A DNA stretch of 64,000 bases from Planctomycetota bacterium. Its GTDB lineage: Bacteria; JAJVIF01; JAPKYR01. The stretch's first letter is position 1. Each line of letters begins with the position of its first letter. Both the position numbers and the translations under genes were made by a program. Positions 1 to 64,000 of the stretch are shown here, one piece after another. The stretch is from NCBI GenBank assembly GCA_030614715.1, contig JAUWTM010000002.1, positions 17,334 through 81,333 of the forward strand, written 5' to 3'. Below the pieces are notes generated by a model. The model was not told the origin of the DNA. It saw nothing but the letters and a program-made list of their open reading frames with translations, and ran no database searches.

Positions 1-9
1 GGAAAGAAA

Positions 10-516
10 GTGATGCTCAGGTCACATAAACAAATAGAACGAAGGAATGGAAAAGACGGTCTCCAGGCTGGCTTCACGCTGGTCGAAGTTCTGACCGTCG
101 CATCGATAATCGCTATCCTTTCAACGATGGCGGTTGTCAGCATGCGCGGCGGCAGGAGGATCGCCTTTGAGACCAGGGCAATCGCCGGGCTCAAGAATGT
201 CGCGGAAAACGAGGTAATTTACTACCAGCGTTACGGTGATTACGGTTACTGGAATGATCTCGTGAACGAGGAAGACCTCATCGACCCGGGTTATGACAGG
301 GTGGACACGCTGTCCGATCCGTACGACTCACCGCTCGCAAACCTGTACTCCATGGCATTCAGCATTACACCTAACCGCCAGAGATTTACCGTCGTTGCGT
401 ATCCAATGCAGGAGTCCGTCTGGCACATGAGGACTTACGCGGTGACGTCGGACGGCGGCATACTGAATTCGAAAGATCACGGATCGTTCTTCTCGGGACT
501 CTATATCGCCCCGTAA
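10..516 (+). CDS. Type IV pilin / pseudopilin paralog 1 (prepilin-type N-terminal cleavage/methylation domain)
   Basis: N-terminus ...LQAG|FTLVEVLTVASIIAILSTMAVV has Gly-1, Phe+1 and Glu+5 followed by a hydrophobic helix, i.e. a class III signal. The frame is open to the window edge, so the start (GTG 10 / ATG 13) is provisional. Confidence 0.8.
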   Translation: MMLRSHKQIERRNGKDGLQAGFTLVEVLTVASIIAILSTMAVVSMRGGRRIAFETRAIAGLKNVAENEVIYYQRYGDYGYWNDLVNEEDLIDPGYDRVDTLSDPYDSPLANLYSMAFSITPNRQRFTVVAYPMQESVWHMRTYAVTSDGGILNSKDHGSFFSGLYIAP

Positions 517-614
517 CGGGCTGTCCGGGGACGAACGAACTATTGATGGTATAGCAGTAGACTTGAAGATGACAACGCGATGGTCCCGGTCTTAATGATC
601 GGGCGCGGAGGATT

Positions 615-1055
615 ATGATGAATAAATCCCTCAAGCCGGAAGAAACTTGTCCCAGAGGGTTCACCCTGATCGAAGTACTGGTGGTGGCAAGTATCATCGG
701 AATACTGGCTGCCATAGCGATCCCCTCGCTGGCCGGTTCCAGGAGGAGCGCGCTCGAATCGGCGTGCCTGAAATCGCTGAGGAGTATCACGGACGCTGAG
801 GAAATGCACTACCGTGATAATTTCCAGTACACCGCCACCTGGACCGCACTGGACGACTATCTTCCCAGGGCTTACTCGGGATGGGCGCGCAAACGGTTCT
901 TTATCGAGAACTACTCACTGGAGTTCCGGACTGCATATTCTATGCAGCGTTATACCGTTCACGCGTGGCCCACTGACAACACGCTGAGGTTGAGCACGTT
1001 CGTAATCATGGACGATGCGATTCCACTGAGGGATGATTACGTCCCTGTGAGGTAA
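615..1055 (+). CDS. Type IV pilin / pseudopilin paralog 2
   Basis: CPRG|FTLIEVLVVASIIGILAAIAIPSL prepilin motif with Glu+5. The post-helix segment (RRSALESACLKSLRSITDAEEMHY) is homologous to the three neighbouring pilins. Confidence 0.85.
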   Translation: MMNKSLKPEETCPRGFTLIEVLVVASIIGILAAIAIPSLAGSRRSALESACLKSLRSITDAEEMHYRDNFQYTATWTALDDYLPRAYSGWARKRFFIENYSLEFRTAYSMQRYTVHAWPTDNTLRLSTFVIMDDAIPLRDDYVPVR

Positions 1056-1071
1056 AACGGTACGTTTTAAC

Positions 1072-1659
1072 ATGCCAACGATCGAGCGAAATAGAAAGCA
1101 GTCCCAGTTGGGCTATTCTTTGATAGAGATGCTCATCGTGACTGCGCTTATCACGATTCTCGCCACGATCCCTATCGCTCTTCTCAGAAGGAGCCGGGAG
1201 AAAACATACGAGCTGGAGGCGTTGAGGTCACTCAGGATGGTCGCCCTGGCGTATGAGAATTATTACAACCAGTACGGGCACAAGTACCCGCACTACCACT
1301 CGACTGGAATGTTATCGGAGGACATAGAGTTCACGTCTGCCGAAGATATCTGGGACACGATTATCGATTACAATCTCCTGCCCCATCTGTACTCAGGCAG
1401 GTCGCATAACAGGAGAGACCTGCTGGCAAGGGGATACCAGTTCACAATCTTTGCGGCCGACTCGGGCATCGTCCCCGGGGACGGGGTGAAAAACAGTTAT
1501 GCCTTCGCGATGCTGCCGTATGAAAGCAGCATTGCCGGTAACCGCGGCCTTGCCATGGTGCAGGGTAACAAGTTTTATTCGAGCTATCCAAGCGCACTTC
1601 CTCGAAATATACCTGGCACACAGATGTACAGTTTGAGAGTTTATTCGATGGGTGATTAA
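1072..1659 (+). CDS. Type IV pilin / pseudopilin paralog 3
   Basis: SQLG|YSLIEMLIVTALITILATIPIALL prepilin motif (Tyr+1, Glu+5). Homologous helix segment EKTYELEALRSLRMVALAYENYY. Confidence 0.8.
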   Translation: MPTIERNRKQSQLGYSLIEMLIVTALITILATIPIALLRRSREKTYELEALRSLRMVALAYENYYNQYGHKYPHYHSTGMLSEDIEFTSAEDIWDTIIDYNLLPHLYSGRSHNRRDLLARGYQFTIFAADSGIVPGDGVKNSYAFAMLPYESSIAGNRGLAMVQGNKFYSSYPSALPRNIPGTQMYSLRVYSMGD

Positions 1660-1665
1660 ATCCGA

Positions 1666-2304
1666 TTGGAACATTTTAAAGCCAATTGGAGGATATTAAA
1701 ATTGATTAAAAGAGTCCGGGAATTTCTGCCGAAACACAACCCAAGGGGCTACACGATGGTCGAGCTCCTGACGGTTGCGGCTATTATCTCGATCCTGGCT
1801 GCGATTTCATTCGCTCTGATTGCCAGGATGAAATCCCAGGCTATCGAGACCAACGCGATGGCGATGCTGAACTCCATTGCCACGGGTTACGAGATGTACT
1901 GGTTCGATAACCACTCGTACCCGCAATGGGGGCCCGGACAGCCGTTCGGAGAGCCATCGGAGATTATCGATCATTTAATAGCGGAGGAATTTATTCCGAG
2001 ATCCTGGGGCACTTATACAATCGATGCTGACACTGGATACCTTTTCGGAATGACCCAGGATTACGCAGTTGAGATACCACGGTATGAGTCGGGAGATTCG
2101 ACAACTTCGAGCCAGAACACGTACTTTATTATCCTGCATCCGGTACGGTTTCAGCGGGATGCACTGGCTATCGGAAACAGCCCGCTGGCGAGTCGGCCAT
2201 CACTCAACCAGTGGATCGCAGTGCGGCCGAGACGGGGCCGTGAGGGCGGAAATTACAGAGCCTATGATCTCATGGTGTACCGTCGAGTGGACGACGGACG
2301 GTAA
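1666..2304 (+). CDS. Type IV pilin / pseudopilin paralog 4
   Basis: NPRG|YTMVELLTVAAIISILAAISFALI prepilin motif. TTG start as given by the ORF track, so the exact start is uncertain. Confidence 0.8.
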   Translation: MEHFKANWRILKLIKRVREFLPKHNPRGYTMVELLTVAAIISILAAISFALIARMKSQAIETNAMAMLNSIATGYEMYWFDNHSYPQWGPGQPFGEPSEIIDHLIAEEFIPRSWGTYTIDADTGYLFGMTQDYAVEIPRYESGDSTTSSQNTYFIILHPVRFQRDALAIGNSPLASRPSLNQWIAVRPRRGREGGNYRAYDLMVYRRVDDGR

Positions 2305-2440
2305 GCTTGCCGGGGGGCAGGTTCACAAGATGGGGAGATTGAATTTAACAACAGGGACCGAGGGATTGCCATTAAATGGATCCGGATTTTTAATCCCCCT
2401 CGGACGTAGTTTTTCAGCATTTTGGGCGGCTGAAACACGC

Positions 2441-2469
2441 TTGACTTGTTTTCCTTTATATAGTATTGT
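2441..2469 (+). promoter_or_regulatory. Candidate sigma70-type promoter upstream of pilM
   Basis: TTGACT (2441-2446), 17-nt spacer, TATTGT (2464-2469), inside the 300-nt gap between pilin 4 and pilM. Confidence 0.4.
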
Positions 2470-2606
2470 GACGCGGACCGGGGGCGCAGCCTGCAAAGCC
2501 GGATGAGATATTTATCAGAACAGGTAAATGTCTTTATTTTTTTTCAGACCAACCGGCTCCTCCCCCAGTCCCGGTGAATCGATAAACTGATACAGAGGAC
2601 GGCCAA

Positions 2607-3809
2607 TTGGCACCGCTATTTAATATTGCACCCAAGCGCGCCTTAGGCATCCATGTCGGTCCGGCCCAGATTAAGTTGGTCGAGATCGAGCGGGTGCGTG
2701 AGCCTGTTATCGTGAACATGATCTGGGAGGAGACACCTCCCGAGGCTTATGTCGGTAACAGGCTGGAAAACCCGTCTGCCCTGGCGTCTGCACTGATCCG
2801 AATCCTCCAGACACACCGGATCAAGACCAAGATCGCGATTGGCGCGGTCGATGGTTCCGAGGTCATAACCCGGAACATTGTCCTTCCCAACATGCCCATC
2901 AAGGAGCTGAGGAAAGCCATACTGTTCGAGACGGAAGCCAGCCTTCCGTCGGGTACAGGTGACAATGTCCTGGATTACTCGATCCTGAGGATCTTCACCA
3001 GTGATGATGACAAAGCTGAGAAGGTGGAGGCGCTGATTGTCTCAGCGCAGAAGCAGCCACTCGGGCTCATGGTGGAAGCATTCCTCGAAGCGGGGCTGAG
3101 ACCGATTGCACTGGATCTGACACCGGTCGCAGCGTTGAGAGCTGAAAAACGCTCCCCCGCTATCATGGAGCGTGGTGGTGAATTCATCCAGATCACCATC
3201 AACGACAAATGTACCGACCTGACTATCGTGTTCGACCACGAGGCCAGGATCCTCCGATCAATTCCGATCGGAAGCGTCGGATTCGTCGATGCCCTCGGCC
3301 AGAAGCACCTGTTCGATGCAGGTCTTGCGGATGACGAGGGCAAGACGGCTGCGCAGATGGCTGCGGAGGACGAGGATCTTGGAATCGAGGAGGATGGTGA
3401 CAAGCTGGAATTCGGTGCGTTCGGTGAGGACCCGTTCTCCGCTGAAATGACCATTGGTGAAGAGGTCGAGGTGCAGGAGAGCGTTGGCGAACTGGACGAG
3501 CTGGCAAGACTGAACCCTCTCATGACCGAGCTGGTCGATGAGACTCTGAATACAATCCGTTACGGTCAGTCGTTTGGAAAGGACCGATCTGAAATCAGTT
3601 ACGGTGTCCTGAACGGCTACTACCCATACGGCGAGAATTTCATCCGTTCGATGTCAGACAAGCTGGGAATCCCGATCATACCGGGTGACCCGCTGTCGGG
3701 TGTCGACATTGTCGATACGGGAATCCGTGAAGACCTAGTAAAATATTTTGCCCCGGATTTTAGTTGTGCCGTGGGCCTTGCTCTGAGGGGGATACATCAG
3801 TTTGGATAG
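2607..3809 (+). CDS. pilM: Type IV pilus assembly protein PilM (actin-like ATPase fold)
   Basis: N-terminus LGIHVGPAQIKLVEIER resembles the PilM N-terminal motif, and the gene sits directly upstream of a pilN-like gene with a 8-nt overlap. Contains an acidic insertion (DDEGKTAAQMAAEDEDLGIEEDGDKLEF...). TTG start with GAGGA 9 nt upstream. Confidence 0.8.
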   Translation: MAPLFNIAPKRALGIHVGPAQIKLVEIERVREPVIVNMIWEETPPEAYVGNRLENPSALASALIRILQTHRIKTKIAIGAVDGSEVITRNIVLPNMPIKELRKAILFETEASLPSGTGDNVLDYSILRIFTSDDDKAEKVEALIVSAQKQPLGLMVEAFLEAGLRPIALDLTPVAALRAEKRSPAIMERGGEFIQITINDKCTDLTIVFDHEARILRSIPIGSVGFVDALGQKHLFDAGLADDEGKTAAQMAAEDEDLGIEEDGDKLEFGAFGEDPFSAEMTIGEEVEVQESVGELDELARLNPLMTELVDETLNTIRYGQSFGKDRSEISYGVLNGYYPYGENFIRSMSDKLGIPIIPGDPLSGVDIVDTGIREDLVKYFAPDFSCAVGLALRGIHQFG

Positions 3810-4410
3810 AAAAGATAGACTGATTAACCTTCTCCCTGAGGAGTACCTGCCGGAGCCTGAATTCAAAGCGTTCCCCATCTTCGCTGCCGCGTTGATTATC
3901 CTGAGTATCCTGTTCGTCTGGTTCCAGTACAAGAACGATGAAACCGTAGTCAAGCAGGTCAAGACCGACCTGCAGACTGTGCAGGCACGGGTCGACAGTC
4001 AGAAGGAAGAGGCGCAGGAATTCCTGAGTATTCAGGCGAACGCGCGGTTCATCCGGAGTTACCTGGCTATCATTCCGACGGTCGTTATGGAATCGCCGGA
4101 TTACTGGGAAATTTACAACGATATCGAGAAGAACCTTCCCGAGGATACATGGGTAACACGTATCGCGTTCACTGGCAGCAGGGGACCGTTCCCGGGCCTG
4201 ACCGTGGACTTCCTCTCAAGGGGATACAGCTTTAACGGGCCTCTTCAGACGTTTGACAGCCTGAAGGGGACCGCCGAATCACCCACGAGGTTCAAGAATC
4301 TCAGGATGGGTGGTTACTCGAGAACAAATCTTGGCGGAACGACAGCAGCGACATTTACCATCCTCATGGACGTCCGGTTGCCCAACGAACCGGGCCTGTA
4401 TGAAGAATAA
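3802..4410 (+). CDS. pilN: Type IV pilus assembly protein PilN
   Basis: LINLLPEEY motif near the N-terminus followed by a single TM helix (FPIFAAALIILSILFVWF). Position after pilM. Confidence 0.75.
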   Translation: MDRKDRLINLLPEEYLPEPEFKAFPIFAAALIILSILFVWFQYKNDETVVKQVKTDLQTVQARVDSQKEEAQEFLSIQANARFIRSYLAIIPTVVMESPDYWEIYNDIEKNLPEDTWVTRIAFTGSRGPFPGLTVDFLSRGYSFNGPLQTFDSLKGTAESPTRFKNLRMGGYSRTNLGGTTAATFTILMDVRLPNEPGLYEE

Positions 4411-4437
4411 AGAGGCAGCGGAGGTGAACGACTAAAC

Positions 4438-5295
4438 ATGAATCCATATGCAAAAATAGCGATCAAAGTATCAGTCGTAATCCTTATATGCCTCATGTTC
4501 CTGCTGGCATATAACATTCTCGGGCATTCGGTCTTCATGAAACAGAAAAGAAACCTGACGAACGAGAAAAACATTCAGGATGAGATCTCCAGGCAACTTG
4601 CAGGGCTGCTGGAGTACAAGGATATTCTTCCGCAGATACGTCACGTCCAGCTGCAGGATCTGCAGACTCTCAGGAACCTGATGCCCGACGCCGATGAGTT
4701 TGTGATGACAAGTTATCTCAGGCTCATTCACGGCATGCTTGCTGAAAACCATCTTGAGACCAACGGCATCTCGATCACCGGCAGGCCCGCTCCCACTGGT
4801 GGGTCAGATTTCAATTCCGCTTTCACTTCAGACATTACCGCGCTCCAGGAAGACCTTAACAAGATCAAGGCCGCACTGACAATGTTCACGGAGCGCATGG
4901 ATGAAATGAACAACCTCCTTATCAGCTTCCAGTTCTACGAGCAGTTATCGACTGACGCTGAGAACTTTACGGTGATTGCCGGTGGGATTGAGACGCATGT
5001 TTTCAGCATGCGGGTCGTTGGTTCATACGAAGACATTAAAAAATTCGCATACGAAATATTCAATATGCGTCCGCATACTGCCCTGGTTAATTTCCAGATG
5101 GCACCTGCCGGTGCCGGGTTTGGTGCTACGCGCCCATATGGCGCGTCGTTCCGGCTGGTGACCTACGGTGACGCCAATAATCCGCCGCCGCTCTGGCTGG
5201 CACATAACCAGGGAATTCCTGAGGTTTTCGCGGACGACGAAGAAGTAGAGGATGACGGCGAAGGAGATACTGACGATGAAGGGGGAACGGAATAA
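4438..5295 (+). CDS. pilO: PilO-like pilus assembly protein
   Basis: N-terminal TM helix then a coiled-coil-like segment. Third position of the pilMNOPQ order. Acidic C-terminal tail (DDEEVEDDGEGDTDDEGG). Call rests on position and topology. Confidence 0.5.
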   Translation: MNPYAKIAIKVSVVILICLMFLLAYNILGHSVFMKQKRNLTNEKNIQDEISRQLAGLLEYKDILPQIRHVQLQDLQTLRNLMPDADEFVMTSYLRLIHGMLAENHLETNGISITGRPAPTGGSDFNSAFTSDITALQEDLNKIKAALTMFTERMDEMNNLLISFQFYEQLSTDAENFTVIAGGIETHVFSMRVVGSYEDIKKFAYEIFNMRPHTALVNFQMAPAGAGFGATRPYGASFRLVTYGDANNPPPLWLAHNQGIPEVFADDEEVEDDGEGDTDDEGGTE

Positions 5296-5346
5296 TCCGT
5301 TAGCCCATGTGTCGGTACTTCGACAGGAAGACCGGGTGATGAAATT

Positions 5347-6339
5347 ATGAACAAACACCCAGGACAAACAAGGGAGATGCACGATAAACTCGGGCGTATC
5401 GCCCCTTACGCGACCATTGTCATTCTGCTGGTCGTCAGCTACTTCGCATTGTTCCATTCAGGCAACGGCTTCATGCAGACTGCTTCAGCTCAGACCCAGC
5501 CTGGACGGATTGGTGAAGCGATAACCGATACAGTGACCGGTGCAGCCGCCGAGCACAGCGGTGACATCGCGGAGGTCGAGGCTGAGCTTGATTCACCTGC
5601 AAGTATGGAAGAAGAAACCGAACCCGCGGGACCACCGGAAATCGACGAAGCTGATCTGCCTCCCGGGGAATCCGCTGAGCTTGGAGTCGATGCCGGCGGA
5701 CAGACCGTTATCGATATCCGCGAGGGGACACCGTATTACACGAATGCTGAAGGTGTAGGCGGGAATGAGTTCATTGAAATGGATGAGGACGAAATCCGTC
5801 TGATTCTGATGGAAGTGGATGCGATTATGGGCTCAGAGGCAATAGTCAACTCGCTGATGCCTCTGGTACTCAGGTTCCAGGAGATGGTTAGTCCTCCCGT
5901 TGACCCAAGGACCTTCGGTGAGAATCCACCCTGGACTTCGGAATCCAGGCGTTACAGCCCCTTCGACCCGGTTGGCATACAGGGCGGTCCGATACGGCGA
6001 AGCGAAGCGGTACCTCCGTTCAGGAACCCGCTTCCGGGAATCGACGTGGTCGTCGATCAGCCGGAAATCAACGCTGAAATGGTGGCCCAGAGCATTTCGC
6101 TGGTTGGAGTAATAGGTGAACCTGGAAGTTACCAGGCCATCCTTACAGCCTTTGGATATGAGCGTCGGGTAGCTATCGGTGACGAGGTCATCACCATTTC
6201 CGAGAAAACATATATCATTTCCGACATCAGCCTGTTGAACATCATTATCACCGACAATAGCAATGAAAGAGATACTGCTGTGATTCCCTTTATCGAACAG
6301 GAGAGAGCCGGCATCGCCGAGATGTCTTTCTCTTATTGA
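5347..6339 (+). CDS. PilP-like periplasmic pilus assembly protein (tentative)
   Basis: TM anchor (IVILLVVSYFALF), a long acidic linker, and a C-terminal beta-rich segment (YQAILTAFGYERRVAIGDEVI...ISDISLLNIIITD). Lies immediately upstream of the secretin. Confidence 0.4.
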   Translation: MNKHPGQTREMHDKLGRIAPYATIVILLVVSYFALFHSGNGFMQTASAQTQPGRIGEAITDTVTGAAAEHSGDIAEVEAELDSPASMEEETEPAGPPEIDEADLPPGESAELGVDAGGQTVIDIREGTPYYTNAEGVGGNEFIEMDEDEIRLILMEVDAIMGSEAIVNSLMPLVLRFQEMVSPPVDPRTFGENPPWTSESRRYSPFDPVGIQGGPIRRSEAVPPFRNPLPGIDVVVDQPEINAEMVAQSISLVGVIGEPGSYQAILTAFGYERRVAIGDEVITISEKTYIISDISLLNIIITDNSNERDTAVIPFIEQERAGIAEMSFSY

Positions 6340-6470
6340 TAAAAGGGATCATTTCTGACACACAGAAAGATACTATTATTATATAAACAGCTTTACGGCA
6401 TACAGTTATTTATCCTTGGCTGTCCGGACTGACACCGGGCATTAAGCACTCAAGGAGCCAGACTCGCCAG

Positions 6471-9400
6471 ATGAGAATCGCGAACCAAACTGGAAGCAAG
6501 ACAAAAACCCCATGGAGGGTATCCGCTCTCCTCACTGTCCTTCTGCTCATACTGCCTCTCACAACCCTGTGGGCGCAGGAGCCTGAGGGACCTGCCGAGG
6601 TGAGTACCGCAGGTGTAGAAGTGACCAACGGAGCCCTGGTCATTGACCTGGGCTTATCGCGTCCCACCGGGGTGAGGTCGTTCAGCCTGACCTCGCCGGA
6701 CAGGATCGTCTTCGATATCGAGGATGCCGTTCTGACGCTTGACGCCGATGCGGTTACATCCTGGGATTCACCCATGGACGGGATCTCGATCCTGTCAATG
6801 GAGCAGTTCTCCGTGGAACCACCCGTCGTACGGGTAATCGCGGAAGCCCCGCTGAGTGAATTCCACACCGATCGAGTCACGGAGCCTGACAGGGTCAGGC
6901 TTGCTATATTCCAGGGTATCAGCCCGTTTGTGGATTCGGGACCGGGTGAACCACCTGCGAACATGATCCCGATTATCGAACGGTTCTGGCATGAAAACCT
7001 GGATAACGGCAGCGACCTGTTCGTCCTGGACTTCTCGTTCGGTGTCGTTCTGCCGCAGGTTCGAATCGAAAGCCCGACCGTCCTTCTTCTGAGGTTCCCG
7101 GGCGCTGACATACTTCTCCCGGCTTCAGCACCGATGAATTTCGCTACCAGTGTTGATGGAAGTGTCGTCAACCTGATGCGCGCTGAACGCTTGATCACAT
7201 CCGACGCTACCACTTCGGAGATCCGTCTCACCGTACCCGACACAACCAGGATCGGATACACGCTCGAGACTCGTTCGGATGACACGCTGGAATTCAACAT
7301 CTTCATGGAAGCTGCTCCGGCACCACCGCCAACCCCGCCGGTTGTTGAGGATTCTCCGGATCCGGTGCCGGTACCCATCGAGGGCGGCCAGATCATGGTC
7401 CTTTCGACCAACGAAGGCATTCCAGTTCCATCCGACGCACAGATAAAGGTCAACCGCGTCCAGTTCCAGTCGATCGACAGGGACACTGACCGGTTCTTTA
7501 TCTTCTACGAAGGCGGAGAGCTGGAGCCAAGGGTGCAGAGGTTCAACTATCCGACCAGGATAGCACTGTACTTCCCCGATTCGGCAGTGGTACTGCCGGA
7601 GGACGCCGGTGACAGGTTCAACTCGATTGTCAACGGTGTTCTGGCATCCGAGATGATGGTCGTCAACAGGGTTATCGAGGATGTTGGTCCGGAAGCTCAG
7701 TTCATGTTCTACTTCCCGGACCTTGCGCAGGAGAACATCGGATTCTCGCTCGATTACGTGGATCCCGGAGTACTGCACATCGATTTTTATCACACCGCGA
7801 TACCCATAGACATAGATAGTCCCATCGAGGTTAACACCAGCATCGATGAGGGCGTTCCAGCACCGGTCGATGAGCCGATGCCGGAGCCTGAAGTTATCGA
7901 GGAACCGGTAATAATTGAGGAGCCCGAGGTAATCGAGGAGCCTGAAATTATTGGAGAGCCTGCTCCGGAACCGGAAATCGTTGAGGAGCCGGTAGTGGTT
8001 GAGGAACCGGTTATCATTGAAGAGCCGACCCCATCACTCCCGGTGATCACGATCGTCTCAGGCCAGGCGACAGATAATGTAATCGATTTCGTGATTACCA
8101 CGTCTGAGCCGATGCCTGAACCCCAATGGCTTGAATATCATTACCCGGAGCGTCTGGGACTGCGCTTCCCGCTTGCTGACGTGCAGATTCTTGACGCGGA
8201 CTCCGGTGTCTATACAGCTTATACGCATATACGTGCAGTACCGATCGTCCGCGCGATCATCAAGGACCGCGCTGACGGGCAGCACACCACGCTTACATTC
8301 TCACTTGAGGGTGACATAGAAGAATACACCGGCGAACTCCAGAGAACCGGAAACGAAATTCGAGTAACACTGCGGTACAACCCGGCCATGGTAGTTGAGG
8401 AACCGTTAGTAACGGAACCTGAGCCGCCTGTGGTCGAGGAACCGGTCATTATCGAAGAGCCTGAGATCGTCGAGCCTGAAATTATCGAGGAGCCTGAGGT
8501 AATCGAAGAGCCGGAGATCATTGAGGAGCCTGAAGTAATCGAGGAAGCTCCTCCAGTCGAGGAACCCGTTGTTGTAGAGCCGGTTGAGATCCCTGGCACT
8601 CCCGGTGCACCCGGTGTCCCGCCTTTCCCGGCACCTGAGCCGTCGCGGCCGAGTGTCGAGGTCATCCTTGCCGAGGCTACAGCGGATACCGTGATGTTCC
8701 AGATTACGACGTCCGAGCAGATGCCGATTCCGGAGTGGGTCGAGTACAGGTATCCAGACCGTATTGGCCTGAGATTCCCGCTTGCAGACGCTGTACTTCT
8801 GGGCAGCACGGAACCTCCGATGGCCCAGACGCATAACTCGACCATCCCAATGGTTCGCGCGATCGTGAAGGACCAGGCGGATGAAAGCCACACGACCGTT
8901 ACGTTCACACTTGGCGGCAGTCTGGATGAGTTCACGCAGGAGCTTGACTGGAACGGCACGCAGATGCAGGTCGCTTTCCGCTACACGCCTGTTGTGCCTG
9001 AGGTTGAGGTCGAAATCACATCCGAACCGCCTGTGGTCGATGTGCCGGAACCGGTCCCGGCTGCCATGGAGGAAACTCCCGTGGTAGTTGAGGTCGAGGT
9101 CGAGGCATTACAGGAAGAGCCGGTAGTCGTTGAAGAGGAAGTAATCGAAGAGCCGGTTATTATCGAGGAACCTGAACCTGTTGTTGAGGAACCGGTTGAA
9201 ATAGAAATAGAAATGGAAGTTGAAGCGGAGATCGTTGAGGAAGAGCTGGTTGAGGAAGAAATTGAGCCTCTCGGTCCGACGCAGGTTGAAATTCCTGCTG
9301 AAGTTGAGGACGAATCAATCAGGATCGCTTTCTACAACGAGGAGGAAGTCGAAGACACGGATTACCCGGTTATCAGGATTGCAGAGGAAGAATCTTTCGA

Positions 9401-11201
9401 TGCTTATGAGTTCGAGGAAGCATATCCTGATTACGATGCTGACGATCAGTTCGACGGCGTTCTGATTACAGCCGCTGAATTCGACACGATGGGTGATGTC
9501 GATATCATCACTCTTGAGGTCGATGGCCCGATCATGGACTGGGACGTCCAGCCGGTCAACTACCCGACCAAGCTGGTGGTCCGGCTCCCGAATTCGCGTC
9601 CGATCCTCAATGGTAACCTGTTCAGATACGACGAAAGGGTCGACGGTTACCAGGTCGATCAGTTCATCGCAATCCCGCGTGTAAGCCTGGATACATCGTT
9701 CACAATCCTTACGATATACGCACATGAAGTTGAGTCGACGGCGCATCTCGAGTACGAGGTCACCACGTCCGGCGACGAATGGTCAATAGCGATCTTCCCG
9801 AAGGGTTCTACCAGCCCGTTCGACGGTGGCATGGAGCCTGGAGTGGTTATCAGGGAAGGACGTGTTGAGACCAACGGGCTTCCTGAAGCACGCCCGGTCG
9901 GTGAGATCGTCGGTGATGATATCGCTGACGGTGAACTGGTCGATGTTGCAGATCTCGAGGACAATGAGCCAAGGCTGAGCATGAGGCTTGAATCCGCCAG
10001 CATCGTGGATGTCCTCCAGTTGATCGCCGAGGAAGCGAACCTGAATATCTCAATCGACGCTTCGGTTCGCGGTAACATCACGATCAGCCTTACCGAGATC
10101 CCGTTGTTCGAGCTTCTCGACCTCCTTGGAGCCCAGCTCGGTTTCACCTACTTTGTGAGGAACGGGGTTTACGTATTCGGTGATCCGTCGGTACTCCAGT
10201 CGCGGTTCAGCTTCATGCATCGGTGGTACATTAAACTCAGTTACGCTGATCCGGACCAGGTCAGGGGTATCCTGACTTCGCTGCAGGTGCTTACCGGCAA
10301 CCAGATACAGATCTACCGCGGTGGATCCGGTCTCACGATCGCTGAAAGTGTCATGATACTTATCGGCGAGGAGACGGACCTGAGGCGTGCATATCAGATC
10401 ATCAGTGCTGTAGACCAGCCGCCGGTGATGATACAGGTTGACTTCCAGATTCTGAGTACCTCATTATCCGATAACGAAAACTTCGGTTTCAATTTCAACT
10501 TTGGAACCGGAACCGGTACGACCAACCTGTACTTCAGCGAGCAGATGAGCCTCGATCCCGATATGGGACCGCTGCCCCAGGGCTTCGACCGTCTCAGGGC
10601 AGGAAACCAGAACGTTTACAGCATTAACTACGTAATAAATTACCTTGTTGAGGAAGGCTACGCTGAGATTATGAACCGCTCATCGCTTAGCGTAGTCAAT
10701 AACCAGTCCGGCACGCTGTTCGTTGGTGAGAACATACCTTACAGGTCGACATTCCAGGTCAGCGAACTTGGACGCGTTACCCAGCGTGTTGCCATCCAGG
10801 CTGTCGGTCTGCAGCTGAATTTCCGTGCGCATGCGAATCCCGATGGAACGGTTACGATGAACCTTACACCGCAGAACTCGAACCTTCTCGAGCTTACGGA
10901 TATCGGACCAAGGACGGTCGACCAGCGGTTTGCAACGACTGTCCGGGTGCGAAACGGTGAGCCGTTCATTATCGGTGGTTTCATCAGGGATGAGAAGAGA
11001 GTCAATTATGACAGGTTCCCGTTCCTTAGTGAGATACCGTTACTCGGTCACCTGTTCAGGAACCGTGAGGTCCAGAACACCCGGAGTGAGTTGATCTTCG
11101 TGTTCACGCCTCACATCCAGTATCCGCAGAGAAATCTGCCTGAGATTTTCACTGACCAGGACTTCGAAGTTCCGTTGAACCTGGGGAGTGATCTATATTA
11201 A
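6471..11201 (+). CDS. pilQ: Giant PilQ-type secretin (1576 aa) with multiple AMIN-like domains
   Basis: Signal peptide. AMIN-like N-terminal modules (LVIDLGLSRPTGVRSFSLTSPDRIVFDIEDAV...VVRVIAEAP). N0-like module (SIVDVLQLIAEEANLNISIDASVRGNITISLTEIPLFELLDLLGAQLGFTY). C-terminal secretin domain (PPVMIQVDFQILS...VGENIPYRS...FIIGGFIRDE...IPLLGHLFRNREVQNTRSELIFVFTPHI). AAGGAG Shine-Dalgarno upstream of ATG 6471. Confidence 0.9.
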   Translation: MRIANQTGSKTKTPWRVSALLTVLLLILPLTTLWAQEPEGPAEVSTAGVEVTNGALVIDLGLSRPTGVRSFSLTSPDRIVFDIEDAVLTLDADAVTSWDSPMDGISILSMEQFSVEPPVVRVIAEAPLSEFHTDRVTEPDRVRLAIFQGISPFVDSGPGEPPANMIPIIERFWHENLDNGSDLFVLDFSFGVVLPQVRIESPTVLLLRFPGADILLPASAPMNFATSVDGSVVNLMRAERLITSDATTSEIRLTVPDTTRIGYTLETRSDDTLEFNIFMEAAPAPPPTPPVVEDSPDPVPVPIEGGQIMVLSTNEGIPVPSDAQIKVNRVQFQSIDRDTDRFFIFYEGGELEPRVQRFNYPTRIALYFPDSAVVLPEDAGDRFNSIVNGVLASEMMVVNRVIEDVGPEAQFMFYFPDLAQENIGFSLDYVDPGVLHIDFYHTAIPIDIDSPIEVNTSIDEGVPAPVDEPMPEPEVIEEPVIIEEPEVIEEPEIIGEPAPEPEIVEEPVVVEEPVIIEEPTPSLPVITIVSGQATDNVIDFVITTSEPMPEPQWLEYHYPERLGLRFPLADVQILDADSGVYTAYTHIRAVPIVRAIIKDRADGQHTTLTFSLEGDIEEYTGELQRTGNEIRVTLRYNPAMVVEEPLVTEPEPPVVEEPVIIEEPEIVEPEIIEEPEVIEEPEIIEEPEVIEEAPPVEEPVVVEPVEIPGTPGAPGVPPFPAPEPSRPSVEVILAEATADTVMFQITTSEQMPIPEWVEYRYPDRIGLRFPLADAVLLGSTEPPMAQTHNSTIPMVRAIVKDQADESHTTVTFTLGGSLDEFTQELDWNGTQMQVAFRYTPVVPEVEVEITSEPPVVDVPEPVPAAMEETPVVVEVEVEALQEEPVVVEEEVIEEPVIIEEPEPVVEEPVEIEIEMEVEAEIVEEELVEEEIEPLGPTQVEIPAEVEDESIRIAFYNEEEVEDTDYPVIRIAEEESFDAYEFEEAYPDYDADDQFDGVLITAAEFDTMGDVDIITLEVDGPIMDWDVQPVNYPTKLVVRLPNSRPILNGNLFRYDERVDGYQVDQFIAIPRVSLDTSFTILTIYAHEVESTAHLEYEVTTSGDEWSIAIFPKGSTSPFDGGMEPGVVIREGRVETNGLPEARPVGEIVGDDIADGELVDVADLEDNEPRLSMRLESASIVDVLQLIAEEANLNISIDASVRGNITISLTEIPLFELLDLLGAQLGFTYFVRNGVYVFGDPSVLQSRFSFMHRWYIKLSYADPDQVRGILTSLQVLTGNQIQIYRGGSGLTIAESVMILIGEETDLRRAYQIISAVDQPPVMIQVDFQILSTSLSDNENFGFNFNFGTGTGTTNLYFSEQMSLDPDMGPLPQGFDRLRAGNQNVYSINYVINYLVEEGYAEIMNRSSLSVVNNQSGTLFVGENIPYRSTFQVSELGRVTQRVAIQAVGLQLNFRAHANPDGTVTMNLTPQNSNLLELTDIGPRTVDQRFATTVRVRNGEPFIIGGFIRDEKRVNYDRFPFLSEIPLLGHLFRNREVQNTRSELIFVFTPHIQYPQRNLPEIFTDQDFEVPLNLGSDLY
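7870..9315 (+). repeat. Coding repeats inside pilQ: two duplicated ~115-aa modules (about 8035-8385 and 8650-8985) flanked by three E/P/V/I-rich linker tracts
   Basis: Module A ...VIDFVITTSEPMPEPQWLEYHYPERLGLRFPLADV...PIVRAIIKDRADGQHTTLTFSL... aligns with module B ...VMFQITTSEQMPIPEWVEYRYPDRIGLRFPLADA...PMVRAIVKDQADESHTTVTFTL.... Linkers are built from EEPE[VI]I-type hexapeptide units. Confidence 0.85.
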
Positions 11202-11257
11202 ATGCCCTGACCGGCACTGCTAAAGTTTGCCTTAGCACAATACGCCGAGGTGTAAAA

Positions 11258-11863
11258 GTGAAATATACGATAGCCAGATATTCCTTATTCCTCCTCCTGA
11301 TCCCGCTGTTGCTCTTCGGATGCGACAGGATTGGACCGGAGGACAAGTGGCCGGTTGTAGCTAACGTTACAGTTAACGCCAACCCGAACGTCACCCTTGA
11401 ATTCATCGAGGGTATCGGAGCACCCAGATTGACGGTCGGAAACCGGAACGTAGAGGTACAACTCGATGTGAGGAGCTTCAACGCCGGCCAGGAATGGAAA
11501 GTTACTACCTTCCTGGAAAGGGTAGATAGATACTGGACGACCTACGATGACAATCTCCCGGAAGCCTCTTTCAGTCAGAAAATTGCAATCCTTGAGAGCT
11601 TTTATACAGATCATATCGTGGGATCATACCAGGGTGGTCTTCCCCCCCAGGGAACCGTGAGGCTGACCGTTCACCTTGCCCTGGGCTGGTTCCCGGAGTG
11701 CATTGACGACTGGATTTCATACTCCATCATTGAAGACAAGTTCGTCATTCACTGGCTTACAGACAGGTATGTGTACTATTTCAGGACAGTAGTAGAGGAC
11801 CTGGAAGGTCGCAGCGATACCTTTACTTTTGAACTTTACAGCATACTTATAGTTGAGGATTAG
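11258..11863 (+). CDS. Lipoprotein of unknown function (possible secretin-associated factor)
   Basis: Lipobox LLLFG|C after a hydrophobic signal. GTG start preceded by GAGGTG. Lies immediately downstream of pilQ. Confidence 0.6.
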   Translation: MKYTIARYSLFLLLIPLLLFGCDRIGPEDKWPVVANVTVNANPNVTLEFIEGIGAPRLTVGNRNVEVQLDVRSFNAGQEWKVTTFLERVDRYWTTYDDNLPEASFSQKIAILESFYTDHIVGSYQGGLPPQGTVRLTVHLALGWFPECIDDWISYSIIEDKFVIHWLTDRYVYYFRTVVEDLEGRSDTFTFELYSILIVED

Positions 11864-11919
11864 TATTACAGCCTGAACAGAAGGAGTCAGGTAATAACAA
11901 CCATAGGAGAATAATCGCG

Positions 11920-13224
11920 ATGCGATATACCTTTATCCTTCTTGCATTGATACTCATCGGCACCATCGCCGTACCCGGTGCATCCTTTGCAGATAAAGAA
12001 GAAGGCTGCGAAGGCTTGACGGAACCATGCGTCGAACCATGTGACGAACCCTGTGACACACCATGCGACGAACCATGCGACATAGAAATGGAAGGTCAAT
12101 ACGGCGAAGAATGCGAAATCATGGTCATGGAGTGGGAACACTGTGATGATGACATGATGCGCATGGATCGGGAGCACCATGACGGTGATATGATGCGCAG
12201 GGAGCCCTGGGAGGATTTCTGGTACGAACGCCCCTGGGACATGTGGCGTCACCTCGATGAAGGCTCACTGAACATGGATGCCGTTCATTACATGGCTGGC
12301 GTCCGCACCATCGCCATCCTTCCGTTTGCGGATCTTACGTATCCTACAACCGAGGGAGAGCCGAAACTGGATGATGCCGGAGGAGCACGACGGCTCGTGG
12401 AAAACCTTGCCGCTGAGCTGATGAGCAGGGGTTACCTTGTTATACCTCCCACGGATGTGGCTGCGGTTGCTTCCAACTACTTCATGAACGAAGTACAACA
12501 GGCTCCGGTCGCCGATGAAGCCTACAGCAATGCTTTCTGGTTCAGGGTTCTGCCTGAAAGAGCCACCGAATTCTACCTGAGGTCGGTCGAGGGCCTTCAG
12601 GGCCACTACGATGCAATGGAAGGGCAGGCGACACTGTTCGCTCCTGCCGATATCGCGGCTATGGCTGAGATTCTCGGTGCTGACGCCGTGATTCGCGGCT
12701 TCGTCAACGAGTACGCTGTATCTGACGATATCGATGCCGACTGGCGTACTTTCATACCACCGTTCCTTGGCCTCATTAATCCCGATAATCGTGTTGCGAT
12801 CAACGTGGCGTATCACATCTACGACGGACCGTCGGGCGAGATGGTCTGGAACGGCACTGCCGATATCATCCGGGATTCCAACTGGCAGCTGTTTTATTCG
12901 GAAACGGAAATGTTAAGGAACACAGAAAATGAAGCAGCACTCTGGATGACCGATCAGGTCCTGCCGAACTGGATGGACATCGTAATGGCCCATCCTGGCT
13001 GGGTGCCCTTCGAGATGTGGTATGAATTCGATGAGCGCGGGTGTGACCGTGGATATTATCCTGACTGGGTTAATCCATACCGTCAGGGCTGGCATGACTG
13101 GTATAATCGAAGCGAATGGCGGGATCCTGACTTTGTCGAGCATCCTTACGAGCATTCCCTTTACGGGGAAGTAAGTAAGTCTTACGACAGCATGAATGAA
13201 TATCGCGATTACTATAATTATTGA
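11920..13224 (+). CDS. Secreted Cys/acidic-repeat protein with a CsgG/LpoB-like middle segment (unknown function)
   Basis: Signal peptide. EPC[VD]EPCDEPCDTPCDEPCD repeats, then an Asp/Met/His-rich tract. Middle segment RTIAILPFADLTYP...LVENLAAELMSRGYLVIPP resembles the start of CsgG/LpoB-type periplasmic domains. Trp-rich C-terminus. Confidence 0.5.
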   Translation: MRYTFILLALILIGTIAVPGASFADKEEGCEGLTEPCVEPCDEPCDTPCDEPCDIEMEGQYGEECEIMVMEWEHCDDDMMRMDREHHDGDMMRREPWEDFWYERPWDMWRHLDEGSLNMDAVHYMAGVRTIAILPFADLTYPTTEGEPKLDDAGGARRLVENLAAELMSRGYLVIPPTDVAAVASNYFMNEVQQAPVADEAYSNAFWFRVLPERATEFYLRSVEGLQGHYDAMEGQATLFAPADIAAMAEILGADAVIRGFVNEYAVSDDIDADWRTFIPPFLGLINPDNRVAINVAYHIYDGPSGEMVWNGTADIIRDSNWQLFYSETEMLRNTENEAALWMTDQVLPNWMDIVMAHPGWVPFEMWYEFDERGCDRGYYPDWVNPYRQGWHDWYNRSEWRDPDFVEHPYEHSLYGEVSKSYDSMNEYRDYYNY

Positions 13225-13253
13225 TACACTGGAATACGGTTCGGAAAATACAC

Positions 13254-13281
13254 ACCCCCGGTGCTCAAATCCGGGGGATTT
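13254..13281 (+). terminator. Candidate intrinsic terminator
   Basis: CCCCCGG, 9-nt loop, CCGGGGG, then ATTTT, 30 nt after the stop of the 11920-13224 gene. Confidence 0.45.
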
Positions 13282-13297
13282 TACTAATTGAGGTGCG

Positions 13298-14395
13298 ATG
13301 ATGGTGTCCAGACTGGAAAAAGAACAGTCTGCCATGAGGGTGTTGAATGAGCTTGCGATCAGGATGGATAACTCTAATGCAAGCGATCTCCACCTTCAGG
13401 AGGGTGAACCGCCGGTCCTGAGGATCGTTTCCGGGCTTGCACCACAGACCGATCTGGAAATAGTTGATAACGCCATGCTTCGTATCCTGCTCGAAGGTTT
13501 CGTGGATCCTGAAGATCTGGAGGAGCTGGACAGGACTGGAGCACTTGACGCTGGCGTCCAGCTCCCGACGATGCGCCTGAGGATGGCTGCGTTCAAGCAC
13601 TCCGCAGGTCTCGCGATAAGCTTCAGGCGGCTTGCCCTTAAACCCCCAGGATTCCAGGAGCTTAACCTGCCTGCAATCATCAGTAAGTTTTCCAACCTGC
13701 CGCGAGGGCTCGTGATTTTCTGCGGACCCACCGGATGTGGCAAATCGACCACCGCTGCATCGCTTATAAATCTCATCAACAGCCAGCGTCGGACGCACAT
13801 CATTACGATTGAGGACCCGATCGAGTACATTCACCTGTCCAAATCGAGCCTCGTGGCTCAGCGTGAGGTCGGCAAGCATACTGAATCGTTCGCAGTCGCG
13901 CTGAGAGAGGCGTTGCGGGAGGATCCGGACGTCATACTCGTCGGAGAGATGAGGGACGCTGAGACGATCGCACTGGCGCTCAGGGCAGCTGAAACGGGAC
14001 ATCTTGTTTTCAGCACGCTGCACACATCTGGCGCGACCGGCAGCATATCGAGAATTATCGACGCCTTCGAGCCGGAGGCTCGCGGTACTATCAGAAGCCA
14101 GCTTGCGATGGTCCTGATGGGCGTGATCAGCCAGATCCTGTTCACGTCAACGGACGGTCAGCGGAGAATTCCGGTCTGCGAGGTGCTGGTGCCGAATGAC
14201 GCGGTCAGGCACCTGATACGGGAGGATAAACTCGAGCAGATTCCGAACATCATCCAGGCTGGTGGATCGGAGGGCATGATGTCTTTCGCATCACATATTA
14301 AGGAACTGACTAAGGCTGGCCTGATTGACGCTGCAGGCGGCCTTGAGGCCGTTGGCGAAAGCTGGCGGATTGCTGATATACTGTTCGAGAAATAG
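13298..14395 (+). CDS. pilT: Twitching-motility / pilus retraction ATPase PilT
   Basis: Walker A GPTGCGKSTT, Asp box ITIEDPIE, Walker B DPDVILVGEMRD, His box TGHLVFSTLHT, and the PilT-type motif AVRHLIREDK. Confidence 0.9.
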   Translation: MMVSRLEKEQSAMRVLNELAIRMDNSNASDLHLQEGEPPVLRIVSGLAPQTDLEIVDNAMLRILLEGFVDPEDLEELDRTGALDAGVQLPTMRLRMAAFKHSAGLAISFRRLALKPPGFQELNLPAIISKFSNLPRGLVIFCGPTGCGKSTTAASLINLINSQRRTHIITIEDPIEYIHLSKSSLVAQREVGKHTESFAVALREALREDPDVILVGEMRDAETIALALRAAETGHLVFSTLHTSGATGSISRIIDAFEPEARGTIRSQLAMVLMGVISQILFTSTDGQRRIPVCEVLVPNDAVRHLIREDKLEQIPNIIQAGGSEGMMSFASHIKELTKAGLIDAAGGLEAVGESWRIADILFEK

Positions 14396-14530
14396 GACCA
14401 TGCATCTACGATGGGAAATATACGCTGTGATTGGAGTTATTACCGTCCAGACGGTGTTCGTCTGGCTTACATACTGTATGGCATCCGGACTTTGCCAAAT
14501 CTATCATCTTAAGGTGCCCTGACACAGACC

Positions 14531-15718
14531 GTGGAATCCCCGATTCTACCTGACAATGTTACCCTGATAATCGCCGATGCTCCGCCTCTCAGGGGGATAC
14601 GTCAACGCGTCCAGCAGCTTGCTGCGCGTTTCGCAACGATCCTCTCACCCACCGGGGGCAGGCTTTTATACATCGATGAGCCGGGGAATATCGTCACGGT
14701 ATTCATCTCACCCGAAAAACCATTGAGTAACCTCTGGTCGTGGACAGCCGGACCAGTGTTCGACCCGGAAACCGGCATCCATCATTTCGTGCCACCAGCC
14801 GGATTGCCGTTCGGATACCATTCAGGCCCTGTTAACCGGTGGAATCATTTCTGGAGCCGCGTTTCGATGGGGGCAAGGTTCGTAAAAAGCGACGGTCCGG
14901 TGGTCCTGATCGTCTGTAACGTGCTGGGACTTGGATGGCTGGGACGTTTTAGCGAGGATATCGCTATCTATGACTGCGCCGATGAGATCAGTGAGTTCAG
15001 GCAGGCTTCGCTGAACCGCGAAGCTGTCCTCGCACAGGAAAAGGAGCTTCTGGGACGCGTAGATGCTGTCGTTGCCACTGCTGGATCACTGTTTGAGGCC
15101 AAATCGAAGCACTCGAAACGCGCGGAACTGATCAGGAACGCCGCCGAGATAGAGCATTTCAGAAGTGCACTGGCTGAAACGCCCAGACCGGCTGATATTC
15201 AGGAGCTGCAGAAGCCGATAATCGGGTTCTACGGGTATCTTGCAGACTGGCTGGACTGGCCCCTGATTGAGTACGTCGTCAGGGAGGGAACAGAGTTCAA
15301 CTGGGTGTTTATCGGGCCGTGTACGCGAAATCTGAGCGATCTGACCGCACTTGGTAATTTTCACGCCCTTGGCAAGAAACATTATGCCCAGCTGCCTGCA
15401 TACCTGTCTCATTTTGCCTGCTCACATATACCCTTCGACCGAACACCGCTTACAATCCATGTCAATCCGGTGAAGGTTTACGAGTACCTGGCTGGTGGAG
15501 CACCTGTTGTGGCGACATCGCTTCCGGAACTCGATGCGTTCAATGATGTTTGCCGGATCACAAACGATCCCGGGGAATATCTTGAGGCAATCAGGCGGGA
15601 AGTGGCCGGTGATACACCCGATAAAAGGTTGAATCGGTCGGAACGAGTGAAGGATGAGACGTGGGATTCGAGGGTGGCGGATTACTGCAGTTTGATTAGT
15701 GATCTATTGAAATCGTAA
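14531..15718 (+). CDS. Glycosyltransferase, GT1/GT4-like (GT-B fold)
   Basis: C-terminal NPVKVYEYLAGGAPVVATSLPEL is typical of the GT4 E-x7-E region. GTG start. Confidence 0.65.
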   Translation: MESPILPDNVTLIIADAPPLRGIRQRVQQLAARFATILSPTGGRLLYIDEPGNIVTVFISPEKPLSNLWSWTAGPVFDPETGIHHFVPPAGLPFGYHSGPVNRWNHFWSRVSMGARFVKSDGPVVLIVCNVLGLGWLGRFSEDIAIYDCADEISEFRQASLNREAVLAQEKELLGRVDAVVATAGSLFEAKSKHSKRAELIRNAAEIEHFRSALAETPRPADIQELQKPIIGFYGYLADWLDWPLIEYVVREGTEFNWVFIGPCTRNLSDLTALGNFHALGKKHYAQLPAYLSHFACSHIPFDRTPLTIHVNPVKVYEYLAGGAPVVATSLPELDAFNDVCRITNDPGEYLEAIRREVAGDTPDKRLNRSERVKDETWDSRVADYCSLISDLLKS

Positions 15719-15719
15719 A

Positions 15720-17042
15720 TTATTTCCTGCTGGATGATTTCCTCTTTTTACGGATCTTTTTCGCAAACTTTTTAATTCCCTTCACCGCATTTACATGGAT
15801 GAGGTCAGCACTGGAGGGAGATCGCTCGAATGCAAACCTGCTTGCTGCCATGATCATTCGCGGGTAGGCATCCTTTGGGAAATTCGGGCGGGGCCTGGTG
15901 AGTTCATCCTCGATACGAAGCACTGTCGCGTGCTCCTTCGGTGAATACCTGATCAGGTCGATGAGGGAGTTATTGTTCAACACCTTGATCTTGCGGTCCA
16001 GCACGACATCGAGAAGCATGTTCATTGCGCGTGTGAGTTCATCGCGTGATATCCGGAACAGCTCCCTGTAGCCTGCAGCCGGGTCGAACCAGACATACTC
16101 CCTGATCCTCGGATGTATCTCGCTCCAGCGCAAATCAAGCTCCGCTGCATCCCCGGCAAATCCTATGCGTCTTAATACCTCCGTACAGATGCACACACGG
16201 AAATGACAAACCGGGTGTTTCATCATGTCCATGCCCTTTACGTCCCAGAGCGTTATGTGCGCTCCTCCAAGATCAGCTGCGATATCGCACGAATCCTCCT
16301 GGCGCGCCATCACGTACGCGGGTCCACCGAAAAGCGTGCCGATAATGTCTGCCATGGCCTCGTCCAGCCAGAAGGTCCAGATGATCTCCATCAACGCTGT
16401 CTTCGGAAGCCTGTAGGGAAGTCGCTTGCCGGGTATTTTAAACCTTTCGGTTGAGAGGTGGTTCCGGATCTTTTTCCCAAGCTCACGCTCGTAACCGATC
16501 ACGTTGTCGAAGATGTTATGGCCAATTTCATGCGGCAGGGCAAGCCAGTTCCAGACCGTGGTCGATCCCTTGCGGGGAATGGAAATCAATGCGATCGGGT
16601 GCTCGTGTGCATGAGTGTACGTGTAGTAATAGTCCTCGCTGTGACCGAGGAAAGTCAGCGGCAGGGCATCGACCGCGTACCTGCGATGTGTGCCCTTGAG
16701 AAGTGGCGAATCGAAAAACAGGCGGTAATAATCCTCACCGAGGATGTCCGTGAGTGTCAGAAGCTCGTTGTAGATCGCCATTTTTCGCTGGGTGATCAGG
16801 TTACGGTAACTGCGCCACAGGTGGAGGTCATCATCCTCGACACCGTGTTCCTCGAAATATTCAAGGACGTCGTCCCAGCGTTCGTTGTGACCTGCGAGGG
16901 TTTTGGTCTGCTTCGCGATCCTGACCCATCTGCGCACGTCGGCGATCTCGGCAGCGCCTTCACGCTCCTGTCCGATCTGCTTTAACTCGGAGATATCACC
17001 GAGATGAAACCGTGATGGTCGCGGTTTTCGAGGCATATTCAA
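15720..17042 (-). CDS. Cytoplasmic HExxH protein, putative gluzincin-like metallopeptidase
   Basis: LALPHEIGHNIFDNV (HExxH), with FWLDEAMADIIG about 55 aa downstream as a candidate third-ligand Glu. No signal peptide. Same strand as the paralog array and 80 nt downstream of it. Confidence 0.45.
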   Translation of the reverse strand: MNMPRKPRPSRFHLGDISELKQIGQEREGAAEIADVRRWVRIAKQTKTLAGHNERWDDVLEYFEEHGVEDDDLHLWRSYRNLITQRKMAIYNELLTLTDILGEDYYRLFFDSPLLKGTHRRYAVDALPLTFLGHSEDYYYTYTHAHEHPIALISIPRKGSTTVWNWLALPHEIGHNIFDNVIGYERELGKKIRNHLSTERFKIPGKRLPYRLPKTALMEIIWTFWLDEAMADIIGTLFGGPAYVMARQEDSCDIAADLGGAHITLWDVKGMDMMKHPVCHFRVCICTEVLRRIGFAGDAAELDLRWSEIHPRIREYVWFDPAAGYRELFRISRDELTRAMNMLLDVVLDRKIKVLNNNSLIDLIRYSPKEHATVLRIEDELTRPRPNFPKDAYPRMIMAASRFAFERSPSSADLIHVNAVKGIKKFAKKIRKKRKSSSRK

Positions 17043-17122
17043 TCGCGTCCGCCCGACGGGGGCAGGACGTATTGTAGCATAATGAATCGATTACTGAGGA
17101 ACCATTTTACCCGTTTCTATTT

Positions 17123-19597
17123 CTATTCCGCTGGCGGTTCGATCCATATTTCCCACCACGTACGGGTGGTGCAGTCCGGAGCTGGTGGCGTGTTCAGCGG
17201 GAGATCTCCCCGAAGGACCAGCCCACCGTCGCCCGTCCTCTCGGCCGCTCCGAGCTGGTACGTCCATCCATATCCGAAGGTGAAAGGAATCGGCACGTAT
17301 GTTTCGTCGTGCTGATTGCATTCTGGCCAGTCAAAAATATTCAACATCTCCACCATTGATGGATCGGTCTGTACGATCATCGAAAAGTTACCATTTCCTT
17401 CTTCCTGTAATGTCACCCGGGCGAAGCCGGACCCGGTGTGATCCGCCCACTGCGACCCAAGGGATATATTGGGAGGTGGATGAGGTGTCTCGATGTGTTT
17501 CCATCCCCATGTGAACGGGTGGACGTAGGCTGCTGACGATGACGGTTCCTCGCTTTCGATTAATATCGTCTCCCACCAGTGATATTCGAGTGTGCTGAGT
17601 TCATCTGTACTCAGGCAGTAATTGTCGAACCTGATGAATCCCCGGTAGCAGTCGGGGTTGATCATATCGAAGTCGTCCGCAGGATCGAAGTTATCCGTTT
17701 CACTGGTCGCATTGCCGAGAAAACCGTCACGGTCGCCATCCTCGCAGCCGTCGATCATTCCGTCATTCCCCGGATGGTCGTTATCGGAGTCGAGTTCCTT
17801 CCATGCGCCGTCGCCGTCGATATCTCCCGGCCTCAGGTTCCATACACCATCGGGGTGGAATACGTAACCGACAATATCCTGCTTGTCTTTGACCCTGTCT
17901 GAGTCTGTATCGTCCTGATTCGGATCGGTGCCGAACCTCCACGTCTCATCGAAATCGACAATCCCGTCACCGTCGCTGTCCATTGTAATTTCAGCCTCGT
18001 CGGTCCTTGACGGGCTTCCGGTTGTCGGGGGGAAGAGCACGTTCGGATATGACGTCGATGTCGATTGCAGATCCTCCCATATTACCCCTGTCGATGCGGG
18101 ATCCAGAACACGCAGGTATGTCTCTGTTAAGTTGTCAGGACGTCGGATAATCTGGTATCCGTCGCAGACAACCGCGTGGCCCGGGACATACAGCATCACG
18201 GGACGGCCGTCGTCGAGAAATTCCTGGATCCTGTCCATTGGATCGGGAGTCCCGGTATTATCATGGAAAAGCTGGTTCGTAAGGCCGTAATGAGGTGCCT
18301 GGTGCGGTTGATTGTAGATCCAGTAGAGTCCGTAGTTTGCATCGATCCCGCGAATTCCCTTCCCGTGACCGAGATCGCCGATCGGGTCTCCGACATGTTG
18401 TGTTTCCGTTGCGGCCTGTGTCGATGCTTCCTCAAAAATGTAATACGAAATTCTGTCCTGTGACAGGTACCCCCCGAGAGACGCGATCATCGCGAGCGAT
18501 CCACGCACGCAGTATCCCGTTGCGTGACCGCAGCTGCTTTGAAAGGTCTGGTGGGCATCCCAGCAGTTGTTCATGTTGCACCCGTCAAGGCAGAGCATCG
18601 TTGTGTCGCGCCTTGCTAAATAATGAGTGCACCCGATGACTTTTTTCGAGACAGTCGTGTACTCCCCGAACAAGATCGGTCCGCCGCCTTTTGAAGCCAT
18701 CAGTTGACCTGAAGCGGTGCCCGATGTTGTATCAACGTCCGATTCAAAATCCATCCCGGTCATGACGAAGTGATACGTATCGCTCCATGGTCCGGGATCC
18801 GTCCTGCTTTCCCTCACACGCCAGTACCAGTCACCGGGACCCGGATCCTCAAGGTAGAGCGAGAATCCCTCGACCGATTCCTCGTAAACGACATCGGCAA
18901 AACCTTCATCACGTGCGACCTGGAAATCCACCATCTGCCAACGGTAATAACCGATCAGGTTCAATTCGACATGTGTTGTCGCGAGAAGTGCACCGTTGGT
19001 GGGTCTGAACATCGTTGGACCGGGTGGGGGGTTCGGCTCTCCTTCGGTCGCTGAATCGGAGGACCTGTACACCCAGTTTTCATTGCCTGGAACCGAAGTG
19101 TCCGGATCCCGGTAAAGCACAGAATCTGGTTCGAACAGCTGATCCTCCTCCATGATGATCCCGTAGAATGGCCAGATCGGAGCACCGGGATTCATCGCGT
19201 TTGCAGGCGGTTCGGGTGGATTTCCCCATGATACAGTGTCATAAACTCCCGCAGGACCGGATAACACGCACCCGTCACCGGCTGGATTGAACGGATTTCC
19301 GTTGATACCAAGTACGTGCAGTCCACCAGGGGGAACTTCAGTTGAACTGTCCTGGAATGTGAACGTATATCCGGAGAAAAGCAGGATTGTCCAGCCGTCG
19401 ATGGACACCGGACTGTCAGTCGGGTTGATGAACTCAATCCAGGTCTGCCCGTCGGAACCGAATGGACTGATTTCATTCAGCACAAGGGTTCCACCTGAAT
19501 CCTGTGCGTGCGTTTGATTACCATCGACAGGGACGAATCCCGGCAATATCAGTATGAGCAGCCCAACGATGAGCAGGATTTTGTATATTCGATTCAT
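17123..19597 (-). CDS. Secreted multidomain protein, array paralog P1 (LTD + beta-sandwich + C39-like peptidase-like + TSP3-like Ca repeats + C-terminal domain)
   Basis: Signal peptide MNRIYKILLIVGLLILILPG. LTD-like LVLNEISPFGSDGQTWIEFINPTDSPVSIDGWTI. DWYWRV motif. YCVRGSLAMIA / GHAVVCDGY / RVLDP. DSDGDGIVDFDE and DIDGDGAWKELDSDND repeats. Ends WWEIWIEPPAE. GGAGGA Shine-Dalgarno. Confidence 0.75.
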   Translation of the reverse strand: MNRIYKILLIVGLLILILPGFVPVDGNQTHAQDSGGTLVLNEISPFGSDGQTWIEFINPTDSPVSIDGWTILLFSGYTFTFQDSSTEVPPGGLHVLGINGNPFNPAGDGCVLSGPAGVYDTVSWGNPPEPPANAMNPGAPIWPFYGIIMEEDQLFEPDSVLYRDPDTSVPGNENWVYRSSDSATEGEPNPPPGPTMFRPTNGALLATTHVELNLIGYYRWQMVDFQVARDEGFADVVYEESVEGFSLYLEDPGPGDWYWRVRESRTDPGPWSDTYHFVMTGMDFESDVDTTSGTASGQLMASKGGGPILFGEYTTVSKKVIGCTHYLARRDTTMLCLDGCNMNNCWDAHQTFQSSCGHATGYCVRGSLAMIASLGGYLSQDRISYYIFEEASTQAATETQHVGDPIGDLGHGKGIRGIDANYGLYWIYNQPHQAPHYGLTNQLFHDNTGTPDPMDRIQEFLDDGRPVMLYVPGHAVVCDGYQIIRRPDNLTETYLRVLDPASTGVIWEDLQSTSTSYPNVLFPPTTGSPSRTDEAEITMDSDGDGIVDFDETWRFGTDPNQDDTDSDRVKDKQDIVGYVFHPDGVWNLRPGDIDGDGAWKELDSDNDHPGNDGMIDGCEDGDRDGFLGNATSETDNFDPADDFDMINPDCYRGFIRFDNYCLSTDELSTLEYHWWETILIESEEPSSSAAYVHPFTWGWKHIETPHPPPNISLGSQWADHTGSGFARVTLQEEGNGNFSMIVQTDPSMVEMLNIFDWPECNQHDETYVPIPFTFGYGWTYQLGAAERTGDGGLVLRGDLPLNTPPAPDCTTRTWWEIWIEPPAE

Positions 19598-19621
19598 GAT
19601 TCCTCCAAAATAAACTGGTTC

Positions 19622-22198
19622 TCAGTCTGACGGACCTACCAGGATCCTCCACCAGAGGACGTTATCGACAAACGGCAGGTCCGCTCCGCCAAGCACGATA
19701 TCAAGGTTAACCTCACCCTCGAACAGTAGTCCGTCTGCGGTTTCAGTTGGCGTGCCGAGATCGAACTCGGTATTGCCTGCGAATCCGAAATGGGACGGCA
19801 CAGTTATTATTCGTGAGCTCGGATTCGGTCCGGCGAAGATTCCCGATGGATTGAACGGGTATTGAAAGTTTCCCCACATGGAATCTACATCGGTTACAAG
19901 TGTGTACGTGCCCAGCTCTTCATTAATCAAAAGTGATACCTTTGCTCCGCCAAGCCCGAAGTCCTCGTTACCACCGGATGCCAGAGTAGACTGCAAACTG
20001 GTCATCCTCCCGAATCGATGCAGGTGCGAGAACGTGCCGGAATTAAGCTCACCAGTTGCAAGTATTATCTCCTCGTACCACACCTGGTCGTGCGAACCGC
20101 CGTCGGGAAGCGGTACACGCATGATGTGATCTCCCCTGATGATGCCGGAGAAGCAGTCGGGATTTATGACATCGAAATCGTCACCCGCTGTGAAATTATT
20201 GGTCTCTGTTCCGTTGTCGACGAAAAACCCATCGTGATCCGTATCCTCACACCCATCGGGTGAGCTCCTGTTATCCCTGTCATCGTTATCCGGGTCCGAT
20301 TCCTTCGCCGCACCGTCGTTATCCATGTCGATCGGCTTCGGATCGTACCAGCCGAGACGGTCAAACAGGTATCCGACCATGTCCAGCATATCCGGGATGC
20401 CGTCGCGATCGGTATCTTCGTTGTCCGGATCGGTTCCGAACCGGTTAATTTCATCGAAGTCATACAGTCCGTCGTTATCGGAATCCTCGTGAACCTCCGG
20501 TTCATCCTCTTTTACCGGAATGCCGTTCTGTGGAGGAAAGATGAAAGCTCCGAACTCGGAGGATTCGTAGTCCTCCCAGTAAATCGCTTCATCGTCCTCG
20601 GTAAACGATGGATTTACTATCCTGATGAACCGCCTTTCGTGGCCTTCCTCAAGGAAATGAATCGCGCCGTCGACAACTGTCTGATGATCATCGTAGCTGC
20701 GTATCAGGGGGATGCCCAGTTGTATGTACTCGACAATCGAATCGATTGCGGCGGTCTCGTTCGCGAATAGATCGTCGGAGTAATATTTTATCTCCGACGA
20801 TCCCAGCGGCTGCTGGTAGATCCAGTCGAGCGCGACCGCTGTTTCATCCCTCGTGAAGCCGTAGCCATGACCCAGATCGCAGAACGGATCATCGAAATGC
20901 CCGTCCGGGATCGGTGTCGGACCTCCTGCACCGAGTTCCTGAAATATAAAATACGAAATCCTGTCCTCGCTTAGCTGGTTTCCGAACATGCACGCGATCA
21001 TTGCACACGATGCACGTCCGCAGTAATGCTTGTTGTGCCCCCCGACCCTGGCTCCATACGGGTGTTCGATGTCCCATGCGTACGTCCCGCCCATCGTGCA
21101 GCCGTCAAAACACACCATGTGCGTGTCCTTCATCTGGAACTTGTGCGGGATATCGAGTTCGTAGGCGTCGATGATGAAAAGATCCTCATCTGACTTGGTC
21201 TGCGCAAGATAAGTGTCCGAAATCCGCATCGATGTGCCGGTCCTGCTGCGGAAATCCTCAACCATCCCCTCGAGATCGTACTCCTCGATGGTAAATATCT
21301 GGTAGTCACTCCAGCGAAGCTGAATTCCGTTGATCCATGCCTTTACGCGCCAGTAGTACGTCCCGGGTGCGAGGTCCCTGATGGGATACGTGTCAGTCTG
21401 TACTGTTTCTTCGATAACGACATCCACAAATCCTTCGTCAGTTGCTATCTGGAATGTAATCTGGTCGGCCCAGGCCATATCTGTTACGCCAAGCGGGAAA
21501 TCAGAAGCCATCCGTGCTCCGTCGGACGGAATCATTCTCCACGGACCAACGATATTTGTGGCACTTGCCGGAGTTGCCTGGGTATGACTGCGATAGACCC
21601 ATTTATCCGATCCGACCCAGCTTAAATTCCCACCTGAAATGTCAGGGTTGATCCTGATCAGCACATCGGTTGGATTGAACAGCTCTCCTTCCGAAGGTCT
21701 TGAATCGTACGGTGGCCGTAATGGTGCTCCGGGTGCTATTGGATAAATAATATCTGTCGGGGGATTACCCCACGTTATGATGTCTATTACTCCGCCGGGT
21801 GCGACAAGCATACAGCCGTCGCCGGTTTGCCCAGGGTTTACTATCTGCGCCGTTTCAGTTATTACATTTTGGACTTCTGCCCTTAAGCCACCCTCTGGTG
21901 GATTTCCGAATATAATCAGGATCGTATCGCCACCGGAGCATTCAAAGCCTTCGGGAATCTCGTATTCAAAACCGGACAGGAATCTCAGTGACCAGCCGGA
22001 CAGTGAAATGGCATGAATAGTTGGATTGATTAACTCGACCCAGACTCCGCCATCGCCGGGCCACGGTCCGAGTTCGTTGAGTATCAGCATTCCCCGACCT
22101 GAGCCCGGTTGCGATTCCGCATCCTGCGCGTGATGTACGTCCGGCAGGACAAGTACAAAACATGTAAATATCATCGTCCAGGCGATTATCCGGTACAT
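19622..22198 (-). CDS. Array paralog P2 (same architecture)
   Basis: Signal peptide. LILNELGPWPGDGGVWVELINPTIHAISLSGWSL. TYYWRV. YCGRASCAMIA / DHQTVVDGA / RIVNP. DSDNDGLYDFDE and DTDRDGIPD repeats. Ends LWWRILVGPSD. GGGAGGA Shine-Dalgarno. Confidence 0.75.
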   Translation of the reverse strand: MYRIIAWTMIFTCFVLVLPDVHHAQDAESQPGSGRGMLILNELGPWPGDGGVWVELINPTIHAISLSGWSLRFLSGFEYEIPEGFECSGGDTILIIFGNPPEGGLRAEVQNVITETAQIVNPGQTGDGCMLVAPGGVIDIITWGNPPTDIIYPIAPGAPLRPPYDSRPSEGELFNPTDVLIRINPDISGGNLSWVGSDKWVYRSHTQATPASATNIVGPWRMIPSDGARMASDFPLGVTDMAWADQITFQIATDEGFVDVVIEETVQTDTYPIRDLAPGTYYWRVKAWINGIQLRWSDYQIFTIEEYDLEGMVEDFRSRTGTSMRISDTYLAQTKSDEDLFIIDAYELDIPHKFQMKDTHMVCFDGCTMGGTYAWDIEHPYGARVGGHNKHYCGRASCAMIACMFGNQLSEDRISYFIFQELGAGGPTPIPDGHFDDPFCDLGHGYGFTRDETAVALDWIYQQPLGSSEIKYYSDDLFANETAAIDSIVEYIQLGIPLIRSYDDHQTVVDGAIHFLEEGHERRFIRIVNPSFTEDDEAIYWEDYESSEFGAFIFPPQNGIPVKEDEPEVHEDSDNDGLYDFDEINRFGTDPDNEDTDRDGIPDMLDMVGYLFDRLGWYDPKPIDMDNDGAAKESDPDNDDRDNRSSPDGCEDTDHDGFFVDNGTETNNFTAGDDFDVINPDCFSGIIRGDHIMRVPLPDGGSHDQVWYEEIILATGELNSGTFSHLHRFGRMTSLQSTLASGGNEDFGLGGAKVSLLINEELGTYTLVTDVDSMWGNFQYPFNPSGIFAGPNPSSRIITVPSHFGFAGNTEFDLGTPTETADGLLFEGEVNLDIVLGGADLPFVDNVLWWRILVGPSD

Positions 22199-22231
22199 CG
22201 AATTCCTCCCTTATTCCCTGTCAGCCATGTC

Positions 22232-22375
22232 TCAATCCTCATCGAATGGTACCTGCAGCCAGATTTCCCATGTAATTGTGGCAGTTGCGCCCATCGACTG
22301 CATGGATGCCTCGTGTTCCTGAATCTGCGATGGTGATCCTCCTGGTCCGATAAAGCTCTCGTATCCATAGAGGTC
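22232..22375 (-). other. In-frame 47-codon extension after the P3 TGA, encoding the family's conserved C-terminal tail
   Basis: Hand translation in the P3 frame after the TGA gives DLYGYESFIGPGGSPSQIQEHEASMQSMGATATITWEIWLQVPFDED, then TGA at 22232-22234. This aligns with the P4 tail ...RGFIDVFTGFDPSSG...SIISWEIWIQSPETYVRSN. Confidence 0.7.
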
Positions 22376-24817
22376 TCAGACTCCGCGAAGGACAAGCCCG
22401 CCGTCCGGTGTTGTCACGGGTTGCCCGATACGCTCAGGCGTGAAGGCAAACTGGTGAAGATAGATCGGTAATGTCTGGGTCTGATGGGTCGTACTGCCAA
22501 GGGCGTTAATTTCTATCTCCATGTCTACCTGGTCTGGATTGGTGTCAACATCAAGGATGTAGTTGCCGGACTCGTCAGTAGTCAGCTCAACCCTGGCAAA
22601 GCCATCACCGTGCGTGTTCCCTGATCCCGCACCATATTCTGTGCCCAGCATAACGACGCCAAAGCAGAAGTTAATATTCCAGTTGAATGAGTGCACATAG
22701 TCCTCACCGAATAGGCTGTCACCGCCGTCGAGTATCACTTCTTCCCACTGGTCGGGACAGTAATCCGATGTCACGTAGTACCTGATGTAACCCTGCATGC
22801 ACTCAGGATTTGTTACAGATCCATCGTCCGACGCATCGAAATTACTCGTCTCCAGGCCATTGAAATTCATGAACCCATCGTGATCGGCATCTTCGCAGCC
22901 GTCGATTGTCCCGCTGTCGTCCGCATTGTCATTGTCGGGATCGAGTTCCTTGGCATCGGTGTCCCCATCGAAATCCGGGTGAGTAAGCAGCCACGTTCCA
23001 TTGCGAAGGAAAACGTACCCAAGGACATCCTGCTTATCGTTTACGCCGTCCCCGTCGGTGTCCACATCCTGTGGGTCGGTATTAAAACGGGTGGTTTCAT
23101 CGAAGTCGTTCAACCCGTCTCCGTCTGAATCCAGCGCGATTGAGGATTCATTACTTCGTATGGGCGTCGTGTTTTCGGGCGGGAAGATGAATGCATCGAA
23201 AGCATTAATAGTGGACTCCAGGGTGAACCATCGACCTGCAGCGGAGATCCATGGATCTTCGACCCGAACGTAATGAACGGTTATATTGCCAATTTTTTCA
23301 ACGATTGCGTAACCGGAAATAAGCGTTGCGTGTCCACTTCCACAGCGCATTACGGGAGTTCCAGCGTCGATGTATCTCTTGATGCGTGCCATGATCCCCG
23401 GTATATCGGTCGGTGCTGCTCCCGTGTGAGTAAGCTGCGATGTTGATCCCATGGGCTTGTTGTAAAGCCAGTCGATCGCAGCCCTTGAATATGAGCGGCC
23501 CGTCCCCCTGCCATGCGCAAGATCGTCGATCGGGCTATAGATCCATTGCGGTTGATTAGGATTGGAGAGAAAATGCCAGAGCTCTTCGAACATGTAGTAC
23601 GTTATCCGGTCCTGACTCAGCGTGAGTCCGCTGTTTCCCGCTATCATCGCTATACATGCACGTGCGCAATATGCGTTTCCATGACTGCACGTTGACCTTG
23701 TACCGCCTGCCAGCGGAGGATCTCCGTGATTGTCGTCCCAGTCGCAGCTGTCAGCCATATTACAACCCATCAGGCAGACCATCGACGTGTCCTTGAACTG
23801 CATGATATGGGGACAGTTGTTGAGCAGCGCTGATGACGTGACATCATCATCCCAGCCCAGTATCAGACCCGGTGGTTGTTTTCCTTCCTTGCCATCCGCG
23901 AGCCTGATTTCCGAGCTTCCGGACACAACGATCAGATCTTCTATATCGTACGGCTCGCGAGTAAACGACATCGCAGGTGACCAGCCTCCATCTTCACCCA
24001 TCACACGCCAGTAGTACGTACCGGCTTCCAGTCTGGTAATCGTGTATGAGTGTACCTCAACAGTTGCATCAATAGTTACATCCTGGAAATTCACGTCACG
24101 TGCCACCTGGAAGGTTGTCGATCCGGACCACTCGATGCCGACTACGTACAGCTCGAACTCTGACGCGACATAAGCTCCATCGGGAGGTGAGTACCGTACC
24201 GGTGGAGGGTAGGGATTCTGCTCTCCGCGACTTGCTGCATCCGAACCCCTGTAAGCCCAATGTTCAGACCCGATCCAGTTACCTGCATTGGGAGGCCATG
24301 TGTCCGGAATTCTGAAAATTATATCGTCGGGATTATGGATGTCCTCTTCATCGTCGTATTCAGGCATGAACGGCCATAGCGGATCACCCGATGACACCGA
24401 TCCAGGATCTGCCGGTGTTGGATTTCCCCAACTGATGGTGTCAGTGACTCCGTCCGGACCGGATAACGTGCACGCATCGCCATCGGGATTTAATGGATTG
24501 TCGCCGGAAATTCCGAGTACGTGCAGCCTGCCTGGTTCGATCTCTCCCGCTCCTGACGGGAACGTGTACTCGAATCCTGACCGAAACCTGATCGTCCAGC
24601 CGTCGAGTTCGACCGTTGACCGCGTTGGATTGAGAAGTTCCACCCAGACCTGCCCATCGGACGGCCATGGGCTGATTTCATTCAGGATCAGGTCGCCATC
24701 GCCTGCCTGCGCGTACGCAGTGTCTGTCAGGTTGATATTTATTATCGAGACAGGTGACCCCGGAAGTCCTGACAACAGCGCCGCTGTAATAATCAACCAG
24801 GTTAGTATCCGATACAC
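22376..24817 (-). CDS. Array paralog P3, terminated by an in-frame TGA before the conserved C-terminal strand
   Basis: GTG start with GAGGAG Shine-Dalgarno. LILNEISPWPSDGQVWVELLNPTRSTVELDGWTI. TYYWRV. YCARACIAMIA / GHATLISGY / RVEDP. DSDGDGLNDFDE and DTDGDGVNDKQD repeats. Ends ...GGLVLRGV at TGA 22376-22378, roughly 45 aa short of its closest paralog P4. Confidence 0.75.
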   Translation of the reverse strand: MYRILTWLIITAALLSGLPGSPVSIININLTDTAYAQAGDGDLILNEISPWPSDGQVWVELLNPTRSTVELDGWTIRFRSGFEYTFPSGAGEIEPGRLHVLGISGDNPLNPDGDACTLSGPDGVTDTISWGNPTPADPGSVSSGDPLWPFMPEYDDEEDIHNPDDIIFRIPDTWPPNAGNWIGSEHWAYRGSDAASRGEQNPYPPPVRYSPPDGAYVASEFELYVVGIEWSGSTTFQVARDVNFQDVTIDATVEVHSYTITRLEAGTYYWRVMGEDGGWSPAMSFTREPYDIEDLIVVSGSSEIRLADGKEGKQPPGLILGWDDDVTSSALLNNCPHIMQFKDTSMVCLMGCNMADSCDWDDNHGDPPLAGGTRSTCSHGNAYCARACIAMIAGNSGLTLSQDRITYYMFEELWHFLSNPNQPQWIYSPIDDLAHGRGTGRSYSRAAIDWLYNKPMGSTSQLTHTGAAPTDIPGIMARIKRYIDAGTPVMRCGSGHATLISGYAIVEKIGNITVHYVRVEDPWISAAGRWFTLESTINAFDAFIFPPENTTPIRSNESSIALDSDGDGLNDFDETTRFNTDPQDVDTDGDGVNDKQDVLGYVFLRNGTWLLTHPDFDGDTDAKELDPDNDNADDSGTIDGCEDADHDGFMNFNGLETSNFDASDDGSVTNPECMQGYIRYYVTSDYCPDQWEEVILDGGDSLFGEDYVHSFNWNINFCFGVVMLGTEYGAGSGNTHGDGFARVELTTDESGNYILDVDTNPDQVDMEIEINALGSTTHQTQTLPIYLHQFAFTPERIGQPVTTPDGGLVLRGV

Positions 24818-24844
24818 GTGTGTTCTCCTCGTTACTGTTCCTTG

Positions 24845-27454
24845 TTAGTTTGATCTGACGTACGTTTCAGGTGATTGAATCCAGATTTCCCACGATATGA
24901 TCGAGGACCCGCCTCCACCGGCTCCTGCGAGTGGGTCGAATCCCGACGGAGTGTTTGGCGTGGTCTGGCCGCTCATGTACTGACCGCTGCTTGGATCGAA
25001 CCCTGTGAAAACATCGATGAAACCCCTGAAAACCCATCCCCCGTTGGCATTTTCCTCGGGTTGACCCAGCTCATGCGGCTCCAGGTACCAATTGTGGAGT
25101 GACAGGGGGGCTGTTTCGTCAAAAGTACCGGATTCGCTGCCGATTGTGTACTCGGTCGTTGCTATGATCTCTGTTGGCTGTGTGTCTATATACAAATAGA
25201 AACCTCCATTGGCATCTCTTTCGAGTTTCAGCTCAGCAGCACCCTCTCCCTGGTGATGTGTATAAGAGGAAATATACGAAGTACCGGCCAGGCTGGTGAT
25301 CAGGCATCCATGAAAATCCCAGCTGTATGAGTGGACATAGCCGTCACCTGCAAGGTTATCCATTCCATCGATGTCGATTCTTTCCCACGTGTCGGGACAT
25401 GCACTGCCCTGTGTAAGCCTGTATTCGATCCAGCCGCCGCTGCACTGGGGATTTACGACAGTTCCATCATCGGATGAATCGAAATTGGATGTCTCCTGCC
25501 CGTTCGCCTCGAAGAAACCGTTATGGTTTGCGTCCTCGCAACCATCTACAGTGCCGTCATCTGCAGCATTATCGTTGTCAGGGTCGTCTTCCTTCCTGTT
25601 GCCATCGCCGTCGATATCAGGATCGGTCAGAAGCCATTGTCCATCGGGCATAAAAACGTAACCGAGTATATCCTCAAGATCCTTGACTCCGTCGCTGTCG
25701 GTGTCGTCGTCATTCGGGTCCGTTTTAAACCTGTTGATCTCGTCGAAATCGTTCAATCCATCGCTGTCCGAGTCCATCCCGATCTCCGCCTCATCGCTGC
25801 GGATCGGGCTTCCGGTGGGGGGAGGGAATAAGTACTTTTTATATGTATCGATGGTGGTTTCGAGCAGCAGCCACCTGTGAGGTGTGTTGATCCAGGGATC
25901 CTCGATGCGCAGGAAATGCACATCGACCCCGCTGGTCTTCCGGATCACTGCGTAGCCAGATACTATCGTTGCATGTTTACCGCTGCACCTGAGAACAGGT
26001 GTTCCAGCATCGATAAACTGCTTTATCTTTGCGAAAACACCGTCCAGATCGTTCGGTGCTGTGTTGTTATACTTCATCACGGTGCTTGCACCTGAGCTCT
26101 GGCCGTACAACCAGTCCAGGGTGAGTAGAATCGGTGTCGTGCCTGTACCCCGCTTGTGCCCCAGATCATTTATCGGGCTGTTCAGGTGTGTAGCTTGAGT
26201 TGCACTCGTGTACGTCTGCCACATTTCCTCGAACTGGTAATATGAAATCCTGTCCTGGCTTATGCTCTTCCCTCCGGCACCGGCGACCATTGCGATCGAT
26301 GCACGTGTGCAATAGCTGTTACCATGCTCGCACGTCGGTCTGGCTCCGCCTGCGAGTGGAGGGTTGTTATGATTGTTATCCCACGGGCACATCGGCTCGA
26401 TGTCGCATCCCATCAGGCAGACCATCGTTGTGTCCTTGTACTGCATGATGTGCGGACACGTTGTTACAATCCTCGAGGATGTAATGACATCGCCTCCGGC
26501 GAGGGGAACTCCTGCAGTTGCTCCACCACCCTTGTTGTCTGCGAGAAACAACCCATCTTCCCGGGCTGCGGTTATTACTTCTTCCAGATCGTACGGTTCC
26601 CGTGTGAACTCCAGCGGCTGCGACCATTCCCCGTCGGAACCGCCTCGTACGCGCCAGTAATAGGTCCCGGCATCAAGGTTATCAAGATGCAGCGTGTCAC
26701 CGTACACTTCCTGCTCAACAACAATGTCCTGGAATCCCGAATCACGGGCAATCTGGAACGTGATGGAATCAGCCCATTCGAGCCCGACAGCAGTCAGATC
26801 GACATCCGATGCGAATACTGCACCGTCAGGTGGCGATGTCCGTACAGGTGGTGGCATCGGATTCGTGCTTCCCCTGCTTGACGCGCTGGAATCCCGGTAA
26901 GCCCAATGCTCAGAGCCAAGCCAGGATGATTCCCCGGGTGGCCATGTGTTCGGAATTCGCATGATCACATCGTCGGGTAAATGTAGTGGCTCGTCGTCAT
27001 CATGCATCGGGGCGAACGGAACCAGCGGTTCACCTGCCGATAACGGTGCTCTTGAGTCGAGGAAAGGCAGGCCCCACTGGATAACATCGATAACACCATC
27101 CGGACCACTGAGTATGCAGCCGTCGCCGTCTTGATCCAGCGGATTTTCGCCTGATATCCCGAGCACATGAAGATTACCGCTGCCTATGTCGCCGGAATTA
27201 GCAGGAAATGTGTACTCGAAACCTGACAGGAACTCGATCGTCCAGCCATCGAGTTCCACAGAACCGCTTGTAGGGTTGATTAGTTCAACCCAGACGCTGC
27301 CGTCCGACGGAAACGGACTGATCTCATTTAGTAACAGGTAACCTCCTCCCGTCTGCGCTGACGTCCCGGGTATTACCCCGGTACGTTCAGGCGCCCCGGT
27401 AAGCAGGAGTGACATAATTATTGTCGTGAAAAGGAAAGCGATCGACCGATGCAT
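24845..27454 (-). CDS. Array paralog P4 (same architecture)
   Basis: Preferred start is ATG 27454 (MHRSIAFLFTTIIMSLLL), preceded by AAGGAGGAG. The track ORF starts 27 nt further upstream. LLLNEISPFPSDGSVWVELINPTSGSVELDGWTI. TYYWRV. YCTRASIAMVA / KHATIVSGY / RIEDP. DSDSDGLNDFDE and DTDSDGVKD repeats. Ends SWEIWIQSPETYVRSN. Confidence 0.75.
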   Translation of the reverse strand: MHRSIAFLFTTIIMSLLLTGAPERTGVIPGTSAQTGGGYLLLNEISPFPSDGSVWVELINPTSGSVELDGWTIEFLSGFEYTFPANSGDIGSGNLHVLGISGENPLDQDGDGCILSGPDGVIDVIQWGLPFLDSRAPLSAGEPLVPFAPMHDDDEPLHLPDDVIMRIPNTWPPGESSWLGSEHWAYRDSSASSRGSTNPMPPPVRTSPPDGAVFASDVDLTAVGLEWADSITFQIARDSGFQDIVVEQEVYGDTLHLDNLDAGTYYWRVRGGSDGEWSQPLEFTREPYDLEEVITAAREDGLFLADNKGGGATAGVPLAGGDVITSSRIVTTCPHIMQYKDTTMVCLMGCDIEPMCPWDNNHNNPPLAGGARPTCEHGNSYCTRASIAMVAGAGGKSISQDRISYYQFEEMWQTYTSATQATHLNSPINDLGHKRGTGTTPILLTLDWLYGQSSGASTVMKYNNTAPNDLDGVFAKIKQFIDAGTPVLRCSGKHATIVSGYAVIRKTSGVDVHFLRIEDPWINTPHRWLLLETTIDTYKKYLFPPPTGSPIRSDEAEIGMDSDSDGLNDFDEINRFKTDPNDDDTDSDGVKDLEDILGYVFMPDGQWLLTDPDIDGDGNRKEDDPDNDNAADDGTVDGCEDANHNGFFEANGQETSNFDSSDDGTVVNPQCSGGWIEYRLTQGSACPDTWERIDIDGMDNLAGDGYVHSYSWDFHGCLITSLAGTSYISSYTHHQGEGAAELKLERDANGGFYLYIDTQPTEIIATTEYTIGSESGTFDETAPLSLHNWYLEPHELGQPEENANGGWVFRGFIDVFTGFDPSSGQYMSGQTTPNTPSGFDPLAGAGGGGSSIISWEIWIQSPETYVRSN

Positions 27455-27593
27455 ATTTTCTCCTCCTTCAATAAAACTCAATGCTCGATTAATAGGTTGC
27501 GATTAGTACAACCCATGATCAGGATGGCTGAATCGTTATTGCGCTTTGTACCCTCTACCTAACAGCGTGTAGAACAATTATGTATTTTCTGTT

Positions 27594-27665
27594 GTGGGGC
27601 AGACTTTCCAGTCTGCCTCTTCAAAATTTATATTATATTCTGGCAGACAGGAATGTCTGCCCCAC
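27594..27665. repeat. REP-like inverted pair of GGCAGAC hairpins
   Basis: GTGGGGCAGACTTTCCAGTCTGCC (27594-27617) and TGGCAGACAGGAATGTCTGCCCCAC (27641-27665) are inverted copies of each other, each an internal hairpin, separated by an AT-rich 23-mer. They lie in the P5-P4 intergenic region. Confidence 0.7.
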
Positions 27666-27690
27666 ACGGATTCTGGTCATTTCTACAGAC

Positions 27691-30366
27691 CTAACGTCCC
27701 GGGAGACGGTCGAGTCTGAATTCCCACGTCCTTATTGTCTCGCCGGAGCAGCCGACGAGGAAGGACGGTATCGGGATGATATCCTCACCTTTCGCGATCC
27801 GGACTCCGTCCGGCGTTCTGGTGACGGTTCCATTGAACAGGTTCCCCCCGCCGACCGATTCCAGCCATGCCATAACCTCTGCAGGGGTCTCCGAGGACAC
27901 GTAATCGAAATGATGATCGGCAAGACCGAGATGGATCTGCTCGGTTCTGAGATTGTGCACTCCCGGTCCGAACGTCTCAATCGTGTAAGTCCCGACACGC
28001 GGGTTGGTGTCGGTGACTATCGTATAACGGCCACCCTCGTGCAGCGTGAGTTGAACGCGTGCCAATCCTTCGCCGTATCCCTCCGCGATTGTGACAATCG
28101 ATCCTCCCGGGACAGGCATGGACATTCCATCCATCACAAGTTCCCAGTAGTAATCATGGCTGTAGTCGCCGGTGCTTATAATTGCACCCGGCTCGATGGT
28201 AATCACCTCGCGCACACGCAAGGGAACTGTCGGGAATGCAGGATGATAAATAGTGCTGTCGATCGTGATCGTACCCTCGTTGCAGTACGGATTCATCACG
28301 TTACCGTCGTCGCTGCCATCGAATTGATCCGTCTCGCGACCGCCGGGGGTCAGGAAGCCGTCGAGATCGTAGTCCTCGCAACCGTCGGTCACTCCGCTGT
28401 TGTCAGCCGTGTCGTTATCGGGATCGAGTTCCTTCCAGATATCATCGCCATCGATATCAGGGTCCCTCTCGTGATATGAGCCGCTTGGATCGAACAGATA
28501 ACCAAGTATATCCGTTTTATCGTCAAGGCCGTCATCATCGGAATCCCTGTCGTTCGGATCGGTCCAGAACCTTTCCACTTCATCGAAATCGACAAGACCA
28601 TCACCGTCAGAATCCTGCCTGATCGTGGATTCATCAGATCGCTGAGGAAAACCGTTTGGTGGCGGGAATTCGATGAATCGCGTATCGTCCTCGCCGATCG
28701 ATTCCCATTGAATATCACCCGGCACCCACGGATCGAGTACGTGCACATAATTTGTGGTACCACCGCTCCAGTCGACTATGGCGTAACCATCCAGCAATGT
28801 GGCGTGAGTGTCGGTGCGACGCTGGATGTCACGTAGGACCGGACGGCCATCGTCAATGAATTCCTTGATTGAATCCATGTCCGATGGGTCTCCGTCGTCG
28901 AACACGGTCGAGGACCATGTTCTAGACACCGCTCCGGGTGCGCCGTACAGCCAGTCAAGGATCTGGCAGATGTCCTGGTCCGAAAGTCCCCGGTCATGGC
29001 CGAGGTCACCGCGCGGATCATCGGGATGACCTGCACGTGTCTTTGCCTGCGACGATCCTATTTCCTGAAAAATGTAGTACGAAACGCGGTCCTGGCTGAG
29101 TGTACGTCCCGCGATCCCCGCTATCATCGATGTGCACGCTCTCGCGCAATATATATCCTTGTGCCCGCCCTCCATCGAGGATCCAATCGGATGCGGACCG
29201 TCCCACGGGTAAGTCCCGCTCATAGTGCAGCCGTCGATGCACACCATGTCGGTATCTTTTCGCTGTTGAAGGTGCGTCGCTCCAAGTACACGCCACTCCC
29301 GGCAAACCTCCGATGCTGCCAGGCGGAGTCCGGGTGGTCCGCCCTTGGCTGAGCTTGCCAGACGATCCGGCTGCAGGTTCAGCAGTTGCGATGTGCCGTA
29401 GCCTGATGTCTCTCCGTTCAGAAGGTCGTTCAGGTCGAACGGCTCTTTTGTGAATTGCCGGACAGGAAACCATGGCTGGGCGACACCTGAATCATCGATT
29501 CCCTGTGCACGCCAGAAGTACGTTCCTGAAAGCAGGTTATCGACGAAGAAATATGGTGTCTCGACCGTTGCTTCAACAAGGATCTCGGAGAAGTATTCAT
29601 CCTCAGAGATCTGGAAATAAAATTCCGCCGCCCAGTCGACCCCCATCACCACCAGGTTGAAATCAGATGCGAGCCGTGCACCGTCCGCCGGACGCATTCC
29701 TAGCGGTCCGGGTGGGGGGTTCGGCAGGCCGGGACTTGCATCTTCCATACCGCGTATGGTCCAGAAATATGATCCGATGTATTCAGCGTTGCTTGGAGGC
29801 CATGTGCCGGGCAGACGCATGCAGACGTCACCGGGAAGATACAGTTCAGTGCCTTCATGAATGACCTCAACATCGGGTCGAAGTGGTGAACCGGGAGCGA
29901 AAGGGAGGTTTACAAAACCACCGTCCGGATTTCCCCACGACAGGACATCGGTTGGTCCATCGGGCCCGATCAGCACGCATCCGTCACCTTCGGGAGGAAA
30001 ACCTGATGATCTCGCGATATCTACATGGACCGTGTTGCCCTGCAGCGATGCTTCATCCGTTAGTTGCGGGTCGATCCTGATCAGCACGAAGCCGTTGGGA
30101 GGGCAGTCGGGTGCATCCTGGGGCAGCGCTATGGCCTGTGCTGTAATGAATTGTATCGACCAGCCCGAAAGTGGGCAGGGATCGCCTGCAGGATTGTAAA
30201 GCTCGACCCATGCAGCTCCATCTGACTGCCACGGACTGATCTCACTCAGGATAAGGTAACCACCTGGATTGGCATGGACGGCGGGTACAGGGGAAGGACC
30301 CTGGGATGTTGAAATGATCGTAAAAATGCAAAGGGTAAACAGAAATAATACAGCATATCGCCCCAT
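27691..30366 (-). CDS. Array paralog P5 (same architecture)
   Basis: Signal peptide MGRYAVLFLFTLCIFTIIS. LILSEISPWQSDGAAWVELYNPAGDPCPLSGWSI. TYFWRA. YCARACTSMIA / THATLLDGY / HVLDP. DSDGDGLVDFDE and DSDDDGLDD repeats. Ends TIRTWEFRLDRLPGR. Confidence 0.75.
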   Translation of the reverse strand: MGRYAVLFLFTLCIFTIISTSQGPSPVPAVHANPGGYLILSEISPWQSDGAAWVELYNPAGDPCPLSGWSIQFITAQAIALPQDAPDCPPNGFVLIRIDPQLTDEASLQGNTVHVDIARSSGFPPEGDGCVLIGPDGPTDVLSWGNPDGGFVNLPFAPGSPLRPDVEVIHEGTELYLPGDVCMRLPGTWPPSNAEYIGSYFWTIRGMEDASPGLPNPPPGPLGMRPADGARLASDFNLVVMGVDWAAEFYFQISEDEYFSEILVEATVETPYFFVDNLLSGTYFWRAQGIDDSGVAQPWFPVRQFTKEPFDLNDLLNGETSGYGTSQLLNLQPDRLASSAKGGPPGLRLAASEVCREWRVLGATHLQQRKDTDMVCIDGCTMSGTYPWDGPHPIGSSMEGGHKDIYCARACTSMIAGIAGRTLSQDRVSYYIFQEIGSSQAKTRAGHPDDPRGDLGHDRGLSDQDICQILDWLYGAPGAVSRTWSSTVFDDGDPSDMDSIKEFIDDGRPVLRDIQRRTDTHATLLDGYAIVDWSGGTTNYVHVLDPWVPGDIQWESIGEDDTRFIEFPPPNGFPQRSDESTIRQDSDGDGLVDFDEVERFWTDPNDRDSDDDGLDDKTDILGYLFDPSGSYHERDPDIDGDDIWKELDPDNDTADNSGVTDGCEDYDLDGFLTPGGRETDQFDGSDDGNVMNPYCNEGTITIDSTIYHPAFPTVPLRVREVITIEPGAIISTGDYSHDYYWELVMDGMSMPVPGGSIVTIAEGYGEGLARVQLTLHEGGRYTIVTDTNPRVGTYTIETFGPGVHNLRTEQIHLGLADHHFDYVSSETPAEVMAWLESVGGGNLFNGTVTRTPDGVRIAKGEDIIPIPSFLVGCSGETIRTWEFRLDRLPGR

Positions 30367-30600
30367 CGACAGCTCTCCCTGGAAATGATTATTTATTGTA
30401 CCAGTAAAGGCTGTCCCATTTCCTGCAAACTGACTTTGCAGGGATACATTATTAGTGCAATCTGCCGGGTTAGACCGGGACAGTGCAATAATGGATCGTT
30501 TCGAGTTATAGCGGATTATTAAACATATTGTTCAAATAGGAACATGGGCATTTCCGTATAAATTTGGTTAAACATATTGGATTTATAAGGGTCCGGGCAG

Positions 30601-30629
30601 TTGACATGCTCATAATATAATGTTATTTT
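30601..30629 (+). promoter_or_regulatory. Candidate sigma70-type promoter upstream of the kor-hdr-frd cluster
   Basis: TTGACA (30601-30606), 17-nt spacer, TATTTT (30624-30629), within the 540-nt AT-rich gap before korD. Confidence 0.3.
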
Positions 30630-30904
30630 CCATCTGCAAGTGATTTGTTTCACATGATGAGAGATGCCCGGGAACGACGGATGGATTCTCCCGGGTAGTC
30701 GTTGTTTATATGGTCCTATTTTTGTGTACGTGAAATAACTGGACTCGGGTCCCCTTCCGGGCCGTGCGACACAGGTCGCGGCCCTGTTTTATTAAGGGAG
30801 AACCCGCGTCCTGTTCACAACTGAGTCACTTGCCTGTCACGTGTCAGGTGAGACACGTGGGGTTATCCGGGACAGTATTAGTTGTTGTCTCGAAGGAGTC
30901 CGAG

Positions 30905-31192
30905 ATGCCCGAATCGAACTACTGGCGTAAGCCGTTCGACGCCGACAAAGTCAAATCGCCTGACGGAACTGTTTACGTTATAAAGGACCGCTGCAAGGGC
31001 TGCGGTTTTTGTGTTGAATTCTGCCCGAGAGGCGTCCTTGTTCTTTCAACCGAATTTAACAGGAAGGGATACCATCCTCCTGAGGTCATCCATCCTGATC
31101 GTTGCGTAAACTGCGACCTCTGCGAGCGGATCTGTCCCGAGTTTGCGATCTACTGTCTCAACCAGGAGGAGATCATCGAACTCGCGCCGTAA
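30905..31192 (+). CDS. korD: 2-oxoacid:ferredoxin oxidoreductase delta subunit (2x[4Fe-4S] ferredoxin)
   Basis: CKGCGFCVEFCP and CVNCDLCERICP motifs. ATG 30905 preceded by AAGGAG. The longer track ORF from 30764 is a non-coding-looking extension. Confidence 0.85.
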   Translation: MPESNYWRKPFDADKVKSPDGTVYVIKDRCKGCGFCVEFCPRGVLVLSTEFNRKGYHPPEVIHPDRCVNCDLCERICPEFAIYCLNQEEIIELAP

Positions 31193-31217
31193 TAGCGAGT
31201 TAGTTACGAGGGCTTTA

Positions 31218-32378
31218 ATGGTTCAAGCTGATCCTGTAGGTGTTTTAACCGGTACTCATTACCTGGATGGCGATCATGCCGCTGCCGAAGGTGCATGTTC
31301 AGCCGGATGCAGATTCTTCGCCGGCTACCCGATAACTCCCTCCACCGAAGTTGCAGAGCGTGTTGCGTTGAGGTTCCCGCTGATTGGCGGGACGTTTATC
31401 CAGATGGAGGACGAACTGGCGAGCATCGCTGCCGTGCTGGGCGGAAGCTGGGGCGGACTGAAATCCATGACAGTTACATCGGGTCCCGGCTTCAGCCTGA
31501 TGATGGAGAACATCGGGCTCGGTGTGATGATGGAAGTTCCCTGCGTTGTGATAAACGTGCAGCGGGGTGGTCCGTCGACCGGGCTCCCGACCCTTCCCGC
31601 ACAGGCGGATATGATGCAGGCACGATGGGGATCCCACGGGGATTACGAACTGATCGCACTATCGCCCAATTCTCCCCAGGAATGTTTCGATTTGACGATC
31701 GAGTCATTCAACCTGAGCGAACAGTGGCGTGTTCCGGTGCTGGTCATGATGGACGAGTGCATCGGCCACATGACCGAGAGGGTTGTTATACCTGAAGCCG
31801 GGGAAATCGAGCTCGTGGAGAGACGATACACTAACCTTAATCCGGACGATTACCTTCCGTACAAGCCTTGCGAGGACCTCGTGCCTGAAATGGCTCCGAT
31901 CGGTTACGGATACAGGTTCCATACGACTGGTCTTACTCACGATGAGCGCGGTTACCCGTCGATGAACGCCGAAACGCAGCAGAGATGTGTGGGGAGGCTC
32001 CTCGACAAGATCAACCTCAATCGTGATGAAATAATCCATGTCGACAAGCATTACCTCGATGATGCCGACATAGTTGTTGTCAGCTACGGCATCTCCAGCA
32101 GGGTTGCGATTCCTGCGGTAGAAAAGGCACGTCGCGAGGGAATCAAGGTTGGCGAACTGAGACTCGTCACCGTATGGCCGTTCCCCGAGAAGCTCATCCG
32201 TGAGCTTGCAGGTAACGTGAAGGCTTTCATCATGCCTGAAATCAACCACGGGCAGGTCGTGCTCGAACTTGAGCGTTGCGCAGGGGGCAGGGCCGAGACC
32301 AGGCTTGTGAAGCATGCCGGGGGATGGGTCCACGATCCGGAAACGATATACGAGGCGATCCGGGAGGCGGCAAAATGA
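31218..32378 (+). CDS. korA: 2-oxoacid:ferredoxin oxidoreductase alpha subunit
   Basis: GDHAAAEGACSAGCRFFAGYPITPSTEVAE N-terminal region is typical of the KorA/PorA family. Start at ATG 31218 (MVQADPVG). Confidence 0.85.
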   Translation: MVQADPVGVLTGTHYLDGDHAAAEGACSAGCRFFAGYPITPSTEVAERVALRFPLIGGTFIQMEDELASIAAVLGGSWGGLKSMTVTSGPGFSLMMENIGLGVMMEVPCVVINVQRGGPSTGLPTLPAQADMMQARWGSHGDYELIALSPNSPQECFDLTIESFNLSEQWRVPVLVMMDECIGHMTERVVIPEAGEIELVERRYTNLNPDDYLPYKPCEDLVPEMAPIGYGYRFHTTGLTHDERGYPSMNAETQQRCVGRLLDKINLNRDEIIHVDKHYLDDADIVVVSYGISSRVAIPAVEKARREGIKVGELRLVTVWPFPEKLIRELAGNVKAFIMPEINHGQVVLELERCAGGRAETRLVKHAGGWVHDPETIYEAIREAAK

Positions 32379-33334
32379 CCGTAACGGAAGTAAAACCTGA
32401 TACCACCCGGAAAATTCCGGAGCATCCCAAGAGCCTGCTTCTCAGGATGGACCGTATGCCCCACATCTGGTGCTCCAGATGCGGGATTGGAATCACAGTC
32501 GGATGCTTCGCGTCAGCAATGGAAAAAACGGGCCTGAGCCCTGATGACATAACTGTCACCAGTGGTATCGGCTGCACGGGTCGGGTTGCCGGCTACGTAA
32601 AAGCTGACAGCTTCCATACCACGCACGGCAGGGCGATTCCGTTTACTGTCGGGCTTGCACTTACACGTCCGGATCTGAAACATGTTGTTTTTTCCGGCGA
32701 CGGCGATCTCATCAGCATCGGCGGTAATCATTTTATCCATGCTGCACGCCGAAACCAGAACATGCTGGTCATTTGCGTCAACAATTTCACGTATGCAATG
32801 ACCGGAGGACAGCTGGCCCCGACCACCCCGGTGACTGCAAGGGCAACGACTGCTCCGTACGGTAGTTTCGAGCGTCCGTTCAGTCTCCCAACCCTGGCAA
32901 TAAGCGCAGGTGCGTCTTATGTCGCTCGATGGACGTCACTCCATATCCGTCGTATTACAGATTCAATGACCGAAGCCCTCCAGCGCCGTGGATTCCGTTT
33001 CATAGAGATAATTGCACCGTGTTCGACTATCTATGCCCGCCGGAACAAACTCGGTACGGGCCTCGATCTGATGAAATATTACTACGAGAACTCAGTCATC
33101 GACCATAACGCGTCAGTCGATGACCTCGACATCGGTTTTCAATCAAAGATCGTCGTTGGAAAGTTTGTCGACAAGGATCGCCCGAGCTACGGCAAGTCCA
33201 TGCACGAGCATTTCAGGAAAGTTCTCGGGAATAAATATCAGCCGCCCGTCAGTGGCAAAATGGAGATCGATAAAAGCTGGAGTGGCTGTACCGAATCGCA
33301 GGATACGACTGTCACAGACGAGGTGCAGTCATGA
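32375..33334 (+). CDS. korB: 2-oxoacid:ferredoxin oxidoreductase beta subunit (TPP-binding)
   Basis: WCSRCGIG...GIGCTGR...FSGDGDLISIGGNHFIHAARRN (Cys ligands and GDG TPP motif). ATGA start/stop overlap with korA at 32375-32378. Confidence 0.85.
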   Translation: MTVTEVKPDTTRKIPEHPKSLLLRMDRMPHIWCSRCGIGITVGCFASAMEKTGLSPDDITVTSGIGCTGRVAGYVKADSFHTTHGRAIPFTVGLALTRPDLKHVVFSGDGDLISIGGNHFIHAARRNQNMLVICVNNFTYAMTGGQLAPTTPVTARATTAPYGSFERPFSLPTLAISAGASYVARWTSLHIRRITDSMTEALQRRGFRFIEIIAPCSTIYARRNKLGTGLDLMKYYYENSVIDHNASVDDLDIGFQSKIVVGKFVDKDRPSYGKSMHEHFRKVLGNKYQPPVSGKMEIDKSWSGCTESQDTTVTDEVQS

Positions 33335-33906
33335 GTCACACTGATATAGTAATTTCTGGTTTCGGCGGACAGGGAGTGATCCTGACCGGCATCGTGCTTG
33401 GCAAGACCATCAGTATCTATTCCGACGGTTATGCAACGATGACACAGAACTTCGGTCCAGAGGCTCGTGGTGGTGCGTGTACGGCGCAGGTCGTGATCGA
33501 CAACGATAAGATCCGGTATCCGTACGTGCAGGTTCCCGACATCATGATAATCATGAGCCAGGAGGCTTACGAAAAGCACGAACCGAGCCTGTCACCGGAC
33601 GGAATGCTGCTTTTTGAGGAAGAGCTCGTAGAGCCGGGGCCAGCGCGGGACAAAATCAGAATGTACGGAATCCCTGCTACCCGTTTCGCGGAGGAGCTTG
33701 GAAATCCGATGGTTCTGAACATGATCATGCTTGGTTTCCTGTCGGGAACAAGCGGATTGATCGAACCGATACCGGCACGGAACGCAATTGCTGCAAGCGT
33801 TCCGGGACATTTCATAGAACTGAATCACCTTGCTTTCAATAAAGGCTACCAGTACGGCAAGGGTCTTGTCGCAGGAGAGATGCTCGCCGGAAAGATTTCG
33901 GGCTGA
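33331..33906 (+). CDS. korC: 2-oxoacid:ferredoxin oxidoreductase gamma subunit
   Basis: ISGFGGQGVILTGIVLG N-terminal motif of gamma subunits. 4-nt overlap with korB. Confidence 0.8.
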   Translation: MSHTDIVISGFGGQGVILTGIVLGKTISIYSDGYATMTQNFGPEARGGACTAQVVIDNDKIRYPYVQVPDIMIIMSQEAYEKHEPSLSPDGMLLFEEELVEPGPARDKIRMYGIPATRFAEELGNPMVLNMIMLGFLSGTSGLIEPIPARNAIAASVPGHFIELNHLAFNKGYQYGKGLVAGEMLAGKISG

Positions 33907-33940
33907 ATAGTTGCTTCCGGCGATCGAGTGAGGTTTCGAG

Positions 33941-34345
33941 ATGGTAAGAATTCTACAACCGGAGGAGAGACGCGAAGCGGTAAACCGTATGCACGAGCTC
34001 TCCAACCAGGACATTCTCCTGTGCCTACAATGCGGCAAGTGCACGGCAGGCTGTCCGTTCTCAAATGACATGGACCTCGCGCCTCACCAGATCGTTCGAA
34101 TGGCCCAGCTTGGACTTATCGACGAGCTGAAAGCGAGTGAGGCGATCTGGTACTGCGCCACGTGCTTCACCTGTGTCAGCCGGTGCCCGGTCGCTATCGA
34201 TATCGCAGCGGTCGCTGAGGTGATACGTCTTTACCTGCAGATGGATGACGAAGCCAGGTTCGACCCGGAGTCCATCCCGAAATCCCTGACAGAGAACGCG
34301 CCCCAACAGGCGCTTGTGAGTCTTTATAGAAAATTCGGTAACTGA
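33941..34345 (+). CDS. hdrC: Heterodisulfide reductase subunit C-like (2x[4Fe-4S])
   Basis: CLQCGKCTAGCP and CATCFTCVSRCP motifs. 134 aa. Lies upstream of hdrB-like. Confidence 0.75.
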   Translation: MVRILQPEERREAVNRMHELSNQDILLCLQCGKCTAGCPFSNDMDLAPHQIVRMAQLGLIDELKASEAIWYCATCFTCVSRCPVAIDIAAVAEVIRLYLQMDDEARFDPESIPKSLTENAPQQALVSLYRKFGN

Positions 34346-34356
34346 GAGCTGTAGAC

Positions 34357-35295
34357 ATGAAGGTTGGCTATTATCCCGGATGTACTCTCAAAGGCAGTGC
34401 GAAAGCCCTTGATGAGACCACTCATCTCGCTGTTGAACTCCTCGGCAGCTCACTCACCGAGATCGAGGACTGGACCTGCTGCGGTGCGACAACCCCACTG
34501 ACCGAAACAAGGATCGCGAACCTCATCGCACAGACACGCCTTCTTGCGAAAACACGCGACGCAGGATACGACGCCCTTGTCACCACCTGCCCGTTCTGTT
34601 TCTCGACACTTAAACGGGCGAACCTGACCCTCGCGAACGATGAGCTCAAACGCAGGCGCATGAACACATACCTTGCGGAGGATCGACGTCTAAGGGATTA
34701 CGAAACTCCTCCGCCCGCATGGGTCGATTACAGCGGTGAGACGCGCGTACTTCACATGCTTGAATGGATCCGTGATGATTTCGGTTTCCAGGTGATCTCT
34801 ACCGCCGCACGGGTCTCTCTCAAGGGCTTGAAGGTTGCTCCATTCTACGGATGCCAGCTTCTGCGTCCCGCGGATGAGCTGGCCATGTGCGATCCCGAGA
34901 ATCCTGTTCTCTTCGAGGAATTTCTTGGAGCGCTTGGAACCGATGTAATCGACTTCCCGAACAGGATCGACTGCTGTGGAAGCTACCTGTCGGTCGCACG
35001 TCCGGAAGCCGCGCTGAGAGCATCGTGCAAGATTCTGGACAGCGCGCGAATGCACGGTGCTGATACGGTTGTCGTTACGTGCCCGCTCTGTTTCTACAAT
35101 CTCGATTACTTCCAGGACGAGATGCTCAGGGGTAATCCCGAATTCAAACAGGTTCCGATCCTGTACTTCACCCAGCTCCTTGCACTTGCGCTTGGTGCAC
35201 CGCTCGACAAACTCGGTCTCGATTCGCACAAGGTGGATCCCGGACCGCTCCTTGAGCGCTTTACAGTGAACGTTCCCGGGGAGGTGCCGGCGTGA
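34357..35295 (+). CDS. hdrB: Heterodisulfide reductase subunit B-like (two CCG domains)
   Basis: YYPGCTL...WTCCGAT...CPFCF, and a second copy YGCQL...DCCGSY...CPLCFYN. Confidence 0.8.
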   Translation: MKVGYYPGCTLKGSAKALDETTHLAVELLGSSLTEIEDWTCCGATTPLTETRIANLIAQTRLLAKTRDAGYDALVTTCPFCFSTLKRANLTLANDELKRRRMNTYLAEDRRLRDYETPPPAWVDYSGETRVLHMLEWIRDDFGFQVISTAARVSLKGLKVAPFYGCQLLRPADELAMCDPENPVLFEEFLGALGTDVIDFPNRIDCCGSYLSVARPEAALRASCKILDSARMHGADTVVVTCPLCFYNLDYFQDEMLRGNPEFKQVPILYFTQLLALALGAPLDKLGLDSHKVDPGPLLERFTVNVPGEVPA

Positions 35296-37355
35296 GTCGT
35301 TACGGAATTTTCATCTGTCACTGTGGAAAGAATATCGCTGAGACAGTCGACGTTGAAGAGCTGACACGACGGTTCAGTGAAACCGGGAAGTTGACCGTTG
35401 TTGAGGACTATACGTACCTCTGCTCGGATCCCGGGCAGAACATGATCCGCGATTCCATCAGGGACAACCGTCTCAATGGCGTTGTCATCGCAAGCTGCTC
35501 ACCGACACTCCATGAACCGACCTTCCGTGCGGTCGCGGAGCAGGCTGGTCTGAATAAATACAAGCTGGAGATCGCCAACATACGCGAGCAGTGTTCGTGG
35601 GTGCACGATGCGACACCGGAGGCCACCGACAAGGCCGAATCGATCATCGGAGCGGCCCTTGCGCGCGTAATGCACGCCGAACCTCTCGTGCCCATCAAAT
35701 CCCCTGTCGTACGCAAGGCGCTTGTCATCGGCGGTGGCATTGCTGGCATCCAGTCGGCACTCGACATCGCTGATTCCGGTATCGAGGTAATACTTGTCGA
35801 GAAGGACCCGTCGATCGGCGGTCACATGGCCCAACTTTCGGAAACATTTCCGACGCTCGATTGCTCCCAGTGCATCCTGACACCGAAGATGGTCGCGATT
35901 AACCGCCATCCCCTAGTAAAAATCTACACGTACTCGGAAATTGAGGAAATTGCGGGCTCGGTCGGTGATTTCAAGGTCACGATCAAGCAGAAACCGCGTT
36001 ACGTGAAGCCAGATGTCTGTACAGCATGCGGAGATTGCTCCGCAGTGTGTCCGGTGGTCGTCCCAAACGAGTTCGACATGGGTCTTAAAAGCCGGAAAGC
36101 GATCTATATCCCGTTTCCGCAGGCTGTCCCGGCTGTTTTCACACTCGATACCGATAAATGTCTGGGTCTTTTCCCCCTTGCGTGTGGTAACTGCCGCGAC
36201 GCCTGCAGTATTGGAGCCATTGATTACGACATGAAGCCGACCTATGTCGAGGAACATGTCGGCGCGGTGGTTGTCGCAACCGGCTTCGATCTCTACGATA
36301 TGTCAAACCTCGGTGAATATGGCTACGACCAGATCGCCGATGTTGTCGATGGCCTTTACTTTGAAAGGCTGCTATCCGCGTCGGGACCAACTGACGGTGT
36401 GGTCCGCAGGCCGTCCGATGGCACAATCCCGAAGGAAATTGTCTTCATTCAATGCGCCGGAAGCCGCGAACCTGAGCGCCACAAGGGCTACTGCTCGAAA
36501 ATCTGCTGCATGTACACCGCGAAACACGCGATGCTTTACCAGCACAGCGTTCACGGCGGGCAGTCCTACGTCTTCTACATCGACATCAGGGCTGGCGGAC
36601 GTGATTACGAGGAGTTTTACCGTCGTGCACTTGACGAGGGTGTAGTGTACGTACGCGGTAAGGTCAGCAAGGTCTACGAGGAAAATGGAAAGATCGTCGT
36701 TCGCGGGTCCGATACGGTCGCTGGTGGGTCTGTCGAAGTCCGTGCCGACATGGTCGTACTCGCTACTCCCATGGAACCGGCGCGTGGCACCGATGAACTG
36801 GTCCACAAACTGAAGCTCGGATGTGCCGAGGGCGGCTGGATACGTGAAATCCATCCGAAACTCAGGCCGATCGAGGCAGTAACACCCGGATTCTTCCTCG
36901 CGGGCGCAATACAGGGACCGAAGGATATCCCTGAATCGGTCGCGCAGGCGTCCGGGGCGGCATCGAAGACCATCGGCCTTCTCAACAGCGAGGAAATGGT
37001 CAAGGAGCCGATCGTAGCTGCGATAAACGAGGACCTTTGCGTGGGATGCCGTCTGTGTGTTCAGATGTGCCCCTACAACGCGCGGGTCTGGGAAGAGGAC
37101 AGAAGGGTCGCAACGGTCAATGCGATGCTTTGCGAGGGCTGCGGTGTCTGCGCAGCAGGATGTCCGAGCGGCGCGACACGTCAGGACGGTTTCACTGACG
37201 CACAGATTGTCGCTGCGGTTGAGGCCACGCTTGAGGGTCCTAAGGACCTGATCCGTAAAATTTTCGGACCACCGTCATCCGACATCGTGGATATCGAAAA
37301 GGAAATGCAGGAGATGGCGGACGCTGACGGTGTGTCAGTCGAAGCCGTTAAATAA
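35292..37355 (+). CDS. hdrA: Heterodisulfide reductase subunit A-like (FAD, multiple Fe-S)
   Basis: N-terminal ICHCGKNI. FAD fold VIGGGIAGIQSALDIADSG. CTACGDCSAVCP, CVGCRLCVQMCP and CEGCGVCAAGCP. 4-nt overlap with hdrB. Confidence 0.8.
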   Translation: MSRYGIFICHCGKNIAETVDVEELTRRFSETGKLTVVEDYTYLCSDPGQNMIRDSIRDNRLNGVVIASCSPTLHEPTFRAVAEQAGLNKYKLEIANIREQCSWVHDATPEATDKAESIIGAALARVMHAEPLVPIKSPVVRKALVIGGGIAGIQSALDIADSGIEVILVEKDPSIGGHMAQLSETFPTLDCSQCILTPKMVAINRHPLVKIYTYSEIEEIAGSVGDFKVTIKQKPRYVKPDVCTACGDCSAVCPVVVPNEFDMGLKSRKAIYIPFPQAVPAVFTLDTDKCLGLFPLACGNCRDACSIGAIDYDMKPTYVEEHVGAVVVATGFDLYDMSNLGEYGYDQIADVVDGLYFERLLSASGPTDGVVRRPSDGTIPKEIVFIQCAGSREPERHKGYCSKICCMYTAKHAMLYQHSVHGGQSYVFYIDIRAGGRDYEEFYRRALDEGVVYVRGKVSKVYEENGKIVVRGSDTVAGGSVEVRADMVVLATPMEPARGTDELVHKLKLGCAEGGWIREIHPKLRPIEAVTPGFFLAGAIQGPKDIPESVAQASGAASKTIGLLNSEEMVKEPIVAAINEDLCVGCRLCVQMCPYNARVWEEDRRVATVNAMLCEGCGVCAAGCPSGATRQDGFTDAQIVAAVEATLEGPKDLIRKIFGPPSSDIVDIEKEMQEMADADGVSVEAVK

Positions 37356-37381
37356 ATTTACATCGACAAGGAGCCGGCAAA

Positions 37382-38158
37382 GTGGTCAGTCAGACAATAC
37401 CGGTCGAGGTTATTTCGGAAAAGAGTGGAGGAAGTGCGGAAGTGACGCTTGTCCCGATCCATGTGATGGGACGTCGCTACATGGTTCCATCGGACCTTAC
37501 AATCATGAAAGCGATGGAATACGCGGGCTACCAGTTCACACGCGGCTGCGGTTGCCGCGGTGGAATCTGCGGAGCCTGCGGTACCGTCTACAGGCTGCCC
37601 GACAGCCATCGCGTCGAGGTTGCACTCGCCTGCCAGGAGATCGTCAAACCCGACATGTTTCTCTCCCAGCTTCCGTTCTTCCCTCAGAACAAGGCTGTTT
37701 ACTGCATCGAGGAACTGGATGTCGACGAGGGCACCCTGGCGGCACTGTATCCGGAAATTTTCAAGTGCATCGGATGCGGAACCTGCACGCGATCATGCCC
37801 GCAGGACATCGAGGTCATGGATTACATGGCGGCAGCGATCCGCGGGGACATCGCACGTGTCGCGGAGCTTTCTTTCGACTGCGTGATGTGCGGACTCTGC
37901 ATCGCCAGGTGTCCTGCAGAGGAAGCGCAGCCGCTTGTCGCCATACTCGCACGCAGAATTTACGGAAGTCACATCGCTCCACGTGCGCAGCATCTGCAGG
38001 AACGCGTTCAGCAGATCGATGACGGCCGGTTCGAAGACGATCTGAACGAATTAATGAAAAAAGATCTGGTTGAGCTCAAGGAACTTTATGTCGGACGTGA
38101 AAAGGAGCCGGACATGCCGGATCCAAACTGGCGGCCGACCGATTCAAGTTATCTTTGA
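37382..38158 (+). CDS. Succinate dehydrogenase / fumarate reductase iron-sulfur subunit-like protein
   Basis: GCGCRGGICGACG (compare SdhB C-x-x-G-I-C-G-S-C), CIGCGTCTRSCP and CVMCGLCIARCP. GTG start with AAGGAG upstream. Confidence 0.7.
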   Translation: MVSQTIPVEVISEKSGGSAEVTLVPIHVMGRRYMVPSDLTIMKAMEYAGYQFTRGCGCRGGICGACGTVYRLPDSHRVEVALACQEIVKPDMFLSQLPFFPQNKAVYCIEELDVDEGTLAALYPEIFKCIGCGTCTRSCPQDIEVMDYMAAAIRGDIARVAELSFDCVMCGLCIARCPAEEAQPLVAILARRIYGSHIAPRAQHLQERVQQIDDGRFEDDLNELMKKDLVELKELYVGREKEPDMPDPNWRPTDSSYL

Positions 38159-38211
38159 TGAGACCGGCAGACTGATCGATCGCAATAAGTGAACACAATC
38201 GAGGAATCGAG

Positions 38212-39873
38212 ATGCCATATCCGCAGGAATTAAAGGATTACATTAAACAGGTCGAGAGCACCCGACCCGAGCGCGTCGAGAGAAAACGTCGCGGTGAGGA
38301 ATTCGCCTCCCTGTCGCTCGATGGCAGGGAAGAACGCCTGAAGAGCTACCATCCGGACTACAAGGATGATGCCCTTCGTGACATCCGTGTCGGTGTATCA
38401 AAGGGCTACGGAATCAGCCCCGAAATCGTCGATACTCTCGAAGCCCGAAGCCGTATCGATCCGGATCGGATCGAATTCGACGAGGTCGATCACGAGGCCG
38501 ACGTACTGGTGATCGGTGGCGGCGGTGCCGGCGGCGCTGCAGCACTGATGGCCGCGAAACAGGGCGCGAAGGTAATTATCGCTACAAAACTTCGTCTCGG
38601 TGATGCCAACACGATGATGGCAGAGGGCGGCATACAGGCTGCCAGCAAAATTCACTCTGACAGCCCGTACTGGCACTATCTCGACGTTATGGGCGGTGGT
38701 CACTTCACGAACGATCCCGACCTCGTTAAGACCCTCGTCTCCCAGGCCCCCAAGGTCATGTCATGGCTCGAGGGTCTTGGCGCGATGTTCTCTAAGGATC
38801 CTGACGGGTCGCTTCGCACTATGCACGGCGGCGGGACCAGTCGAAAGCGGATGCATTACGCCGGTGACATCACAGGTGCCGAGATCATGCGGACCATCCG
38901 CGACGAGATCAGGAACCATCCCGAGCGGATTGAAATCCTCGAGTTCTCTCCAGCGGTTGAACTGATTCTCGATGAGAATGGCGTTGCGTCCGGTGCCGTT
39001 CTGTACAACCTTGATACGAGGGAATACGTGATCGTTCGCGCGAAGGCGGTCGTCATGGCGACCGGCGGCAGCGGACGGCTTCACATGCGCGGCTTCATGA
39101 CCACGAACCATTACGGCGCGACCGGCGACGGCCTTGTCATGGCATATCACGCCGGGGTGCCGCTCGTGTTCCTCCATTCGGTGCAGTACCACCCGACCGG
39201 AATCGTCTTTCCCGAGCAGGCCGAGGGACTTCTCATCACGGAGAAATTCCGCGGTGCCGGGGCGAACGTCGTGAACGTGGACGGCGAACAGTTCGTGTAC
39301 GAGCGCGAGCCGAGGGATGTCGAGGCGGCAAGCATCATCCGTGAATGCTCCGATGACATGCATAAGGGCGTCCCGACCCCCACAGGCAAGGTCGGAGTAT
39401 GGCTCGACAGCCCCATGCTCGAAATGCTTCACGGTCCGGGATACGTACGGAAGGAGTTCCCCGGCAAATACATCCTCTTCAGGAGGTACAACATAGACGT
39501 CGCAAAGGAGCCGATGCTGATCTACCCGACGCTGCACTACCAGAACGGCGGGGTCGAGTTTAAACCCGACGGCGCGACCGTTCTCGACGGCATGTACGCT
39601 GCAGGCGAAGTGTCGGGTGGCGTCCACGGTGAGAACCGCCTCATGGGTAACAGCCTTCTCGACGTGACCGTGTTCGGACGTCTCGCAGGAGAGTCCGCTG
39701 CGGAGTACGCTTCAAAACGCGATCTTCCATCGGGCATGAACCTGGATCACCTTCGTAAGTACCATGAGGAACTGGACAAAACGGGAATTGAAACTGAACG
39801 CGTCGCACCTGTGATCCTCCCTGACTACACGAACCCCGACGTCAAAGAGAGACAGGTGGTCATAGCTCCGTAG
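38212..39873 (+). CDS. Fumarate reductase / succinate dehydrogenase flavoprotein-family protein (soluble type)
   Basis: DVLVIGGGGAGGAAALMAA FAD fold, MAEGGIQAA, SVQYHPTG and HGENRLMGNSLLD, matching SdhA/FrdA/NadB-family signatures. Confidence 0.75.
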   Translation: MPYPQELKDYIKQVESTRPERVERKRRGEEFASLSLDGREERLKSYHPDYKDDALRDIRVGVSKGYGISPEIVDTLEARSRIDPDRIEFDEVDHEADVLVIGGGGAGGAAALMAAKQGAKVIIATKLRLGDANTMMAEGGIQAASKIHSDSPYWHYLDVMGGGHFTNDPDLVKTLVSQAPKVMSWLEGLGAMFSKDPDGSLRTMHGGGTSRKRMHYAGDITGAEIMRTIRDEIRNHPERIEILEFSPAVELILDENGVASGAVLYNLDTREYVIVRAKAVVMATGGSGRLHMRGFMTTNHYGATGDGLVMAYHAGVPLVFLHSVQYHPTGIVFPEQAEGLLITEKFRGAGANVVNVDGEQFVYEREPRDVEAASIIRECSDDMHKGVPTPTGKVGVWLDSPMLEMLHGPGYVRKEFPGKYILFRRYNIDVAKEPMLIYPTLHYQNGGVEFKPDGATVLDGMYAAGEVSGGVHGENRLMGNSLLDVTVFGRLAGESAAEYASKRDLPSGMNLDHLRKYHEELDKTGIETERVAPVILPDYTNPDVKERQVVIAP

Positions 39874-39902
39874 GGAACGGAAATATAAATCTTGAAATGC
39901 TT

Positions 39903-39928
39903 ACCCGTCTTATAACAGGCGGGTTTTT
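39903..39928 (+). terminator. Intrinsic terminator after the kor-hdr-frd cluster
   Basis: ACCCGTC, 8-nt loop, GGCGGGT (one G-U pair), followed by TTTTT, 30 nt after the frdA-like stop. Confidence 0.6.
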
Positions 39929-39934
39929 CAATGC

Positions 39935-39940
39935 TATAAT
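39935..39940 (+). promoter_or_regulatory. Consensus TATAAT box 9 nt upstream of the aroE ATG
   Basis: TATAAT at 39935-39940, ATG at 39950, and no Shine-Dalgarno in between (GCCCTCCTT). Confidence 0.3.
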
Positions 39941-39949
39941 GCCCTCCTT

Positions 39950-40906
39950 ATGCTTTCACCCGAAGACGACAAAACCGGGCTTGATATCATCCCCCTCGTC
40001 GGGCTTCTCGGTCACAACATCGGCTATTCGATCAGCCCGATGCTCCACGAGGCCGCCGACGACGCGTCCGGGCCCATCCACGACTACCACCTGTTCGACG
40101 TGCCCATCCACAACCTCGAAATCTGGCTCGAACGGGTCACCGGCTTCCCCGGAATTACCGGATTCAACGTGACAGTACCCCACAAGGAGGTCCTGTCGCG
40201 ACGGCTCACCAGCGTGCAGGATTCCGCGCGCGAGGTCGGGGCGGTCAATGTGGTCGAGGTTGTCGGAAAGGACATGATCGGCTACAACACTGACCGTCCG
40301 GCGCTCGTGAAGGTCCTCGATAACGCAATCAAGTCGGGTGAACATCCCGAATCGGGCTGGACGGTCGTCCTTATCGGTGCGGGCGGCGCTGCACGTGCTG
40401 CGATCTGGGCACTGATTGACACGAAAATCGCCGACCGCGTTATAGTCACCGCACGTAACAAAAGAAAATTGCAGTCATTCGTGAACGACTACCTCGTTGC
40501 GGGGTCGCATTTCGGTGTCGAGGTCGAGGAGGGCACATGGCTCGACTGGGAGAACCTCGAAATCGAGTCACCGGCACTCCTGGTAAACGCGACACCTCTC
40601 GGAAGCATGGACTCGATGGGGCTTGTCAGCATGCCCGTGCACGGACCTCCGAACGACACGTTGAGTAATTTCTCGCTGGTCCTGGACATGGTGTACTCAC
40701 CACCTGTGACCGGTCTCATGACTGCGGCCCGGGATGCCGGTGTGGAAGCGATAGGCGGCATAGGAATGCTGATTGAGCAGGCGGTGCTGTCGAGGGCGAT
40801 CTGGTTCGGATCGGGTAACGAGGATATCGAGCGCGCAGTGATGGAAAAGGCATACGAAAAATGGGCTGAGGAAATATCCGAATTCGACGGGGAGGCGTTC
40901 GTGTAA
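39950..40906 (+). CDS. aroE: Shikimate dehydrogenase
   Basis: GHNIGYSISPMLHEAA, FNVTVPHKE and GAGGAARAA motifs. Confidence 0.9.
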   Translation: MLSPEDDKTGLDIIPLVGLLGHNIGYSISPMLHEAADDASGPIHDYHLFDVPIHNLEIWLERVTGFPGITGFNVTVPHKEVLSRRLTSVQDSAREVGAVNVVEVVGKDMIGYNTDRPALVKVLDNAIKSGEHPESGWTVVLIGAGGAARAAIWALIDTKIADRVIVTARNKRKLQSFVNDYLVAGSHFGVEVEEGTWLDWENLEIESPALLVNATPLGSMDSMGLVSMPVHGPPNDTLSNFSLVLDMVYSPPVTGLMTAARDAGVEAIGGIGMLIEQAVLSRAIWFGSGNEDIERAVMEKAYEKWAEEISEFDGEAFV

Positions 40907-42088
40907 ATGGCTCTGAGATGGATGTCAGCGGGTGAGAGTCACGGTCCGGCGCTCGTCGGGATCATCTCCGGATTCCCGTCGGGCATGGAAATCTCATTCG
41001 ACGCACTGGGCAGGGAAGTGTCACGCAGGCAGAAGGGAATCGGCAGGTCGGAACGCCAGAAAATCGAGACCGACACGGTTAAATTTCTCGCAGGGATACG
41101 TCACGGTCTGACTATCGGAAGCCCGATCGCGGTCACGATTGAAAATCTCGACCATGCTAACTGGCGTGACATGATGTCGGCGGAATCCAACGGTGAACAT
41201 GAGAAGGCGTTGCCCAGACCCGGACATGCGGACCTCGCCGGGATGCTGAAACACGGTTTCGACGATGCAAGGAACGTCCTCGAACGCGCCAGTGCCCGCA
41301 ATACCGCAATAACAGTGACTTTTGGAGCACTTGCGAGGCAGTACCTTGCGAATTTCGATACCCATGTCGGCAGCAGGCTTATCGCGTACGGGTCTGAATG
41401 GCTCGTTGAGGAAAATCTAGTTCCACCGACACGATCTGATATCGGCGATGATCCGTCAGTCGTTAAATCGTTCTCGGAACTGGACGAGGATCAGTTATCG
41501 CGAATAGAAACGCTTGTAAATCAGGCTCGTGAGAGCGGAGAAACCCTCGGGGGCGTAATTCAGATCATCGCTGCGCACGTACCTCCGGGACTTGGTTCGT
41601 ACGCACTACCCGATGAACGTCTGGATTCACGGCTTGCGTCGGCAGCTCTGGGCGTTCCGGGAATCAAGGCGACAGAGATAGGCGCGGGAATCGACCAGGC
41701 TTATATGACAGGGAAGGAAGCCCACGACCAGTACGCAATTGGGGAGGAAAATCCGCACCACGACAAATGGTACTCGCGTTCGTCCAACCATGCAGGCGGC
41801 ATCGAGGGTGGAGTCACGAACGGAGAACCCGTCTGCCTGACCACGTGGATGAAACCGATATCGACCGTAAAACCGCCGAACATGAGCATCGATGTAACCT
41901 CGCGGAAACCCGTAATGCCCGACCGGGTCGAGCGCGGGGACGTGGCAGCGGTCGAATCTGCAGCGTGCGTTCTGGAAGCGGTGGTCGCATTGGAACTGGC
42001 AAAAGCACATCTCGAAAAATTCGCAGGGAACTCAATGTCGGAGGTCCGCAGGGCCTACGAAGGTTATTTGCAATCGATTGACAAATAA
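40907..42088 (+). CDS. aroC: Chorismate synthase
   Basis: N-terminal SAGESHGPALVGII, RPGHADL and GGIEGG motifs. The start abuts the aroE stop. Confidence 0.9.
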   Translation: MALRWMSAGESHGPALVGIISGFPSGMEISFDALGREVSRRQKGIGRSERQKIETDTVKFLAGIRHGLTIGSPIAVTIENLDHANWRDMMSAESNGEHEKALPRPGHADLAGMLKHGFDDARNVLERASARNTAITVTFGALARQYLANFDTHVGSRLIAYGSEWLVEENLVPPTRSDIGDDPSVVKSFSELDEDQLSRIETLVNQARESGETLGGVIQIIAAHVPPGLGSYALPDERLDSRLASAALGVPGIKATEIGAGIDQAYMTGKEAHDQYAIGEENPHHDKWYSRSSNHAGGIEGGVTNGEPVCLTTWMKPISTVKPPNMSIDVTSRKPVMPDRVERGDVAAVESAACVLEAVVALELAKAHLEKFAGNSMSEVRRAYEGYLQSIDK

Positions 42089-42142
42089 TTCGTAGCCTTT
42101 CCCTCTGCACAACCCCCTTCGCACAATCCCATTAACACATTT

Positions 42143-42289
42143 CCGTAGCACAGCACGGCAGTGCGTTCAACATTCCATCCCGCATCACGGGACAACGATC
42201 TGCGTAATTGGAAGGCTGGACGCACTGCCGTGCTGTGCTACGGGATTGGAATGATTGGTCGTTGAACGCACTGCCGTGCTGTGCTACGG
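42143..42289. repeat. REP-like repeat cluster (CCGTAGCACAGCACGGCAGTGCGT family), three copies
   Basis: Forward 29-mer at 42143-42171. Perfect reverse-complement 29-mer at 42261-42289. Reverse 24-mer at 42220-42243. The same 24-mer recurs at 62731-62754. Confidence 0.85.
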
Positions 42290-42396
42290 GTCGGTCTTTC
42301 ATTAAAACCAACCCCGGTGAAGGGATCGCCGGGCGACCTTCCCCTTTCGTCTGATCAATCATGCATGTATAATCTTCCCTTCGTAGAGGAGATACC

Positions 42397-42951
42397 ATGA
42401 AACGGGCAATTTCGGTACATTCACCTGATGGTTCATCTGTCAGGATCCACAGGATAACGTGCGACTACAAATCCTTCACAGAACCGACCACACTGCGTGT
42501 CGGCGTGCCTGAAGGCGTCCACGCGATGGTCCAGTTCGAAGTGCTGGACCCTGCATTAAACGAAAACGACGAGGATTTTGAGACTTCGAAGGACGATGAA
42601 CATCAGGAAGTGAAGTTCGAAGGTGTCGAGGCGGTCGAATTTACCTTCGCCCTTTACGATGTCTTCGATCATTTCCTCGCAAGTGTGCAGGGTCTTGCCG
42701 GACCCGGAACATATCGACCCACGCGACGCAAGCACCGTGCGAAGTGGGTTTTCGACGTGGACGGGGTATTCAGCATGTATCACGTGCTATGTTTCCCGTC
42801 GCAGGTACGTATGATCGACGGCACGATCTGGCGATGCAAGCGCGACGATTGCGTGAGATGGCTGAACTACGAGATGAAGGAATCGGGTGAGTCGGTTACC
42901 ATTGAGGATATTTTCCCCGACGGTGCCATGCATGAAGGATCGAGTGAGTAA
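42397..42951 (+). CDS. Hypothetical protein (184 aa) embedded in the aro cluster
   Basis: ATG preceded by GAGGAG. No recognisable motif. Confidence 0.5.
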   Translation: MKRAISVHSPDGSSVRIHRITCDYKSFTEPTTLRVGVPEGVHAMVQFEVLDPALNENDEDFETSKDDEHQEVKFEGVEAVEFTFALYDVFDHFLASVQGLAGPGTYRPTRRKHRAKWVFDVDGVFSMYHVLCFPSQVRMIDGTIWRCKRDDCVRWLNYEMKESGESVTIEDIFPDGAMHEGSSE

Positions 42952-42981
42952 TTTCCTGTTTAATGCGTAAGGGGTGAATTT

Positions 42982-44541
42982 ATGACTGGACACCTTTATC
43001 TGACTGGCTTCTCAGGCTCCGGCAAGACCGCTGTAGGTGCGGAACTTGCACGTCGCCTGAAGGTGGATTTCGTAGACCTTGACGAAGAGATTGCAAACAA
43101 GGCGGGAAAGGACCTCGTGTCGCTTTTCGCGGAGGAAGGGGAGCAGGCCTTCCGCTCCATGGAGCTTGAATTCATCACGGAACTTGCGGGACTGGTTGAG
43201 AACGGCGAACCGGGCAAGGTTGTCGCACTCGGTGGCGGATCACTCATGAACCCTGGCATTCAGCAGATCGTTGCATCGTCCGGTGTGCTAGTCTGGCTTC
43301 GTGCCCGGTGGGACAGCCTGTTCGACCGCATCGTTCACGTCAGCGACCGTCCGCTCCTCCAGCGTGCCGAGAAACTCCATGAATTTATCACCTTCAATCG
43401 ACCGTTTTACGAAGCCCGTCTGCCCGGCTACGCTCACTGCGACCTTGTTCTCGACGTCGATCATATGGGTCCTGCGGATGTCGCGACCGCCATTACCCGG
43501 ATCATGAGCTGTTCCTGGTTCCTGACCGTCCGTTTTTTCGAGAGAACACACAATGTGCTCTGTGACTCAGGGCTTCTCGCGCGTACGGGACAGATACTCT
43601 ACCAGCTTGGCGTCCTGCCGCGAGGCATGGTCTGGCTGATTACTACCGGACATCTCGACGAAGACCATCTCCCGCTTGCACGAATAGTCAAGGAAGACCT
43701 CGAAAGCACGCGCCAGCAGGTCAGGCTCCTGAGAATTCCCGATGGGGAAGATGCCAAAACAGCCGAGCAGGTGACGAGAATTCACGATGCATTTCTCGGC
43801 GCGGGTACGTCTCGCGATGACCTCGTAATCGCACTGGGTGGCGGTACGGTGGGTGACGTGGCCGGTTTCGCGGCAGCGACCTTCCTTCGCGGTATCGATA
43901 TTGTGCACATCCCGACAACACTTGTCGGCATGGTCGATGCAGCGCTTGGCGGAAAGACAGCAATAAATCACCCGAAAGGTAAAAATCTGATCGGTGCGTT
44001 CCACCAGCCTAAGGCTGTCCTGATCGACCCCGTTGTTCTGAACACTTCGGCGGACGAATATTACCTCGCGGGACTTGCGGAACTGGTCAAGTACGGCTGC
44101 ATCGCTGATGTCTCGATCATCGAGGACTGCGAAGCAAACTGGAGCGATATCCTCAACCGCCCGACATGGGAGGAGAGCTGGTCGCGTGATGACTGGGCGG
44201 AGCTGAAAGGCAACCCGTGGGACCTGATCCCGCTGATGAGAAAAGGTCTGGCGATCAAGGCTCGTCTGGTCAGTGCCGATGAACGGGAGCTGACCGGGGA
44301 GCGTACCCTCCTGAATTTCGGGCACACGTTCGCGCACGCGTTTGAGACAGCATCCGACTATGCAATCCCGCACGGTCAGGCGGTCGCGCTTGGCATGTGC
44401 GCCGCATTTAAACTCGGGCTGAGCAGGGAATTGGTGACAGATGAGGATGTGGCAAGGATCGAAAAACTCCTGTCCGTGCTGGCATCGGTGGATCTGATCA
44501 GGGATCTCGACGAATCGAAAATATTTGAAGCCATCCGTTAA
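42982..44541 (+). CDS. aroKB: Bifunctional shikimate kinase / 3-dehydroquinate synthase fusion
   Basis: N-terminal Walker A LTGFSGSGKTAVG plus LGGGSL (AroK). C-terminal two thirds carries GGGTVGDVAGFAAATFLRGI, PTTLVGMVDAALGGKTAIN and FGHTFAHAFE (AroB). Confidence 0.85.
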   Translation: MTGHLYLTGFSGSGKTAVGAELARRLKVDFVDLDEEIANKAGKDLVSLFAEEGEQAFRSMELEFITELAGLVENGEPGKVVALGGGSLMNPGIQQIVASSGVLVWLRARWDSLFDRIVHVSDRPLLQRAEKLHEFITFNRPFYEARLPGYAHCDLVLDVDHMGPADVATAITRIMSCSWFLTVRFFERTHNVLCDSGLLARTGQILYQLGVLPRGMVWLITTGHLDEDHLPLARIVKEDLESTRQQVRLLRIPDGEDAKTAEQVTRIHDAFLGAGTSRDDLVIALGGGTVGDVAGFAAATFLRGIDIVHIPTTLVGMVDAALGGKTAINHPKGKNLIGAFHQPKAVLIDPVVLNTSADEYYLAGLAELVKYGCIADVSIIEDCEANWSDILNRPTWEESWSRDDWAELKGNPWDLIPLMRKGLAIKARLVSADERELTGERTLLNFGHTFAHAFETASDYAIPHGQAVALGMCAAFKLGLSRELVTDEDVARIEKLLSVLASVDLIRDLDESKIFEAIR

Positions 44542-44561
44542 GACAAGAAGCGTACGAAGGA

Positions 44562-44583
44562 CGGTATCAGGTTCCTGATACCG
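44562..44583 (+). terminator. Perfect 10-bp hairpin just after the aroKB stop (terminator or stabiliser candidate, no U-run)
   Basis: CGGTATCAGG-TT-CCTGATACCG. Confidence 0.3.
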
Positions 44584-44681
44584 GTCGGTCTTGGCGAGGT
44601 TGAGATATTCCAGGACGTCACAGTGGACGAAATCCACAATGCACTCGCGTCACTAAAATCAGTACCCCGTTAGCGAGTTGG

Positions 44682-44773
44682 GTTTAAAGGGGACTGTCAC
44701 CTTTTTGCGTCCGCCAGTCCTCTATATAAATTCACTTTATCTGAAGCAAAAAGGATGCCTGTCCCCTTTAAAC
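44682..44773. repeat. Long imperfect inverted repeat (GTTTAAAGGGGAC...CTTTTTGC arms)
   Basis: Left arm 44682-44708 and right arm 44746-44773 share GTTTAAAGGGGAC and CTTTTTGC blocks in inverted orientation. Located in the convergent aroKB/pnp gap. Confidence 0.7.
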
Positions 44774-44777
44774 TGAT

Positions 44778-44804
44778 AAAAAAAAACCGCCCTTCCCGGG
44801 CGGT
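44778..44804 (-). terminator. Intrinsic terminator of pnp
   Basis: The minus strand reads CCGCCC-GGGAA-GGGCGG followed by a run of nine T, about 30 nt after the pnp stop. Confidence 0.8.
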
Positions 44805-44835
44805 TCGTTTATTCTGATTTACAATTGTTTACCTG

Positions 44836-47142
44836 TTATCTTCTGCCACCGCGATCCCGACGGTCCCTGTTGTCACGTCCACCGCGATCGCTTCCGCCTC
44901 GACGATCGCCGCCGCGGTCACGGTTATATCCGCCGCCGCCACTTGAGCGGTCCCTCGGCGGTCGTGCCGGGAGTTTGTTCAGAATCTCAAGTATCGGATC
45001 GCCGTCCGGGAAAACCAGACCCTTGCGGGTAAGAGATACCTTCCCGGTGTCAGGATCGACGTCCTGTACTTTGACTTTCACGATGTCTCCGACCTTCAGG
45101 CAGTCTTCAACCTGTTCGACACGTCGGTCGCAGATGTTGCTGACGTGGAGAAGTCCGTCCTTGGACGGTGTAAGTTTTACAAACGCTCCGAATGAGGCGA
45201 GTTTGATTACTCTGCCTTCATATTCCTCGCCGATCTCCGGCTCGTGTACGATTTCCTGGATCAGTGCAACTGCTTTCTCGCTGCTTGCTGCATCGGTTGA
45301 TGTGATGTACACCTTGCCGTCATCTTCGATGTCAATCTCGACGCCGGTCTGCTCGATGATTGCCCTGACGATCTTGCCGCCGGGACCGATGACGTCGCCG
45401 ATCTTCTCAGGATCGATGACAACCGTGATAATTCTCGGCGCGTACGGACTCAGTTCGGACCGCGGTTCGGAAAGCACCTCAAGCATCTTGCCAAGAATGT
45501 GTTCGCGGCCCTCTTTGGCCTGTTCCATCGTCTTCCGGACCATCGCCATTGTCAGCCCGTGGATCTTGGTGTCCATCTGGACTGCCGTGATGCCGTTGCG
45601 GCTTCCGGCGACCTTGAAATCCATGTCGCCGTAGAAGTCCTCGATACCCATGAGGTCCGACAGAACTACGAACTTGTCCAGGTCATCGTCATCACTGATA
45701 AGACCCATCGCGATGCCCGCGACCGGCTCCTTGATTGGAACGCCGGCGTCCATGAGCGACAGCGTGCTGCCGCAGACCGCTGCCATCGAGGTCGATCCGT
45801 TCGATGAAAGGATTTCGGTGACCAGACGGAGAGTGTAGGGAAATTCCTCCTGTTCCGGGATCATTGGCCTGAGTGCTTTCTCGGCAAGTGCGCCGTGACC
45901 GATTTCCCTTCGTCCCGGGCCGCGCATGAAGCCGGTATCGCCGTAGCAGAACGGGGCAGCGTAATAATGATGCATGTAGCGCTTGAACTCGACAACGCCG
46001 ATATCATCAAGTCGCTGCTTGTCACCGATAGCTCCAAGCGTCGAGACAGTCATCGCCTGGGTCTCACCGCGTGTGAATATCGCTGATCCGTGGGCGCGCG
46101 GAATAGCCGCGACCTCGCCCCAGATATTGCGGATCTCAGTGTGCTTGCGGTTGTCGATGCGAATCCCTTCGGCCAGGATTCTCGCACGCATGTGCTTCTT
46201 GATCGCTTTCTCGACAAGTTCACCGATCGCTTTCTGCTCGAGAATCTCTTCGGGTTCCCATTCGGTTTTTTCGGGGCCAAATCTTTCGAGAGTACAGGCT
46301 TCCTTGTAGGACTTCATGACCGTATCGCGGTCCTGCTTGCCGGTGATCCCCTCGATCTCCGACCAGTGTTCATCGATGTACTTGAAAACGATCTGTTGCA
46401 GCTCTTCCGGCGGTTCCGCCGGTGGTTCGATCTCCACTTTTTCCTTGCCGATCCGCTCCCTGAGAGCCTCGATGCCGTCGATAATGTCGTTGATTGACTT
46501 CATCGCGTGTTCAATCGCGTTGATGACGATCTCTTCCGACACTTCGTTACATCCGGCCTCAATCATGAGGATGCGTTCACGGGTCGCGCAGACGGTCAGA
46601 TCGAGTGGTGATTCTTCAATGACCTCAAATGACGGGTTCAGGACGAATTCACCGTCTGCCATCGCGACTCGCATCGCTGCCATAGCGTGATTGAACGGGA
46701 TGTCCGACAGCAGTAGTGCAGCTGCGGTGCCTACCGTGGATGGGATGTCGGGTGGATTGGTCTGGTCGGCGCATAATGTGAGTATTACGCACTGGACCTC
46801 GTTTCTGAATCCGTCGGGGAACAGTGGACGGATCGGGCGGTCGATCGCGCGGCTTGTCAGTATGCTCGCGTCGGTCGGACGGCCCTCTTTCTTGATGAAG
46901 CCACCGGGAATTTTTCCGGCAGCGTACATCTTCTCTTCAAGATTAACTACTAATGGGAAAAAGTTGATTCCTTCCCGTGGTTCTTTGCCCATCGTCACTG
47001 CGACGAGCACTTCGGTGTCTCCGTATCGGCACAGCAGACTCTGGTTGGCAAGCCCTGCGAAGGGGCCAACTATAATTTCCAGGTTGTGTTCGCCGATTGG
47101 AATGCTGATCTGGTCCGTGACCAGATGCGTCGTTGCTTCCAT
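44836..47142 (-). CDS. pnp: Polynucleotide phosphorylase with Arg/Gly/Asp-rich C-terminal tail
   Basis: Two RNase PH domains, KH (GPGGKIVRAIIEQTGVEIDIEDDG) and S1 (GRVIKLASFGAFVKL), plus a 44-aa tail PARPPRDRSSGGGGYNRDRGGDRRGGSDRGGRDNRDRRDRGGRR. Confidence 0.95.
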   Translation of the reverse strand: MEATTHLVTDQISIPIGEHNLEIIVGPFAGLANQSLLCRYGDTEVLVAVTMGKEPREGINFFPLVVNLEEKMYAAGKIPGGFIKKEGRPTDASILTSRAIDRPIRPLFPDGFRNEVQCVILTLCADQTNPPDIPSTVGTAAALLLSDIPFNHAMAAMRVAMADGEFVLNPSFEVIEESPLDLTVCATRERILMIEAGCNEVSEEIVINAIEHAMKSINDIIDGIEALRERIGKEKVEIEPPAEPPEELQQIVFKYIDEHWSEIEGITGKQDRDTVMKSYKEACTLERFGPEKTEWEPEEILEQKAIGELVEKAIKKHMRARILAEGIRIDNRKHTEIRNIWGEVAAIPRAHGSAIFTRGETQAMTVSTLGAIGDKQRLDDIGVVEFKRYMHHYYAAPFCYGDTGFMRGPGRREIGHGALAEKALRPMIPEQEEFPYTLRLVTEILSSNGSTSMAAVCGSTLSLMDAGVPIKEPVAGIAMGLISDDDDLDKFVVLSDLMGIEDFYGDMDFKVAGSRNGITAVQMDTKIHGLTMAMVRKTMEQAKEGREHILGKMLEVLSEPRSELSPYAPRIITVVIDPEKIGDVIGPGGKIVRAIIEQTGVEIDIEDDGKVYITSTDAASSEKAVALIQEIVHEPEIGEEYEGRVIKLASFGAFVKLTPSKDGLLHVSNICDRRVEQVEDCLKVGDIVKVKVQDVDPDTGKVSLTRKGLVFPDGDPILEILNKLPARPPRDRSSGGGGYNRDRGGDRRGGSDRGGRDNRDRRDRGGRR

Positions 47143-47147
47143 TCTCC

Positions 47148-47417
47148 TTATTTGCGGAGTTCGAGGGCTCCTATGACCGTTCGGTAACGCTCAATGTCCT
47201 GGCGTTTTAAATACTCCAGTAACCGGCGGCGACGTCCGATCATTTTGAAAAGACCCTGACGGGAATGGTTATCCTTTTTGTGAGTTTTGAGATGTTCTGC
47301 AAGGTGGTTGATGCGCGATGTTAACAGCGCTACCTGTACCTCGGTACTACCTTTATCTCCCTCTCCCCGTTTGAACTTCTCAATAACTGCGGTCTTGGAA
47401 GCCTTATCGAATGACAC
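47148..47417 (-). CDS. rpsO: 30S ribosomal protein S15
   Basis: 89-aa product from GTG 47417 ([33 protein letters not shown]...), preceded by GGAGGAAG. Classic rpsO-pnp order. Confidence 0.9.
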
Positions 47418-47466
47418 TCGCTTCCTCCAATTTCTTTGGTTTTTTCTCTCTTTTAGACAAGCGAGT

Positions 47467-47495
47467 ATTGTAACAACTAATAAGGGATGTGTCAA
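47467..47495 (-). promoter_or_regulatory. Near-consensus sigma70 promoter of rpsO
   Basis: The minus strand reads TTGACA (47495-47490), 17-nt spacer, TACAAT (47472-47467). Confidence 0.6.
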
Positions 47496-47505
47496 AGAAG
47501 TTACA

Positions 47506-48558
47506 TTATAATAATTCAAGTATCTCTGCATCGGGTCCTTCCGAAGCAGAATCAAACTGAGCTAATGCTGATAGCAGTAGAATACGAGACCAGTCTGAGC
47601 CTGGTTTAATGCGTTGGTATGACTGAGGAGGTTTAAGGTTGCTTTCAAGCATATTATTAATTTGGTCCAATTTTATTAAATTATCGTAAGGCTTGATGTG
47701 CTCAAATTCTATTGCATATACATTCTCAGATTGATCAGTATAGCTTTCATATTCTTGCTTTGTGCAGCCTATTCTGTATCCACATTCTTCCCAAATCTCT
47801 TCGGGTGATGCAGAAGATATATTTTTTATCTGTGCTTCGCAGATTAGGCTACGTATTGGAGATGATGCATAGATTGAGACTCTTTGTCCTAACCATTTGT
47901 GGCTAAATCTCCTTCTGATCTCAATCGTTTTACGTCCTTGGATGATGGATTTAGCATGCTGAGGTTTCAAAGACATAAGTATTGGGTTATCTGTAGACAA
48001 ACCATTGATGCAGAAATGATCAATAAGTTTTGGCAGTTTTTTTAAGGCTGAACGCCATACGGTTTTAAATGATGCTGAACAGAGGAATTCAGATTCTGAC
48101 GGTCGATACTTACAGCCTACATCATGAAAATTTTTGAATCCAAAAGATCCGAAAAAACCTTTACGTGCATGCCAAAGGCTCTCTGGAAGCGTGAAGTGGA
48201 TTTCCTTTGAGCCTTTTCCCACACCGATTGTCATCATTATGAATAGCATTTCACCCAGATTTTGATCCTGAACATCTTCTTCGATTTTCAGATGACAGAA
48301 TTTGGGAAACTCCCCCCTTTTCGCAATTGCAGTAGCTACAGGTTTATTGTCTTTTAAACAGATATACGCCAATCTTTCTTTGGAAATAATCCCCGGTACT
48401 ACTTTTTCCTTAAACCAGCGGGAAATTTCAGGATACATTCTTTCGTTCATTAAGATTCTTTCTTTAAATATATCGAATAAGTTGGATTTAGCCCTTATAT
48501 CAGAGCCGGTCAAAATTTTAATACTAATGTTCTCTTTATATTTAAAATTTAATGCCAT
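47506..48558 (-). CDS. GNAT-like / ASCH-domain fusion protein
   Basis: The C-terminal half starts [25 protein letters not shown], a typical ASCH (PUA-like) opening. The N-terminal half has a GNAT-like layout (...AIAKRG...[19 protein letters not shown]...FGFKNF), which is tentative. AT-rich codon usage. Confidence 0.6.
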
Positions 48559-48616
48559 GTTCTAGCGATCATTCCTATCTTTTAAATATATTGTTTATTT
48601 AAAGTGATGATTGAAA

Positions 48617-49729
48617 TTACTTCCAATCTTCAAAGAATTTAGATAATTTTAAACCTTGTGAATCGTAAGGGCTTGGATCAGGCTCAGCGTCTTCAGACAT
48701 ACGAAATAATGAAAGTCGCGCCAATTTTTCCCCGTCAATGAGATTTACATCCACTGTGTGACCTCGGACTTCAAAAATAAGTGGGGTGCCCTCTTCCTGA
48801 TCAGAACGATTTTTGCCGAAATGAGGATGGACAAATCCTGCGTAATGTATCCGCATTTCACCAATAGTCTCGTCAATAGCTCGACAGTATACAGCTATGC
48901 CTTTAGGGACTGCGATTTTTTCTTTGGATCTTAAAATGTAAAAATTATCTGTTTCAATTTTCAATCTTCCATGATCTGCGAGTTTCATTTCCCAGAATTC
49001 GTCCGGTTTGGGCTTAGGATCTTCATCTGTTTTCCATAGGTCAATAGTAAGATCGGTGGGATATTTTGCACAAAATGCACAAGCATTCTTTCCAGGAATT
49101 ATTTCTGTTTCTTCAAGGTTAACGGAAAGACACCCATCGGATTCCTGAATGTTACGAAGCAGACACAACCAGTAATCCTTGCCTTTAACTTTTGAAAGAT
49201 CAGGATCACAATAGAAAAGGCGGAGCTGTGATAGTGAAATATCTTTTTTAACGTTGATGTTAAATGTGATAGGTGTAATCTCAAGATACATATCTGGTGA
49301 ACTAAGGTGCTCAGGTATAAAACCCTCGTATCCATACATCCCATCTACAATGAGCCTAGCGAGTACATCAACACGACCGATTGAGCTTTTAGCTGTGGCT
49401 TGCCCATATATTTTAGAACTTTTTGAAAGGTGGAGTTGCTCCCTTAATTTAATTAGATAGGTTTTTCTAGCTTCTAGCTTGAAAATATCATCATCTGGCT
49501 CCAGTTTGGACATATATTTGTCTTTTATAAATGTATGATATCTTGCTCCGTGGGGTTTAATCGATCCTTCTTTCAACACATAGCCTTCATCGGTCAAATG
49601 TAAATCTATTGAGGATGCGCCAATGCTTTTTTTATCAACATTTTTTAGATAACCATCTTCGCACAGTTGTATGGTCTGTGCTTTATTAAGGACTCCTGGA
49701 ATCCATTCTTTCCAAGGCTCTTTTCTCAT
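48617..49729 (-). CDS. Long-form 2'-deoxycytidine 5'-triphosphate deaminase-family protein (DCD / dUTPase-fold)
   Basis: N-terminal IGASSIDLHLTDEGYVL resembles the Dcd ASVDLRLG motif. C-terminal ILRSKEKIAVPKG...IHYAGFVHPHFG...GTPLIFEVRGH...LIDGEKLARLSLFRMSE resembles the Dcd core, with a Glu at the LEF-like position. About 370 aa, as in the long DCD family. Confidence 0.65.
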   Translation of the reverse strand: MRKEPWKEWIPGVLNKAQTIQLCEDGYLKNVDKKSIGASSIDLHLTDEGYVLKEGSIKPHGARYHTFIKDKYMSKLEPDDDIFKLEARKTYLIKLREQLHLSKSSKIYGQATAKSSIGRVDVLARLIVDGMYGYEGFIPEHLSSPDMYLEITPITFNINVKKDISLSQLRLFYCDPDLSKVKGKDYWLCLLRNIQESDGCLSVNLEETEIIPGKNACAFCAKYPTDLTIDLWKTDEDPKPKPDEFWEMKLADHGRLKIETDNFYILRSKEKIAVPKGIAVYCRAIDETIGEMRIHYAGFVHPHFGKNRSDQEEGTPLIFEVRGHTVDVNLIDGEKLARLSLFRMSEDAEPDPSPYDSQGLKLSKFFEDWK

Positions 49730-49949
49730 AATTAAGAACCTGCTGTGAATCTAAACTTAATCAAATTGTAACAGGTTTTTAAGGCGACGTAAAGAAATTA
49801 GGCTAATTTTTGTTTAGATGTACTTGAAATCCGCTTTAAAGCAAAATCCTTCTATGATTTCTCAGTTTCATTTTGTCTTTAAAGTCAGCTTATTTTGGTG
49901 TAATGTAAATGGATCACTGGACAGAGCTATATCTTAAGGGAACAGATAT

Positions 49950-51155
49950 TTGACAGATAACAAGTATAAATATGTGATCGTGGGTGCAGGTCTTGCTGGC
50001 GCTACCGCCGTCGAGAATATCCGAAAACTCGACCCCGACGTCTCAATACTGCTCATTGGCAGGGAAAAACACCTCCCGTACCACCGTCCACCCCTTTCCA
50101 AGAAATTATGGGCCGGCAAGGTAACCGTCGGGGATATTAAAATCCAGGCCCAGGATTTCTACGATGCTAACAACATCATTGTCGAGCTGAACACCGAGAT
50201 CGCAGCACTGGACATTCCCGGTAAGGCCGTAACATCTATCGCAAATGTCGATTACGAGTACGAGAAACTCCTCATAGCGACCGGCGCTGTTCCCCGTAAA
50301 CTCGAAATTCCCGGTGGAAACCTGTCTGGCGTGGTGTATTACCGTGATCTGGACGACTTTATCCGACTTCGGCAGGCTGCGGTGGTTAACAGTACTGCTG
50401 TCGTTATAGGTGGAGGCTACATTGGTCCGGAAATCGCAGCGTCTCTTCATGAAAATGGCGTAGATGTCACACTTGTCATACGTGGTAAGTACCCAGCGAA
50501 GAAAATCCTCCCGAAGACCGTGGGATTTGCCCTGAGCTACAAGTACACGAATCGTGGCATTAAAATCCTGACCGATGATGAACCTGTAAGCATTGAAAAG
50601 ACCGATGAGAATTACATCACTGCCACGAAAAATGGTGCTCACCTGACCTCGGATATTGTCGTGGTCGGTGTCGGTGTTCTCCCCGACGTACCGTGGGCTC
50701 AGAAGATGGGTCTGGAGTTCGACAACGGGCTCCTTGTGAATGAGTTCCTTCAGACCTCGGTACCGGATATTTATGCGGCTGGGGATATCGCGAATTACCC
50801 TGATAAAACGCTGGGTTTCAGGAGACGGGTCGAGCACTGGGACAACGCTTTTCACCAGGGGATCACCGCAGGGAAGAACATGGCGGGCGCGAATGAATCG
50901 TACGATTACCTTCCGTATTTCTTCTCGGATTTCTTTGACTTCGGTTTCGAAGCGGTCGGCGAGGTTGATTCACGACTTGAAACCTACACCGACTGGCAGG
51001 AAGAGAACGTAAAGGGTGTCATTTACTACCTGAAAAATAACCAGGTACGCGGTGTGATGATGGTCAATATCTGGAGCCAGGTAGATGCCGCACGTGAGAT
51101 TATTCGTAAAGGTGGAAAAATTACTGTTGGGGACCTGCGGGGAGCTATTAAATAA
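49950..51155 (+). CDS. FAD-dependent pyridine nucleotide-disulfide oxidoreductase (ferredoxin reductase / AIF-like)
   Basis: YVIVGAGLAGATA and AVVIGGGYIGPEIAAS dinucleotide folds, AAGDIA motif. TTG start as in the ORF track. Confidence 0.8.
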   Translation: MTDNKYKYVIVGAGLAGATAVENIRKLDPDVSILLIGREKHLPYHRPPLSKKLWAGKVTVGDIKIQAQDFYDANNIIVELNTEIAALDIPGKAVTSIANVDYEYEKLLIATGAVPRKLEIPGGNLSGVVYYRDLDDFIRLRQAAVVNSTAVVIGGGYIGPEIAASLHENGVDVTLVIRGKYPAKKILPKTVGFALSYKYTNRGIKILTDDEPVSIEKTDENYITATKNGAHLTSDIVVVGVGVLPDVPWAQKMGLEFDNGLLVNEFLQTSVPDIYAAGDIANYPDKTLGFRRRVEHWDNAFHQGITAGKNMAGANESYDYLPYFFSDFFDFGFEAVGEVDSRLETYTDWQEENVKGVIYYLKNNQVRGVMMVNIWSQVDAAREIIRKGGKITVGDLRGAIK

Positions 51156-51179
51156 AACGCAGGAGCCAAGGAGAACCAC

Positions 51180-51512
51180 ATGAAGCTTGCTGAGATGAAT
51201 ATCGAGCCGCTTCCCGACGGCACTGTGCCACTTACCGAGCAGGAAGCTCTTGAACTCGGGAAGGGAATTCCCGACTGGGAGATCATGGATGATGAGATCG
51301 AGAGGGAATATACGTTCGGGGATTTCAGGGAAGCGATTGCATTCGTGAACAGGATCGCCGACATTGCCGAAGCCGCGAACCATCATCCGGAGATAGAAAT
51401 CAAGTACAACAGGGTTGAAGTCGAGTTGTCGACCCACAGTATTGGGGGATTATCGAAAAACGACTTCATCCTTGCGGCGAAATTCGACACGGTTGTCGAG
51501 GTGACAGAATAA
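51180..51512 (+). CDS. phhB: Pterin-4-alpha-carbinolamine dehydratase
   Basis: F.DF.EAIAFVNRIADIAEAANHHPEIEIKYNRVEVELSTH is the PCD signature. Confidence 0.85.
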   Translation: MKLAEMNIEPLPDGTVPLTEQEALELGKGIPDWEIMDDEIEREYTFGDFREAIAFVNRIADIAEAANHHPEIEIKYNRVEVELSTHSIGGLSKNDFILAAKFDTVVEVTE

Positions 51513-52259
51513 GTGGCTGAGCTGCGCTTACAGGGTCGGACCGCACTGGTCACCGGGGCTGCGAAACGGCTTGGTCACGCAATCTCCCTCAGGCTTGCTT
51601 CCGACGGGGCGAACGTTGTCATTCATTACAACCGTTCGGGTGAAGATGCAGAGAAATTGAAGATCAGGCTGATAGACTCCGGCGTTAAGGCATGGACGGT
51701 TCAGGCGGACCTGTCGGTATCCGATGATTACGAATCACTCGTCGGACGGGCACTGGATCTTTCGGGTTCTCTGGATATCCTGGTCAACAATGCGTCGGTA
51801 TTTTCATCCGGCGACCTGATGAAATTCAGCCTGGATGACCTTAATAAGAACATCGAGGTTAACACGTGGGCACCTTTCGTTCTCTGCAGGACTTTCAGGG
51901 ATTATTGCGACAGTGGCTCCATTGTAAACATTCTCGACACGAGGGTTGCCGACCTCGACCTTAAGCACCCGGCCTACATCCTCAGCAGGAAGATGCTCCT
52001 CGATCTGACTGAGATGATGGCTGTCGGGTTCGCACCAAAAATAATGGTAAATGCGGTAGCGCCCGGACTCATTCTGCCACCGCCGGGGAAGGACAAATCT
52101 TATCTTGAAGCGCTAATGGGATCAGTGCCGTTGAAACGTCACGGCAAACCAGCCGACATCGCCGATGCAGTCAGCTACCTTGTATCGAGCGATTTCATTA
52201 CAGGACAGGTAATCTACGTTGACGGGGGACGTCACCTCAGGGAGTACGAGCATGGATAA
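51513..52259 (+). CDS. Short-chain dehydrogenase/reductase, pteridine-reductase-like (FolM/PTR1-like)
   Basis: ALVTGAAKRLGHAISLRLA cofactor motif (TGxxxRxG as in pteridine reductases) and NNAS motif. Lies between PCD and folB. Confidence 0.65.
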   Translation: MAELRLQGRTALVTGAAKRLGHAISLRLASDGANVVIHYNRSGEDAEKLKIRLIDSGVKAWTVQADLSVSDDYESLVGRALDLSGSLDILVNNASVFSSGDLMKFSLDDLNKNIEVNTWAPFVLCRTFRDYCDSGSIVNILDTRVADLDLKHPAYILSRKMLLDLTEMMAVGFAPKIMVNAVAPGLILPPPGKDKSYLEALMGSVPLKRHGKPADIADAVSYLVSSDFITGQVIYVDGGRHLREYEHG

Positions 52260-52602
52260 AATACACATCAGGGACCTGCATCTTCGCACGATAATCGGCG
52301 TAAATGACTGGGAACGTACCGACATGCAGGACGTTTTCCTGAATATCACGCTGGTAATAGACCTGTCGAAGCCGGCTTCGACTGATAACATCGACGACGC
52401 TGTAAATTACAGGGATCTGAAGAAAAAAATTATGGAGCTGGTGGAAAATTCCAGCTTCATGCTGATAGAGACTCTTGCCACCAGGGTCGCGGAGCTGTGC
52501 CTGGAAAATCCGGACGTGCAGGAGGTCACTGTCACGCTCGACAAACCGCACGCGCTGAGATTCGCGAAAAGTGTCGCGGTTGAAATTACCAGGTCAAGGT
52601 AA
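52252..52602 (+). CDS. folB: Dihydroneopterin aldolase
   Basis: MDKIHIRDLHLRTIIGVNDWER...DDAVNYRDL...LIETLA is typical FolB. ATG 52252 overlaps the SDR gene end. Confidence 0.85.
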   Translation: MDKIHIRDLHLRTIIGVNDWERTDMQDVFLNITLVIDLSKPASTDNIDDAVNYRDLKKKIMELVENSSFMLIETLATRVAELCLENPDVQEVTVTLDKPHALRFAKSVAVEITRSR

Positions 52603-52617
52603 ATCGGACTGGTGTAG

Positions 52618-53085
52618 TTATCCGCCGGGAATGGTCATGCCTTCCGGGAGTTCCATACCTTCCGGCATTCCAAGATCCTCCAGGGCGTCCATCATACCGC
52701 TGAGATCGAGATCGACATCATCGATCTTCCACTGGCCGCCCTCCTTTATCAAAATCCACCTGAAGCCGTCGAAGTCCTTGTGCCAGACCTTGGCTGTATC
52801 CCCTGTGATTTCGCTGACGAGATTCGCTTCGTTTCCCCAGGGATTTTCTCCCATCTCGGGATTCGGAGTTTCGCTCATCTCCCTGAAATCGTCCTCGTCG
52901 CCTGCCTCTTCGCTCATGCTGTTGGAGATGTAGGTCTTCGCCTTGTTGTAGTTTTCGTCCTCGATGGCCTGGAAGAATCCTGCCACTGTTTGTTCCGGTG
53001 TTCGACTCGAACATCCGGTTGCCATAAGTGTGATTAGAATTGATGCGATAAATAATGCCGGTAGAATCCAGTTAGTTGCTCTCAT
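52618..53085 (-). CDS. Small lipoprotein (paralog of 62168-62641)
   Basis: Start ATG 53085 with GGAGGAAG upstream. Lipobox LMATG|C. NKAKTYISNS...TAKVWHKD...WILIKEGGQWKIDDVDLDL parallels the other copy. Confidence 0.7.
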   Translation of the reverse strand: MRATNWILPALFIASILITLMATGCSSRTPEQTVAGFFQAIEDENYNKAKTYISNSMSEEAGDEDDFREMSETPNPEMGENPWGNEANLVSEITGDTAKVWHKDFDGFRWILIKEGGQWKIDDVDLDLSGMMDALEDLGMPEGMELPEGMTIPGG

Positions 53086-53161
53086 CTCTTCCTCCGATGT
53101 TAGATCGACTGCCTGACGTGATGATATCAATGCGTGCCATGTAATGCAATTTTCAGAAAAA

Positions 53162-56050
53162 TCACCAAAGATCCAGCGCTCTCAAACCGCCATAGATGCC
53201 GCCGACAAATGCATATCCGGCGAAGACATCAATCCCGTAAGAAATTCCATTAAACTCAAACACTTCCTCTACAAATGCGTCTTCAGGCGGGTCTACATCA
53301 ACAACAAACAAATCTTCTGATGCACTAGTTACAAATGCGTATCCGAAGCCTACATCGACTCTTGACGGTGACGGAGTGTCCAGGAATACTGTCGTAACCT
53401 CACTAATATCGAGCGGATCGGTGATATCAAGGATATGCAGGCCAAAGCTTTGATCGACAACGTACGCGTACTGATCGTCGATTACCACGTCGAATGCGTT
53501 CGTAACCGTGGCTACATTGTTCACGATGGATGCAATTAATGGCGGGTAGACATCAATAACCTGCAAACCACCCGTGCTATCAGCTACATAGGCATAACCG
53601 TCCACTACATCAACACCGACAGAATTACCCGGAGTCGGGACAATGGTGATTGGCGTCAGCGTGCCATCCTCTTCTATGCTTAGAATATTCAGCCCGTTAT
53701 TGTAGGTGGTCATGTAGGCTGTGTCATTGTCGACAGCGATATCCTGTGCGTTGCTCATTACACCAAGGGAGTACACGACGTGAGCTGCCGATGGTGGATG
53801 TACGTCTACGACGCTAATTCCAAAGTCGGCGTCCACGGTGATTGCATATTCATCGTAAAGTTCGAGACTGAACGCCGCTCCTGGTAGTTCCACGTGTTTA
53901 ATAAATGTCATGTTTTCCGGCCAGGGAATATCGAATATGTCCAGATCGCCATAACCATTAGCTGCATAGGCATAATACCCATCTATCTTTACATCCATGG
54001 TAAACGACGGCGTTCTGAGGGTGGTTACGTGGGCAGCTTCATCGTAAGGATCTACATCGTAGATCTGGATACCCGCATAGTGATCTGCTGCTATTACATA
54101 ACCGTCCTCGAACTGCACTTTAAACGGCCATCCAACCGGGACAGAATTTATAATCGTTTCTGTGACCCAGTCGTAAATTTGTAATCCCCCGGTATCATCA
54201 CCTATATAAATGTACTCTCCATAGCATACGCCGAAAGCTTCACCCGGTGTATCCTCGGTATCAATGTCGAGTGGAATGGATGGATCAAAGAGATCCACGG
54301 TATGCAGACCGCTCGCGCCGACCGCTACTGCCGCAATTGCCCACTGGCTGGTGACATCATTTGCGTCATCCGGCGTTGGATGTGTAGTAAACAGTGCCGG
54401 GGCAGTCGGATCAGCGACATTGATCGTTGTGATCCCGCTGCTGCCATTGGCAGTGATTAATATATCAGTGTCCTTGGCAATCGCCGAGCAGCTGCTGCCC
54501 GTATTAATGGACCCGGCAATATGTGCGTCGGCCGGGGGATCTACATCAATACAATATGCCCATCCTGCCATGCTGCATACGTAAGCGTACTCACCATCGA
54601 CTACGACATCGGTTGGCATGTCATCAGTTAAGATTACCGGACCGTGGATGACCGGGGCAACAGGGTCGGTGAGGTCATAGATCCAGAGACCGTTCTCTAC
54701 ATCGGCAACATACACGAACGATCCCTGCGTGAACACTGCGTATGCGTAACCATCTACATCGTATTTCCTCATCCAGAAAGGATTCTCCGGATCCTGCAGG
54801 TCGATCAGGTGAAGCCCGTCAGTTACAGAAACGACATAAGCAATGCCGTCCACCACGTGCATGTCTCTCGGCGCCCAGTTAAGCCAGTCAGGTGAAACGT
54901 CGCGTATGTCCAGTTCCGGCTCCCATTCAACCACTGTAAATGTGCGGATTTTGTACGCGGTAGAATCGATCCAGTACGGGTCAAGATCCGCGTTGACATC
55001 CCTCACGCTGATCAGGTATTCGTACTCATCGGAATCTGCATAGAGCTCATTTCTCACTGTGATGTTGAACGTGGAGTAAGCCCCGTCGTCGCTGACCCAA
55101 TCAGTCTCACGTGTACCGGTCCAGAGTCCGGGACATTCCAGCACGGGTAGGTCGTATGTTGCGGAACCCTGCCAGTCGAATACGAATATTTCCAGTATTA
55201 CTTCTCCACCTTGATCGGTGAGACCCTGGTCCACCGGATGAGGCGTTACATTAATCTTCCACGGTACCCAGCAGTTGGCGTTCGCTCCGAAATCGATCAT
55301 CGGATCGGTGACCGGTGAGGTCACTGGTGGTGCCCAGCATGCATCGATGGCGTATCCGAGTCTCCATTCGAAGTCAGGCATGTCGATCTCATAGTTGACG
55401 GTTATTTCATCCCCTGCATAGAATGCATTGCGTGTGTTTTCAGCACCCGATGAGATGAACCGCTTGTATCCGTTCAATGTTGCCTGCGGGAAGTCGGGAC
55501 TGGCGAAATTCCCCTGGATATATCCCTGCAGACCGCCGGGTCCTGCACCTTCGTAGAGGAAGTTGTATAAAGTCGTGTGACCCTCAGCGTCAACGAGCTC
55601 TCCGTCTCCCCATTCGCGTGCCGGTGTTCTCAGCCAAGCATCCGGGAAAGTTGCGGAGCCATCGAACATTGCTATGCCGCGCACGTCGAAACCGGTGAGG
55701 TTCGGATTCCCGAACGGGTGGGTGACCGTCACGTCCAGCGTGATTGTCCCTTCAGGCGTGACAGCCACGTTCGAGACACCCAGGCAGGTGAAGCACGGTC
55801 CGGATTCCAGCCACTGAAGCGTGTTCCAATGATCCGCTGCAAGACGCGATGGGATAACCGTTGCTTCAAGGGTTCCCGGATCGATTTCGATATCGTAGTA
55901 ACCCCAGAGCGAACGGCTGGATTCGATGGTGGGGCTCCGGTCAGTAAACTCCGGGACCTGTTGTGTAACGGGATCAGCCGACTGGTTACAGCCGACAAGA
56001 AATCCAATAGTGATGACTAATATGATCGGGAGGGAGAGTCTGCGTGCCAT
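53162..56050 (-). CDS. Large surface lipoprotein: novel N-terminal domain + LVIVD-repeat beta-propeller(s)
   Basis: Lipobox GFLVG|C. More than 12 LVIVD-type repeats (GLHLIDLQDP, GLWIYDLTDP, GLQIYDW, GIQIYDVDPY, GISVVDVHPP, GLQVIDVYPP, GLHILDITDP, DLFVVDVDPP, GLRALDLW). Confidence 0.8.
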   Translation of the reverse strand: MARRLSLPIILVITIGFLVGCNQSADPVTQQVPEFTDRSPTIESSRSLWGYYDIEIDPGTLEATVIPSRLAADHWNTLQWLESGPCFTCLGVSNVAVTPEGTITLDVTVTHPFGNPNLTGFDVRGIAMFDGSATFPDAWLRTPAREWGDGELVDAEGHTTLYNFLYEGAGPGGLQGYIQGNFASPDFPQATLNGYKRFISSGAENTRNAFYAGDEITVNYEIDMPDFEWRLGYAIDACWAPPVTSPVTDPMIDFGANANCWVPWKINVTPHPVDQGLTDQGGEVILEIFVFDWQGSATYDLPVLECPGLWTGTRETDWVSDDGAYSTFNITVRNELYADSDEYEYLISVRDVNADLDPYWIDSTAYKIRTFTVVEWEPELDIRDVSPDWLNWAPRDMHVVDGIAYVVSVTDGLHLIDLQDPENPFWMRKYDVDGYAYAVFTQGSFVYVADVENGLWIYDLTDPVAPVIHGPVILTDDMPTDVVVDGEYAYVCSMAGWAYCIDVDPPADAHIAGSINTGSSCSAIAKDTDILITANGSSGITTINVADPTAPALFTTHPTPDDANDVTSQWAIAAVAVGASGLHTVDLFDPSIPLDIDTEDTPGEAFGVCYGEYIYIGDDTGGLQIYDWVTETIINSVPVGWPFKVQFEDGYVIAADHYAGIQIYDVDPYDEAAHVTTLRTPSFTMDVKIDGYYAYAANGYGDLDIFDIPWPENMTFIKHVELPGAAFSLELYDEYAITVDADFGISVVDVHPPSAAHVVYSLGVMSNAQDIAVDNDTAYMTTYNNGLNILSIEEDGTLTPITIVPTPGNSVGVDVVDGYAYVADSTGGLQVIDVYPPLIASIVNNVATVTNAFDVVIDDQYAYVVDQSFGLHILDITDPLDISEVTTVFLDTPSPSRVDVGFGYAFVTSASEDLFVVDVDPPEDAFVEEVFEFNGISYGIDVFAGYAFVGGIYGGLRALDLW

Positions 56051-56178
56051 TGCCTGTCCTCTTTACCGACGAATGACCTAATTAAAGCGTATTAAGCCTG
56101 TACAGTAAAGGAACAGACATTTATTTCAAATTTATGTCTTGTTTATACTGACGGACCTGGCCTTCAATACAGCAGAGA

Positions 56179-59037
56179 TCACCAGTTCCCATCCGGGGGA
56201 AAGTACGTGATAAATGCATCTCCATTACTATAATACTCGCTATCCAGCGAAGTACGCAGATACTCCCCCGGGCCAGGGTCAAAGTCGACTGTATCCCAGA
56301 AATTCCCGCTACAGTATATATGTCCCATGGGACCGACAGTGACCTCTGAGGTCCCCCCCCAGTCGTGTGGGCCTCCCCAGGCTCCATGCCATTGGTATAT
56401 ACCATTGGGATCGAACCTGGTAACGAACATATCGGAATGTTTATCTACAGATGATGACTCAGCAATACCGGGACCTGGATCAAAATCCACTGTTTCACTG
56501 AAGATCCCAGTTACAACAGCGAATCCACCATCGTCAACGTCAACTGAGATCCCCCTATTCTCTGAGTGGAAGCCATATGGCAAATCCGATCCCCAGCCAT
56601 GGGCCCAAAATAATTCGCCATTGGGGTCAAATTTGCTGAGAAATGCTGCACCTTGATACCCGGCAGTATATTCCAGAACACCGGGGCCAGGATCGAAATC
56701 GACCGTTTCGTTTATGTACCCTGTAACGAAGATGTCATCATTGACATCGACTGCAACTCCAAGACTCTCATCCTTCAAAACTCCTCCCCAGCCCACGGCC
56801 CATTGAAATGTGCCATCGCCGGAGAGCTTGCTCAAAAAGCAATCAGTCCAACCAGTTGAGGTTGGTTCAATCCACCACGTGTCCCCGCCAGGATCAAAAT
56901 CAGTTAATGTAATGAACGAACCGGCGACATAGACATTACCGGATGCATCTGTGTCTACAGCCCTTGCTACGGTCCAATCTGCTGGTGATTCTGTCCATCC
57001 ACCCCAGGTTCCCGCCCAGATGAAATCCCCCGACGGACTCATTTTTAACAAGAAGGCATCATGTGTTCCAATCAACTCATGTATGTCGGTTCCAGGTCCG
57101 GGGTCAAAATCAATTGTCCCGGCATAAAAACCAGCCATATATACATTATCGTTTCCATCCGTGCACATGTCTATACTGCTCTCGCGACCTTCTCCTCCGA
57201 TCGTGCGGGCCCATATAAAGTTGCCGTCTGAATCGTACTTGGCAACCAGGATATCCAGGTCACCGTTGGATACATAAAATTGCTCGCTTGGATCACCCTC
57301 AAAACGAACATCGATAAAAAAATAGCCTGACAAATAAATATTATCATCACTGTCAATCGCCACCGCTCCCGCCCCTTCATGAAAATCACCACCGATTACT
57401 CTGACCCACTGGAATATCCCTTCGCTGTCAAATTTACTAACAAAGGCACTCTCACCAGGCATATATCCGGGCCATGCTACTTCACGCCATTCCACTCCAG
57501 GACCCGGATCGAAATCAATAGCTCCGGAGTAAGTGCCAACCGTAATTATATTGCCATCGTTGTCAGTGCAGATACTTCGAGCTGTATCGTTGACTCCGGA
57601 ACCCCAGGTCCGAGCCCAGCCTGGATCCGTCTTGACCTGTATTAAAATTGACGTAACACCGGTCGAGCCTTCGTCGTCCGTAACGCGCATATTTACTTCG
57701 TGATCCCCGGGAATGCCAAACGTGTGTGACACTAATTCCCCTTCCGCATCGTAGGTCCCATCACTCTCCCAGTCCCACTCCCATTTGACAATGTCACCGC
57801 CATCCGGATCGTATGAGCCATTTTCAAAGAATTGAACAGGTTTTGAGACTGTTTGAGGTAGTGGCCACGCATCAGGCATCGCCACCGGCTCGTGGTCAAC
57901 AAAGACCACTTCGACAGGTATTATGTTATATCCAGTTTCAACGCTTGGATCATTAAGGCCTTCCAATGGCCTGACCATAGCGAACAGTGGATAGACCCCT
58001 ATTGGATGTCCGGAATCATTGAGATAACCTTTATAAATAATGGTTCCATCAAGTTGAGTTTCGTTATAAACTGGTATACTACCGTAGCCATCCGGCCACT
58101 TAATTTTCGCGAATAATATTCCATCCTTTCCCTGGTGATCGTTGATCTCAAGTGTATATGGAATATCTAGCTCAGGTGCAGTATCAAACACACCCTCAAA
58201 GGTAACCGATATTCGATATGCTTCAACGCAATTGGCTTCAGGGGGGAAATCGGTCTCAGGATCTGTTACAGGTCCGGGTGGTTTGGCCCAGCATGCATCA
58301 ATTGCGTAACCGAATTCAAAGGGAACGCCGGGAAGCAGAATCCTGGCTGTCCTGGTTTCCTGTGTTCCGGGTAAAAACATGCGTCTTGGAGTTTCTTTTG
58401 AATATGCCAGGAAGGGATTAAGCACTGCTGAAAGGTCGGTGCTGTTTGCATACTCACCAGTGTAATACTTGAATATCGGGTGTTCTGAGGAATCCTCTGG
58501 ATAATATAAAGGATTGAAATACTTTGTATAGCCATCATAGTTAATGAGGAAAGGCAGATCGATGTTTTCTACATTGGGGATATCATCCCACCATGATAAG
58601 GGGTATAATCCTACCGGGTAATAGTTATAATCTGTGATAAAAACCCCTCTGACATCAAAGCCGGTGAGGTTAAGGTTGTTTTCAAAAGGATGTCTCAATG
58701 TTATGTCTACACTGAGCTCTCCCGGTGTGCTGAAATCAAAATTATCTATGGTGAGGCAATCGGTGCAGGGTGACACCTCTAGCAGATAAGTTGCATTTAG
58801 ATGCATGCCTGCAATACGCTGGGGAGCAGCCAAGACAGTCTGGCTATCGGGATCCACGCTGAATTGCCAGAGACCCCATAGGTATCGATTGCTGTCTACT
58901 GATTCCTGAGCAGTACTCTGAAAAGATAAAGTGTTGTCATCATTCGACGGGAGCACCGGATTCGTTGATCCACCAGAGGCACATCCCATCTGGAGGAGAA
59001 GGAGACACCCAATTAATATGAGAGATTTATTCAGCAT
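56179..59037 (-). CDS. Large surface lipoprotein: same N-terminal domain + PKD domain + SBBP-type beta-propeller repeats
   Basis: Lipobox LQMG|C. PKD-like FENGSYDPDGGDIVKWEWDWESDGTYDAEG...VNMRVTDDEGSTG. Six or more G.....[IV]DFDPGPG repeats (SBBP-like). Confidence 0.8.
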   Translation of the reverse strand: MLNKSLILIGCLLLLQMGCASGGSTNPVLPSNDDNTLSFQSTAQESVDSNRYLWGLWQFSVDPDSQTVLAAPQRIAGMHLNATYLLEVSPCTDCLTIDNFDFSTPGELSVDITLRHPFENNLNLTGFDVRGVFITDYNYYPVGLYPLSWWDDIPNVENIDLPFLINYDGYTKYFNPLYYPEDSSEHPIFKYYTGEYANSTDLSAVLNPFLAYSKETPRRMFLPGTQETRTARILLPGVPFEFGYAIDACWAKPPGPVTDPETDFPPEANCVEAYRISVTFEGVFDTAPELDIPYTLEINDHQGKDGILFAKIKWPDGYGSIPVYNETQLDGTIIYKGYLNDSGHPIGVYPLFAMVRPLEGLNDPSVETGYNIIPVEVVFVDHEPVAMPDAWPLPQTVSKPVQFFENGSYDPDGGDIVKWEWDWESDGTYDAEGELVSHTFGIPGDHEVNMRVTDDEGSTGVTSILIQVKTDPGWARTWGSGVNDTARSICTDNDGNIITVGTYSGAIDFDPGPGVEWREVAWPGYMPGESAFVSKFDSEGIFQWVRVIGGDFHEGAGAVAIDSDDNIYLSGYFFIDVRFEGDPSEQFYVSNGDLDILVAKYDSDGNFIWARTIGGEGRESSIDMCTDGNDNVYMAGFYAGTIDFDPGPGTDIHELIGTHDAFLLKMSPSGDFIWAGTWGGWTESPADWTVARAVDTDASGNVYVAGSFITLTDFDPGGDTWWIEPTSTGWTDCFLSKLSGDGTFQWAVGWGGVLKDESLGVAVDVNDDIFVTGYINETVDFDPGPGVLEYTAGYQGAAFLSKFDPNGELFWAHGWGSDLPYGFHSENRGISVDVDDGGFAVVTGIFSETVDFDPGPGIAESSSVDKHSDMFVTRFDPNGIYQWHGAWGGPHDWGGTSEVTVGPMGHIYCSGNFWDTVDFDPGPGEYLRTSLDSEYYSNGDAFITYFPPDGNW

Positions 59038-59187
59038 AACGCCGGACCATGTGTTTATTTATGGTGTCATTCACTAGAACCACCTAATTTTATCATATAA
59101 TCCAGATATGGTGACAACATCAGGTCCGCTCAGGGCTCCATCAACTTCGACCGGGCTGCTGCCTCAGGATACTATGGCGGCTGGAAT

Positions 59188-62082
59188 CTACCACAGGTCC
59201 AGTACTCTGAATCCACCGATGTAGCCCCCGACATAAGCGTATCCATCAACAAATTCCATGCCGAATGCAAATCCCCTGAGATTGATAGTATCGACAAGTA
59301 ACACATCCTCAGGCGGATCGATATCGATTACGTAGATTTCGTCTGAAAGGGTGGTCACGAATGCGTGGCCATATTGAATATAGACGAAACGGGGTTCTTC
59401 GACGAGTTCGATATACGTGATTTCCGAACAGTTGGTCGGATCCGAGATGTCGTAGATGTACATCCTCATGTCATCGCTTGTAATGCATGCGTAATCGCCC
59501 GCTATATCTACATCTCCCACAATTCCGGGGATGCTCATGAAATCGACAATTGATGCTGAACCGGGAGGATCGCAATCTATTACCTGGACACCCTGGACTC
59601 CATCCGCGACGTATGCATAGCCGTCAGCACCACAGATACCGTCGGCTATGCCGGGTGTCGGAACTGAACCCGCAAGAGTCAATGTCCCTGGTGGTCCGAT
59701 ATCATAGATGGCCATTCCGACAACCTGATCGGAAGCATAAACCCGATCGCCATCGATGGCGAGTTCCTGGGGTAAGCTGGGTGAAAACAAGATATCAGAA
59801 ATATGTGTCAGCCCGGGAGGGTCAATGTCGTAAATAAAAATATCTCCGTACCCATCGGTCACATATGCGAAGCCATCAGCGGCATCAATTTTGTATGAAT
59901 AATACGGAGTAATGATAGCTTTTACGATAAACGTGTTTTGAGGATCGTGTACATCAAGGACAAAGAAACCCTCGAGGTTGGTTAAGAAAGCATACCCATC
60001 ATCTACATATACATCCATTGCGAATCCTGGTGTCAACAGGGATGTAACCTCGTGAGCATCATCAAACGGATCGACATCGGCAACGTGTAATCCCAGTGCG
60101 TCGTCCGCAGTGTAAACATACCCGTCGTAGTATTCAATAAAGCTTGCAGTTCCTTTAATAGCCGCATCCCCAACAATGTTAGCCATAATTAGTGGATCTA
60201 CATCGATAATCTGAATGCCGTCATGACCGGCTCCAACGTAAACGTGTCCAAAGGAGTAATCCAGGCTTTGCGCGTCGCCGGGAGTGTCGACGGTGACTAC
60301 TGGTACCGGGGCGCCTGGAATAAGAAAATCAATCACCTGCATCCCGAAACCGCTTACAGCCGTGGCCGCAAAGAAATCCCAACAGGTGACATCCCGGGCC
60401 ATTCCAACAGTGACGAAATTAGATTCGAGTGCTGGATTTACAGGATCGGTAACATTGATGATATCGATACCGTCATCGCCAACTGCTGCAACGATGTAGT
60501 TGTCATGCTTTTCGAGATTTTGGACCGATGCAGTAGTCGGTTCCGATCCCACTAAATGAGTGCTCTCCGGAGGATTGATGTCGAATATATCCAACCGCCC
60601 CGCTAGATTTCCCACATACGCGTAGTTAGAGTTGGCATGAACGCGGCCGGGATAGTCCGCTATGGCGAACGGACCATAAACGATCGGATCTTCCGGGTCG
60701 AACATATCGTAAATAATCAGGCCTTCCATTAAATCCGTGACATACACAAAGGAACATTCAGCAAATACTCCATTGTAGAAACAGTCCTCCCCGTACTTCC
60801 TTACCCAGAACGGATTATTCGGATCCGACAGGTCGAAAATGTGCAGCCCGTTCATAACTGAGGTTATGTAACCGGTATCACCATGTTTGAGGAAGTCCGA
60901 CGGTGCCCAGTTTAGCCAGTCCGGAGTCACATCGACAATATTAAAATCGGGCTCCCACTCGACAACCTCAAGGTTGAGTACCTTGTACGCGGTCATGTCG
61001 ATCCATTCGGGTGATGTACTGCCTGCAAAGTCGCGCACTGTCACAAGGCATTTGTATTCCCCGACAGGAGCGAGGAGGTCATTGTTAATAGTGATGTTGA
61101 AGGTCGAGTAAGCCCCATTATCGCTGTCAAAAACCGCCAGTCGAGACCCGTGGAACAAATCAGGACATTCCAGCCCCGGTGTAGCGTATGAAGCGTCACC
61201 ATCGTAATCGAAGACGAACAGTTCCAGGATCAACTGGCCACCCTGATCGTTCAGACCCTGTCCGACCGGATGCGGTGAGACGTTTATCTTCCAGGGCTCG
61301 GGACAATTGGCTTCGGGACCGAAATCGGTCATGGGATCTGTCACGGGCGTAGTTACCGGTGGAGTCCAGCAGGCGTCGATGGCATATCCGAGGACAAGAT
61401 CTCCATCGGGCATGTCGATCTCGTAATTCATTGTCACCTCGTCCCCGGCGTAGAAAGCGTTGCGCGTGTTGGACGGATCGTCCGATATGAAACGCATGAA
61501 GCCGTTCAGCGTGGCAGTCGGTACTTCACCTGACGCGAAATTTCCCTGGATGTATCCCTGCAGTCCGCCCGGACCCATACCTGTCGTGGCTGGATTGTAG
61601 AGTGTCGTGTACCCCTGCGCGCTCACCAGCTCCCCTTCGCCATTCCGACGATCCGGGACCCTGAGCCATGCATCAGGGAAGGTCACGCTCCCGTCGAACA
61701 TTGCTATGCCGCGCACGTCGAACCCGGTGAAGGTCGGATTCCCGAACGGGTGTGTGACCGTCACGTCCAGCGTGAGCGTCCCTTCAGGCGTGACAGCCAC
61801 GTTCGAGACACCCAGGCAGGTGTAGCACGGGCCGGATTCGAGCCAGCCCAGTGTGTTCCAGTGGTCTGTCGCGAGACGCGATGGGATAACCGTCGCTTCA
61901 AGGGTTTCCGGATCGATTTCGATATCGTAGTAACCCCAGAGTGAACGGTTTGATTCGATGGTGGGGCTCCGGTCAGTTATATCCGGGACCTGTTGTGTTA
62001 CGGGATCAGCCGACTGGTTACAGCCGACCAGAAATCCAATACTGATGACTAAAATGATCGGGAGGGAGAGTCTGCGTGCCAT
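59188..62082 (-). CDS. Large surface lipoprotein, paralog of 53162-56050 (N-terminal domain + LVIVD repeats)
   Basis: N-terminus nearly identical to that of 53162-56050. LVIVD-type repeats (GLHIFDLSDP, GLIIYDMFDP, RLDIFDINPP, GIDIINVTDP, GMQVIDFLIP, GIQIIDVDP, GLHVADVDPF, FFVLDVHDP, DIFIYDIDPP, GMAIYDIGPP, GVQVIDCDPP, RMYIYDISDP, EIYVIDIDPP, GFRVLDLW). Confidence 0.8.
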   Translation of the reverse strand: MARRLSLPIILVISIGFLVGCNQSADPVTQQVPDITDRSPTIESNRSLWGYYDIEIDPETLEATVIPSRLATDHWNTLGWLESGPCYTCLGVSNVAVTPEGTLTLDVTVTHPFGNPTFTGFDVRGIAMFDGSVTFPDAWLRVPDRRNGEGELVSAQGYTTLYNPATTGMGPGGLQGYIQGNFASGEVPTATLNGFMRFISDDPSNTRNAFYAGDEVTMNYEIDMPDGDLVLGYAIDACWTPPVTTPVTDPMTDFGPEANCPEPWKINVSPHPVGQGLNDQGGQLILELFVFDYDGDASYATPGLECPDLFHGSRLAVFDSDNGAYSTFNITINNDLLAPVGEYKCLVTVRDFAGSTSPEWIDMTAYKVLNLEVVEWEPDFNIVDVTPDWLNWAPSDFLKHGDTGYITSVMNGLHIFDLSDPNNPFWVRKYGEDCFYNGVFAECSFVYVTDLMEGLIIYDMFDPEDPIVYGPFAIADYPGRVHANSNYAYVGNLAGRLDIFDINPPESTHLVGSEPTTASVQNLEKHDNYIVAAVGDDGIDIINVTDPVNPALESNFVTVGMARDVTCWDFFAATAVSGFGMQVIDFLIPGAPVPVVTVDTPGDAQSLDYSFGHVYVGAGHDGIQIIDVDPLIMANIVGDAAIKGTASFIEYYDGYVYTADDALGLHVADVDPFDDAHEVTSLLTPGFAMDVYVDDGYAFLTNLEGFFVLDVHDPQNTFIVKAIITPYYSYKIDAADGFAYVTDGYGDIFIYDIDPPGLTHISDILFSPSLPQELAIDGDRVYASDQVVGMAIYDIGPPGTLTLAGSVPTPGIADGICGADGYAYVADGVQGVQVIDCDPPGSASIVDFMSIPGIVGDVDIAGDYACITSDDMRMYIYDISDPTNCSEITYIELVEEPRFVYIQYGHAFVTTLSDEIYVIDIDPPEDVLLVDTINLRGFAFGMEFVDGYAYVGGYIGGFRVLDLW

Positions 62083-62167
62083 TGCCTGTCCTCTTTACCG
62101 ACGAATGACCTAATTAAACCGTATTAAGCCTGTAAGGTAAAGGTGCAGACATTTAATTCTAACGGGT

Positions 62168-62641
62168 CTAGTACTGCGGCATCTGCGACATGTCGAATCC
62201 CATGTCTTCCATACCCTGCGCCATCGCCGCTAAGTCAATATCGAGATCGTTAATCTTCCACGAGGCGCCCTTCTTTACCATGACCCACTTGACCCACGGC
62301 ATTTCAGGCTGCCAGACACGTGCTGTGTCTCCGTCAATCGTGTACTCGTACATCTCGGCAAGCTCGGATGCGTTGGGCATCTCTGATCCCGGGATCGAGT
62401 ACTCTGCAGGCATGAAACCCATCATCGTTTCGATTCCGGTCATGTATGAGCTGTTGAAACTGTCGGTGCAGTATCGCTTCGCCTTGTCCGAGTCCCTGTC
62501 GACAAGTGCGAGTGAGAACTTTGCCAGCACTTTGTCAGGCGGACCCGAGGAGCATCCTGCAAACGCAAAACTGACGAGGATTGACAGCAGCACAAGCAGC
62601 GCGATCTTTGATAAAACAAATGTTCCTTGTCTGGAGAGCAT
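62168..62641 (-). CDS. Small lipoprotein (paralog of 52618-53085)
   Basis: Start ATG 62641 with GGAGGTG upstream. Lipobox FAFAG|C. DKAKRYCTDSF...TARVWQPE...WVMVKKGASWKINDLDIDL. The longer track ORF runs into REP repeats. Confidence 0.7.
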   Translation of the reverse strand: MLSRQGTFVLSKIALLVLLSILVSFAFAGCSSGPPDKVLAKFSLALVDRDSDKAKRYCTDSFNSSYMTGIETMMGFMPAEYSIPGSEMPNASELAEMYEYTIDGDTARVWQPEMPWVKWVMVKKGASWKINDLDIDLAAMAQGMEDMGFDMSQMPQY

Positions 62642-62687
62642 TTGCCACCTCCCATTTGATTGTGTTATTGAAATAATAACATATTTA

Positions 62688-62857
62688 CCCGTAGCGGCGC
62701 ATGGCAATGCGTCGCGATTGAAATAAACATCCGTAGCACAGCACGGCAGTGCGTCCAACCTGGATAAATATGCATTCCGTAGCACTCGCCGCGGCGGGCA
62801 GTGCGTTTGCTATTACATGAATTGAAAAATAACGACGCATTGCCATGCGTCGCTACG
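62688..62857. repeat. Nested REP-like repeat cluster (CCGTAGC-headed hairpin units)
   Basis: Outer inverted pair CGTAGCGGCGCATGGCAATGCGTC (62690-62713) and its reverse complement with 1 mismatch (62834-62857). Inner units CCGTAGCACAGCACGGCAGTGCGT (62731-62754) and the variant CCGTAGCACTCGCCGCGGCGGGCAGTGCGT (62777-62806). Confidence 0.85.
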
Positions 62858-62887
62858 TTTGATCTTCAAAATACTGTAATTAAAAAC

Positions 62888-64000
62888 TCAGGGTTGGGGA
62901 AACAATCCTGATAATGCCTGCTGTGGATCTTCAAGAAGCACATCAATCGGTACATCCGACCTCTCTCCAGTCTTCCGCACCTTCACCTCGACCTTGCCGC
63001 TTTCGTGGGATCGCTTACCGAGAATCAACTGAATGGGAATGCCCAGGAGGTCCGCGTCCTTGAACTTGAATCCCGGCGACTGGTCACGGTCGTCGAGAAG
63101 CGCTTCAATACCGGCTTCCCAGCATTTCTCGTAGATCTTCTCAGCAGTGTCCCAGAGCTCCTTATTGCGCGCATCGAGTGGCAGGATCGTCACCTGGTAC
63201 GGCGCGATGCTCATCGGCCAGACGATGCCGTTTTCGTCGGCGTGCTCCTCGATCGCTCCGACCATTATCCGCTCGATTCCTATGCCGTAGCAGCCCATGA
63301 TGATCGGTTTCTCCACGTTGTTCTCATCGAGGAACATGCAGCCCATCGAGTCCGAGTATTTCGTGCCCAGCTTGAAGATATGACCGAGTTCGATTGCGCG
63401 TTCGACCCTGAGTTCACCGTCGCAATGCGAGCACTTTTCGCCCGGCTTTGCCTGGCGAAGGTCGACCACCTCACCGTCGAAATCCCGTCCCTTGGTTAAA
63501 TTACGGATATGGTAATGATCCTTGTTCGCGCCACCCACGAACGGAACACCGTCGGTAATGGACTCGTCTATGATAATCCTGACATCGTCGCGTTTAAGAC
63601 CGACCGGACCGATAAAGCCCGGCTCCGCTCCCGACATCTCCTTGATCTCCTCGGGATGAGCGGGACGGTATTCCTCTCCCTTGAGCGCGACCTCCATCTT
63701 GGCCTCGCTGACGTCGAGATCACCCCTGATCAGGACCAGAAGGGGTTTTTCACCATCGACAAGCGTGTAAACCACGCTCTTCATCGTCTCGGACTCACCG
63801 ACCTTCAGAAAGCCTGCGACCTCCTCGATTGTCCGGCTGTCCGGCGTGTGCACCTCTTCTGGAGGGACATCGAGAGCTTCGTGATGGCTGATACGGCTCT
63901 TCGCCACTTCGAGATTCGACTGGTAACCGCAGGAATCGCAGATTACGATGGAATCCTCACCGGCGTCGCAGGCAAGCATGAACTCCTCGCTCCCGGTACC
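62888..64000 (-). CDS. proS: Prolyl-tRNA synthetase, C-terminal part (N-terminus lies beyond the window)
   Basis: INS/editing-like segment (MKSVVYTLVDGEKPLLVLIRGD), class II motif-3 region (GCYGIGIERIMVGAIEEHADENGIVWP) and anticodon-binding domain (APYQVTILPL). The frame is open to position 64000. Confidence 0.9.
   Translation of the reverse strand, partial: GTGSEEFMLACDAGEDSIVICDSCGYQSNLEVAKSRISHHEALDVPPEEVHTPDSRTIEEVAGFLKVGESETMKSVVYTLVDGEKPLLVLIRGDLDVSEAKMEVALKGEEYRPAHPEEIKEMSGAEPGFIGPVGLKRDDVRIIIDESITDGVPFVGGANKDHYHIRNLTKGRDFDGEVVDLRQAKPGEKCSHCDGELRVERAIELGHIFKLGTKYSDSMGCMFLDENNVEKPIIMGCYGIGIERIMVGAIEEHADENGIVWPMSIAPYQVTILPLDARNKELWDTAEKIYEKCWEAGIEALLDDRDQSPGFKFKDADLLGIPIQLILGKRSHESGKVEVKVRKTGERSDVPIDVLLEDPQQALSGLFPQP

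Follow-up and report, generated by a model that had tools for sequence, protein, structure and literature searches.

Five diverged paralogs with a C39-like, predicted papain-fold domain and calcium-loop repeats form a tandem array in an uncultured bacterium

The C39-like family Peptidase_C39_2 (PF13529) belongs to clan CA and consists mostly of uncharacterised bacterial and phage proteins. C39_2 domains are also annotated in phage endolysins, with peptidoglycan stem peptides or cross-bridges as their presumed substrates. Canonical C39 domains form the N-terminus of ABC exporters, work in the cytoplasm and cleave GG leaders. In papain-like peptidases, the oxyanion-hole Gln typically lies about 6 residues before the Cys. 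Calpains (C2) are Ca2+-activated papain-fold cysteine peptidases, and transglutaminases also have a papain fold with a Cys-His-Asp triad. UfSP1 and UfSP2 are cytosolic eukaryotic deUFMylases, and AvrRpt2 is a type III effector.

The window (the whole 64,000-nucleotide stretch of DNA analysed) contains a minus-strand array of five paralogous genes at 17123-30366, encoding proteins of 813-891 aa in an ORF check. The genes are listed below with the residue ranges of the lamin tail domain (LTD), FN3-like domain, C39-like domain, Ca loops and C-terminal domain (CTD), followed by the key residues.

17123..19597, minus strand: P1, 824 aa; LTD 35-190, FN3-like 191-282, C39-like 312-525, Ca loops 526-650, CTD 651-824; A328 (where the family has a conserved Gln), C363, H474, D499
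19622..22198, minus strand: P2, 858 aa; LTD with insertion 35-215, FN3-like 216-307, C39-like 339-557, Ca loops 558-682, CTD 683-858; Q355, C393, H505, N529
22376..24817, minus strand: P3, 813 aa as called, GTG start with GAGGAG upstream; LTD 40-202, FN3-like 203-290, C39-like 324-548, Ca loops 549-673, truncated CTD 674-813; Q340, C384, H496, D521
24845..27454, minus strand: P4, 869 aa from ATG or 878 aa from an upstream TTG, AGGAGG 7 nt before the ATG; LTD 37-199, FN3-like 200-288, C39-like 322-546, Ca loops 547-671, CTD 672-869; Q338, C382, H494, D519
27691..30366, minus strand: P5, 891 aa, predicted signal peptide; LTD 35-217, FN3-like 218-310, C39-like with Cys/His-rich insert 352-570, Ca loops 571-695, CTD 696-891; Q368, C407, H521, D545

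These coordinates and lengths (824, 858, 813, 869 and 891 aa) agreed with an earlier, sequence-only reading of the region. That reading had also assigned each gene its own Shine-Dalgarno and signal peptide. A GGAG/GGAGG element was located 6-9 nt upstream of the start in all five genes, and all five N-termini resembled signal peptides. By eye, a basic residue is followed by a hydrophobic stretch of 12-17 residues and an A-x-A-like site, with putative cleavage sites THA|Q, HHA|Q, AYA|Q, TSA|Q and VHA|N. Pairwise BLASTP comparisons gave E-values of 1e-120 to 0, so the homology among P1-P5 is well above chance, with identities of 33-52%; P3 was the nearest paralog of P4 (52%). All five share one layout: a signal-peptide-like N-terminus, an LTD, an FN3-like sandwich, a Cys/His-rich insert with a papain-fold domain, five DxDxD loops, and a variable all-beta CTD. 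The motifs quoted in the sequence-only reading were all found in the five-paralog alignment, and its LTD, FN3-like sandwich, TSP3-like Ca loops and variable CTD were recovered by domain searches, alignment and the structural model.

Against the LTD (PF00932) cut-off of 34.3 bits, P1 (38.2 bits) and P3 (46.0 bits) scored above and P2 (33.0), P4 (33.7) and P5 (26.0) just below. The LTD region was aligned and homologous throughout P1-P5, and it was all-beta in the P1 model. Foldseek with the full-length model returned tandem FN3/Ig-like matches only, which confirm the N-terminal sandwiches; none bore on the CTD. The order of signal peptide, N-terminal LTD and hydrolase is shared with the Shewanella nuclease ExeM, whose LTD is not required in vivo for breaking down extracellular DNA and has been proposed to have a membrane-directing role (PMC6085458). 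However, ExeM has a nuclease (OB fold plus EEP) as its catalytic domain and no cysteine peptidase there.

The DxDxD Ca-loop motif occurs five times in P1 and P2, and P3-P5 add overlapping extra DxDxD starts. The Asp residues of these loops were invariant across 18 sequences. The best score against bacterial TSP3 repeats (PF18884, cut-off 25 bits) was 20.7 bits, in P3. The loops resemble the DxDxDGxxDxxE loops of bacterial TSP3 proteins (PF18884; Myxococcus CglD, NF033765), with weak matches to TSP3_bac and to the CglD repeat region. However, the array score against CglD was 16 bits for a cut-off of 400, and the repeat motif alone is in common. An NCBIfam search of the window proteins returned only far-sub-threshold repeat matches, to CglD and BamM.

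Mean identity among P1-P5 was 0.57 in the Ca loops, 0.51 in the LTD, 0.39 in the C39-like domain and 0.26 in the CTD. The P1 CTD shares 61% identity with a copy in a Planctomycetota-like MAG (L016), whereas the peptidase core shares only 41%. The CTD type of P5 is also present in Desulfobacteraceae, Deltaproteobacteria, Thiodiazotropha and LacPavin MAG copies at 32-43% identity. In other family members, the modules after the Ca loops are VWA, PKD/Ig, dockerin or beta-helix. The copies show signs of domain mosaicism, and the C-terminal module is both variable and swapped within the family. A CTD profile found no relative in Pfam or the PDB. Because the CTD has no detectable homolog, we infer a targeting role for it only from its variability and from the swaps elsewhere in the family.

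The central domain had been read as a C39-like peptidase, and this was supported by matches to PF13529 in 16 of the 18 family members (best E 2e-10). PF13529 was the best sequence-profile match of the array family, covering profile positions ~10-143 of 143, a span that begins with the Cys helix, takes in the His strand and reaches the DP motif. Its membership cut-off is a curated gathering score of 24 bits. P1 (16.1 bits), P3 (12.5), P4 (22.2) and P5 (19.1) all scored lower, and P2 was the sole copy without a match of its own, with all conserved residues kept. Distant relatives that the family profile picks up at E<=1e-40 scored 25-38 bits, above the cut-off. Since homologs match and these relatives pass, P1-P5 can be assigned to PF13529 only by transitive homology, the window sequences alone being sub-threshold. 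In contrast to PF13529, the array family carries a ~30-residue insert between Gln and Cys, motifs of its own (LSQDR and DPxGDLGH), and a near-constant fusion to five Ca loops.

Over 164 domains, the Cys was conserved in 157/158, the His in 157/159, the Asp/Asn in 158/159 and the Gln in 150/154. The putative catalytic Cys, His and Asp/Asn of clan CA are conserved in the family and present in all five window copies, and they are the residues that the sequence-only reading had chosen. The Gln is replaced by Ala (A328) in P1. This conserved Gln, the putative oxyanion-hole residue, lies 35 residues before the Cys, with the Cys/His-rich insert in between; the insert contains C-x3-C, an invariant Trp and a His, and is conserved in the family.

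A 21-sequence profile reached solved C39 domains in the PDB at non-significant E-values of 0.27-2.3. In this non-significant alignment, the conserved residues fall on catalytic motifs: YCxRASxAM pairs with ECGAASLAM of the LahT/ComA C39 domains, and H..V.DGY...DP pairs with their NHFVVLKGF...NDP. PDB profile searches with the full-length alignment or an 18-sequence central-domain alignment gave nothing useful. The C39 domains of PCAT/AMS proteins (PCAT1, ComA, LahT; PF03412) resemble the array domain in their papain fold and in the local motifs xCGxASLAM, NHFVVLxGF and NDP, these motifs aligning at a sub-significant level. However, the array proteins have no transporter, carry their own signal-peptide-like N-terminus and are multi-domain proteins of ~850 aa. 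Their His-to-Asp spacing is 25 residues, compared to 16 in canonical C39 domains. PF03412 was matched by one of the 18 members (E 0.023). Judged by their sequences, the array proteins are not Peptidase C39 in the strict, bacteriocin-processing sense (PF03412).

The AlphaFold2 model of P1 had a pLDDT of 80.7 and a pTM of 0.74, and the central-domain model a pLDDT of 79; the Cys/His-rich insert was modelled at low confidence (pLDDT ~50-75). In the P1 model, a helix begins exactly at C363, H474 opens the strand 474-485, and D499 follows directly after the strand 491-498. Foldseek with the central-domain model returned only papain-fold peptidases of clan CA, namely UfSP1/2 (E 1e-4 to 3e-3), m-calpain, ZUFSP, staphopain, the PCAT1 C39 domain (prob 0.97) and falcipain. 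TM-scores against solved peptidases were modest, at 0.4-0.5. The models place the central domain in the papain fold of clan CA, and neither profile nor structure searches, the check proposed with the sequence-only reading, put it in a non-peptidase fold.

The top structural matches were UfSP1/UfSP2 (C78; E 1e-4, TM ~0.5) and AvrRpt2 (C70; TM 0.51/0.62), and C70 also gave weak Pfam matches in 2 of the 18 members. However, UfSP1/UfSP2 and AvrRpt2 share only 14-17% identity with the array domain, with no significant sequence relationship, and have no Ca loops, LTD or Cys-rich insert. Calpains likewise couple a papain-fold Cys peptidase physically to Ca2+-binding elements, which is a functional analogy only, and the m-calpain core matched partially (110 columns, rmsd 4.3). 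In contrast, calpains use penta-EF-hands and core Ca sites, whereas the array family has putative Ca2+-binding DxDxD TSP3-like loops, and there is no sequence homology.

The family profile retrieved only ~500-630 cluster representatives, with 634 proteins reached at E<=1e-3 among 1.84 billion. Such a low number indicates a subfamily distinct from the bulk of C39_2. The C39 and TSP3 parts were found together in nearly all of 46 genomic loci. Members occur in Planctomycetota, Desulfobacterota, Chloroflexota and candidate lineages, all of them uncultured organisms; several of the relatives' MAG names suggest anoxic-sediment sampling. Some copies form close ortholog sets, such as the almost identical ones of CSMAG_1386 and binner23. 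No characterised family had been recognised in the sequence-only reading. Database and literature searches found no characterised member, and the literature search no paper combining LTD with C39, although relatives do sit in NCBI as 'lamin tail domain-containing protein' or 'C39 family peptidase'. Although built from known domain types, the family itself is genuine, rare and uncharacterised.

In the family tree, P1-P5 fall into separate deep clades shared with other phyla; MAGs of Planctomycetota and Desulfobacterota carry the same old lineages. The tree supports P1-P5 as old, diverged lineages, in line with the old duplications suggested earlier, and rules out a recent local expansion. In a close relative with flanks 73-86% identical, the same slot holds only two copies, which are not orthologous to P1-P5 and share at most 41% identity with any of them. 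The nearest named PNPase homologs were ~53% identical. A 387-aa gene beside this pair was considered as a family fragment and is not one. The array adjoins a type IV pilus-like cluster (PilM, a 1576-aa AMIN+Secretin protein and a PilT-like ATPase). As candidates for a conserved partner, the downstream HEIGH gene, the glycosyltransferase and the pilus genes were rejected: they co-occur in the nearest relative only. PADLOC-DB anti-phage models gave no match for P1-P5 or the downstream 440-aa gene.

We consider it fairly probable that P1-P5 belong to a distinct C39-like subfamily of papain-fold cysteine peptidases and together form a repertoire of calcium-stabilised enzymes, exported by Sec to the periplasm or the cell exterior. 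The LTD and FN3-like pair at the N-terminus would serve as a spacer or anchoring module. The constant catalytic core would run from the Gln through the ~30-residue Cys/His-rich insert to a nucleophile Cys at the N-terminus of a helix, and on to a beta-hairpin that bears the His and Asp/Asn. The five DxDxD loops fused to this core are predicted to bind Ca2+, and the core would act by peptidase rather than other acyl-transfer chemistry. The CTD would be a fast-evolving, exchangeable all-beta module that most likely sets the bound target.

If active, the family would be a distinct, widely scattered subfamily of extracellular papain-fold peptidases. With its unusual catalytic-site insert and obligatory calcium module, it would be the functional counterpart in bacteria of calcium-coupled cysteine proteases. 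Which enzymes turn over extracellular protein in anoxic sediments is poorly established, and the array family is a candidate for this role. A mosaic array that varies in copy number within a conserved slot is also a convenient system for studying how secreted enzymes diversify target recognition by cassette swapping. The practical gain from such a peptidase family would probably be modest until its substrate is known.

A bolder version of this reading is doubtful. It holds that a conserved slot in a deep uncultured diderm lineage carries a contingency-like set of 2 to 5 ancient mosaic paralogs, forming an undescribed class of Ca2+-gated extracellular cysteine peptidases. Paralogs, and even different phyla, would exchange their recognition cassettes, which would comprise the CTD and, in part, the LTD/FN3 pair. 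If so, the cell could recognise and cleave a shifting set of targets; surface proteins of competitors or prey, parts of phages and matrix proteins are examples.

An unlikely alternative is that the proteins are secreted bacteriolytic or wall-remodelling enzymes, in which the C39-like domain cuts peptidoglycan stem peptides or cross-bridges and the CTD binds the target wall. Several endolysin surveys list Peptidase_C39_2 as a catalytic domain class, and the apparent export and variable, binding-type CTDs would suit this role. However, in a structure search of viral proteins the single significant match was a phage AvrRpt2-like C70 protease, with one endolysin match at E 0.46. Domain searches found no SH3b, LysM, PG_binding or other wall-binding domain in the window proteins or their relatives, and the small family stands apart from the bulk of C39_2.

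The many adhesin-type modules (LTD, FN3-like and TSP3 loops here; VWA, PKD and dockerin in relatives), the loss of the conserved Gln in P1 and the premature stop in P3 would fit non-enzymatic surface or matrix adhesins, with the papain-fold domain as a binding module and the array as antigenic or adhesive variation. We regard this as quite improbable, because Cys, His and Asp/Asn are each retained at 99% or more across 164 domains drawn from many phyla, which is unexpected for a pseudo-enzyme family. It is very unlikely that the Cys-His-Asp core cross-links extracellular proteins, such as matrix or pilus components, as an acyl-transferase of the transglutaminase or transpeptidase type. The fold and triad are common to transglutaminases and the locus adjoins the pilus-like cluster; however, no transglutaminase occurred in the top 50 structural matches, the Pfam families matched among the 18 members (C39_2, C10, C70 and C39) are peptidase families with none to Transglut_core, and the pilus neighbourhood is kept in the closest relative only and absent from the other 40-plus loci. 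Least probable of all, despite motifs around Cys, His and Asp that resemble double-glycine peptidase domains, is a dedicated maturation protease for a specific exported partner (e.g., one with a double-glycine-type leader), since P1-P5 have neither an ABC transporter domain nor such a neighbour, their own putative signal peptides would place their action outside the cytoplasm, no gene accompanies the family from locus to locus, the flanking intergenic regions hold no convincing small precursor ORF, and five diverged copies with variable CTDs suit many targets better than one.

The P3 reading frame is closed by an in-frame TGA at 22376-22378, behind which the frame continues.

22232..22375, minus strand: P3 in-frame tail, 47 sense codons behind the TGA, including the terminal strand TWEIWLQVP

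These codons encode DLYGYESFIGPGGSPSQIQEHEASMQSMGATATITWEIWLQVPFDED, and the next TGA is located at 22232-22234. The tail aligns with the C-terminal tails of P4 and P0004. The W-E-I-W-I-like strand described as the C-terminal end was indeed found in the family tails, but P3 as called stops before it. The only further assembly found (L001) has the same sequence at this locus, with 1 mismatch in 20,134 nt. The TGA reflects one of two things, a recent nonsense truncation or an error in the consensus. Selenocysteine insertion or programmed read-through was rejected: there is no SECIS-like hairpin downstream (z = -0.78), aligned sequences have Ile or other, variable residues at this site and not Cys, and TGA is an ordinary stop elsewhere in the window. 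Alternating short and long spacers had been taken to suggest gene pairs, a claim that depended on P3 ending at this stop and did not hold. Because the P3 tail continues in frame, the 177 nt counted as a spacer behind P3 are not an intergenic region; ancestrally, the spacers measured 236, 27, 33 and 24 nt, and there is therefore no pairing of genes.

Between P5 and P4, a very stable stem-loop was located.

27593..27667, minus strand: stem-loop directly 3' of the P5 stop

The palindrome GGCAGAC-N6-GTCTGCC, present at 27598-27617 and again at 27642-27661, makes up the element. Promoter and terminator consensus scans of the region were at or below chance, and an Rfam scan of the whole window gave no match. 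A promoter-like CAGACA-16-TATAAT at 27659-27632 overlaps the stem-loop, and such sites in the region are not above chance. The palindromic motif occurs in the window at this site only, against 0.02 expected. The fold has a predicted energy of -48.8 kcal/mol (z = -8.0), and none of 200 shuffles was equally stable. The stem-loop is probably a terminator, attenuator or mRNA-stabilising element that divides P5 from P4-P1.

The array is formed by five consecutive minus-strand ORFs within 17123-30366, with P5 most upstream.

17123-19597, minus strand, P1, 824 aa
19622-22198, minus strand, P2, 858 aa
22376-24817, minus strand, P3, 813 aa
24845-27454, minus strand, P4, 869 aa
27691-30366, minus strand, P5, 891 aa

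All five start codons were preceded by a GGAG/GGAGG Shine-Dalgarno. Each N-terminus contained an early Arg, a 12-17-residue hydrophobic stretch, a low-confidence linker, and an A-x-A-like site; the hydrophobic stretch was modelled as a helix by AlphaFold2 (P1 residues 2-17), and the proteins are probably exported. End-to-end alignment gave 33-52% identity (E <= 1e-120), with P3 and P4 as the closest pair. On these grounds, the sequence-only reading, which described five diverged ORFs with individual Shine-Dalgarnos, was accurate. The array is real, and the interpretation given to it was essentially right except for the inference of gene pairs from the spacers. The following ORFs of 151-299 aa overlapping P3, P4, and P5 are most likely spurious.

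24288-24848, plus strand, ORF opposite to the array genes
26324-26881, plus strand, ORF opposite to the array genes
27580-28479, plus strand, ORF opposite to the array genes
29018-29473, minus strand, ORF in another frame of the same strand

Pairs had been inferred from alternating short and long spacers. P3 is ended by an in-frame TGA at 22376-22378, past which the frame stays open over 47 sense codons (...ATITWEIWLQVPFDED) until a second TGA at 22232-22234. Alignments identified this stretch as the missing conserved C-terminal strand, present in the other copies and in homologs. Because these codons encode that strand, the 177-nt "spacer" is P3's own tail. The ancestral spacers are thus 236, 27, 33, and 24 nt, and the alternation suggesting pairs vanishes. 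Since TGA serves as an ordinary stop in neighbouring genes and a structure search found no SECIS-like structure at this codon, the P3 TGA is either a nonsense mutation of recent date or an error of the consensus. Only one further assembly has this stop, and it represents the same sequence (1 mismatch over 20 kb).

The lamin-tail domain (LTD) was matched by Pfam in all five proteins, above the cut-off in P1 and P3 and just below it in P2, P4, and P5. The full-length AlphaFold2 model of P1 (pLDDT 80.7, pTM 0.74) displayed two N-terminal beta-sandwiches and a disordered linker (288-308), followed by a mixed alpha/beta domain (about 312-525), an Asp-rich region (526-650) that is predicted well but poor in regular secondary structure, and an all-beta C-terminal domain (CTD) of ten long strands (651-824). 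Foldseek matched the whole model to tandem FN3/Ig-type receptors, which fits a predicted pair of LTD and FN3-like sandwich. Five DxDxD loops lie in the Asp-rich region, their Asp residues unchanged across 18 homologs, and the region weakly matched TSP3_bac and CglD repeats, in agreement with the TSP3-like DxDxDG repeats claimed previously; Ca2+ would be bound here. Profile searches found no relative of the CTD in Pfam or PDB.

For the central domain, P1-P5 gave at best sub-threshold matches to Peptidase_C39_2. This family was matched by 16 of the 18 family members scanned singly (best E 2e-10) and, above the curated cut-off, by more distant relatives; a few of the 18 also touched C10, C70, and C39. 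The Foldseek check of the domain model (pLDDT 79, pTM 0.81) returned papain-fold peptidases, namely UfSP1/2, m-calpain, ZUFSP, staphopain, the PCAT1 C39 domain, and falcipain in the PDB and an AvrRpt2-like C70 protease in the viral library. No non-peptidase fold scored comparably in these PDB and viral structure searches. In a local alignment of 164 instances of the domain, the catalytic candidates proposed earlier were conserved as Cys (157/158), His (157/159), and Asp/Asn (158/159). In the P1 model, Cys is the first residue of a helix, His the first of a strand, and Asp lies just past the next strand, the same placement as in papain-fold enzymes. For the solved double-glycine peptidase domains of LahT and ComA, a broadened profile paired their ECGAASLAM with YCxRASxAM and their NHFVVLKGF...NDP with H..V.DGY...DP of the family. 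The E values were not significant (0.27-2.3), but the match falls exactly on the motifs that form the catalytic site of C39 domains. Profile matches, structure matches, and residue conservation bear out the C39-like Cys/His/Asp reading, and the central domain is predicted to be a papain-fold, C39-like peptidase domain.

A conserved Gln lies 35 residues ahead of the Cys in 150/154 domains; among P1-P5, this position is Ala in P1 alone. The insert between Gln and Cys combines a C-x3-C motif with an invariant Trp and a conserved His, and is possibly a metal or disulfide knuckle, in a low-confidence region of the model. LSQDR and DPxGDLGH are family-specific motifs. The subfamily is uncharacterised, and its active-site insert and obligatory Ca module make it distinctive.

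A word-indexed search of 5.8 billion proteins yielded only 16 relatives, two of them named generically by NCBI, as 'lamin tail domain-containing protein' and 'C39 family peptidase'. When 1.84 billion cluster representatives were searched exhaustively with a profile, 634 matched at E<=1e-3, of which 498 matched at E<=1e-10. The subfamily is small and stands well apart from the bulk of C39_2. Scanning GTDB species representatives identified 46 loci, every one in MAGs, from Desulfobacteraceae, a Deltaproteobacteria bin, several Planctomycetota, Phycisphaerae, Ca. Thiodiazotropha, many Anaerolineae/Chloroflexota, Cloacimonadota, and unclassified bacteria. The C39 domain and Ca loops occurred together in nearly all of them, the LTD/FN3 N-terminus could be detected chiefly among the closer relatives, and the CTD rarely. 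After the Ca loops, distant members carry VWA plus a galactose-binding-like domain, PKD/Ig, dockerin, or NosD/beta-helix instead. P1-P5 are made of known domain types, and relatives are already generically labelled in databases. A literature search found no paper combining LTD with C39, and the role of bacterial LTDs is still unresolved (PMC6085458).

We consider it fairly probable that P1-P5 are a repertoire of exported cysteine peptidases. The constant catalytic core would be folded or regulated by Ca2+ on the adjoining loops, the LTD/FN3 pair would position or tether it, and the variable CTD would send its presumed hydrolytic activity to different targets; the VWA, PKD, or dockerin modules of relatives would be targeting parts in place of the CTD. 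Four other roles were weighed, all weakened by specific results. Peptidoglycan-lytic enzymes are unlikely, although ahead of the rest; non-catalytic adhesins are improbable, transglutaminase-like cross-linkers slightly more so, and dedicated leader peptidases can hardly be entertained.

The nearest syntenic relative (L002/L003) has the same slot, flanked as in the window by a 2-oxoacid:ferredoxin oxidoreductase operon on one side and, on the other, by a 440-aa HEIGH-motif gene, a glycosyltransferase gene, and a gene for a PilT-like ATPase.

2607-14395, plus strand, type IV pilus-like cluster of PilM, three unannotated small genes, an AMIN+Secretin protein (6471-11201, unusually large at 1576 aa), and a PilT-like ATPase (13298-14395)
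15720-17042, minus strand, 440-aa HEIGH ORF, 80 nt downstream of P1 on the same strand

Proteins of the flanks are 73-86% identical between the two. In the relative's slot are only two family genes, neither of which exceeds 41% identity to any of P1-P5, and a 387-aa gene unrelated to them. A neighbour-joining tree built on the C39-TSP3 core spread P1-P5 over different deep clades alongside copies of other phyla, with P3/P4 as the sole local pair. At least four paralogs, on separate contigs, are present in one genome pair of Planctomycetota type. Taken together, these results show that the array assembles old lineages with differential retention, in line with the old duplications, since diversified, that the sequence-only reading had suggested. 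A recent burst of copies was ruled out by the deep, cross-phylum clades.

Per-domain identities were incongruent. Identity between P1 and locus L016 is 61% in the CTD and 55% in the LTD but drops to 41% in the peptidase core and to 34% in FN3; one gene of the syntenic relative (L002a) shares 53-60% with P3/P4 in LTD/FN3 and only 33-35% in the core. This pattern suggests either that cassettes were exchanged or that rates were very uneven. Among P1-P5, the Ca loops (0.57) and LTD (0.51) were the best conserved parts and the CTD (0.26) the least. The array is notable as apparently mosaic and as copy-number-variable. Separately, the MAGs 'uncultured bacterium binner23' and 'Planctomycetota CSMAG_1386' share four nearly identical paralogs, each on its own short contig (L016 at 980-3433, L013, L012, and L018 versus L014, L015, L006, and L007). 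This suggests a single species, and breakage of assemblies at members of the family.

A very stable stem-loop sits directly after the P5 stop, inside the 236-nt P5-P4 spacer.

27593-27667, minus strand, double palindrome GGCAGAC-N6-GTCTGCC x2 in a longer stem, -48.8 kcal/mol, z = -8

The palindrome is unique in the window and missing from the 49 other loci; the relative's equivalent spacer folds into strong GC-rich hairpins of different sequence. The stem-loop suggests that P5 is set apart from the tightly packed P4-P3-P2-P1 block.

Because no neighbouring gene co-occurred with the family past the nearest relative in the loci compared, gene context gave no partner or substrate. The 440-aa HEIGH gene likewise showed no co-occurrence with the family outside the window and the syntenic relative, where its ortholog is 86% identical. 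Its product had no Pfam, NCBIfam-type, or PADLOC match and no obvious signal peptide in the sequence. HEIGH, followed about 55 residues on by WLDEAMAD, is a gluzincin-like metallopeptidase signature, and the protein may represent an undescribed metallopeptidase family.

The host is presumably diderm, since it encodes a secretin; homologs of PilM and PilT are present, and its metabolism is ferredoxin-dependent and of anaerobe type. PNPase (44836-47142, minus strand) is 66-78% identical to unnamed metagenomic proteins, falling abruptly to about 53% for the nearest named ones (Bacillota, others). This fall argues for a deep uncultured lineage without a named close relative.

The window also contains a second paralog array and a low-GC region.

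53162-62082, minus strand, three lipoprotein-like proteins of 962, 952, and 964 aa with an LVGC lipobox
47506-48558, ASCH-domain protein ORF in the low-GC region
48617-49729, dCTP-deaminase-like protein ORF in the low-GC region

The second-array proteins carry LVIVD repeats or PKD plus beta-propeller repeats, and share an N-terminal FDV[KR]GI.MFDGS motif with the 387-aa gene beside the relative's LTD-C39 pair. The 962- and 964-aa copies share 53% identity over their full length but >90% over the first ~130 residues, and the 25-nt regions upstream of their genes are identical. GC content was 0.37 at about 47500-49800, compared to about 0.53 elsewhere in the window; this region may be a horizontally acquired island and could include a nucleotide-depletion defence gene.

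Follow-up and report, generated by a model that had tools for sequence, protein, structure and literature searches.

Between rpsO and an oxidoreductase gene, the window (the whole 64-kb stretch of DNA that was analysed) holds an AT-rich segment with two genes, one for a protein of the dCTP deaminase (DCD) family, P2, and one for a GNAT-ASCH fusion, P1. The segment raises two questions: did it arrive from elsewhere, and what might a DCD-family protein and a GNAT-ASCH protein do together? We address these in turn, beginning with the composition and borders of the islet.

Composition and borders of the islet

47418..49949, no strand: AT-rich islet, putative foreign insert, from the rpsO start to the oxidoreductase start (approximate borders)
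47467..47495, minus strand: putative rpsO promoter, TTGACA-17-TACAAT with TG extension, matching the consensus at 11/12 positions
48559..48616, minus strand: intergenic spacer of 58 nt, from DCD to GNAT-ASCH
49765..49793, minus strand: putative cassette promoter, TTTACG-17-TACAAT with TG extension, recognized by consensus match alone

The sharp drop in G+C that had been noted between rpsO and the oxidoreductase gene is borne out: over a segment reaching from ~47400 to ~49900, G+C is 0.33-0.40 compared to 0.50-0.58 in the flanks, and this is the sole deep G+C dip within the window. Third codon positions concur (GC3 of 0.33 for P1 and 0.31 for P2 vs. 0.66 for pnp, 0.51 for rpsO and 0.57 for the oxidoreductase). 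The coding content of the islet consists of two co-directional minus-strand ORFs, P2 (DCD) and then P1 (GNAT-ASCH), as originally described; the short spacer between them is usual among relatives, in which ~50-120 nt separate the tblastn matches of the pair. On one flank lie rpsO and pnp, and on the other a Pyr_redox_2 oxidoreductase, a pterin dehydratase, an SDR and FolB: the gene neighbourhood in this window is purely housekeeping. The islet contains no integrase, in keeping with the original prediction, and no tRNA gene; longer flanking direct or inverted repeats were sought around it and none was found.

A 9-bp repeat at both edges had been reported, with the proviso that it could be due to chance. 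The 9-mer ATTGTAACA is indeed present twice, at 47467-47475 and at 49765-49773 (the second copy had been placed one position off). However, the probability that flanks of 88 and 220 nt have some 9-mer in common by chance is ~0.11-0.14, and each copy coincides with a -10 box with TG extension, reading TGTTACAAT on the minus strand, in one of the two promoter-like sites listed above. The repeat is therefore rejected as a target-site duplication: it consists of two extended -10 elements for which a chance match is plausible. The P2 ATG lies 36 nt downstream of the putative cassette promoter, while the site at 47467..47495 belongs with the flanking rpsO gene and thus not with the cassette.

P2 is a long-form DCD protein

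48617..49729, minus strand: P2, 370-aa long-form DCD with tandem dUTPase fold, first gene of the operon (Pfam, AlphaFold, Foldseek)
49175..49729, minus strand: P2 N-lobe, aa 1-185, with putative deaminase residues K114, S115, R119 and E150 (MAFFT)
48620..49174, minus strand: P2 C-lobe, aa 186-370, a diverged second Dcd-like domain (alignment of homologs)

P2 matches the Pfam models DCD, DCD_N and DCD_C (E 1e-23 to 1e-29) and lies well above the gathering thresholds of DCD_N (PF06559; 84.1 bits vs. 21.4) and DCD_C (PF22569; 101.6 bits vs. 22), the two domains following one another in that order in a single chain. Its AlphaFold model (pLDDT 90.6) superimposes in Foldseek on PDB 2R9Q, a long-form DCD from Agrobacterium tumefaciens (TM 0.88, E 2e-26, ~350 columns), and also recovers Dcd/dUTPase structures (E 1e-8 to 1e-5). 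P2 and 2R9Q share the tandem two-lobe dUTPase fold over their full length (HMM E 5e-44), but their identity is ~26%, 2R9Q has DPGFG where the P2 subfamily has an invariant HP.FG, and the P2 subfamily, unlike the 2R9Q family, is obligately linked to GNAT-ASCH. No characterisation of 2R9Q was found in the literature searched. Against the NCBIfam equivalog for 2'-deoxycytidine 5'-triphosphate deaminase (PRK07559) P2 scores 179.9 bits, below the cut-off of 283, and is therefore assigned to a distinct subfamily. Each lobe of P2 also shares the fold of the canonical homotrimeric Dcd and bifunctional Dcd-dUTPase enzymes of E. coli, M. tuberculosis and M. jannaschii (Foldseek E 1e-8 to 1e-6), from which P2 differs in comprising two fused lobes, the second of them diverged, and in being horizontally mobile rather than housekeeping.

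Comparison of the P2 halves with E. coli Dcd by hhalign, hmmsearch and pairwise alignment gave nothing usable; residues were therefore mapped by MAFFT --add plus Foldseek, an alignment of moderate reliability. In the MAFFT placement S111, R115 and E138 of E. coli Dcd align onto S115, R119 and E150 of P2, all three of which are invariant among 34 homologs: the N-lobe thus putatively keeps the Ser/Arg/Glu residues of Dcd-type dCTP deaminases. In the C-lobe A284 and T288 stand in place of the Ser and Arg, and an invariant H301 occupies the position of Dcd D128. This lobe carries invariant motifs of its own (DE.IGEMRIHYAGF.HP.FG and FEVRGH) together with a C-terminal, lid-like Y..Q motif.

P1 joins a GNAT fold to a ZmASCH-type domain

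47506..48558, minus strand: P1, 350-aa GNAT-ASCH fusion, second gene of the operon (Pfam, PADLOC, AlphaFold/Foldseek)
48004..48531, minus strand: P1 GNAT-fold domain, aa ~10-185 (Foldseek, phrog_13728, PDC-M11A)
47554..47985, minus strand: P1 ASCH domain, aa ~192-335, of the ZmASCH 'GKER' type (Pfam, 5GUQ, PDC-M11B, phrog_3136)

Of the three domain assignments made originally, DCD and ASCH exceed their profile thresholds while GNAT does not, and the GNAT assignment is upheld by fold. The Pfam model Acetyltransf_10 gives 17.6 bits on P1, under its cut-off of 23.6, but the AlphaFold model of P1 (pLDDT 87.8) matches more than 40 GNAT structures in Foldseek (E 1e-9 to 1e-6, TM ~0.6), the domain matches the phrog_13728 acetyltransferase (E 6e-5), and two more distant family members (P0458 and P0503) pass the Pfam GNAT threshold. 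Invariant motifs of the domain are KFCHL, LGE, HFTLPE, FGF and QYR. At the place of the acetyl-CoA motif A (Q/R-x-x-G-x-G/A) the family has ..L-G-E-[AVM], of which only G102 is invariant; motif B (FF.SFGF) is present.

The C-terminal domain is more readily recognized. Pfam ASCH (PF04266) matches with E 2.7e-7 (31.6 bits, cut-off 21.2) and phrog_3136 with E 2e-28, and the best match in both structure and sequence is ZmASCH, the ASCH ribonuclease of Zymomonas mobilis (PDB 5GUQ; E 2e-15, Foldseek TM 0.85, 29% identity). P1 shares with ZmASCH the octapeptide GxKxxExR (GRKTIEIR in P1, with K210, E213 and R215 invariant) and the residues corresponding to Tyr47 (Y230) and Ser128 (S313, within PPQS313), but ZmASCH, at 147 aa, stands alone as a protein. 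The analogy drawn originally with YqfB is weaker than stated: YqfB-type N4-acetylcytidine (ac4C) amidohydrolases belong to the same superfamily, but they have a GK[T/S]R octapeptide and act on the free nucleoside, whereas P1 has Glu213 and is of the 'GKER' type.

The two genes travel together

If the two genes form a functional unit, they should occur together elsewhere; the original prediction had staked itself on this point. Genome loci were recovered by an alignment-based scan (a single-sequence genome scan gave no match). At 74 of the 75 genome loci anchored on the GNAT-ASCH fusion a DCD gene is adjacent, in the same order and on the same strand, and the same holds for the GNAT-ASCH partner at all 74 metagenome loci anchored on DCD; accordingly, DCD genes without a partner number 0 of 74, while solo GNAT-ASCH genes lacking DCD are found at L012 and in a phage (L082). 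Pairwise distances of P1 and P2 co-vary (r=0.75; Mantel 0/2000), and one 21-kb contig carries a natural 724-aa fusion in which DCD, GNAT and ASCH form a single chain. No third gene recurs around the pair. Pairing of DCD with GNAT-ASCH is thus essentially obligate. A literature search on this pairing (PDC-M11, PF06559/2R9Q, GevAT, ASCH) found no description of it.

The cassette occurs in ~12 bacterial phyla (taxonomy as labelled in the database records), with unrelated genomic contexts, many insertions sitting among purely housekeeping or metabolic genes; one homolog (P0087) is from an apparently cultured member of the Flavobacteriaceae. At 68 of 68 loci the pair has a lower G+C than the DNA flanking it, by 0.09 on average, and L083 and L169 show the same. 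These data, together with the low G+C and GC3 of the islet studied here, give good support to its horizontal acquisition as a self-contained operon of two genes (DCD, then GNAT-ASCH). The family as a whole appears widespread yet sparsely distributed, and mobile. Both acquisition from outside and the absence of a housekeeping DCD gene fixed at this locus are as the original prediction would have it. Phage origin of the cassette is unlikely: in IMG/VR there are only four matches, of which a single one includes both genes, and matches in annotated phages and plasmids are limited to the ASCH domain.

At some loci DRT, PARIS-like, MADS, R-M, AbiE or PD-T4-6 genes lie within 10 kb. The number of PADLOC families among nearest neighbours is nevertheless similar to that among ORFs at least five genes away in a same-locus control (119 vs. 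123), a comparison that does not demonstrate enrichment next to defence genes.

Relationship to known systems

The original prediction could match the module to no described system. This stands for the pairing, but not for P1, which matches the PADLOC candidate PDC-M11: its ASCH domain matches PDC-M11B (E 1.8e-26) and its GNAT domain PDC-M11A (E 2.6e-7, residues 40-144 of P1 aligning to profile positions 177-286 of 486). PDC-M11A and B correspond to genes annotated 'GevT toxin' and 'GevA antitoxin', a pair found directly downstream of cI in the lambdoid Escherichia phage PhiR47_2 (PV340567.1). The labels are taken from a GenBank annotation, for which the literature search found no supporting paper.

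The two systems have in common a GNAT-type acetyltransferase and a ZmASCH-type ASCH domain carried on mobile DNA; the ASCH domain of P1 and GevA both match phrog_3136, and the GNAT domain of P1 and the N-terminal domain of GevT both match phrog_13728. They differ in several respects. GevT and GevA are encoded by two overlapping genes (~355 aa and ~125 aa), whereas P1 has both domains in one chain, and its ASCH domain, being the C-terminal domain of a fusion and not a stand-alone gene of ~125-140 aa, does not have the format of the PDC-M11 B component. P1 gives no match to phrog_30943, the C-terminal domain of GevT; GevAT is without the DCD gene that here adjoins P1; and GevAT belongs to enterobacterial prophages and plasmids, the DCD/GNAT-ASCH family mostly to environmental MAGs. 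Neither BLASTP nor hhalign (E 0.014) finds significant homology between P1 and GevT over their full length, and the links hold at the level of domains alone.

A different comparison concerns P2. Depletion of dCTP through deamination is a proven defence strategy (Tal et al.), but the analogy originally drawn with defensive dCTP deaminases is weaker than stated. [quoted passage not shown] If P2 is active, the resemblance would lie in depletion of dCTP to starve phage replication: at most a functional analogy.

Possible functions of the cassette

What, then, does the pair do? We consider it likely that the islet is a mobile conflict cassette (anti-phage/abortive-infection or toxin-antitoxin-like). 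Our best explanation taken whole, in which a DCD effector is joined to a GNAT-ASCH controller, is offered tentatively, at a little short of an even chance, and within it the specific mechanism of dCTP depletion is possible but doubtful. According to this explanation the long-form DCD would be the effector, deaminating dCTP or a modified dCTP (suggested because the N-lobe keeps the Ser/Arg/Glu of dCTP deaminases), and deamination would drain the dCTP pool required in phage DNA synthesis. The GNAT-ASCH protein would be the obligate partner of DCD, probably physically complexed with it; its GNAT domain, a relative of that in the GevT toxin, may transfer acetyl groups, while the ZmASCH/GevA-type domain is predicted to bind single-stranded nucleic acid and may strip N4-acetyl groups. 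P1 would thereby sense infection or restrain the effector. In favour of this explanation are the obligate pairing, the mobility of the cassette, the domain links to PDC-M11, the defence genes near some loci and the putative catalytic residues; the absence of a PADLOC match for P2, the other fold of proven defensive deaminases, the similar PADLOC counts in the control, the many housekeeping contexts, the moderate reliability of the residue mapping and the weak homology to GevT count against it. The effector and regulator roles of the two proteins could also be reversed; we infer the enzymatic activities, the effector and controller roles and the anti-phage role alike.

The domain make-up of P1 also allows a toxin-antitoxin or addiction module resembling GevAT, in which the GNAT domain would be a toxin acetylating tRNA, aminoacyl-tRNA or other RNA, the fused ASCH domain its in-cis antidote (binder or deacetylase) and DCD an accessory sensor or nucleotide-binding regulator rather than an effector, with any anti-phage role optional. 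P1 has both of the domain types annotated as toxin (GevT) and antitoxin (GevA) in PDC-M11A/B; all ASCH proteins tested, ZmASCH included, deacetylated tRNA ac4C in vitro; a prophage ASCH gene that is essential in Dickeya Tn-seq fits an antitoxin; and it is GNAT-ASCH that occurs solo, never DCD. Yet joining toxin and antitoxin in one chain loses the differential stability on which classical TA systems rely, P1 lacks the phrog_30943 domain and has weak similarity to GevT, and an obligate, sometimes fused and catalytically equipped DCD is left unexplained. We regard this account as rather improbable. Somewhat less probable still is an accessory module of pyrimidine metabolism or salvage with no role in conflict, DCD supplying dUTP/dUMP for thymidylate synthesis and GNAT-ASCH recycling or regulating N4-acetylcytidine nucleosides or nucleotides. 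P2 retains the putative catalytic residues and comes from a family whose annotation is dCTP deaminase, some ASCH proteins are ac4C amidohydrolases used in salvage, and many insertions lie among metabolic genes; but the patchy cross-phylum spread, the foreign G+C at 68/68 loci and the want of a fixed locus are at odds with such a role, as are the score of P2 under the NCBIfam equivalog cut-off and an obligate GNAT partner that a salvage enzyme would not need. Moreover, the ASCH domain of P1 is of the type of ZmASCH, which does not hydrolyse free ac4C nucleoside and is inactive in cells.

All three domains could act at the N4 of cytosine (by deamination, acetylation and deacetylation), which raises the further possibility, by analogy, of a modification system that would, for instance, set and remove N4-acetyl groups on the (deoxy)cytidine of DNA, RNA or dNTPs, as a self-mark or a means of regulation, with DCD clearing unmodified or aberrant dCTP. 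PUA-like domains read modified bases, and the ZmASCH-like BapA provides a precedent by acting on the modified cytosine of phage DNA. However, the loci are without a polymerase, glycosylase, nuclease or other reader or effector partner, and of the accounts set out here we think this the least probable. A reading that retains cytosine N4 but makes it the centre of an anti-phage system is also unlikely, about on a par with salvage: a dUTPase-fold deaminase would be complexed with, and switched by, a GNAT-ASCH writer/eraser whose targets for (de)acetylation, upon encountering phage nucleic acid, would be cytosine N4 (in dCTP or in tRNA) or else the deaminase, and P2 would then be convergent with the zinc-dependent defensive deaminases.

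Implications

In the literature searched no physiological role was found for long-form DCD (2R9Q) or for ZmASCH-type ASCH domains. Should the anti-phage reading centred on cytosine N4 prove true, it would supply the first physiological function for long-form DCD (PF06559) and for the ZmASCH/GevA type of ASCH. Were the pair to act in defence or as a toxin-antitoxin module, this would represent a second, structurally unrelated path to dCTP-directed immunity, would tie acetyl-transfer/ASCH chemistry to the control of nucleotide pools, and would give both of these families a role. The link to GevT/GevA (PDC-M11) suggests in addition a wider GNAT-ASCH conflict toolkit with interchangeable partners. 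The cassette is 2.3 kb in length, with two genes, a promoter-like site of its own and clear putative catalytic residues: being small, with residues that can be mutated and a carrier lineage that is apparently cultured, it makes the hypothesis cheap to test.

An AT-rich islet of two genes

Between ~47400 and ~49900, G+C falls sharply from 0.51-0.58 to 0.33-0.40 (400-nt windows): this is the sole deep G+C dip across the 64-kb window. GC3 is 0.33 and 0.31 in the two islet genes, compared to 0.66 in pnp, 0.51 in rpsO and 0.57 in the oxidoreductase gene. Both measures uphold the original prediction of a compositional drop between rpsO and the FAD oxidoreductase gene, and the islet does hold just two co-directional genes – its only long ORFs, which both lie on the minus strand:

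48617-49729, minus strand: P2, long-form DCD, 370 aa, transcriptionally before P1
47506-48558, minus strand: P1, GNAT-ASCH fusion, 350 aa, after a 58-nt spacer from P2

The flanks are housekeeping genes: ribosomal protein S15 and PNPase on one side, and pyridine-nucleotide-disulphide oxidoreductase, pterin-4a-carbinolamine dehydratase, SDR and FolB on the other. As predicted, no integrase was found at the islet and its flanks; nor was a tRNA gene.

The 9-bp repeat reported at both edges is present, although its second copy lies one position from where it had been placed. The accompanying caution that it could be chance was justified: the probability that flanks of such size share a 9-mer is ~0.11-0.14. 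Its coding-strand sequence, TGTTACAAT, is a -10 box with a TG extension, and each copy falls within a promoter-like site that matches the consensus:

47467-47475 (9-mer copy): promoter-like site before rpsO, TTGACA-17-TACAAT, 11/12
49765-49773 (9-mer copy): promoter-like site 36 nt before the DCD start, TTTACG-17-TACAAT

Given this probability and the identity of both copies as extended -10 boxes, the 9-mer is unconvincing as a target-site duplication.

The pair is one unit, and mobile

An alignment-driven scan (one genome per species) recovered 80 loci with a P1 homolog, spanning about a dozen phyla by record titles: Acidobacteriota, Planctomycetota, Myxococcota, Verrucomicrobiota, Bacteroidota, Spirochaetales, Desulfobacterota, Deferribacteres, Ignavibacteria, Alpha- and Gammaproteobacteria, Binatus and Latescibacterota. 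Of 1.84 billion cluster representatives, 97 belong to the P1 family at E<=1e-30. Of the 75 P1-anchored loci having enough upstream sequence, 74 have a long-form DCD as the next gene upstream, in the same orientation. Conversely, each of the 74 DCD-anchored metagenome loci that extend 400 nt or more downstream carries the GNAT-ASCH gene: the two genes thus co-occur elsewhere, and among these 74 a DCD without its partner was never found. All-against-all ORF clustering of the loci revealed no third recurrent gene (the next commonest cluster occurs in 7 loci only). Pairwise distances of P1 and P2 correlate (r=0.75, n=50; Mantel 0/2000). In one locus (L169, 4001-6175 of a 21-kb contig, Logan SRR22808038) a complete long-form DCD and a complete GNAT-ASCH form one 724-aa ORF; this single-chain fusion is confirmed at the DNA level and known from one sample only. 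DCD and GNAT-ASCH are one unit.

The cassette is also mobile. Its genomic contexts are unrelated between loci, and all 68 testable loci show a lower G+C for the pair than for the 5-kb flanks (mean -0.09; 24 loci below -0.10), as do a further locus (L083) and the fusion locus (0.555 vs 0.644). Viral contigs rarely carry it (4 IMG/VR matches, with the full pair in one).

P2, the long-form DCD

P2 matches Pfam DCD, DCD_N and DCD_C (E 1e-23 to 1e-29). By sequence, a single PDB entry matches: 2R9Q, the long-form DCD of Agrobacterium. The confident P2 model (pLDDT 90.6) superposes on that structure from end to end (TM 0.88), and its two halves separately match dCTP deaminases and dUTPases that have been characterised (E 1e-8 to 1e-5). 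P2 belongs to a distinct DCD subfamily, since its NCBIfam equivalog score (179.9 bits) is under the 283-bit cut-off.

The N-lobe motifs AKSSxGR and YLEITP are invariant across 34 aligned homologs. E. coli Dcd S111, R115 and E138 fall on P2 S115, R119 and E150, while in the C-lobe A284 and T288 occupy the Dcd Ser and Arg positions and an invariant His301 stands at that of Asp128. This mapping comes from MAFFT and should be taken as moderately reliable, as neither HMM, hhalign nor pairwise comparison could align P2 to the short enzyme. The C-lobe has an invariant signature of its own (DE.IGEMRIHYAGF.HP.FG...FEVRGH; 34 homologs). The C-terminus (48617-48640) ends in FFEDWK, without the ~20-30 aa extension (WP......DG.V...) of most homologs, a short form shared by a minority of them.

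P1, the GNAT-ASCH fusion

The P1 model comprises two confident domains (pLDDT 87.8, pTM 0.81). Residues ~10-185 fold as a GNAT domain (>40 acetyltransferases matched by Foldseek, E 1e-9 to 1e-6); the GNAT Pfam match is sub-threshold by sequence, while more distant fusion relatives pass. Residues ~192-335 are an ASCH domain, nearest to Zymomonas ZmASCH (TM 0.85; phmmer E 2e-15). Its octapeptide, GRKTIEIR, places it with ZmASCH in the 'GKER' subgroup rather than in the GK[T/S]R subgroup of YqfB. In ZmASCH, RNase activity and the binding of single-stranded nucleic acid depend on Y47, K53 and S128: the counterparts in P1 are Y230 (invariant), R236 and S313 (nearly invariant).

The PADLOC candidate defence system PDC-M11 matches both domains: its B models the ASCH domain (E 1.8e-26), one A model the GNAT domain (E 2.6e-7). 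A tblastn search of annotated phages and plasmids matched the ASCH half only. In Escherichia phage PhiR47_2 (PV340567.1) the match falls in a gene annotated 'GevA antitoxin': at 2944-4372, the GevT toxin (GNAT-containing, 357 aa; PDC-M11A, E 2e-133) overlaps GevA (ASCH, 125 aa; PDC-M11B, E 7e-52) by 23 nt. The two are placed directly after cI and before kil, the position of rexAB in lambda. The same type of pair, annotated N-acetyltransferase + ASCH, is found on a Pseudomonas plasmid and in a Rahnella plasmid prophage. On the former (Pseudomonas sp. CIP-10, 3377-6009) a 192-aa P-loop protein with nucleoside/nucleotide-kinase-like matches (AAA_17, dNK, cytidylate kinase-like) precedes the pair and an extra GNAT gene follows: a further GNAT-ASCH pair adjoining a nucleotide-handling enzyme.

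P1 and GevT share phrog_13728 in their GNAT domains, and the P1 ASCH domain and GevA share phrog_3136. The C-terminal domain of GevT (phrog_30943) has no counterpart in P1, and P1 and GevT compared directly show no significant similarity. P1 is therefore a relative of PDC-M11/GevAT, not a member.

Defence genes and possible function

Among the 138 nearest-neighbour ORFs, strong matches include DRT UG13a reverse transcriptase, PARIS AriA, MADS, type I/II/III methyltransferases, CapP and a TIR-pAgo partner; many housekeeping genes are also present. The 138 control ORFs, taken from these loci at a distance of five genes or more, gave 123 PADLOC family matches (PD-T4-6, AbiEi, MzaA and MADS among them) vs 119 for nearest neighbours. 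Some of the loci thus commonly have defence genes inside 10 kb, but near and distal counts are alike, and this comparison, made within loci only, does not establish enrichment.

The cassette is probably a mobile conflict module. A specific mechanism, advanced tentatively, would have the DCD as nucleotide-pool effector and the GNAT-ASCH protein as sensor or controller, the two probably acting in a complex; we infer all enzymatic activities of P1 and P2. Solo GNAT-ASCH genes occur in one Thermoanaerobaculia genome and on a 75-kb phage contig, and another viral contig carries a GNAT-only fragment; this asymmetry – partnerless GNAT-ASCH, no partnerless DCD – is what a dangerous DCD with GNAT-ASCH as its controller would lead one to expect, though the numbers are tiny. 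The predicted analogy with defensive dCTP deaminases is weaker than stated: the known defensive enzymes are built otherwise (kinase + zinc-dependent cytidine-deaminase proteins) and P2 matches no PADLOC model; any dCTP depletion by P2 would therefore be convergent.

Alternatively, the pair could be a GevAT-like toxin-antitoxin system with the GNAT domain as toxin. A Tn-seq study found a prophage ASCH gene to be essential in Dickeya, which would be antitoxin-like behaviour. Other rivals are an accessory module for pyrimidine/ac4C salvage and a system that modifies cytosine N4. ZmASCH neither hydrolyses free ac4C nor lowers tRNA ac4C in cells; a 2026 preprint nevertheless reports in vitro removal of ac4C34 from E. 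coli tRNA by every ASCH protein assayed, including ZmASCH.

The searched literature gave no description of the DCD + GNAT-ASCH pairing and, beyond one listing, no publication on GevAT or PDC-M11. The individual domains are already known; the nearest system, PDC-M11/GevAT, itself still has candidate status.

The solo gene on the phage contig (L082, IMG/VR, 74.7 kb; 9938-10996) is 34% identical to P1 and has no DCD; the contig also holds portal-like and very large structural genes. Such a phage-borne copy could be counter-defence, for example a decoy.

Other features of the window

6471-11201, plus strand: 1576-aa protein, secretin domain confined to the C-terminus (aa 1392-1549)
17123-30366, minus strand: five tandem paralogous ORFs, 813-891 aa, 33-52% pairwise identity; one matches Lamin Tail Domain
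42982-44541, plus strand: AroK-AroB fusion, one 519-aa ORF of shikimate kinase (SKI) and 3-dehydroquinate synthase
44836-45000, minus strand: PNPase C-terminal tail of ~45 aa, Arg/Gly/Asp-rich (RDRSSGGGGYNRDRGGDRRGGSDRGGRDNRDRRDRGGRR), unusual among bacterial PNPases
53162-62082, minus strand: three tandem ORFs, ~950-965 aa, each with a predicted N-terminal signal-like segment; 53% identity between first and third, LVIVD repeats in the first

Follow-up and report, generated by a model that had tools for sequence, protein, structure and literature searches.

What do three large lipoproteins share in a common N-terminal head when their C-terminal tails differ? In the 64,000-nucleotide stretch of Planctomycetota DNA that we analysed (the window; GCA_030614715.1, JAUWTM010000002.1:17334-81333), three consecutive genes (A, B and C) lie between two genes for small lipoproteins (sL and sR). 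The original prediction was that the head serves as a common anchoring or export domain that presents alternative binding modules. Our best explanation, to which we give a probability of about 0.55, is that these are envelope lipoproteins with a shared head near the membrane and variable tails that would do the binding, and that the trio has a local history.

The locus and its shared head

All five predicted open reading frames are present on the minus strand (Table 1), and each encodes a protein with a lipobox, which we defined as an N-terminal signal peptide ending in [LVI][ASTVI][GAS]C. A and C have LVGC (Cys21), sL has ATGC, and sR has FAGC; the lipobox of B (QMGC, Cys19) is relaxed at position -3. 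The small-large-large-large-small layout is correct as a gene order but is not a true symmetry, as all five genes are co-directional. The window also encodes a secretin and pilus cluster, which suggests a diderm context.

Table 1. Coordinates of genes, predicted domains and other elements in the window
Feature	Position	Strand	Description
sL	52618..53085	-	ORF; 155-aa small lipoprotein, lipobox ATGC
Gene A	53162..56050	-	962-aa lipoprotein: signal peptide/lipobox, linker, head, ~14 LVIVD repeats
A tail	53165..54883	-	LVIVD-repeat propeller region, 42-aa period, ~14 units (Pfam PF08309, repeat spacing)
A head domain 2	54926..55258	-	aa 265-375, Ig-like/E-set beta-sandwich (model, Foldseek)
A head domain 1	55265..55915	-	aa 46-262, beta-sandwich (AlphaFold model, conservation)
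Gene-conversion tract, A copy	55650..56130	-	about -80 nt to codon ~133
A signal peptide and lipobox	55988..56050	-	aa 1-21, LVGC
Gene B	56179..59037	-	952-aa lipoprotein: signal peptide, head, PKD, seven SBBP units
B SBBP-type seven-unit propeller	56182..57630	-	aa 470-952; PF06739 31.0 bits
B PKD domain	57652..57864	-	aa 392-462; PF18911 42.1 bits, PF00801 31.7 bits
B head	57883..58890	-	aa ~50-385; 31-36% identical to A/C heads
Gene C	59188..62082	-	964-aa lipoprotein, A paralogue, LVIVD tail
C head	60958..61947	-	aa 46-375; head HMM E 9e-162
Gene-conversion tract, C copy	61682..62162	-	partner of 55650..56130
sR	62168..62641	-	157-aa small lipoprotein, lipobox FAGC, sR-type subfamily
Terminator-like hairpin	62829..62856	-	after ProS, upstream of sR; 12-bp stem and T-run; consensus match only

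By BLASTP, A and C are 53% identical across their full length and 72-74% identical in the head. B is 36% identical to A over A41-269 (E = 2e-33) and 31% identical to C over residues 2-378 (E = 4e-38), and no similarity was found between its tail and theirs: only the first ~375 amino acids are common to all three, at 31-36% identity. The motifs on which the shared head had been proposed (LWG..., HPF...TGFDVRG, and GYAIDACWA...VTDP..DF...ANC) occur in A, B and C. The homology predicted for the first ~330 amino acids holds, but the region comprises two domains (~46-262 and ~265-375), not one. In AlphaFold models, a ~220-aa beta-sandwich is followed by an Ig-like domain, and the head is modelled with confidence (pLDDT 84.7 and pTM 0.81; pLDDT 80.3 and pTM 0.80); confidence is low in two invariant loops (70-83 and 163-180).

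The head had been described as impossible to assign, and it stayed so in searches of Pfam, NCBIfam, the PDB (by sequence and profile) and Foldseek. Residues ~46-375 of A, B and C had no match in Pfam-A 2025 or NCBIfam 20.0. The precomputed Pfam field of head-only homologues was empty, and when 22 head-only sequences were compared with the Pfam and NCBIfam profiles at E <= 1, nothing recurred (CBM49 appeared in 3 of the 22, at E = 0.003). Against PDB sequences, phmmer and profile searches gave a best E of 0.14-0.25. With Foldseek, we searched the PDB and BFVD with the whole head and with domain 1 alone; domain 1 had 0 matches at E <= 1e-3 in either collection (TM <= 0.31 for the PDB). Domain 2 matched the C-terminal Ig-like domain of sulfite oxidases and dehydrogenases (Foldseek probability 1.0 over 102-133 columns, rmsd 5.4-7.6 Å). 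As modelled, domain 2 is an Ig-like or E-set domain; this is a generic match at the level of the fold and is silent on function. A relationship to the Lamin-Tail-Domain heads of the window's other paralogue cluster was rejected (hhalign probability 0.3%).

Domain 1 of A contains the invariant residues H74, N76, E82, C86xxC89, H111-P-F, F121-D-V-R-G, Y177, R207, Y233, D236, W239 and N259. Across 147 family members that are otherwise ~45% identical, H74, N76, E82, C86, C89, H111, D122, R124, R207, Y233, D236, N259 and E262 are 94-100% conserved. Cys pairs had been singled out as possible disulfides, and one of them is indeed conserved: PCxxC (C86/C89) is found in 99-100% of the 147 members. The other pairs are not. 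C238 (the Cys of "DACW") is a Cys in 27% of the members, while C260 is kept in 92% and C306 in 91%, and these two are lost independently of each other, so a second disulfide (C238-C260 or C260-C306) is unsupported by conservation or co-variation. The head of B retains every invariant residue except C306.

In its invariant His, Cys, Asp, Glu, Arg and Tyr residues, the head bears more resemblance to an active site or a metal-binding site than to a passive stalk. The head might be an enzyme or a cofactor- or metal-binding catalytic module to which the propellers recruit substrate; A, B and C would then belong to an expanded enzyme family of the envelope, comparable to other highly expanded families of envelope enzymes. 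The nearly invariant residues are consistent with this, the two poorly modelled loops are what would be expected if a ligand orders them, and a fold without a solved relative leaves room for a novel active site. However, no catalytic family is similar by sequence or fold, tandem beta-sandwiches near a membrane are typical of stalks or adaptors, and a haem c site is excluded for the CxxC, as no His follows it. Overall, we consider a catalytic head unlikely.

The head family and its tails

The head family comprises 2,854 clusters at 50% identity. The head is at the N-terminus in 150 of 150 members among those listed from the 2,854 representatives, and the lipobox Cys column is conserved in 132 of the 133 members with an aligned N-terminus; it is followed by Ser or Ala at +2 and then by a linker rich in Gly, Ser and Asn. 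Species-representative genomes contain 323 copies of the head, and the best 80 of these 323 come from ten uncultured MAGs, some of which are labelled Planctomycetota (labels from INSDC). Up to five head genes stand in tandem. Viral contigs lack the head, and we rejected a phage origin. In our literature searches, the family was described nowhere. A, B and C belong to this family, which is large, restricted to a lineage and hitherto undescribed; its members are probably modular lipoproteins of the envelope. Despite thousands of clusters, dozens of copies per genome and a confident model, the head belongs to no curated family and lacks a solved relative, which makes it a sizeable part of protein "dark matter". 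A formal definition of the head would establish a new domain family and would mark the main variable envelope repertoire of the lineage.

As predicted, the tails of the trio differ. A and C score 81.6 and 65.3 bits against LVIVD (PF08309; Pfam gathering cut-off 20.2), with G-h-x-h-h-D-h motifs spaced by 42 or 84 aa. B passes the gathering cut-offs of PKD_4 (PF18911; 42.1 vs. 27 bits) and SBBP (PF06739; 31.0 vs. 20.5 bits), and its tail repeats the [IVLT]DFDPGPG unit seven times, every ~67-70 aa. LVIVD repeats are known from cell-surface proteins, such as those of Methanosarcina (PMC2447325). The tails of A, B and C are bona fide modules of the kinds found in LVIVD, SBBP and PKD surface proteins, and all of these are secreted or anchored repeat proteins; but none of the known ones has this head, and it is the N-terminal module rather than the repeats that defines the A/B/C family. 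Similarly, part of the tail of B resembles the SBBP lipoproteins of the LipL53 family from Leptospira (NCBIfam NF047494, an equivalog), but its score is far below the cut-off (87.3 vs. 400 bits, with partial coverage).

The conserved head with exchanged tails, proposed from these three genes, is true of the family as a whole. The same head carries at least 8 families of tails: we counted PKD (31), SBBP (26), LVIVD (15), DUF5122 (11), DUF5074 (9) and PQQ_2 (5), and FG-GAP, LRR and PD40 also occur. In 21 of 93 cases, the nearest head is attached to a different class of propeller. These sequence comparisons indicate that tails have been exchanged repeatedly. No C-terminal sorting domain or motif (T9SS CTD, PEP-CTERM or LPXTG) was found in the family's tails with Pfam or NCBIfam. 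About half of the members end exactly on the Trp of the last propeller repeat, as A (...GGLRALDLW), B (...PPDGNW) and C (...GGFRVLDLW) do. Among the 41 genes of the window, only these three have the terminal Trp, and we rejected it as a genome-wide C-terminal signal; because it coincides with the end of a repeat unit, it is most simply a structural end-point.

Partners and position in the envelope

The small lipoproteins that flank the trio are paralogous, as had been proposed (35.5% identity over 121 aa, E = 1e-22, BLASTP). sL has a putative NTF2-like, DUF4878-like core followed by Met/Pro/Glu-rich C-terminal repeats. Its orthologues are 52-79% identical and all have a lipobox; they conserve the signal peptide, which supports a start at 53085, whereas the collection's 135-aa gene call truncates the signal peptide. 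The sR-type relatives are P0213 (56-57% identical) and a protein from L082 (40-44.5%). DUF4878/DUF3828 proteins are NTF2-like and are secreted or lipid-anchored (PF12870; Cj0202c, PDB 3K7C; PMC3924330). Like them, sL and sR are lipobox proteins (of ~155 aa), and 6 of 7 relatives of the small proteins have weak DUF4878 and DUF3828 matches over the whole domain (best E = 4.2e-5, for DUF4878). However, sL scores below the Pfam cut-off for DUF4878 (18.9 vs. 24.1 bits; E = 0.0019, profile positions 2-111 of 112), sR had no match to DUF4878 in the Pfam search, and the sL/sR family adds the repeat tail. In the PDB, the small-protein profile weakly matched the NTF2-like N-domain of PBP5/PBP2a, with E = 0.14 for PBP5.

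The small proteins might be functional partners of the large ones (in assembly, as escorts or as co-receptors), with one or two per genome encoded beside one member and serving the family in trans. Small genes lie on both sides of the trio, and the small proteins (52-79%) are better conserved than the large ones. In L083, which is syntenic with the window, an orthologue of A (61% identical) is again followed by sL. In L078, which is not syntenic, a gene for a divergent head with an FG-GAP propeller lies directly upstream of an sL-type gene, and this recurrent pairing is a hint that the small protein could be important. Also, P0213, the sR orthologue, is followed after 84 nt by a gene in the same direction that encodes at least 164 aa, which is the spacing of sR and C. 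However, the five-gene arrangement is not a general module: at E <= 10, the small-lipoprotein profile had 0 matches in 77 head loci (953 kb around 134 head genes), so the linkage to head genes in other genomes that the original prediction called for is not general. In the relative L082, the small gene lies between ProS and HPPK (ProS-small-HPPK-FolB) and the head gene is absent; in L081, an unrelated Zn-ribbon protein is encoded upstream of the small gene. A metagenome scan for small-protein loci yielded one short contig. There are few independent contexts, and the window and L083 share ancestry. From their sequences and contexts, sL and sR do not appear to be general partners of the head family, and a role as partners in trans is improbable.

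We return to the envelope lipoproteins with a membrane-proximal head. Lipidation, the membrane, and the orientation of A, B and C are predicted from the protein plan: a Sec/Lsp signal peptide with a lipobox Cys, a tether of ~25 residues rich in Gly, Ser and Asn, the two-domain head, and the variable C-terminal tail. The lipid anchor would hold the protein in a membrane of the diderm envelope. The head would provide one shared and conserved interaction (for example, it might dock to a common envelope component or bind a metal or ligand), and the tail would give specificity (beta-propellers, PKD and LRR are ligand-binding scaffolds). With dozens of paralogues per genome, the result would be a repertoire of displayed binding modules. 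We infer that the proteins are surface-exposed and that the head acts in docking. Beside the head genes, the search in cis turned up no candidate for a docking partner and no other recurrent gene family (barrel, transporter or any other). The cluster of invariant residues and the CxxC offer a handle for testing how the binding modules are anchored or displayed.

SLH-domain proteins, choline-binding proteins and T9SS cargo with a C-terminal domain all combine a constant anchoring or sorting module with variable functional modules. The head family similarly has one conserved module in dozens of paralogues per genome while the other modules differ, and the strong conservation of the head's residues may reflect a common binding partner. 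In contrast to those modules, the head is N-terminal, follows a lipid anchor, and has no sequence or fold similarity to them. By analogy, the head might be a new lineage-specific N-terminal module for docking or export that attaches dozens of different propeller cargos per cell to a shared envelope component, with sL/sR as a trans-acting accessory. We regard this more specific proposal as rather unlikely; if it is true, the head would define a new lipoprotein display system, analogous to the SLH domain or the T9SS CTD but unrelated to both.

BtuG, a surface-exposed beta-propeller lipoprotein of Bacteroidota, is described as acting in complex with the TonB-dependent transporter BtuB (10.1101/2025.07.01.662609). 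As far as that description goes, BtuG resembles A, B and C as a lipid-anchored beta-propeller that is a binding module at the outer membrane, but it has a dedicated transporter as its partner, while the head genes have no recurrent neighbour and encode an additional two-domain head. It is quite unlikely that A, B and C instead face the periplasm as scaffolds anchored in the inner or outer membrane, as BamB-like or PQQ-like propeller lipoproteins do: the lipobox alone is established, PQQ_2/BamB-like propellers are among the family's tails, and our analysis of the family and its neighbours found no surface-export signal or partner, but PKD, SBBP, LVIVD and LRR modules are typical of extracellular or cell-surface proteins (PMC2447325 for LVIVD; Pfam descriptions), and dozens of variable paralogues suit environmental recognition better than periplasmic housekeeping.

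History of the locus

Synteny of the flanks was seen in L080, L081 and L083. The trio probably arose locally, within a conserved housekeeping interval (ProS-small lipoprotein-(HPPK)-FolB). sL and sR would each represent an old subfamily of NTF2-like lipoproteins whose usual place is between ProS and FolB, A and C would be duplicates with 5' ends made alike by recent gene conversion, and B would be a member of another head subfamily with foreign composition. The locus is a clear example of how the family grows: by tandem duplication, by 5' gene conversion, and by the entry of a foreign paralogue into a housekeeping interval.

B is compositionally foreign, with an atypical GC3 of 0.445. Its head is only ~30-41% identical to any other head, and B is not a recent tail swap of A or C.

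A and C share a recent gene-conversion tract of ~480 bp. At a constant offset of 6032, the two copies are ~90% identical in nucleotide sequence (vs. ~60% elsewhere), and 75-92% of codons are identical (vs. ~45% outside the tract). For this signal, A-C is the top outlier among 699 within-genome pairs. It is also the lone strong outlier, and we rejected 5' gene conversion as a general mechanism in the family.

The numbers of promoters and terminators in the window were not above those in shuffled sequences, and no structured RNA was matched with Rfam. The element AATTAGGT was rejected as a regulatory element of the family: in the window it lies upstream of A, B and C only, and elsewhere it was found in 1 of 92 upstream regions.

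The conserved head of the three large lipoproteins

The original prediction described five minus-strand ORFs, and all are present exactly as described: three large lipoprotein genes (A, B, and C) with genes for small lipoproteins (sL and sR) on either side, and 76-150 nt between neighboring genes. By BLASTP, A and C are 53% identical end to end, and B resembles them only across its first ~270-378 residues (31-36% identity, E 2e-33 to 4e-38). sL and sR are paralogs, as proposed (35.5% identity, E 1e-22). According to Pfam, with NCBIfam in agreement, the C-terminal part (tail) of A and C is LVIVD repeats and that of B is PKD plus SBBP; these are ordinary members of those families. The earlier observation of a shared N-terminal head with differing tails is therefore confirmed, far beyond chance. 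Within the window, a profile of the head matched A, B, and C only.

Features of the locus (window positions, or residues of protein A)
Feature	Position	Strand	Description
sL	52618-53085	minus	ORF, signal peptide and lipobox ATGC
A	53162-56050	minus	ORF, signal peptide and lipobox LVGC
B	56179-59037	minus	ORF, signal peptide and lipobox QMGC
C	59188-62082	minus	ORF, signal peptide and lipobox LVGC
sR	62168-62641	minus	ORF, signal peptide and lipobox FAGC
Linker	residues 22-45		disordered, after signal peptide (AlphaFold2 model)
Domain 1	residues ~46-262		all-beta, long loops (AlphaFold2 model)
Domain 2	residues ~265-375		Ig-like (AlphaFold2 model)
C-termini ending in Trp	A 53165, B 56182, C 59191	minus	
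A/C tract	55650-56130 (A), 61682-62162 (C)	minus	constant offset 6032
AATTAGGT sites	56076-56083, 59082-59089, 62108-62115	minus	

As the original prediction had it, the head could not be assigned to a known family. The first ~380 residues of A, B, and C had no match in Pfam or NCBIfam, the head matched nothing in the PDB by sequence or by profile, and no match recurred when 22 head-only sequences were scanned permissively against Pfam. AlphaFold2 (with an alignment of 47 sequences) gave a confident model of the head (pLDDT 84.7, pTM 0.81), and domain 1 was also modeled separately (pLDDT 80.3, pTM 0.80). When compared to the PDB with Foldseek, the whole head had only generic tandem Ig-like matches (TM ~0.2) and domain 2 locally matched the Ig-like domain found in sulfite oxidases. 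Domain 1 alone had no match at E<=1e-3 in fold searches of the PDB and BFVD. The head thus fell outside all of the curated families and solved structures with which it was compared, and literature searches found no description of its family. We rate the head as a previously undescribed domain that underlies a modular family of envelope lipoproteins.

Using the head of A as the query, we found 60 proteins in a 90%-clustered database. All come from MAGs of an uncultured "bacterium" or from metagenomes, and their heads have no Pfam domain. A head profile matched 2,854 clusters (1,172 at E<=1e-30) in a search of 1.84 billion representatives; among the matches listed, the head was at the extreme N-terminus in 150 of 150. 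Contigs from one genome per species yielded 323 confirmed copies, and the best 80 of these were confined to ten MAGs labeled "Planctomycetota bacterium" or plain "bacterium". Head genes are frequently in tandem, in runs of up to five, and one MAG has 51 head ORFs at 22 loci. The family was absent from the viral contigs that we searched.

We surveyed conservation across 147 diverse members. The lipobox cysteine was kept in 132 of 133 members with an aligned N-terminus; it is directly followed by S or A and then by a tether rich in Gly, Ser, and Asn. H74, N76, E82, H111-P-F, F121-D-V-R-G, Y177, R207, Y233, D236, W239, N259, and E262 are 94-100% conserved. In the suggested check of cysteine pairs, PCxxC was conserved (99-100%) and the others were not: the "DACW" position is cysteine in just 27% of members, and C260 and C306 are common, each being lost independently of the other.

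Linkage to the small lipoproteins

The predicted small-large-large-large-small module is not general. A profile that combined both small-lipoprotein subfamilies had no match, even at E<=10, in 953 kb around 134 head genes. Nor did head genes have recurrent neighbors (519 ORFs formed 452 clusters of at most 5 members). What does recur is a single pairing, a head gene followed by sL. In the most closely related locus (L083), an ortholog of A (61% identity) is followed by sL (79%) and then by FolB in the opposite orientation. In L078, a gene with an FG-GAP propeller and a head that is divergent but genuine is immediately upstream of an sL-type gene in an unrelated neighborhood, which is the only non-syntenic support for the pairing. 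(This locus, 7175-10489 of an 827 kb metagenome contig, encodes a head plus FG-GAP/PQQ propeller lipoprotein, with TilS/FtsH ... Thy1 in its surroundings.) The recurrent pairing would also fit a small lipoprotein that is an accessory to the head proteins, which we consider doubtful.

Of the other loci, L082 has ProS, an sR-type gene, and then HPPK and FolB in the opposite orientation, without a head gene; in L080, an sL-type gene adjoins HPPK-FolB-SDR-S15-PNPase and the contig ends on its other side; and L081 has ProS, a Zn-ribbon gene, and an sL-type gene in order, with two head genes ~5 kb off. These contexts, together with L083, imply that what is conserved around the small genes is the ProS-small-(HPPK)-FolB housekeeping interval. 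The lineage of the window has both small-gene subfamilies in this interval, with the three head genes in between. HPPK sits between the small gene and FolB in L080 and L082 and is not there in the window (51180-52602 compared) or L083, where sL directly abuts FolB.

Orthologs of sL are 52-79% identical, and all have a lipobox and a Met/Pro/Glu-rich C-terminal repeat. The sR subfamily includes P0213 and the L082 protein (40-57% identity), and the two subfamilies are ~30% identical. Six of seven relatives had weak matches to DUF4878 and DUF3828, two NTF2-like families whose members are secreted or lipid-anchored (PMC3924330), and the small-protein profile had a faint match in the PDB to the NTF2-like N-domain of PBP5. 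Judging from these similarities, sL and sR are likely NTF2-like. The C-terminus of sL (52618-52680) and that of its orthologs P0062-P0066 share conserved repeats (MPEGxEMPEG...), and the Met-rich end is shorter in the sR type; one idea is that a Met-rich tail binds metal. In the public collection, sL is annotated as a 135-aa protein (MATGC...) whose start is placed 20 codons too far downstream, which cuts off the signal peptide that all orthologs retain.

Exchange of tails and a proposed role

When we tabulated the C-terminal partners, many tail classes were found on one head, exchanged repeatedly. The tails of 88 complete homologs include PKD (31), SBBP (26), LVIVD (15), DUF5122 (11), DUF5074 (9), PQQ_2 (5), and DUF7723 (5), as well as FG-GAP, LRR, PD40, and cytochrome-D1-like propellers. 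Heads and tails have mostly co-evolved: for 72 of 93 heads, the propeller class agrees with that of the nearest head (37% expected). In the remaining 21, different classes are on heads that are 50-67% identical, which implies repeated tail exchange.

No C-terminal sorting domain is present in the family. About half of the members (46/97 and 74/144) end in Trp whatever the tail type, versus a background of 2.2%. This Trp falls on the boundary of the last repeat unit (...GLRIxKLW in LVIVD tails, ...PDGxW in SBBP tails); it may be only a structural cap or a signal as well.

The lipobox, tether, conserved head, and variable binding scaffold are established, as are expansion and modular exchange. 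We propose that the lipid-anchored head would make one conserved interaction, common to the family, at the end nearest the membrane and that the propellers would provide diverse specificities (probability roughly 55%). The closest functional analogs are families that combine a constant anchoring or sorting module with variable modules, which have no homology to the head. B falls short of the NCBIfam equivalog threshold for LipL53 (87 versus 400 bits). The invariant cluster of His, Cys, Asp, Arg, and Tyr could instead point to a catalytic or cofactor-binding head, which seems unlikely to us. It is also improbable that the head proteins face the periplasm instead of the surface.

Local history and other features of the window

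A and C share a tract of ~480 bp, from -80 nt to codon ~133, with ~90% nucleotide identity (~60% elsewhere); synonymous sites are nearly unchanged inside the tract and saturated outside it. Because this pair is the top outlier among 699 within-genome head pairs, the tract reflects recent, local gene conversion and not a family-wide habit. B has a GC3 of 0.445 (~0.55 for A and C, ~0.60-0.65 for neighboring genes) and its head is just ~30-41% identical to any other head, so B is a member of another subfamily that was acquired separately, and it did not arise from A or C by tail swapping.

In the 64 kb window, AATTAGGT has just three sites, one upstream of each of A, B, and C at 26-52 nt from the ATG. 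Elsewhere, the upstream regions of head genes showed no enrichment (1/92), so it is local at best. A hairpin after ProS resembles a terminator, and counts of such signals in the window are no higher than in shuffles. No Rfam family matched the window.

The window's second "constant head, long tail" family is five tandem paralogs (17123-30366, minus strand; 813-891 aa, 36-42% identical), each of which has a Sec signal peptide, a Lamin-Tail-Domain at the N-terminus, a middle part rich in Cys and His that weakly matches Peptidase_C39_2, and Asp-rich TSP3-like calcium-binding repeats. This family is unrelated to the lipoprotein head (hhalign probability 0.3%). A low-GC island (47506-49729, minus strand; GC 0.37-0.385, GC3 ~0.32 vs ~0.6) encodes two proteins, one with an ASCH domain that matches the PADLOC candidate defense system PDC-M11 (E 1.8e-26), the other dCTP-deaminase-like (370 aa). 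The syntenic interval of L080 lacks both genes, so the island was probably inserted and is of a defense type. Finally, a type IV pilus-like cluster (10-15718, plus strand) with pseudopilin-like N-termini includes an unusually long secretin (1,576 aa) that bears an AMIN domain, which indicates a diderm envelope.
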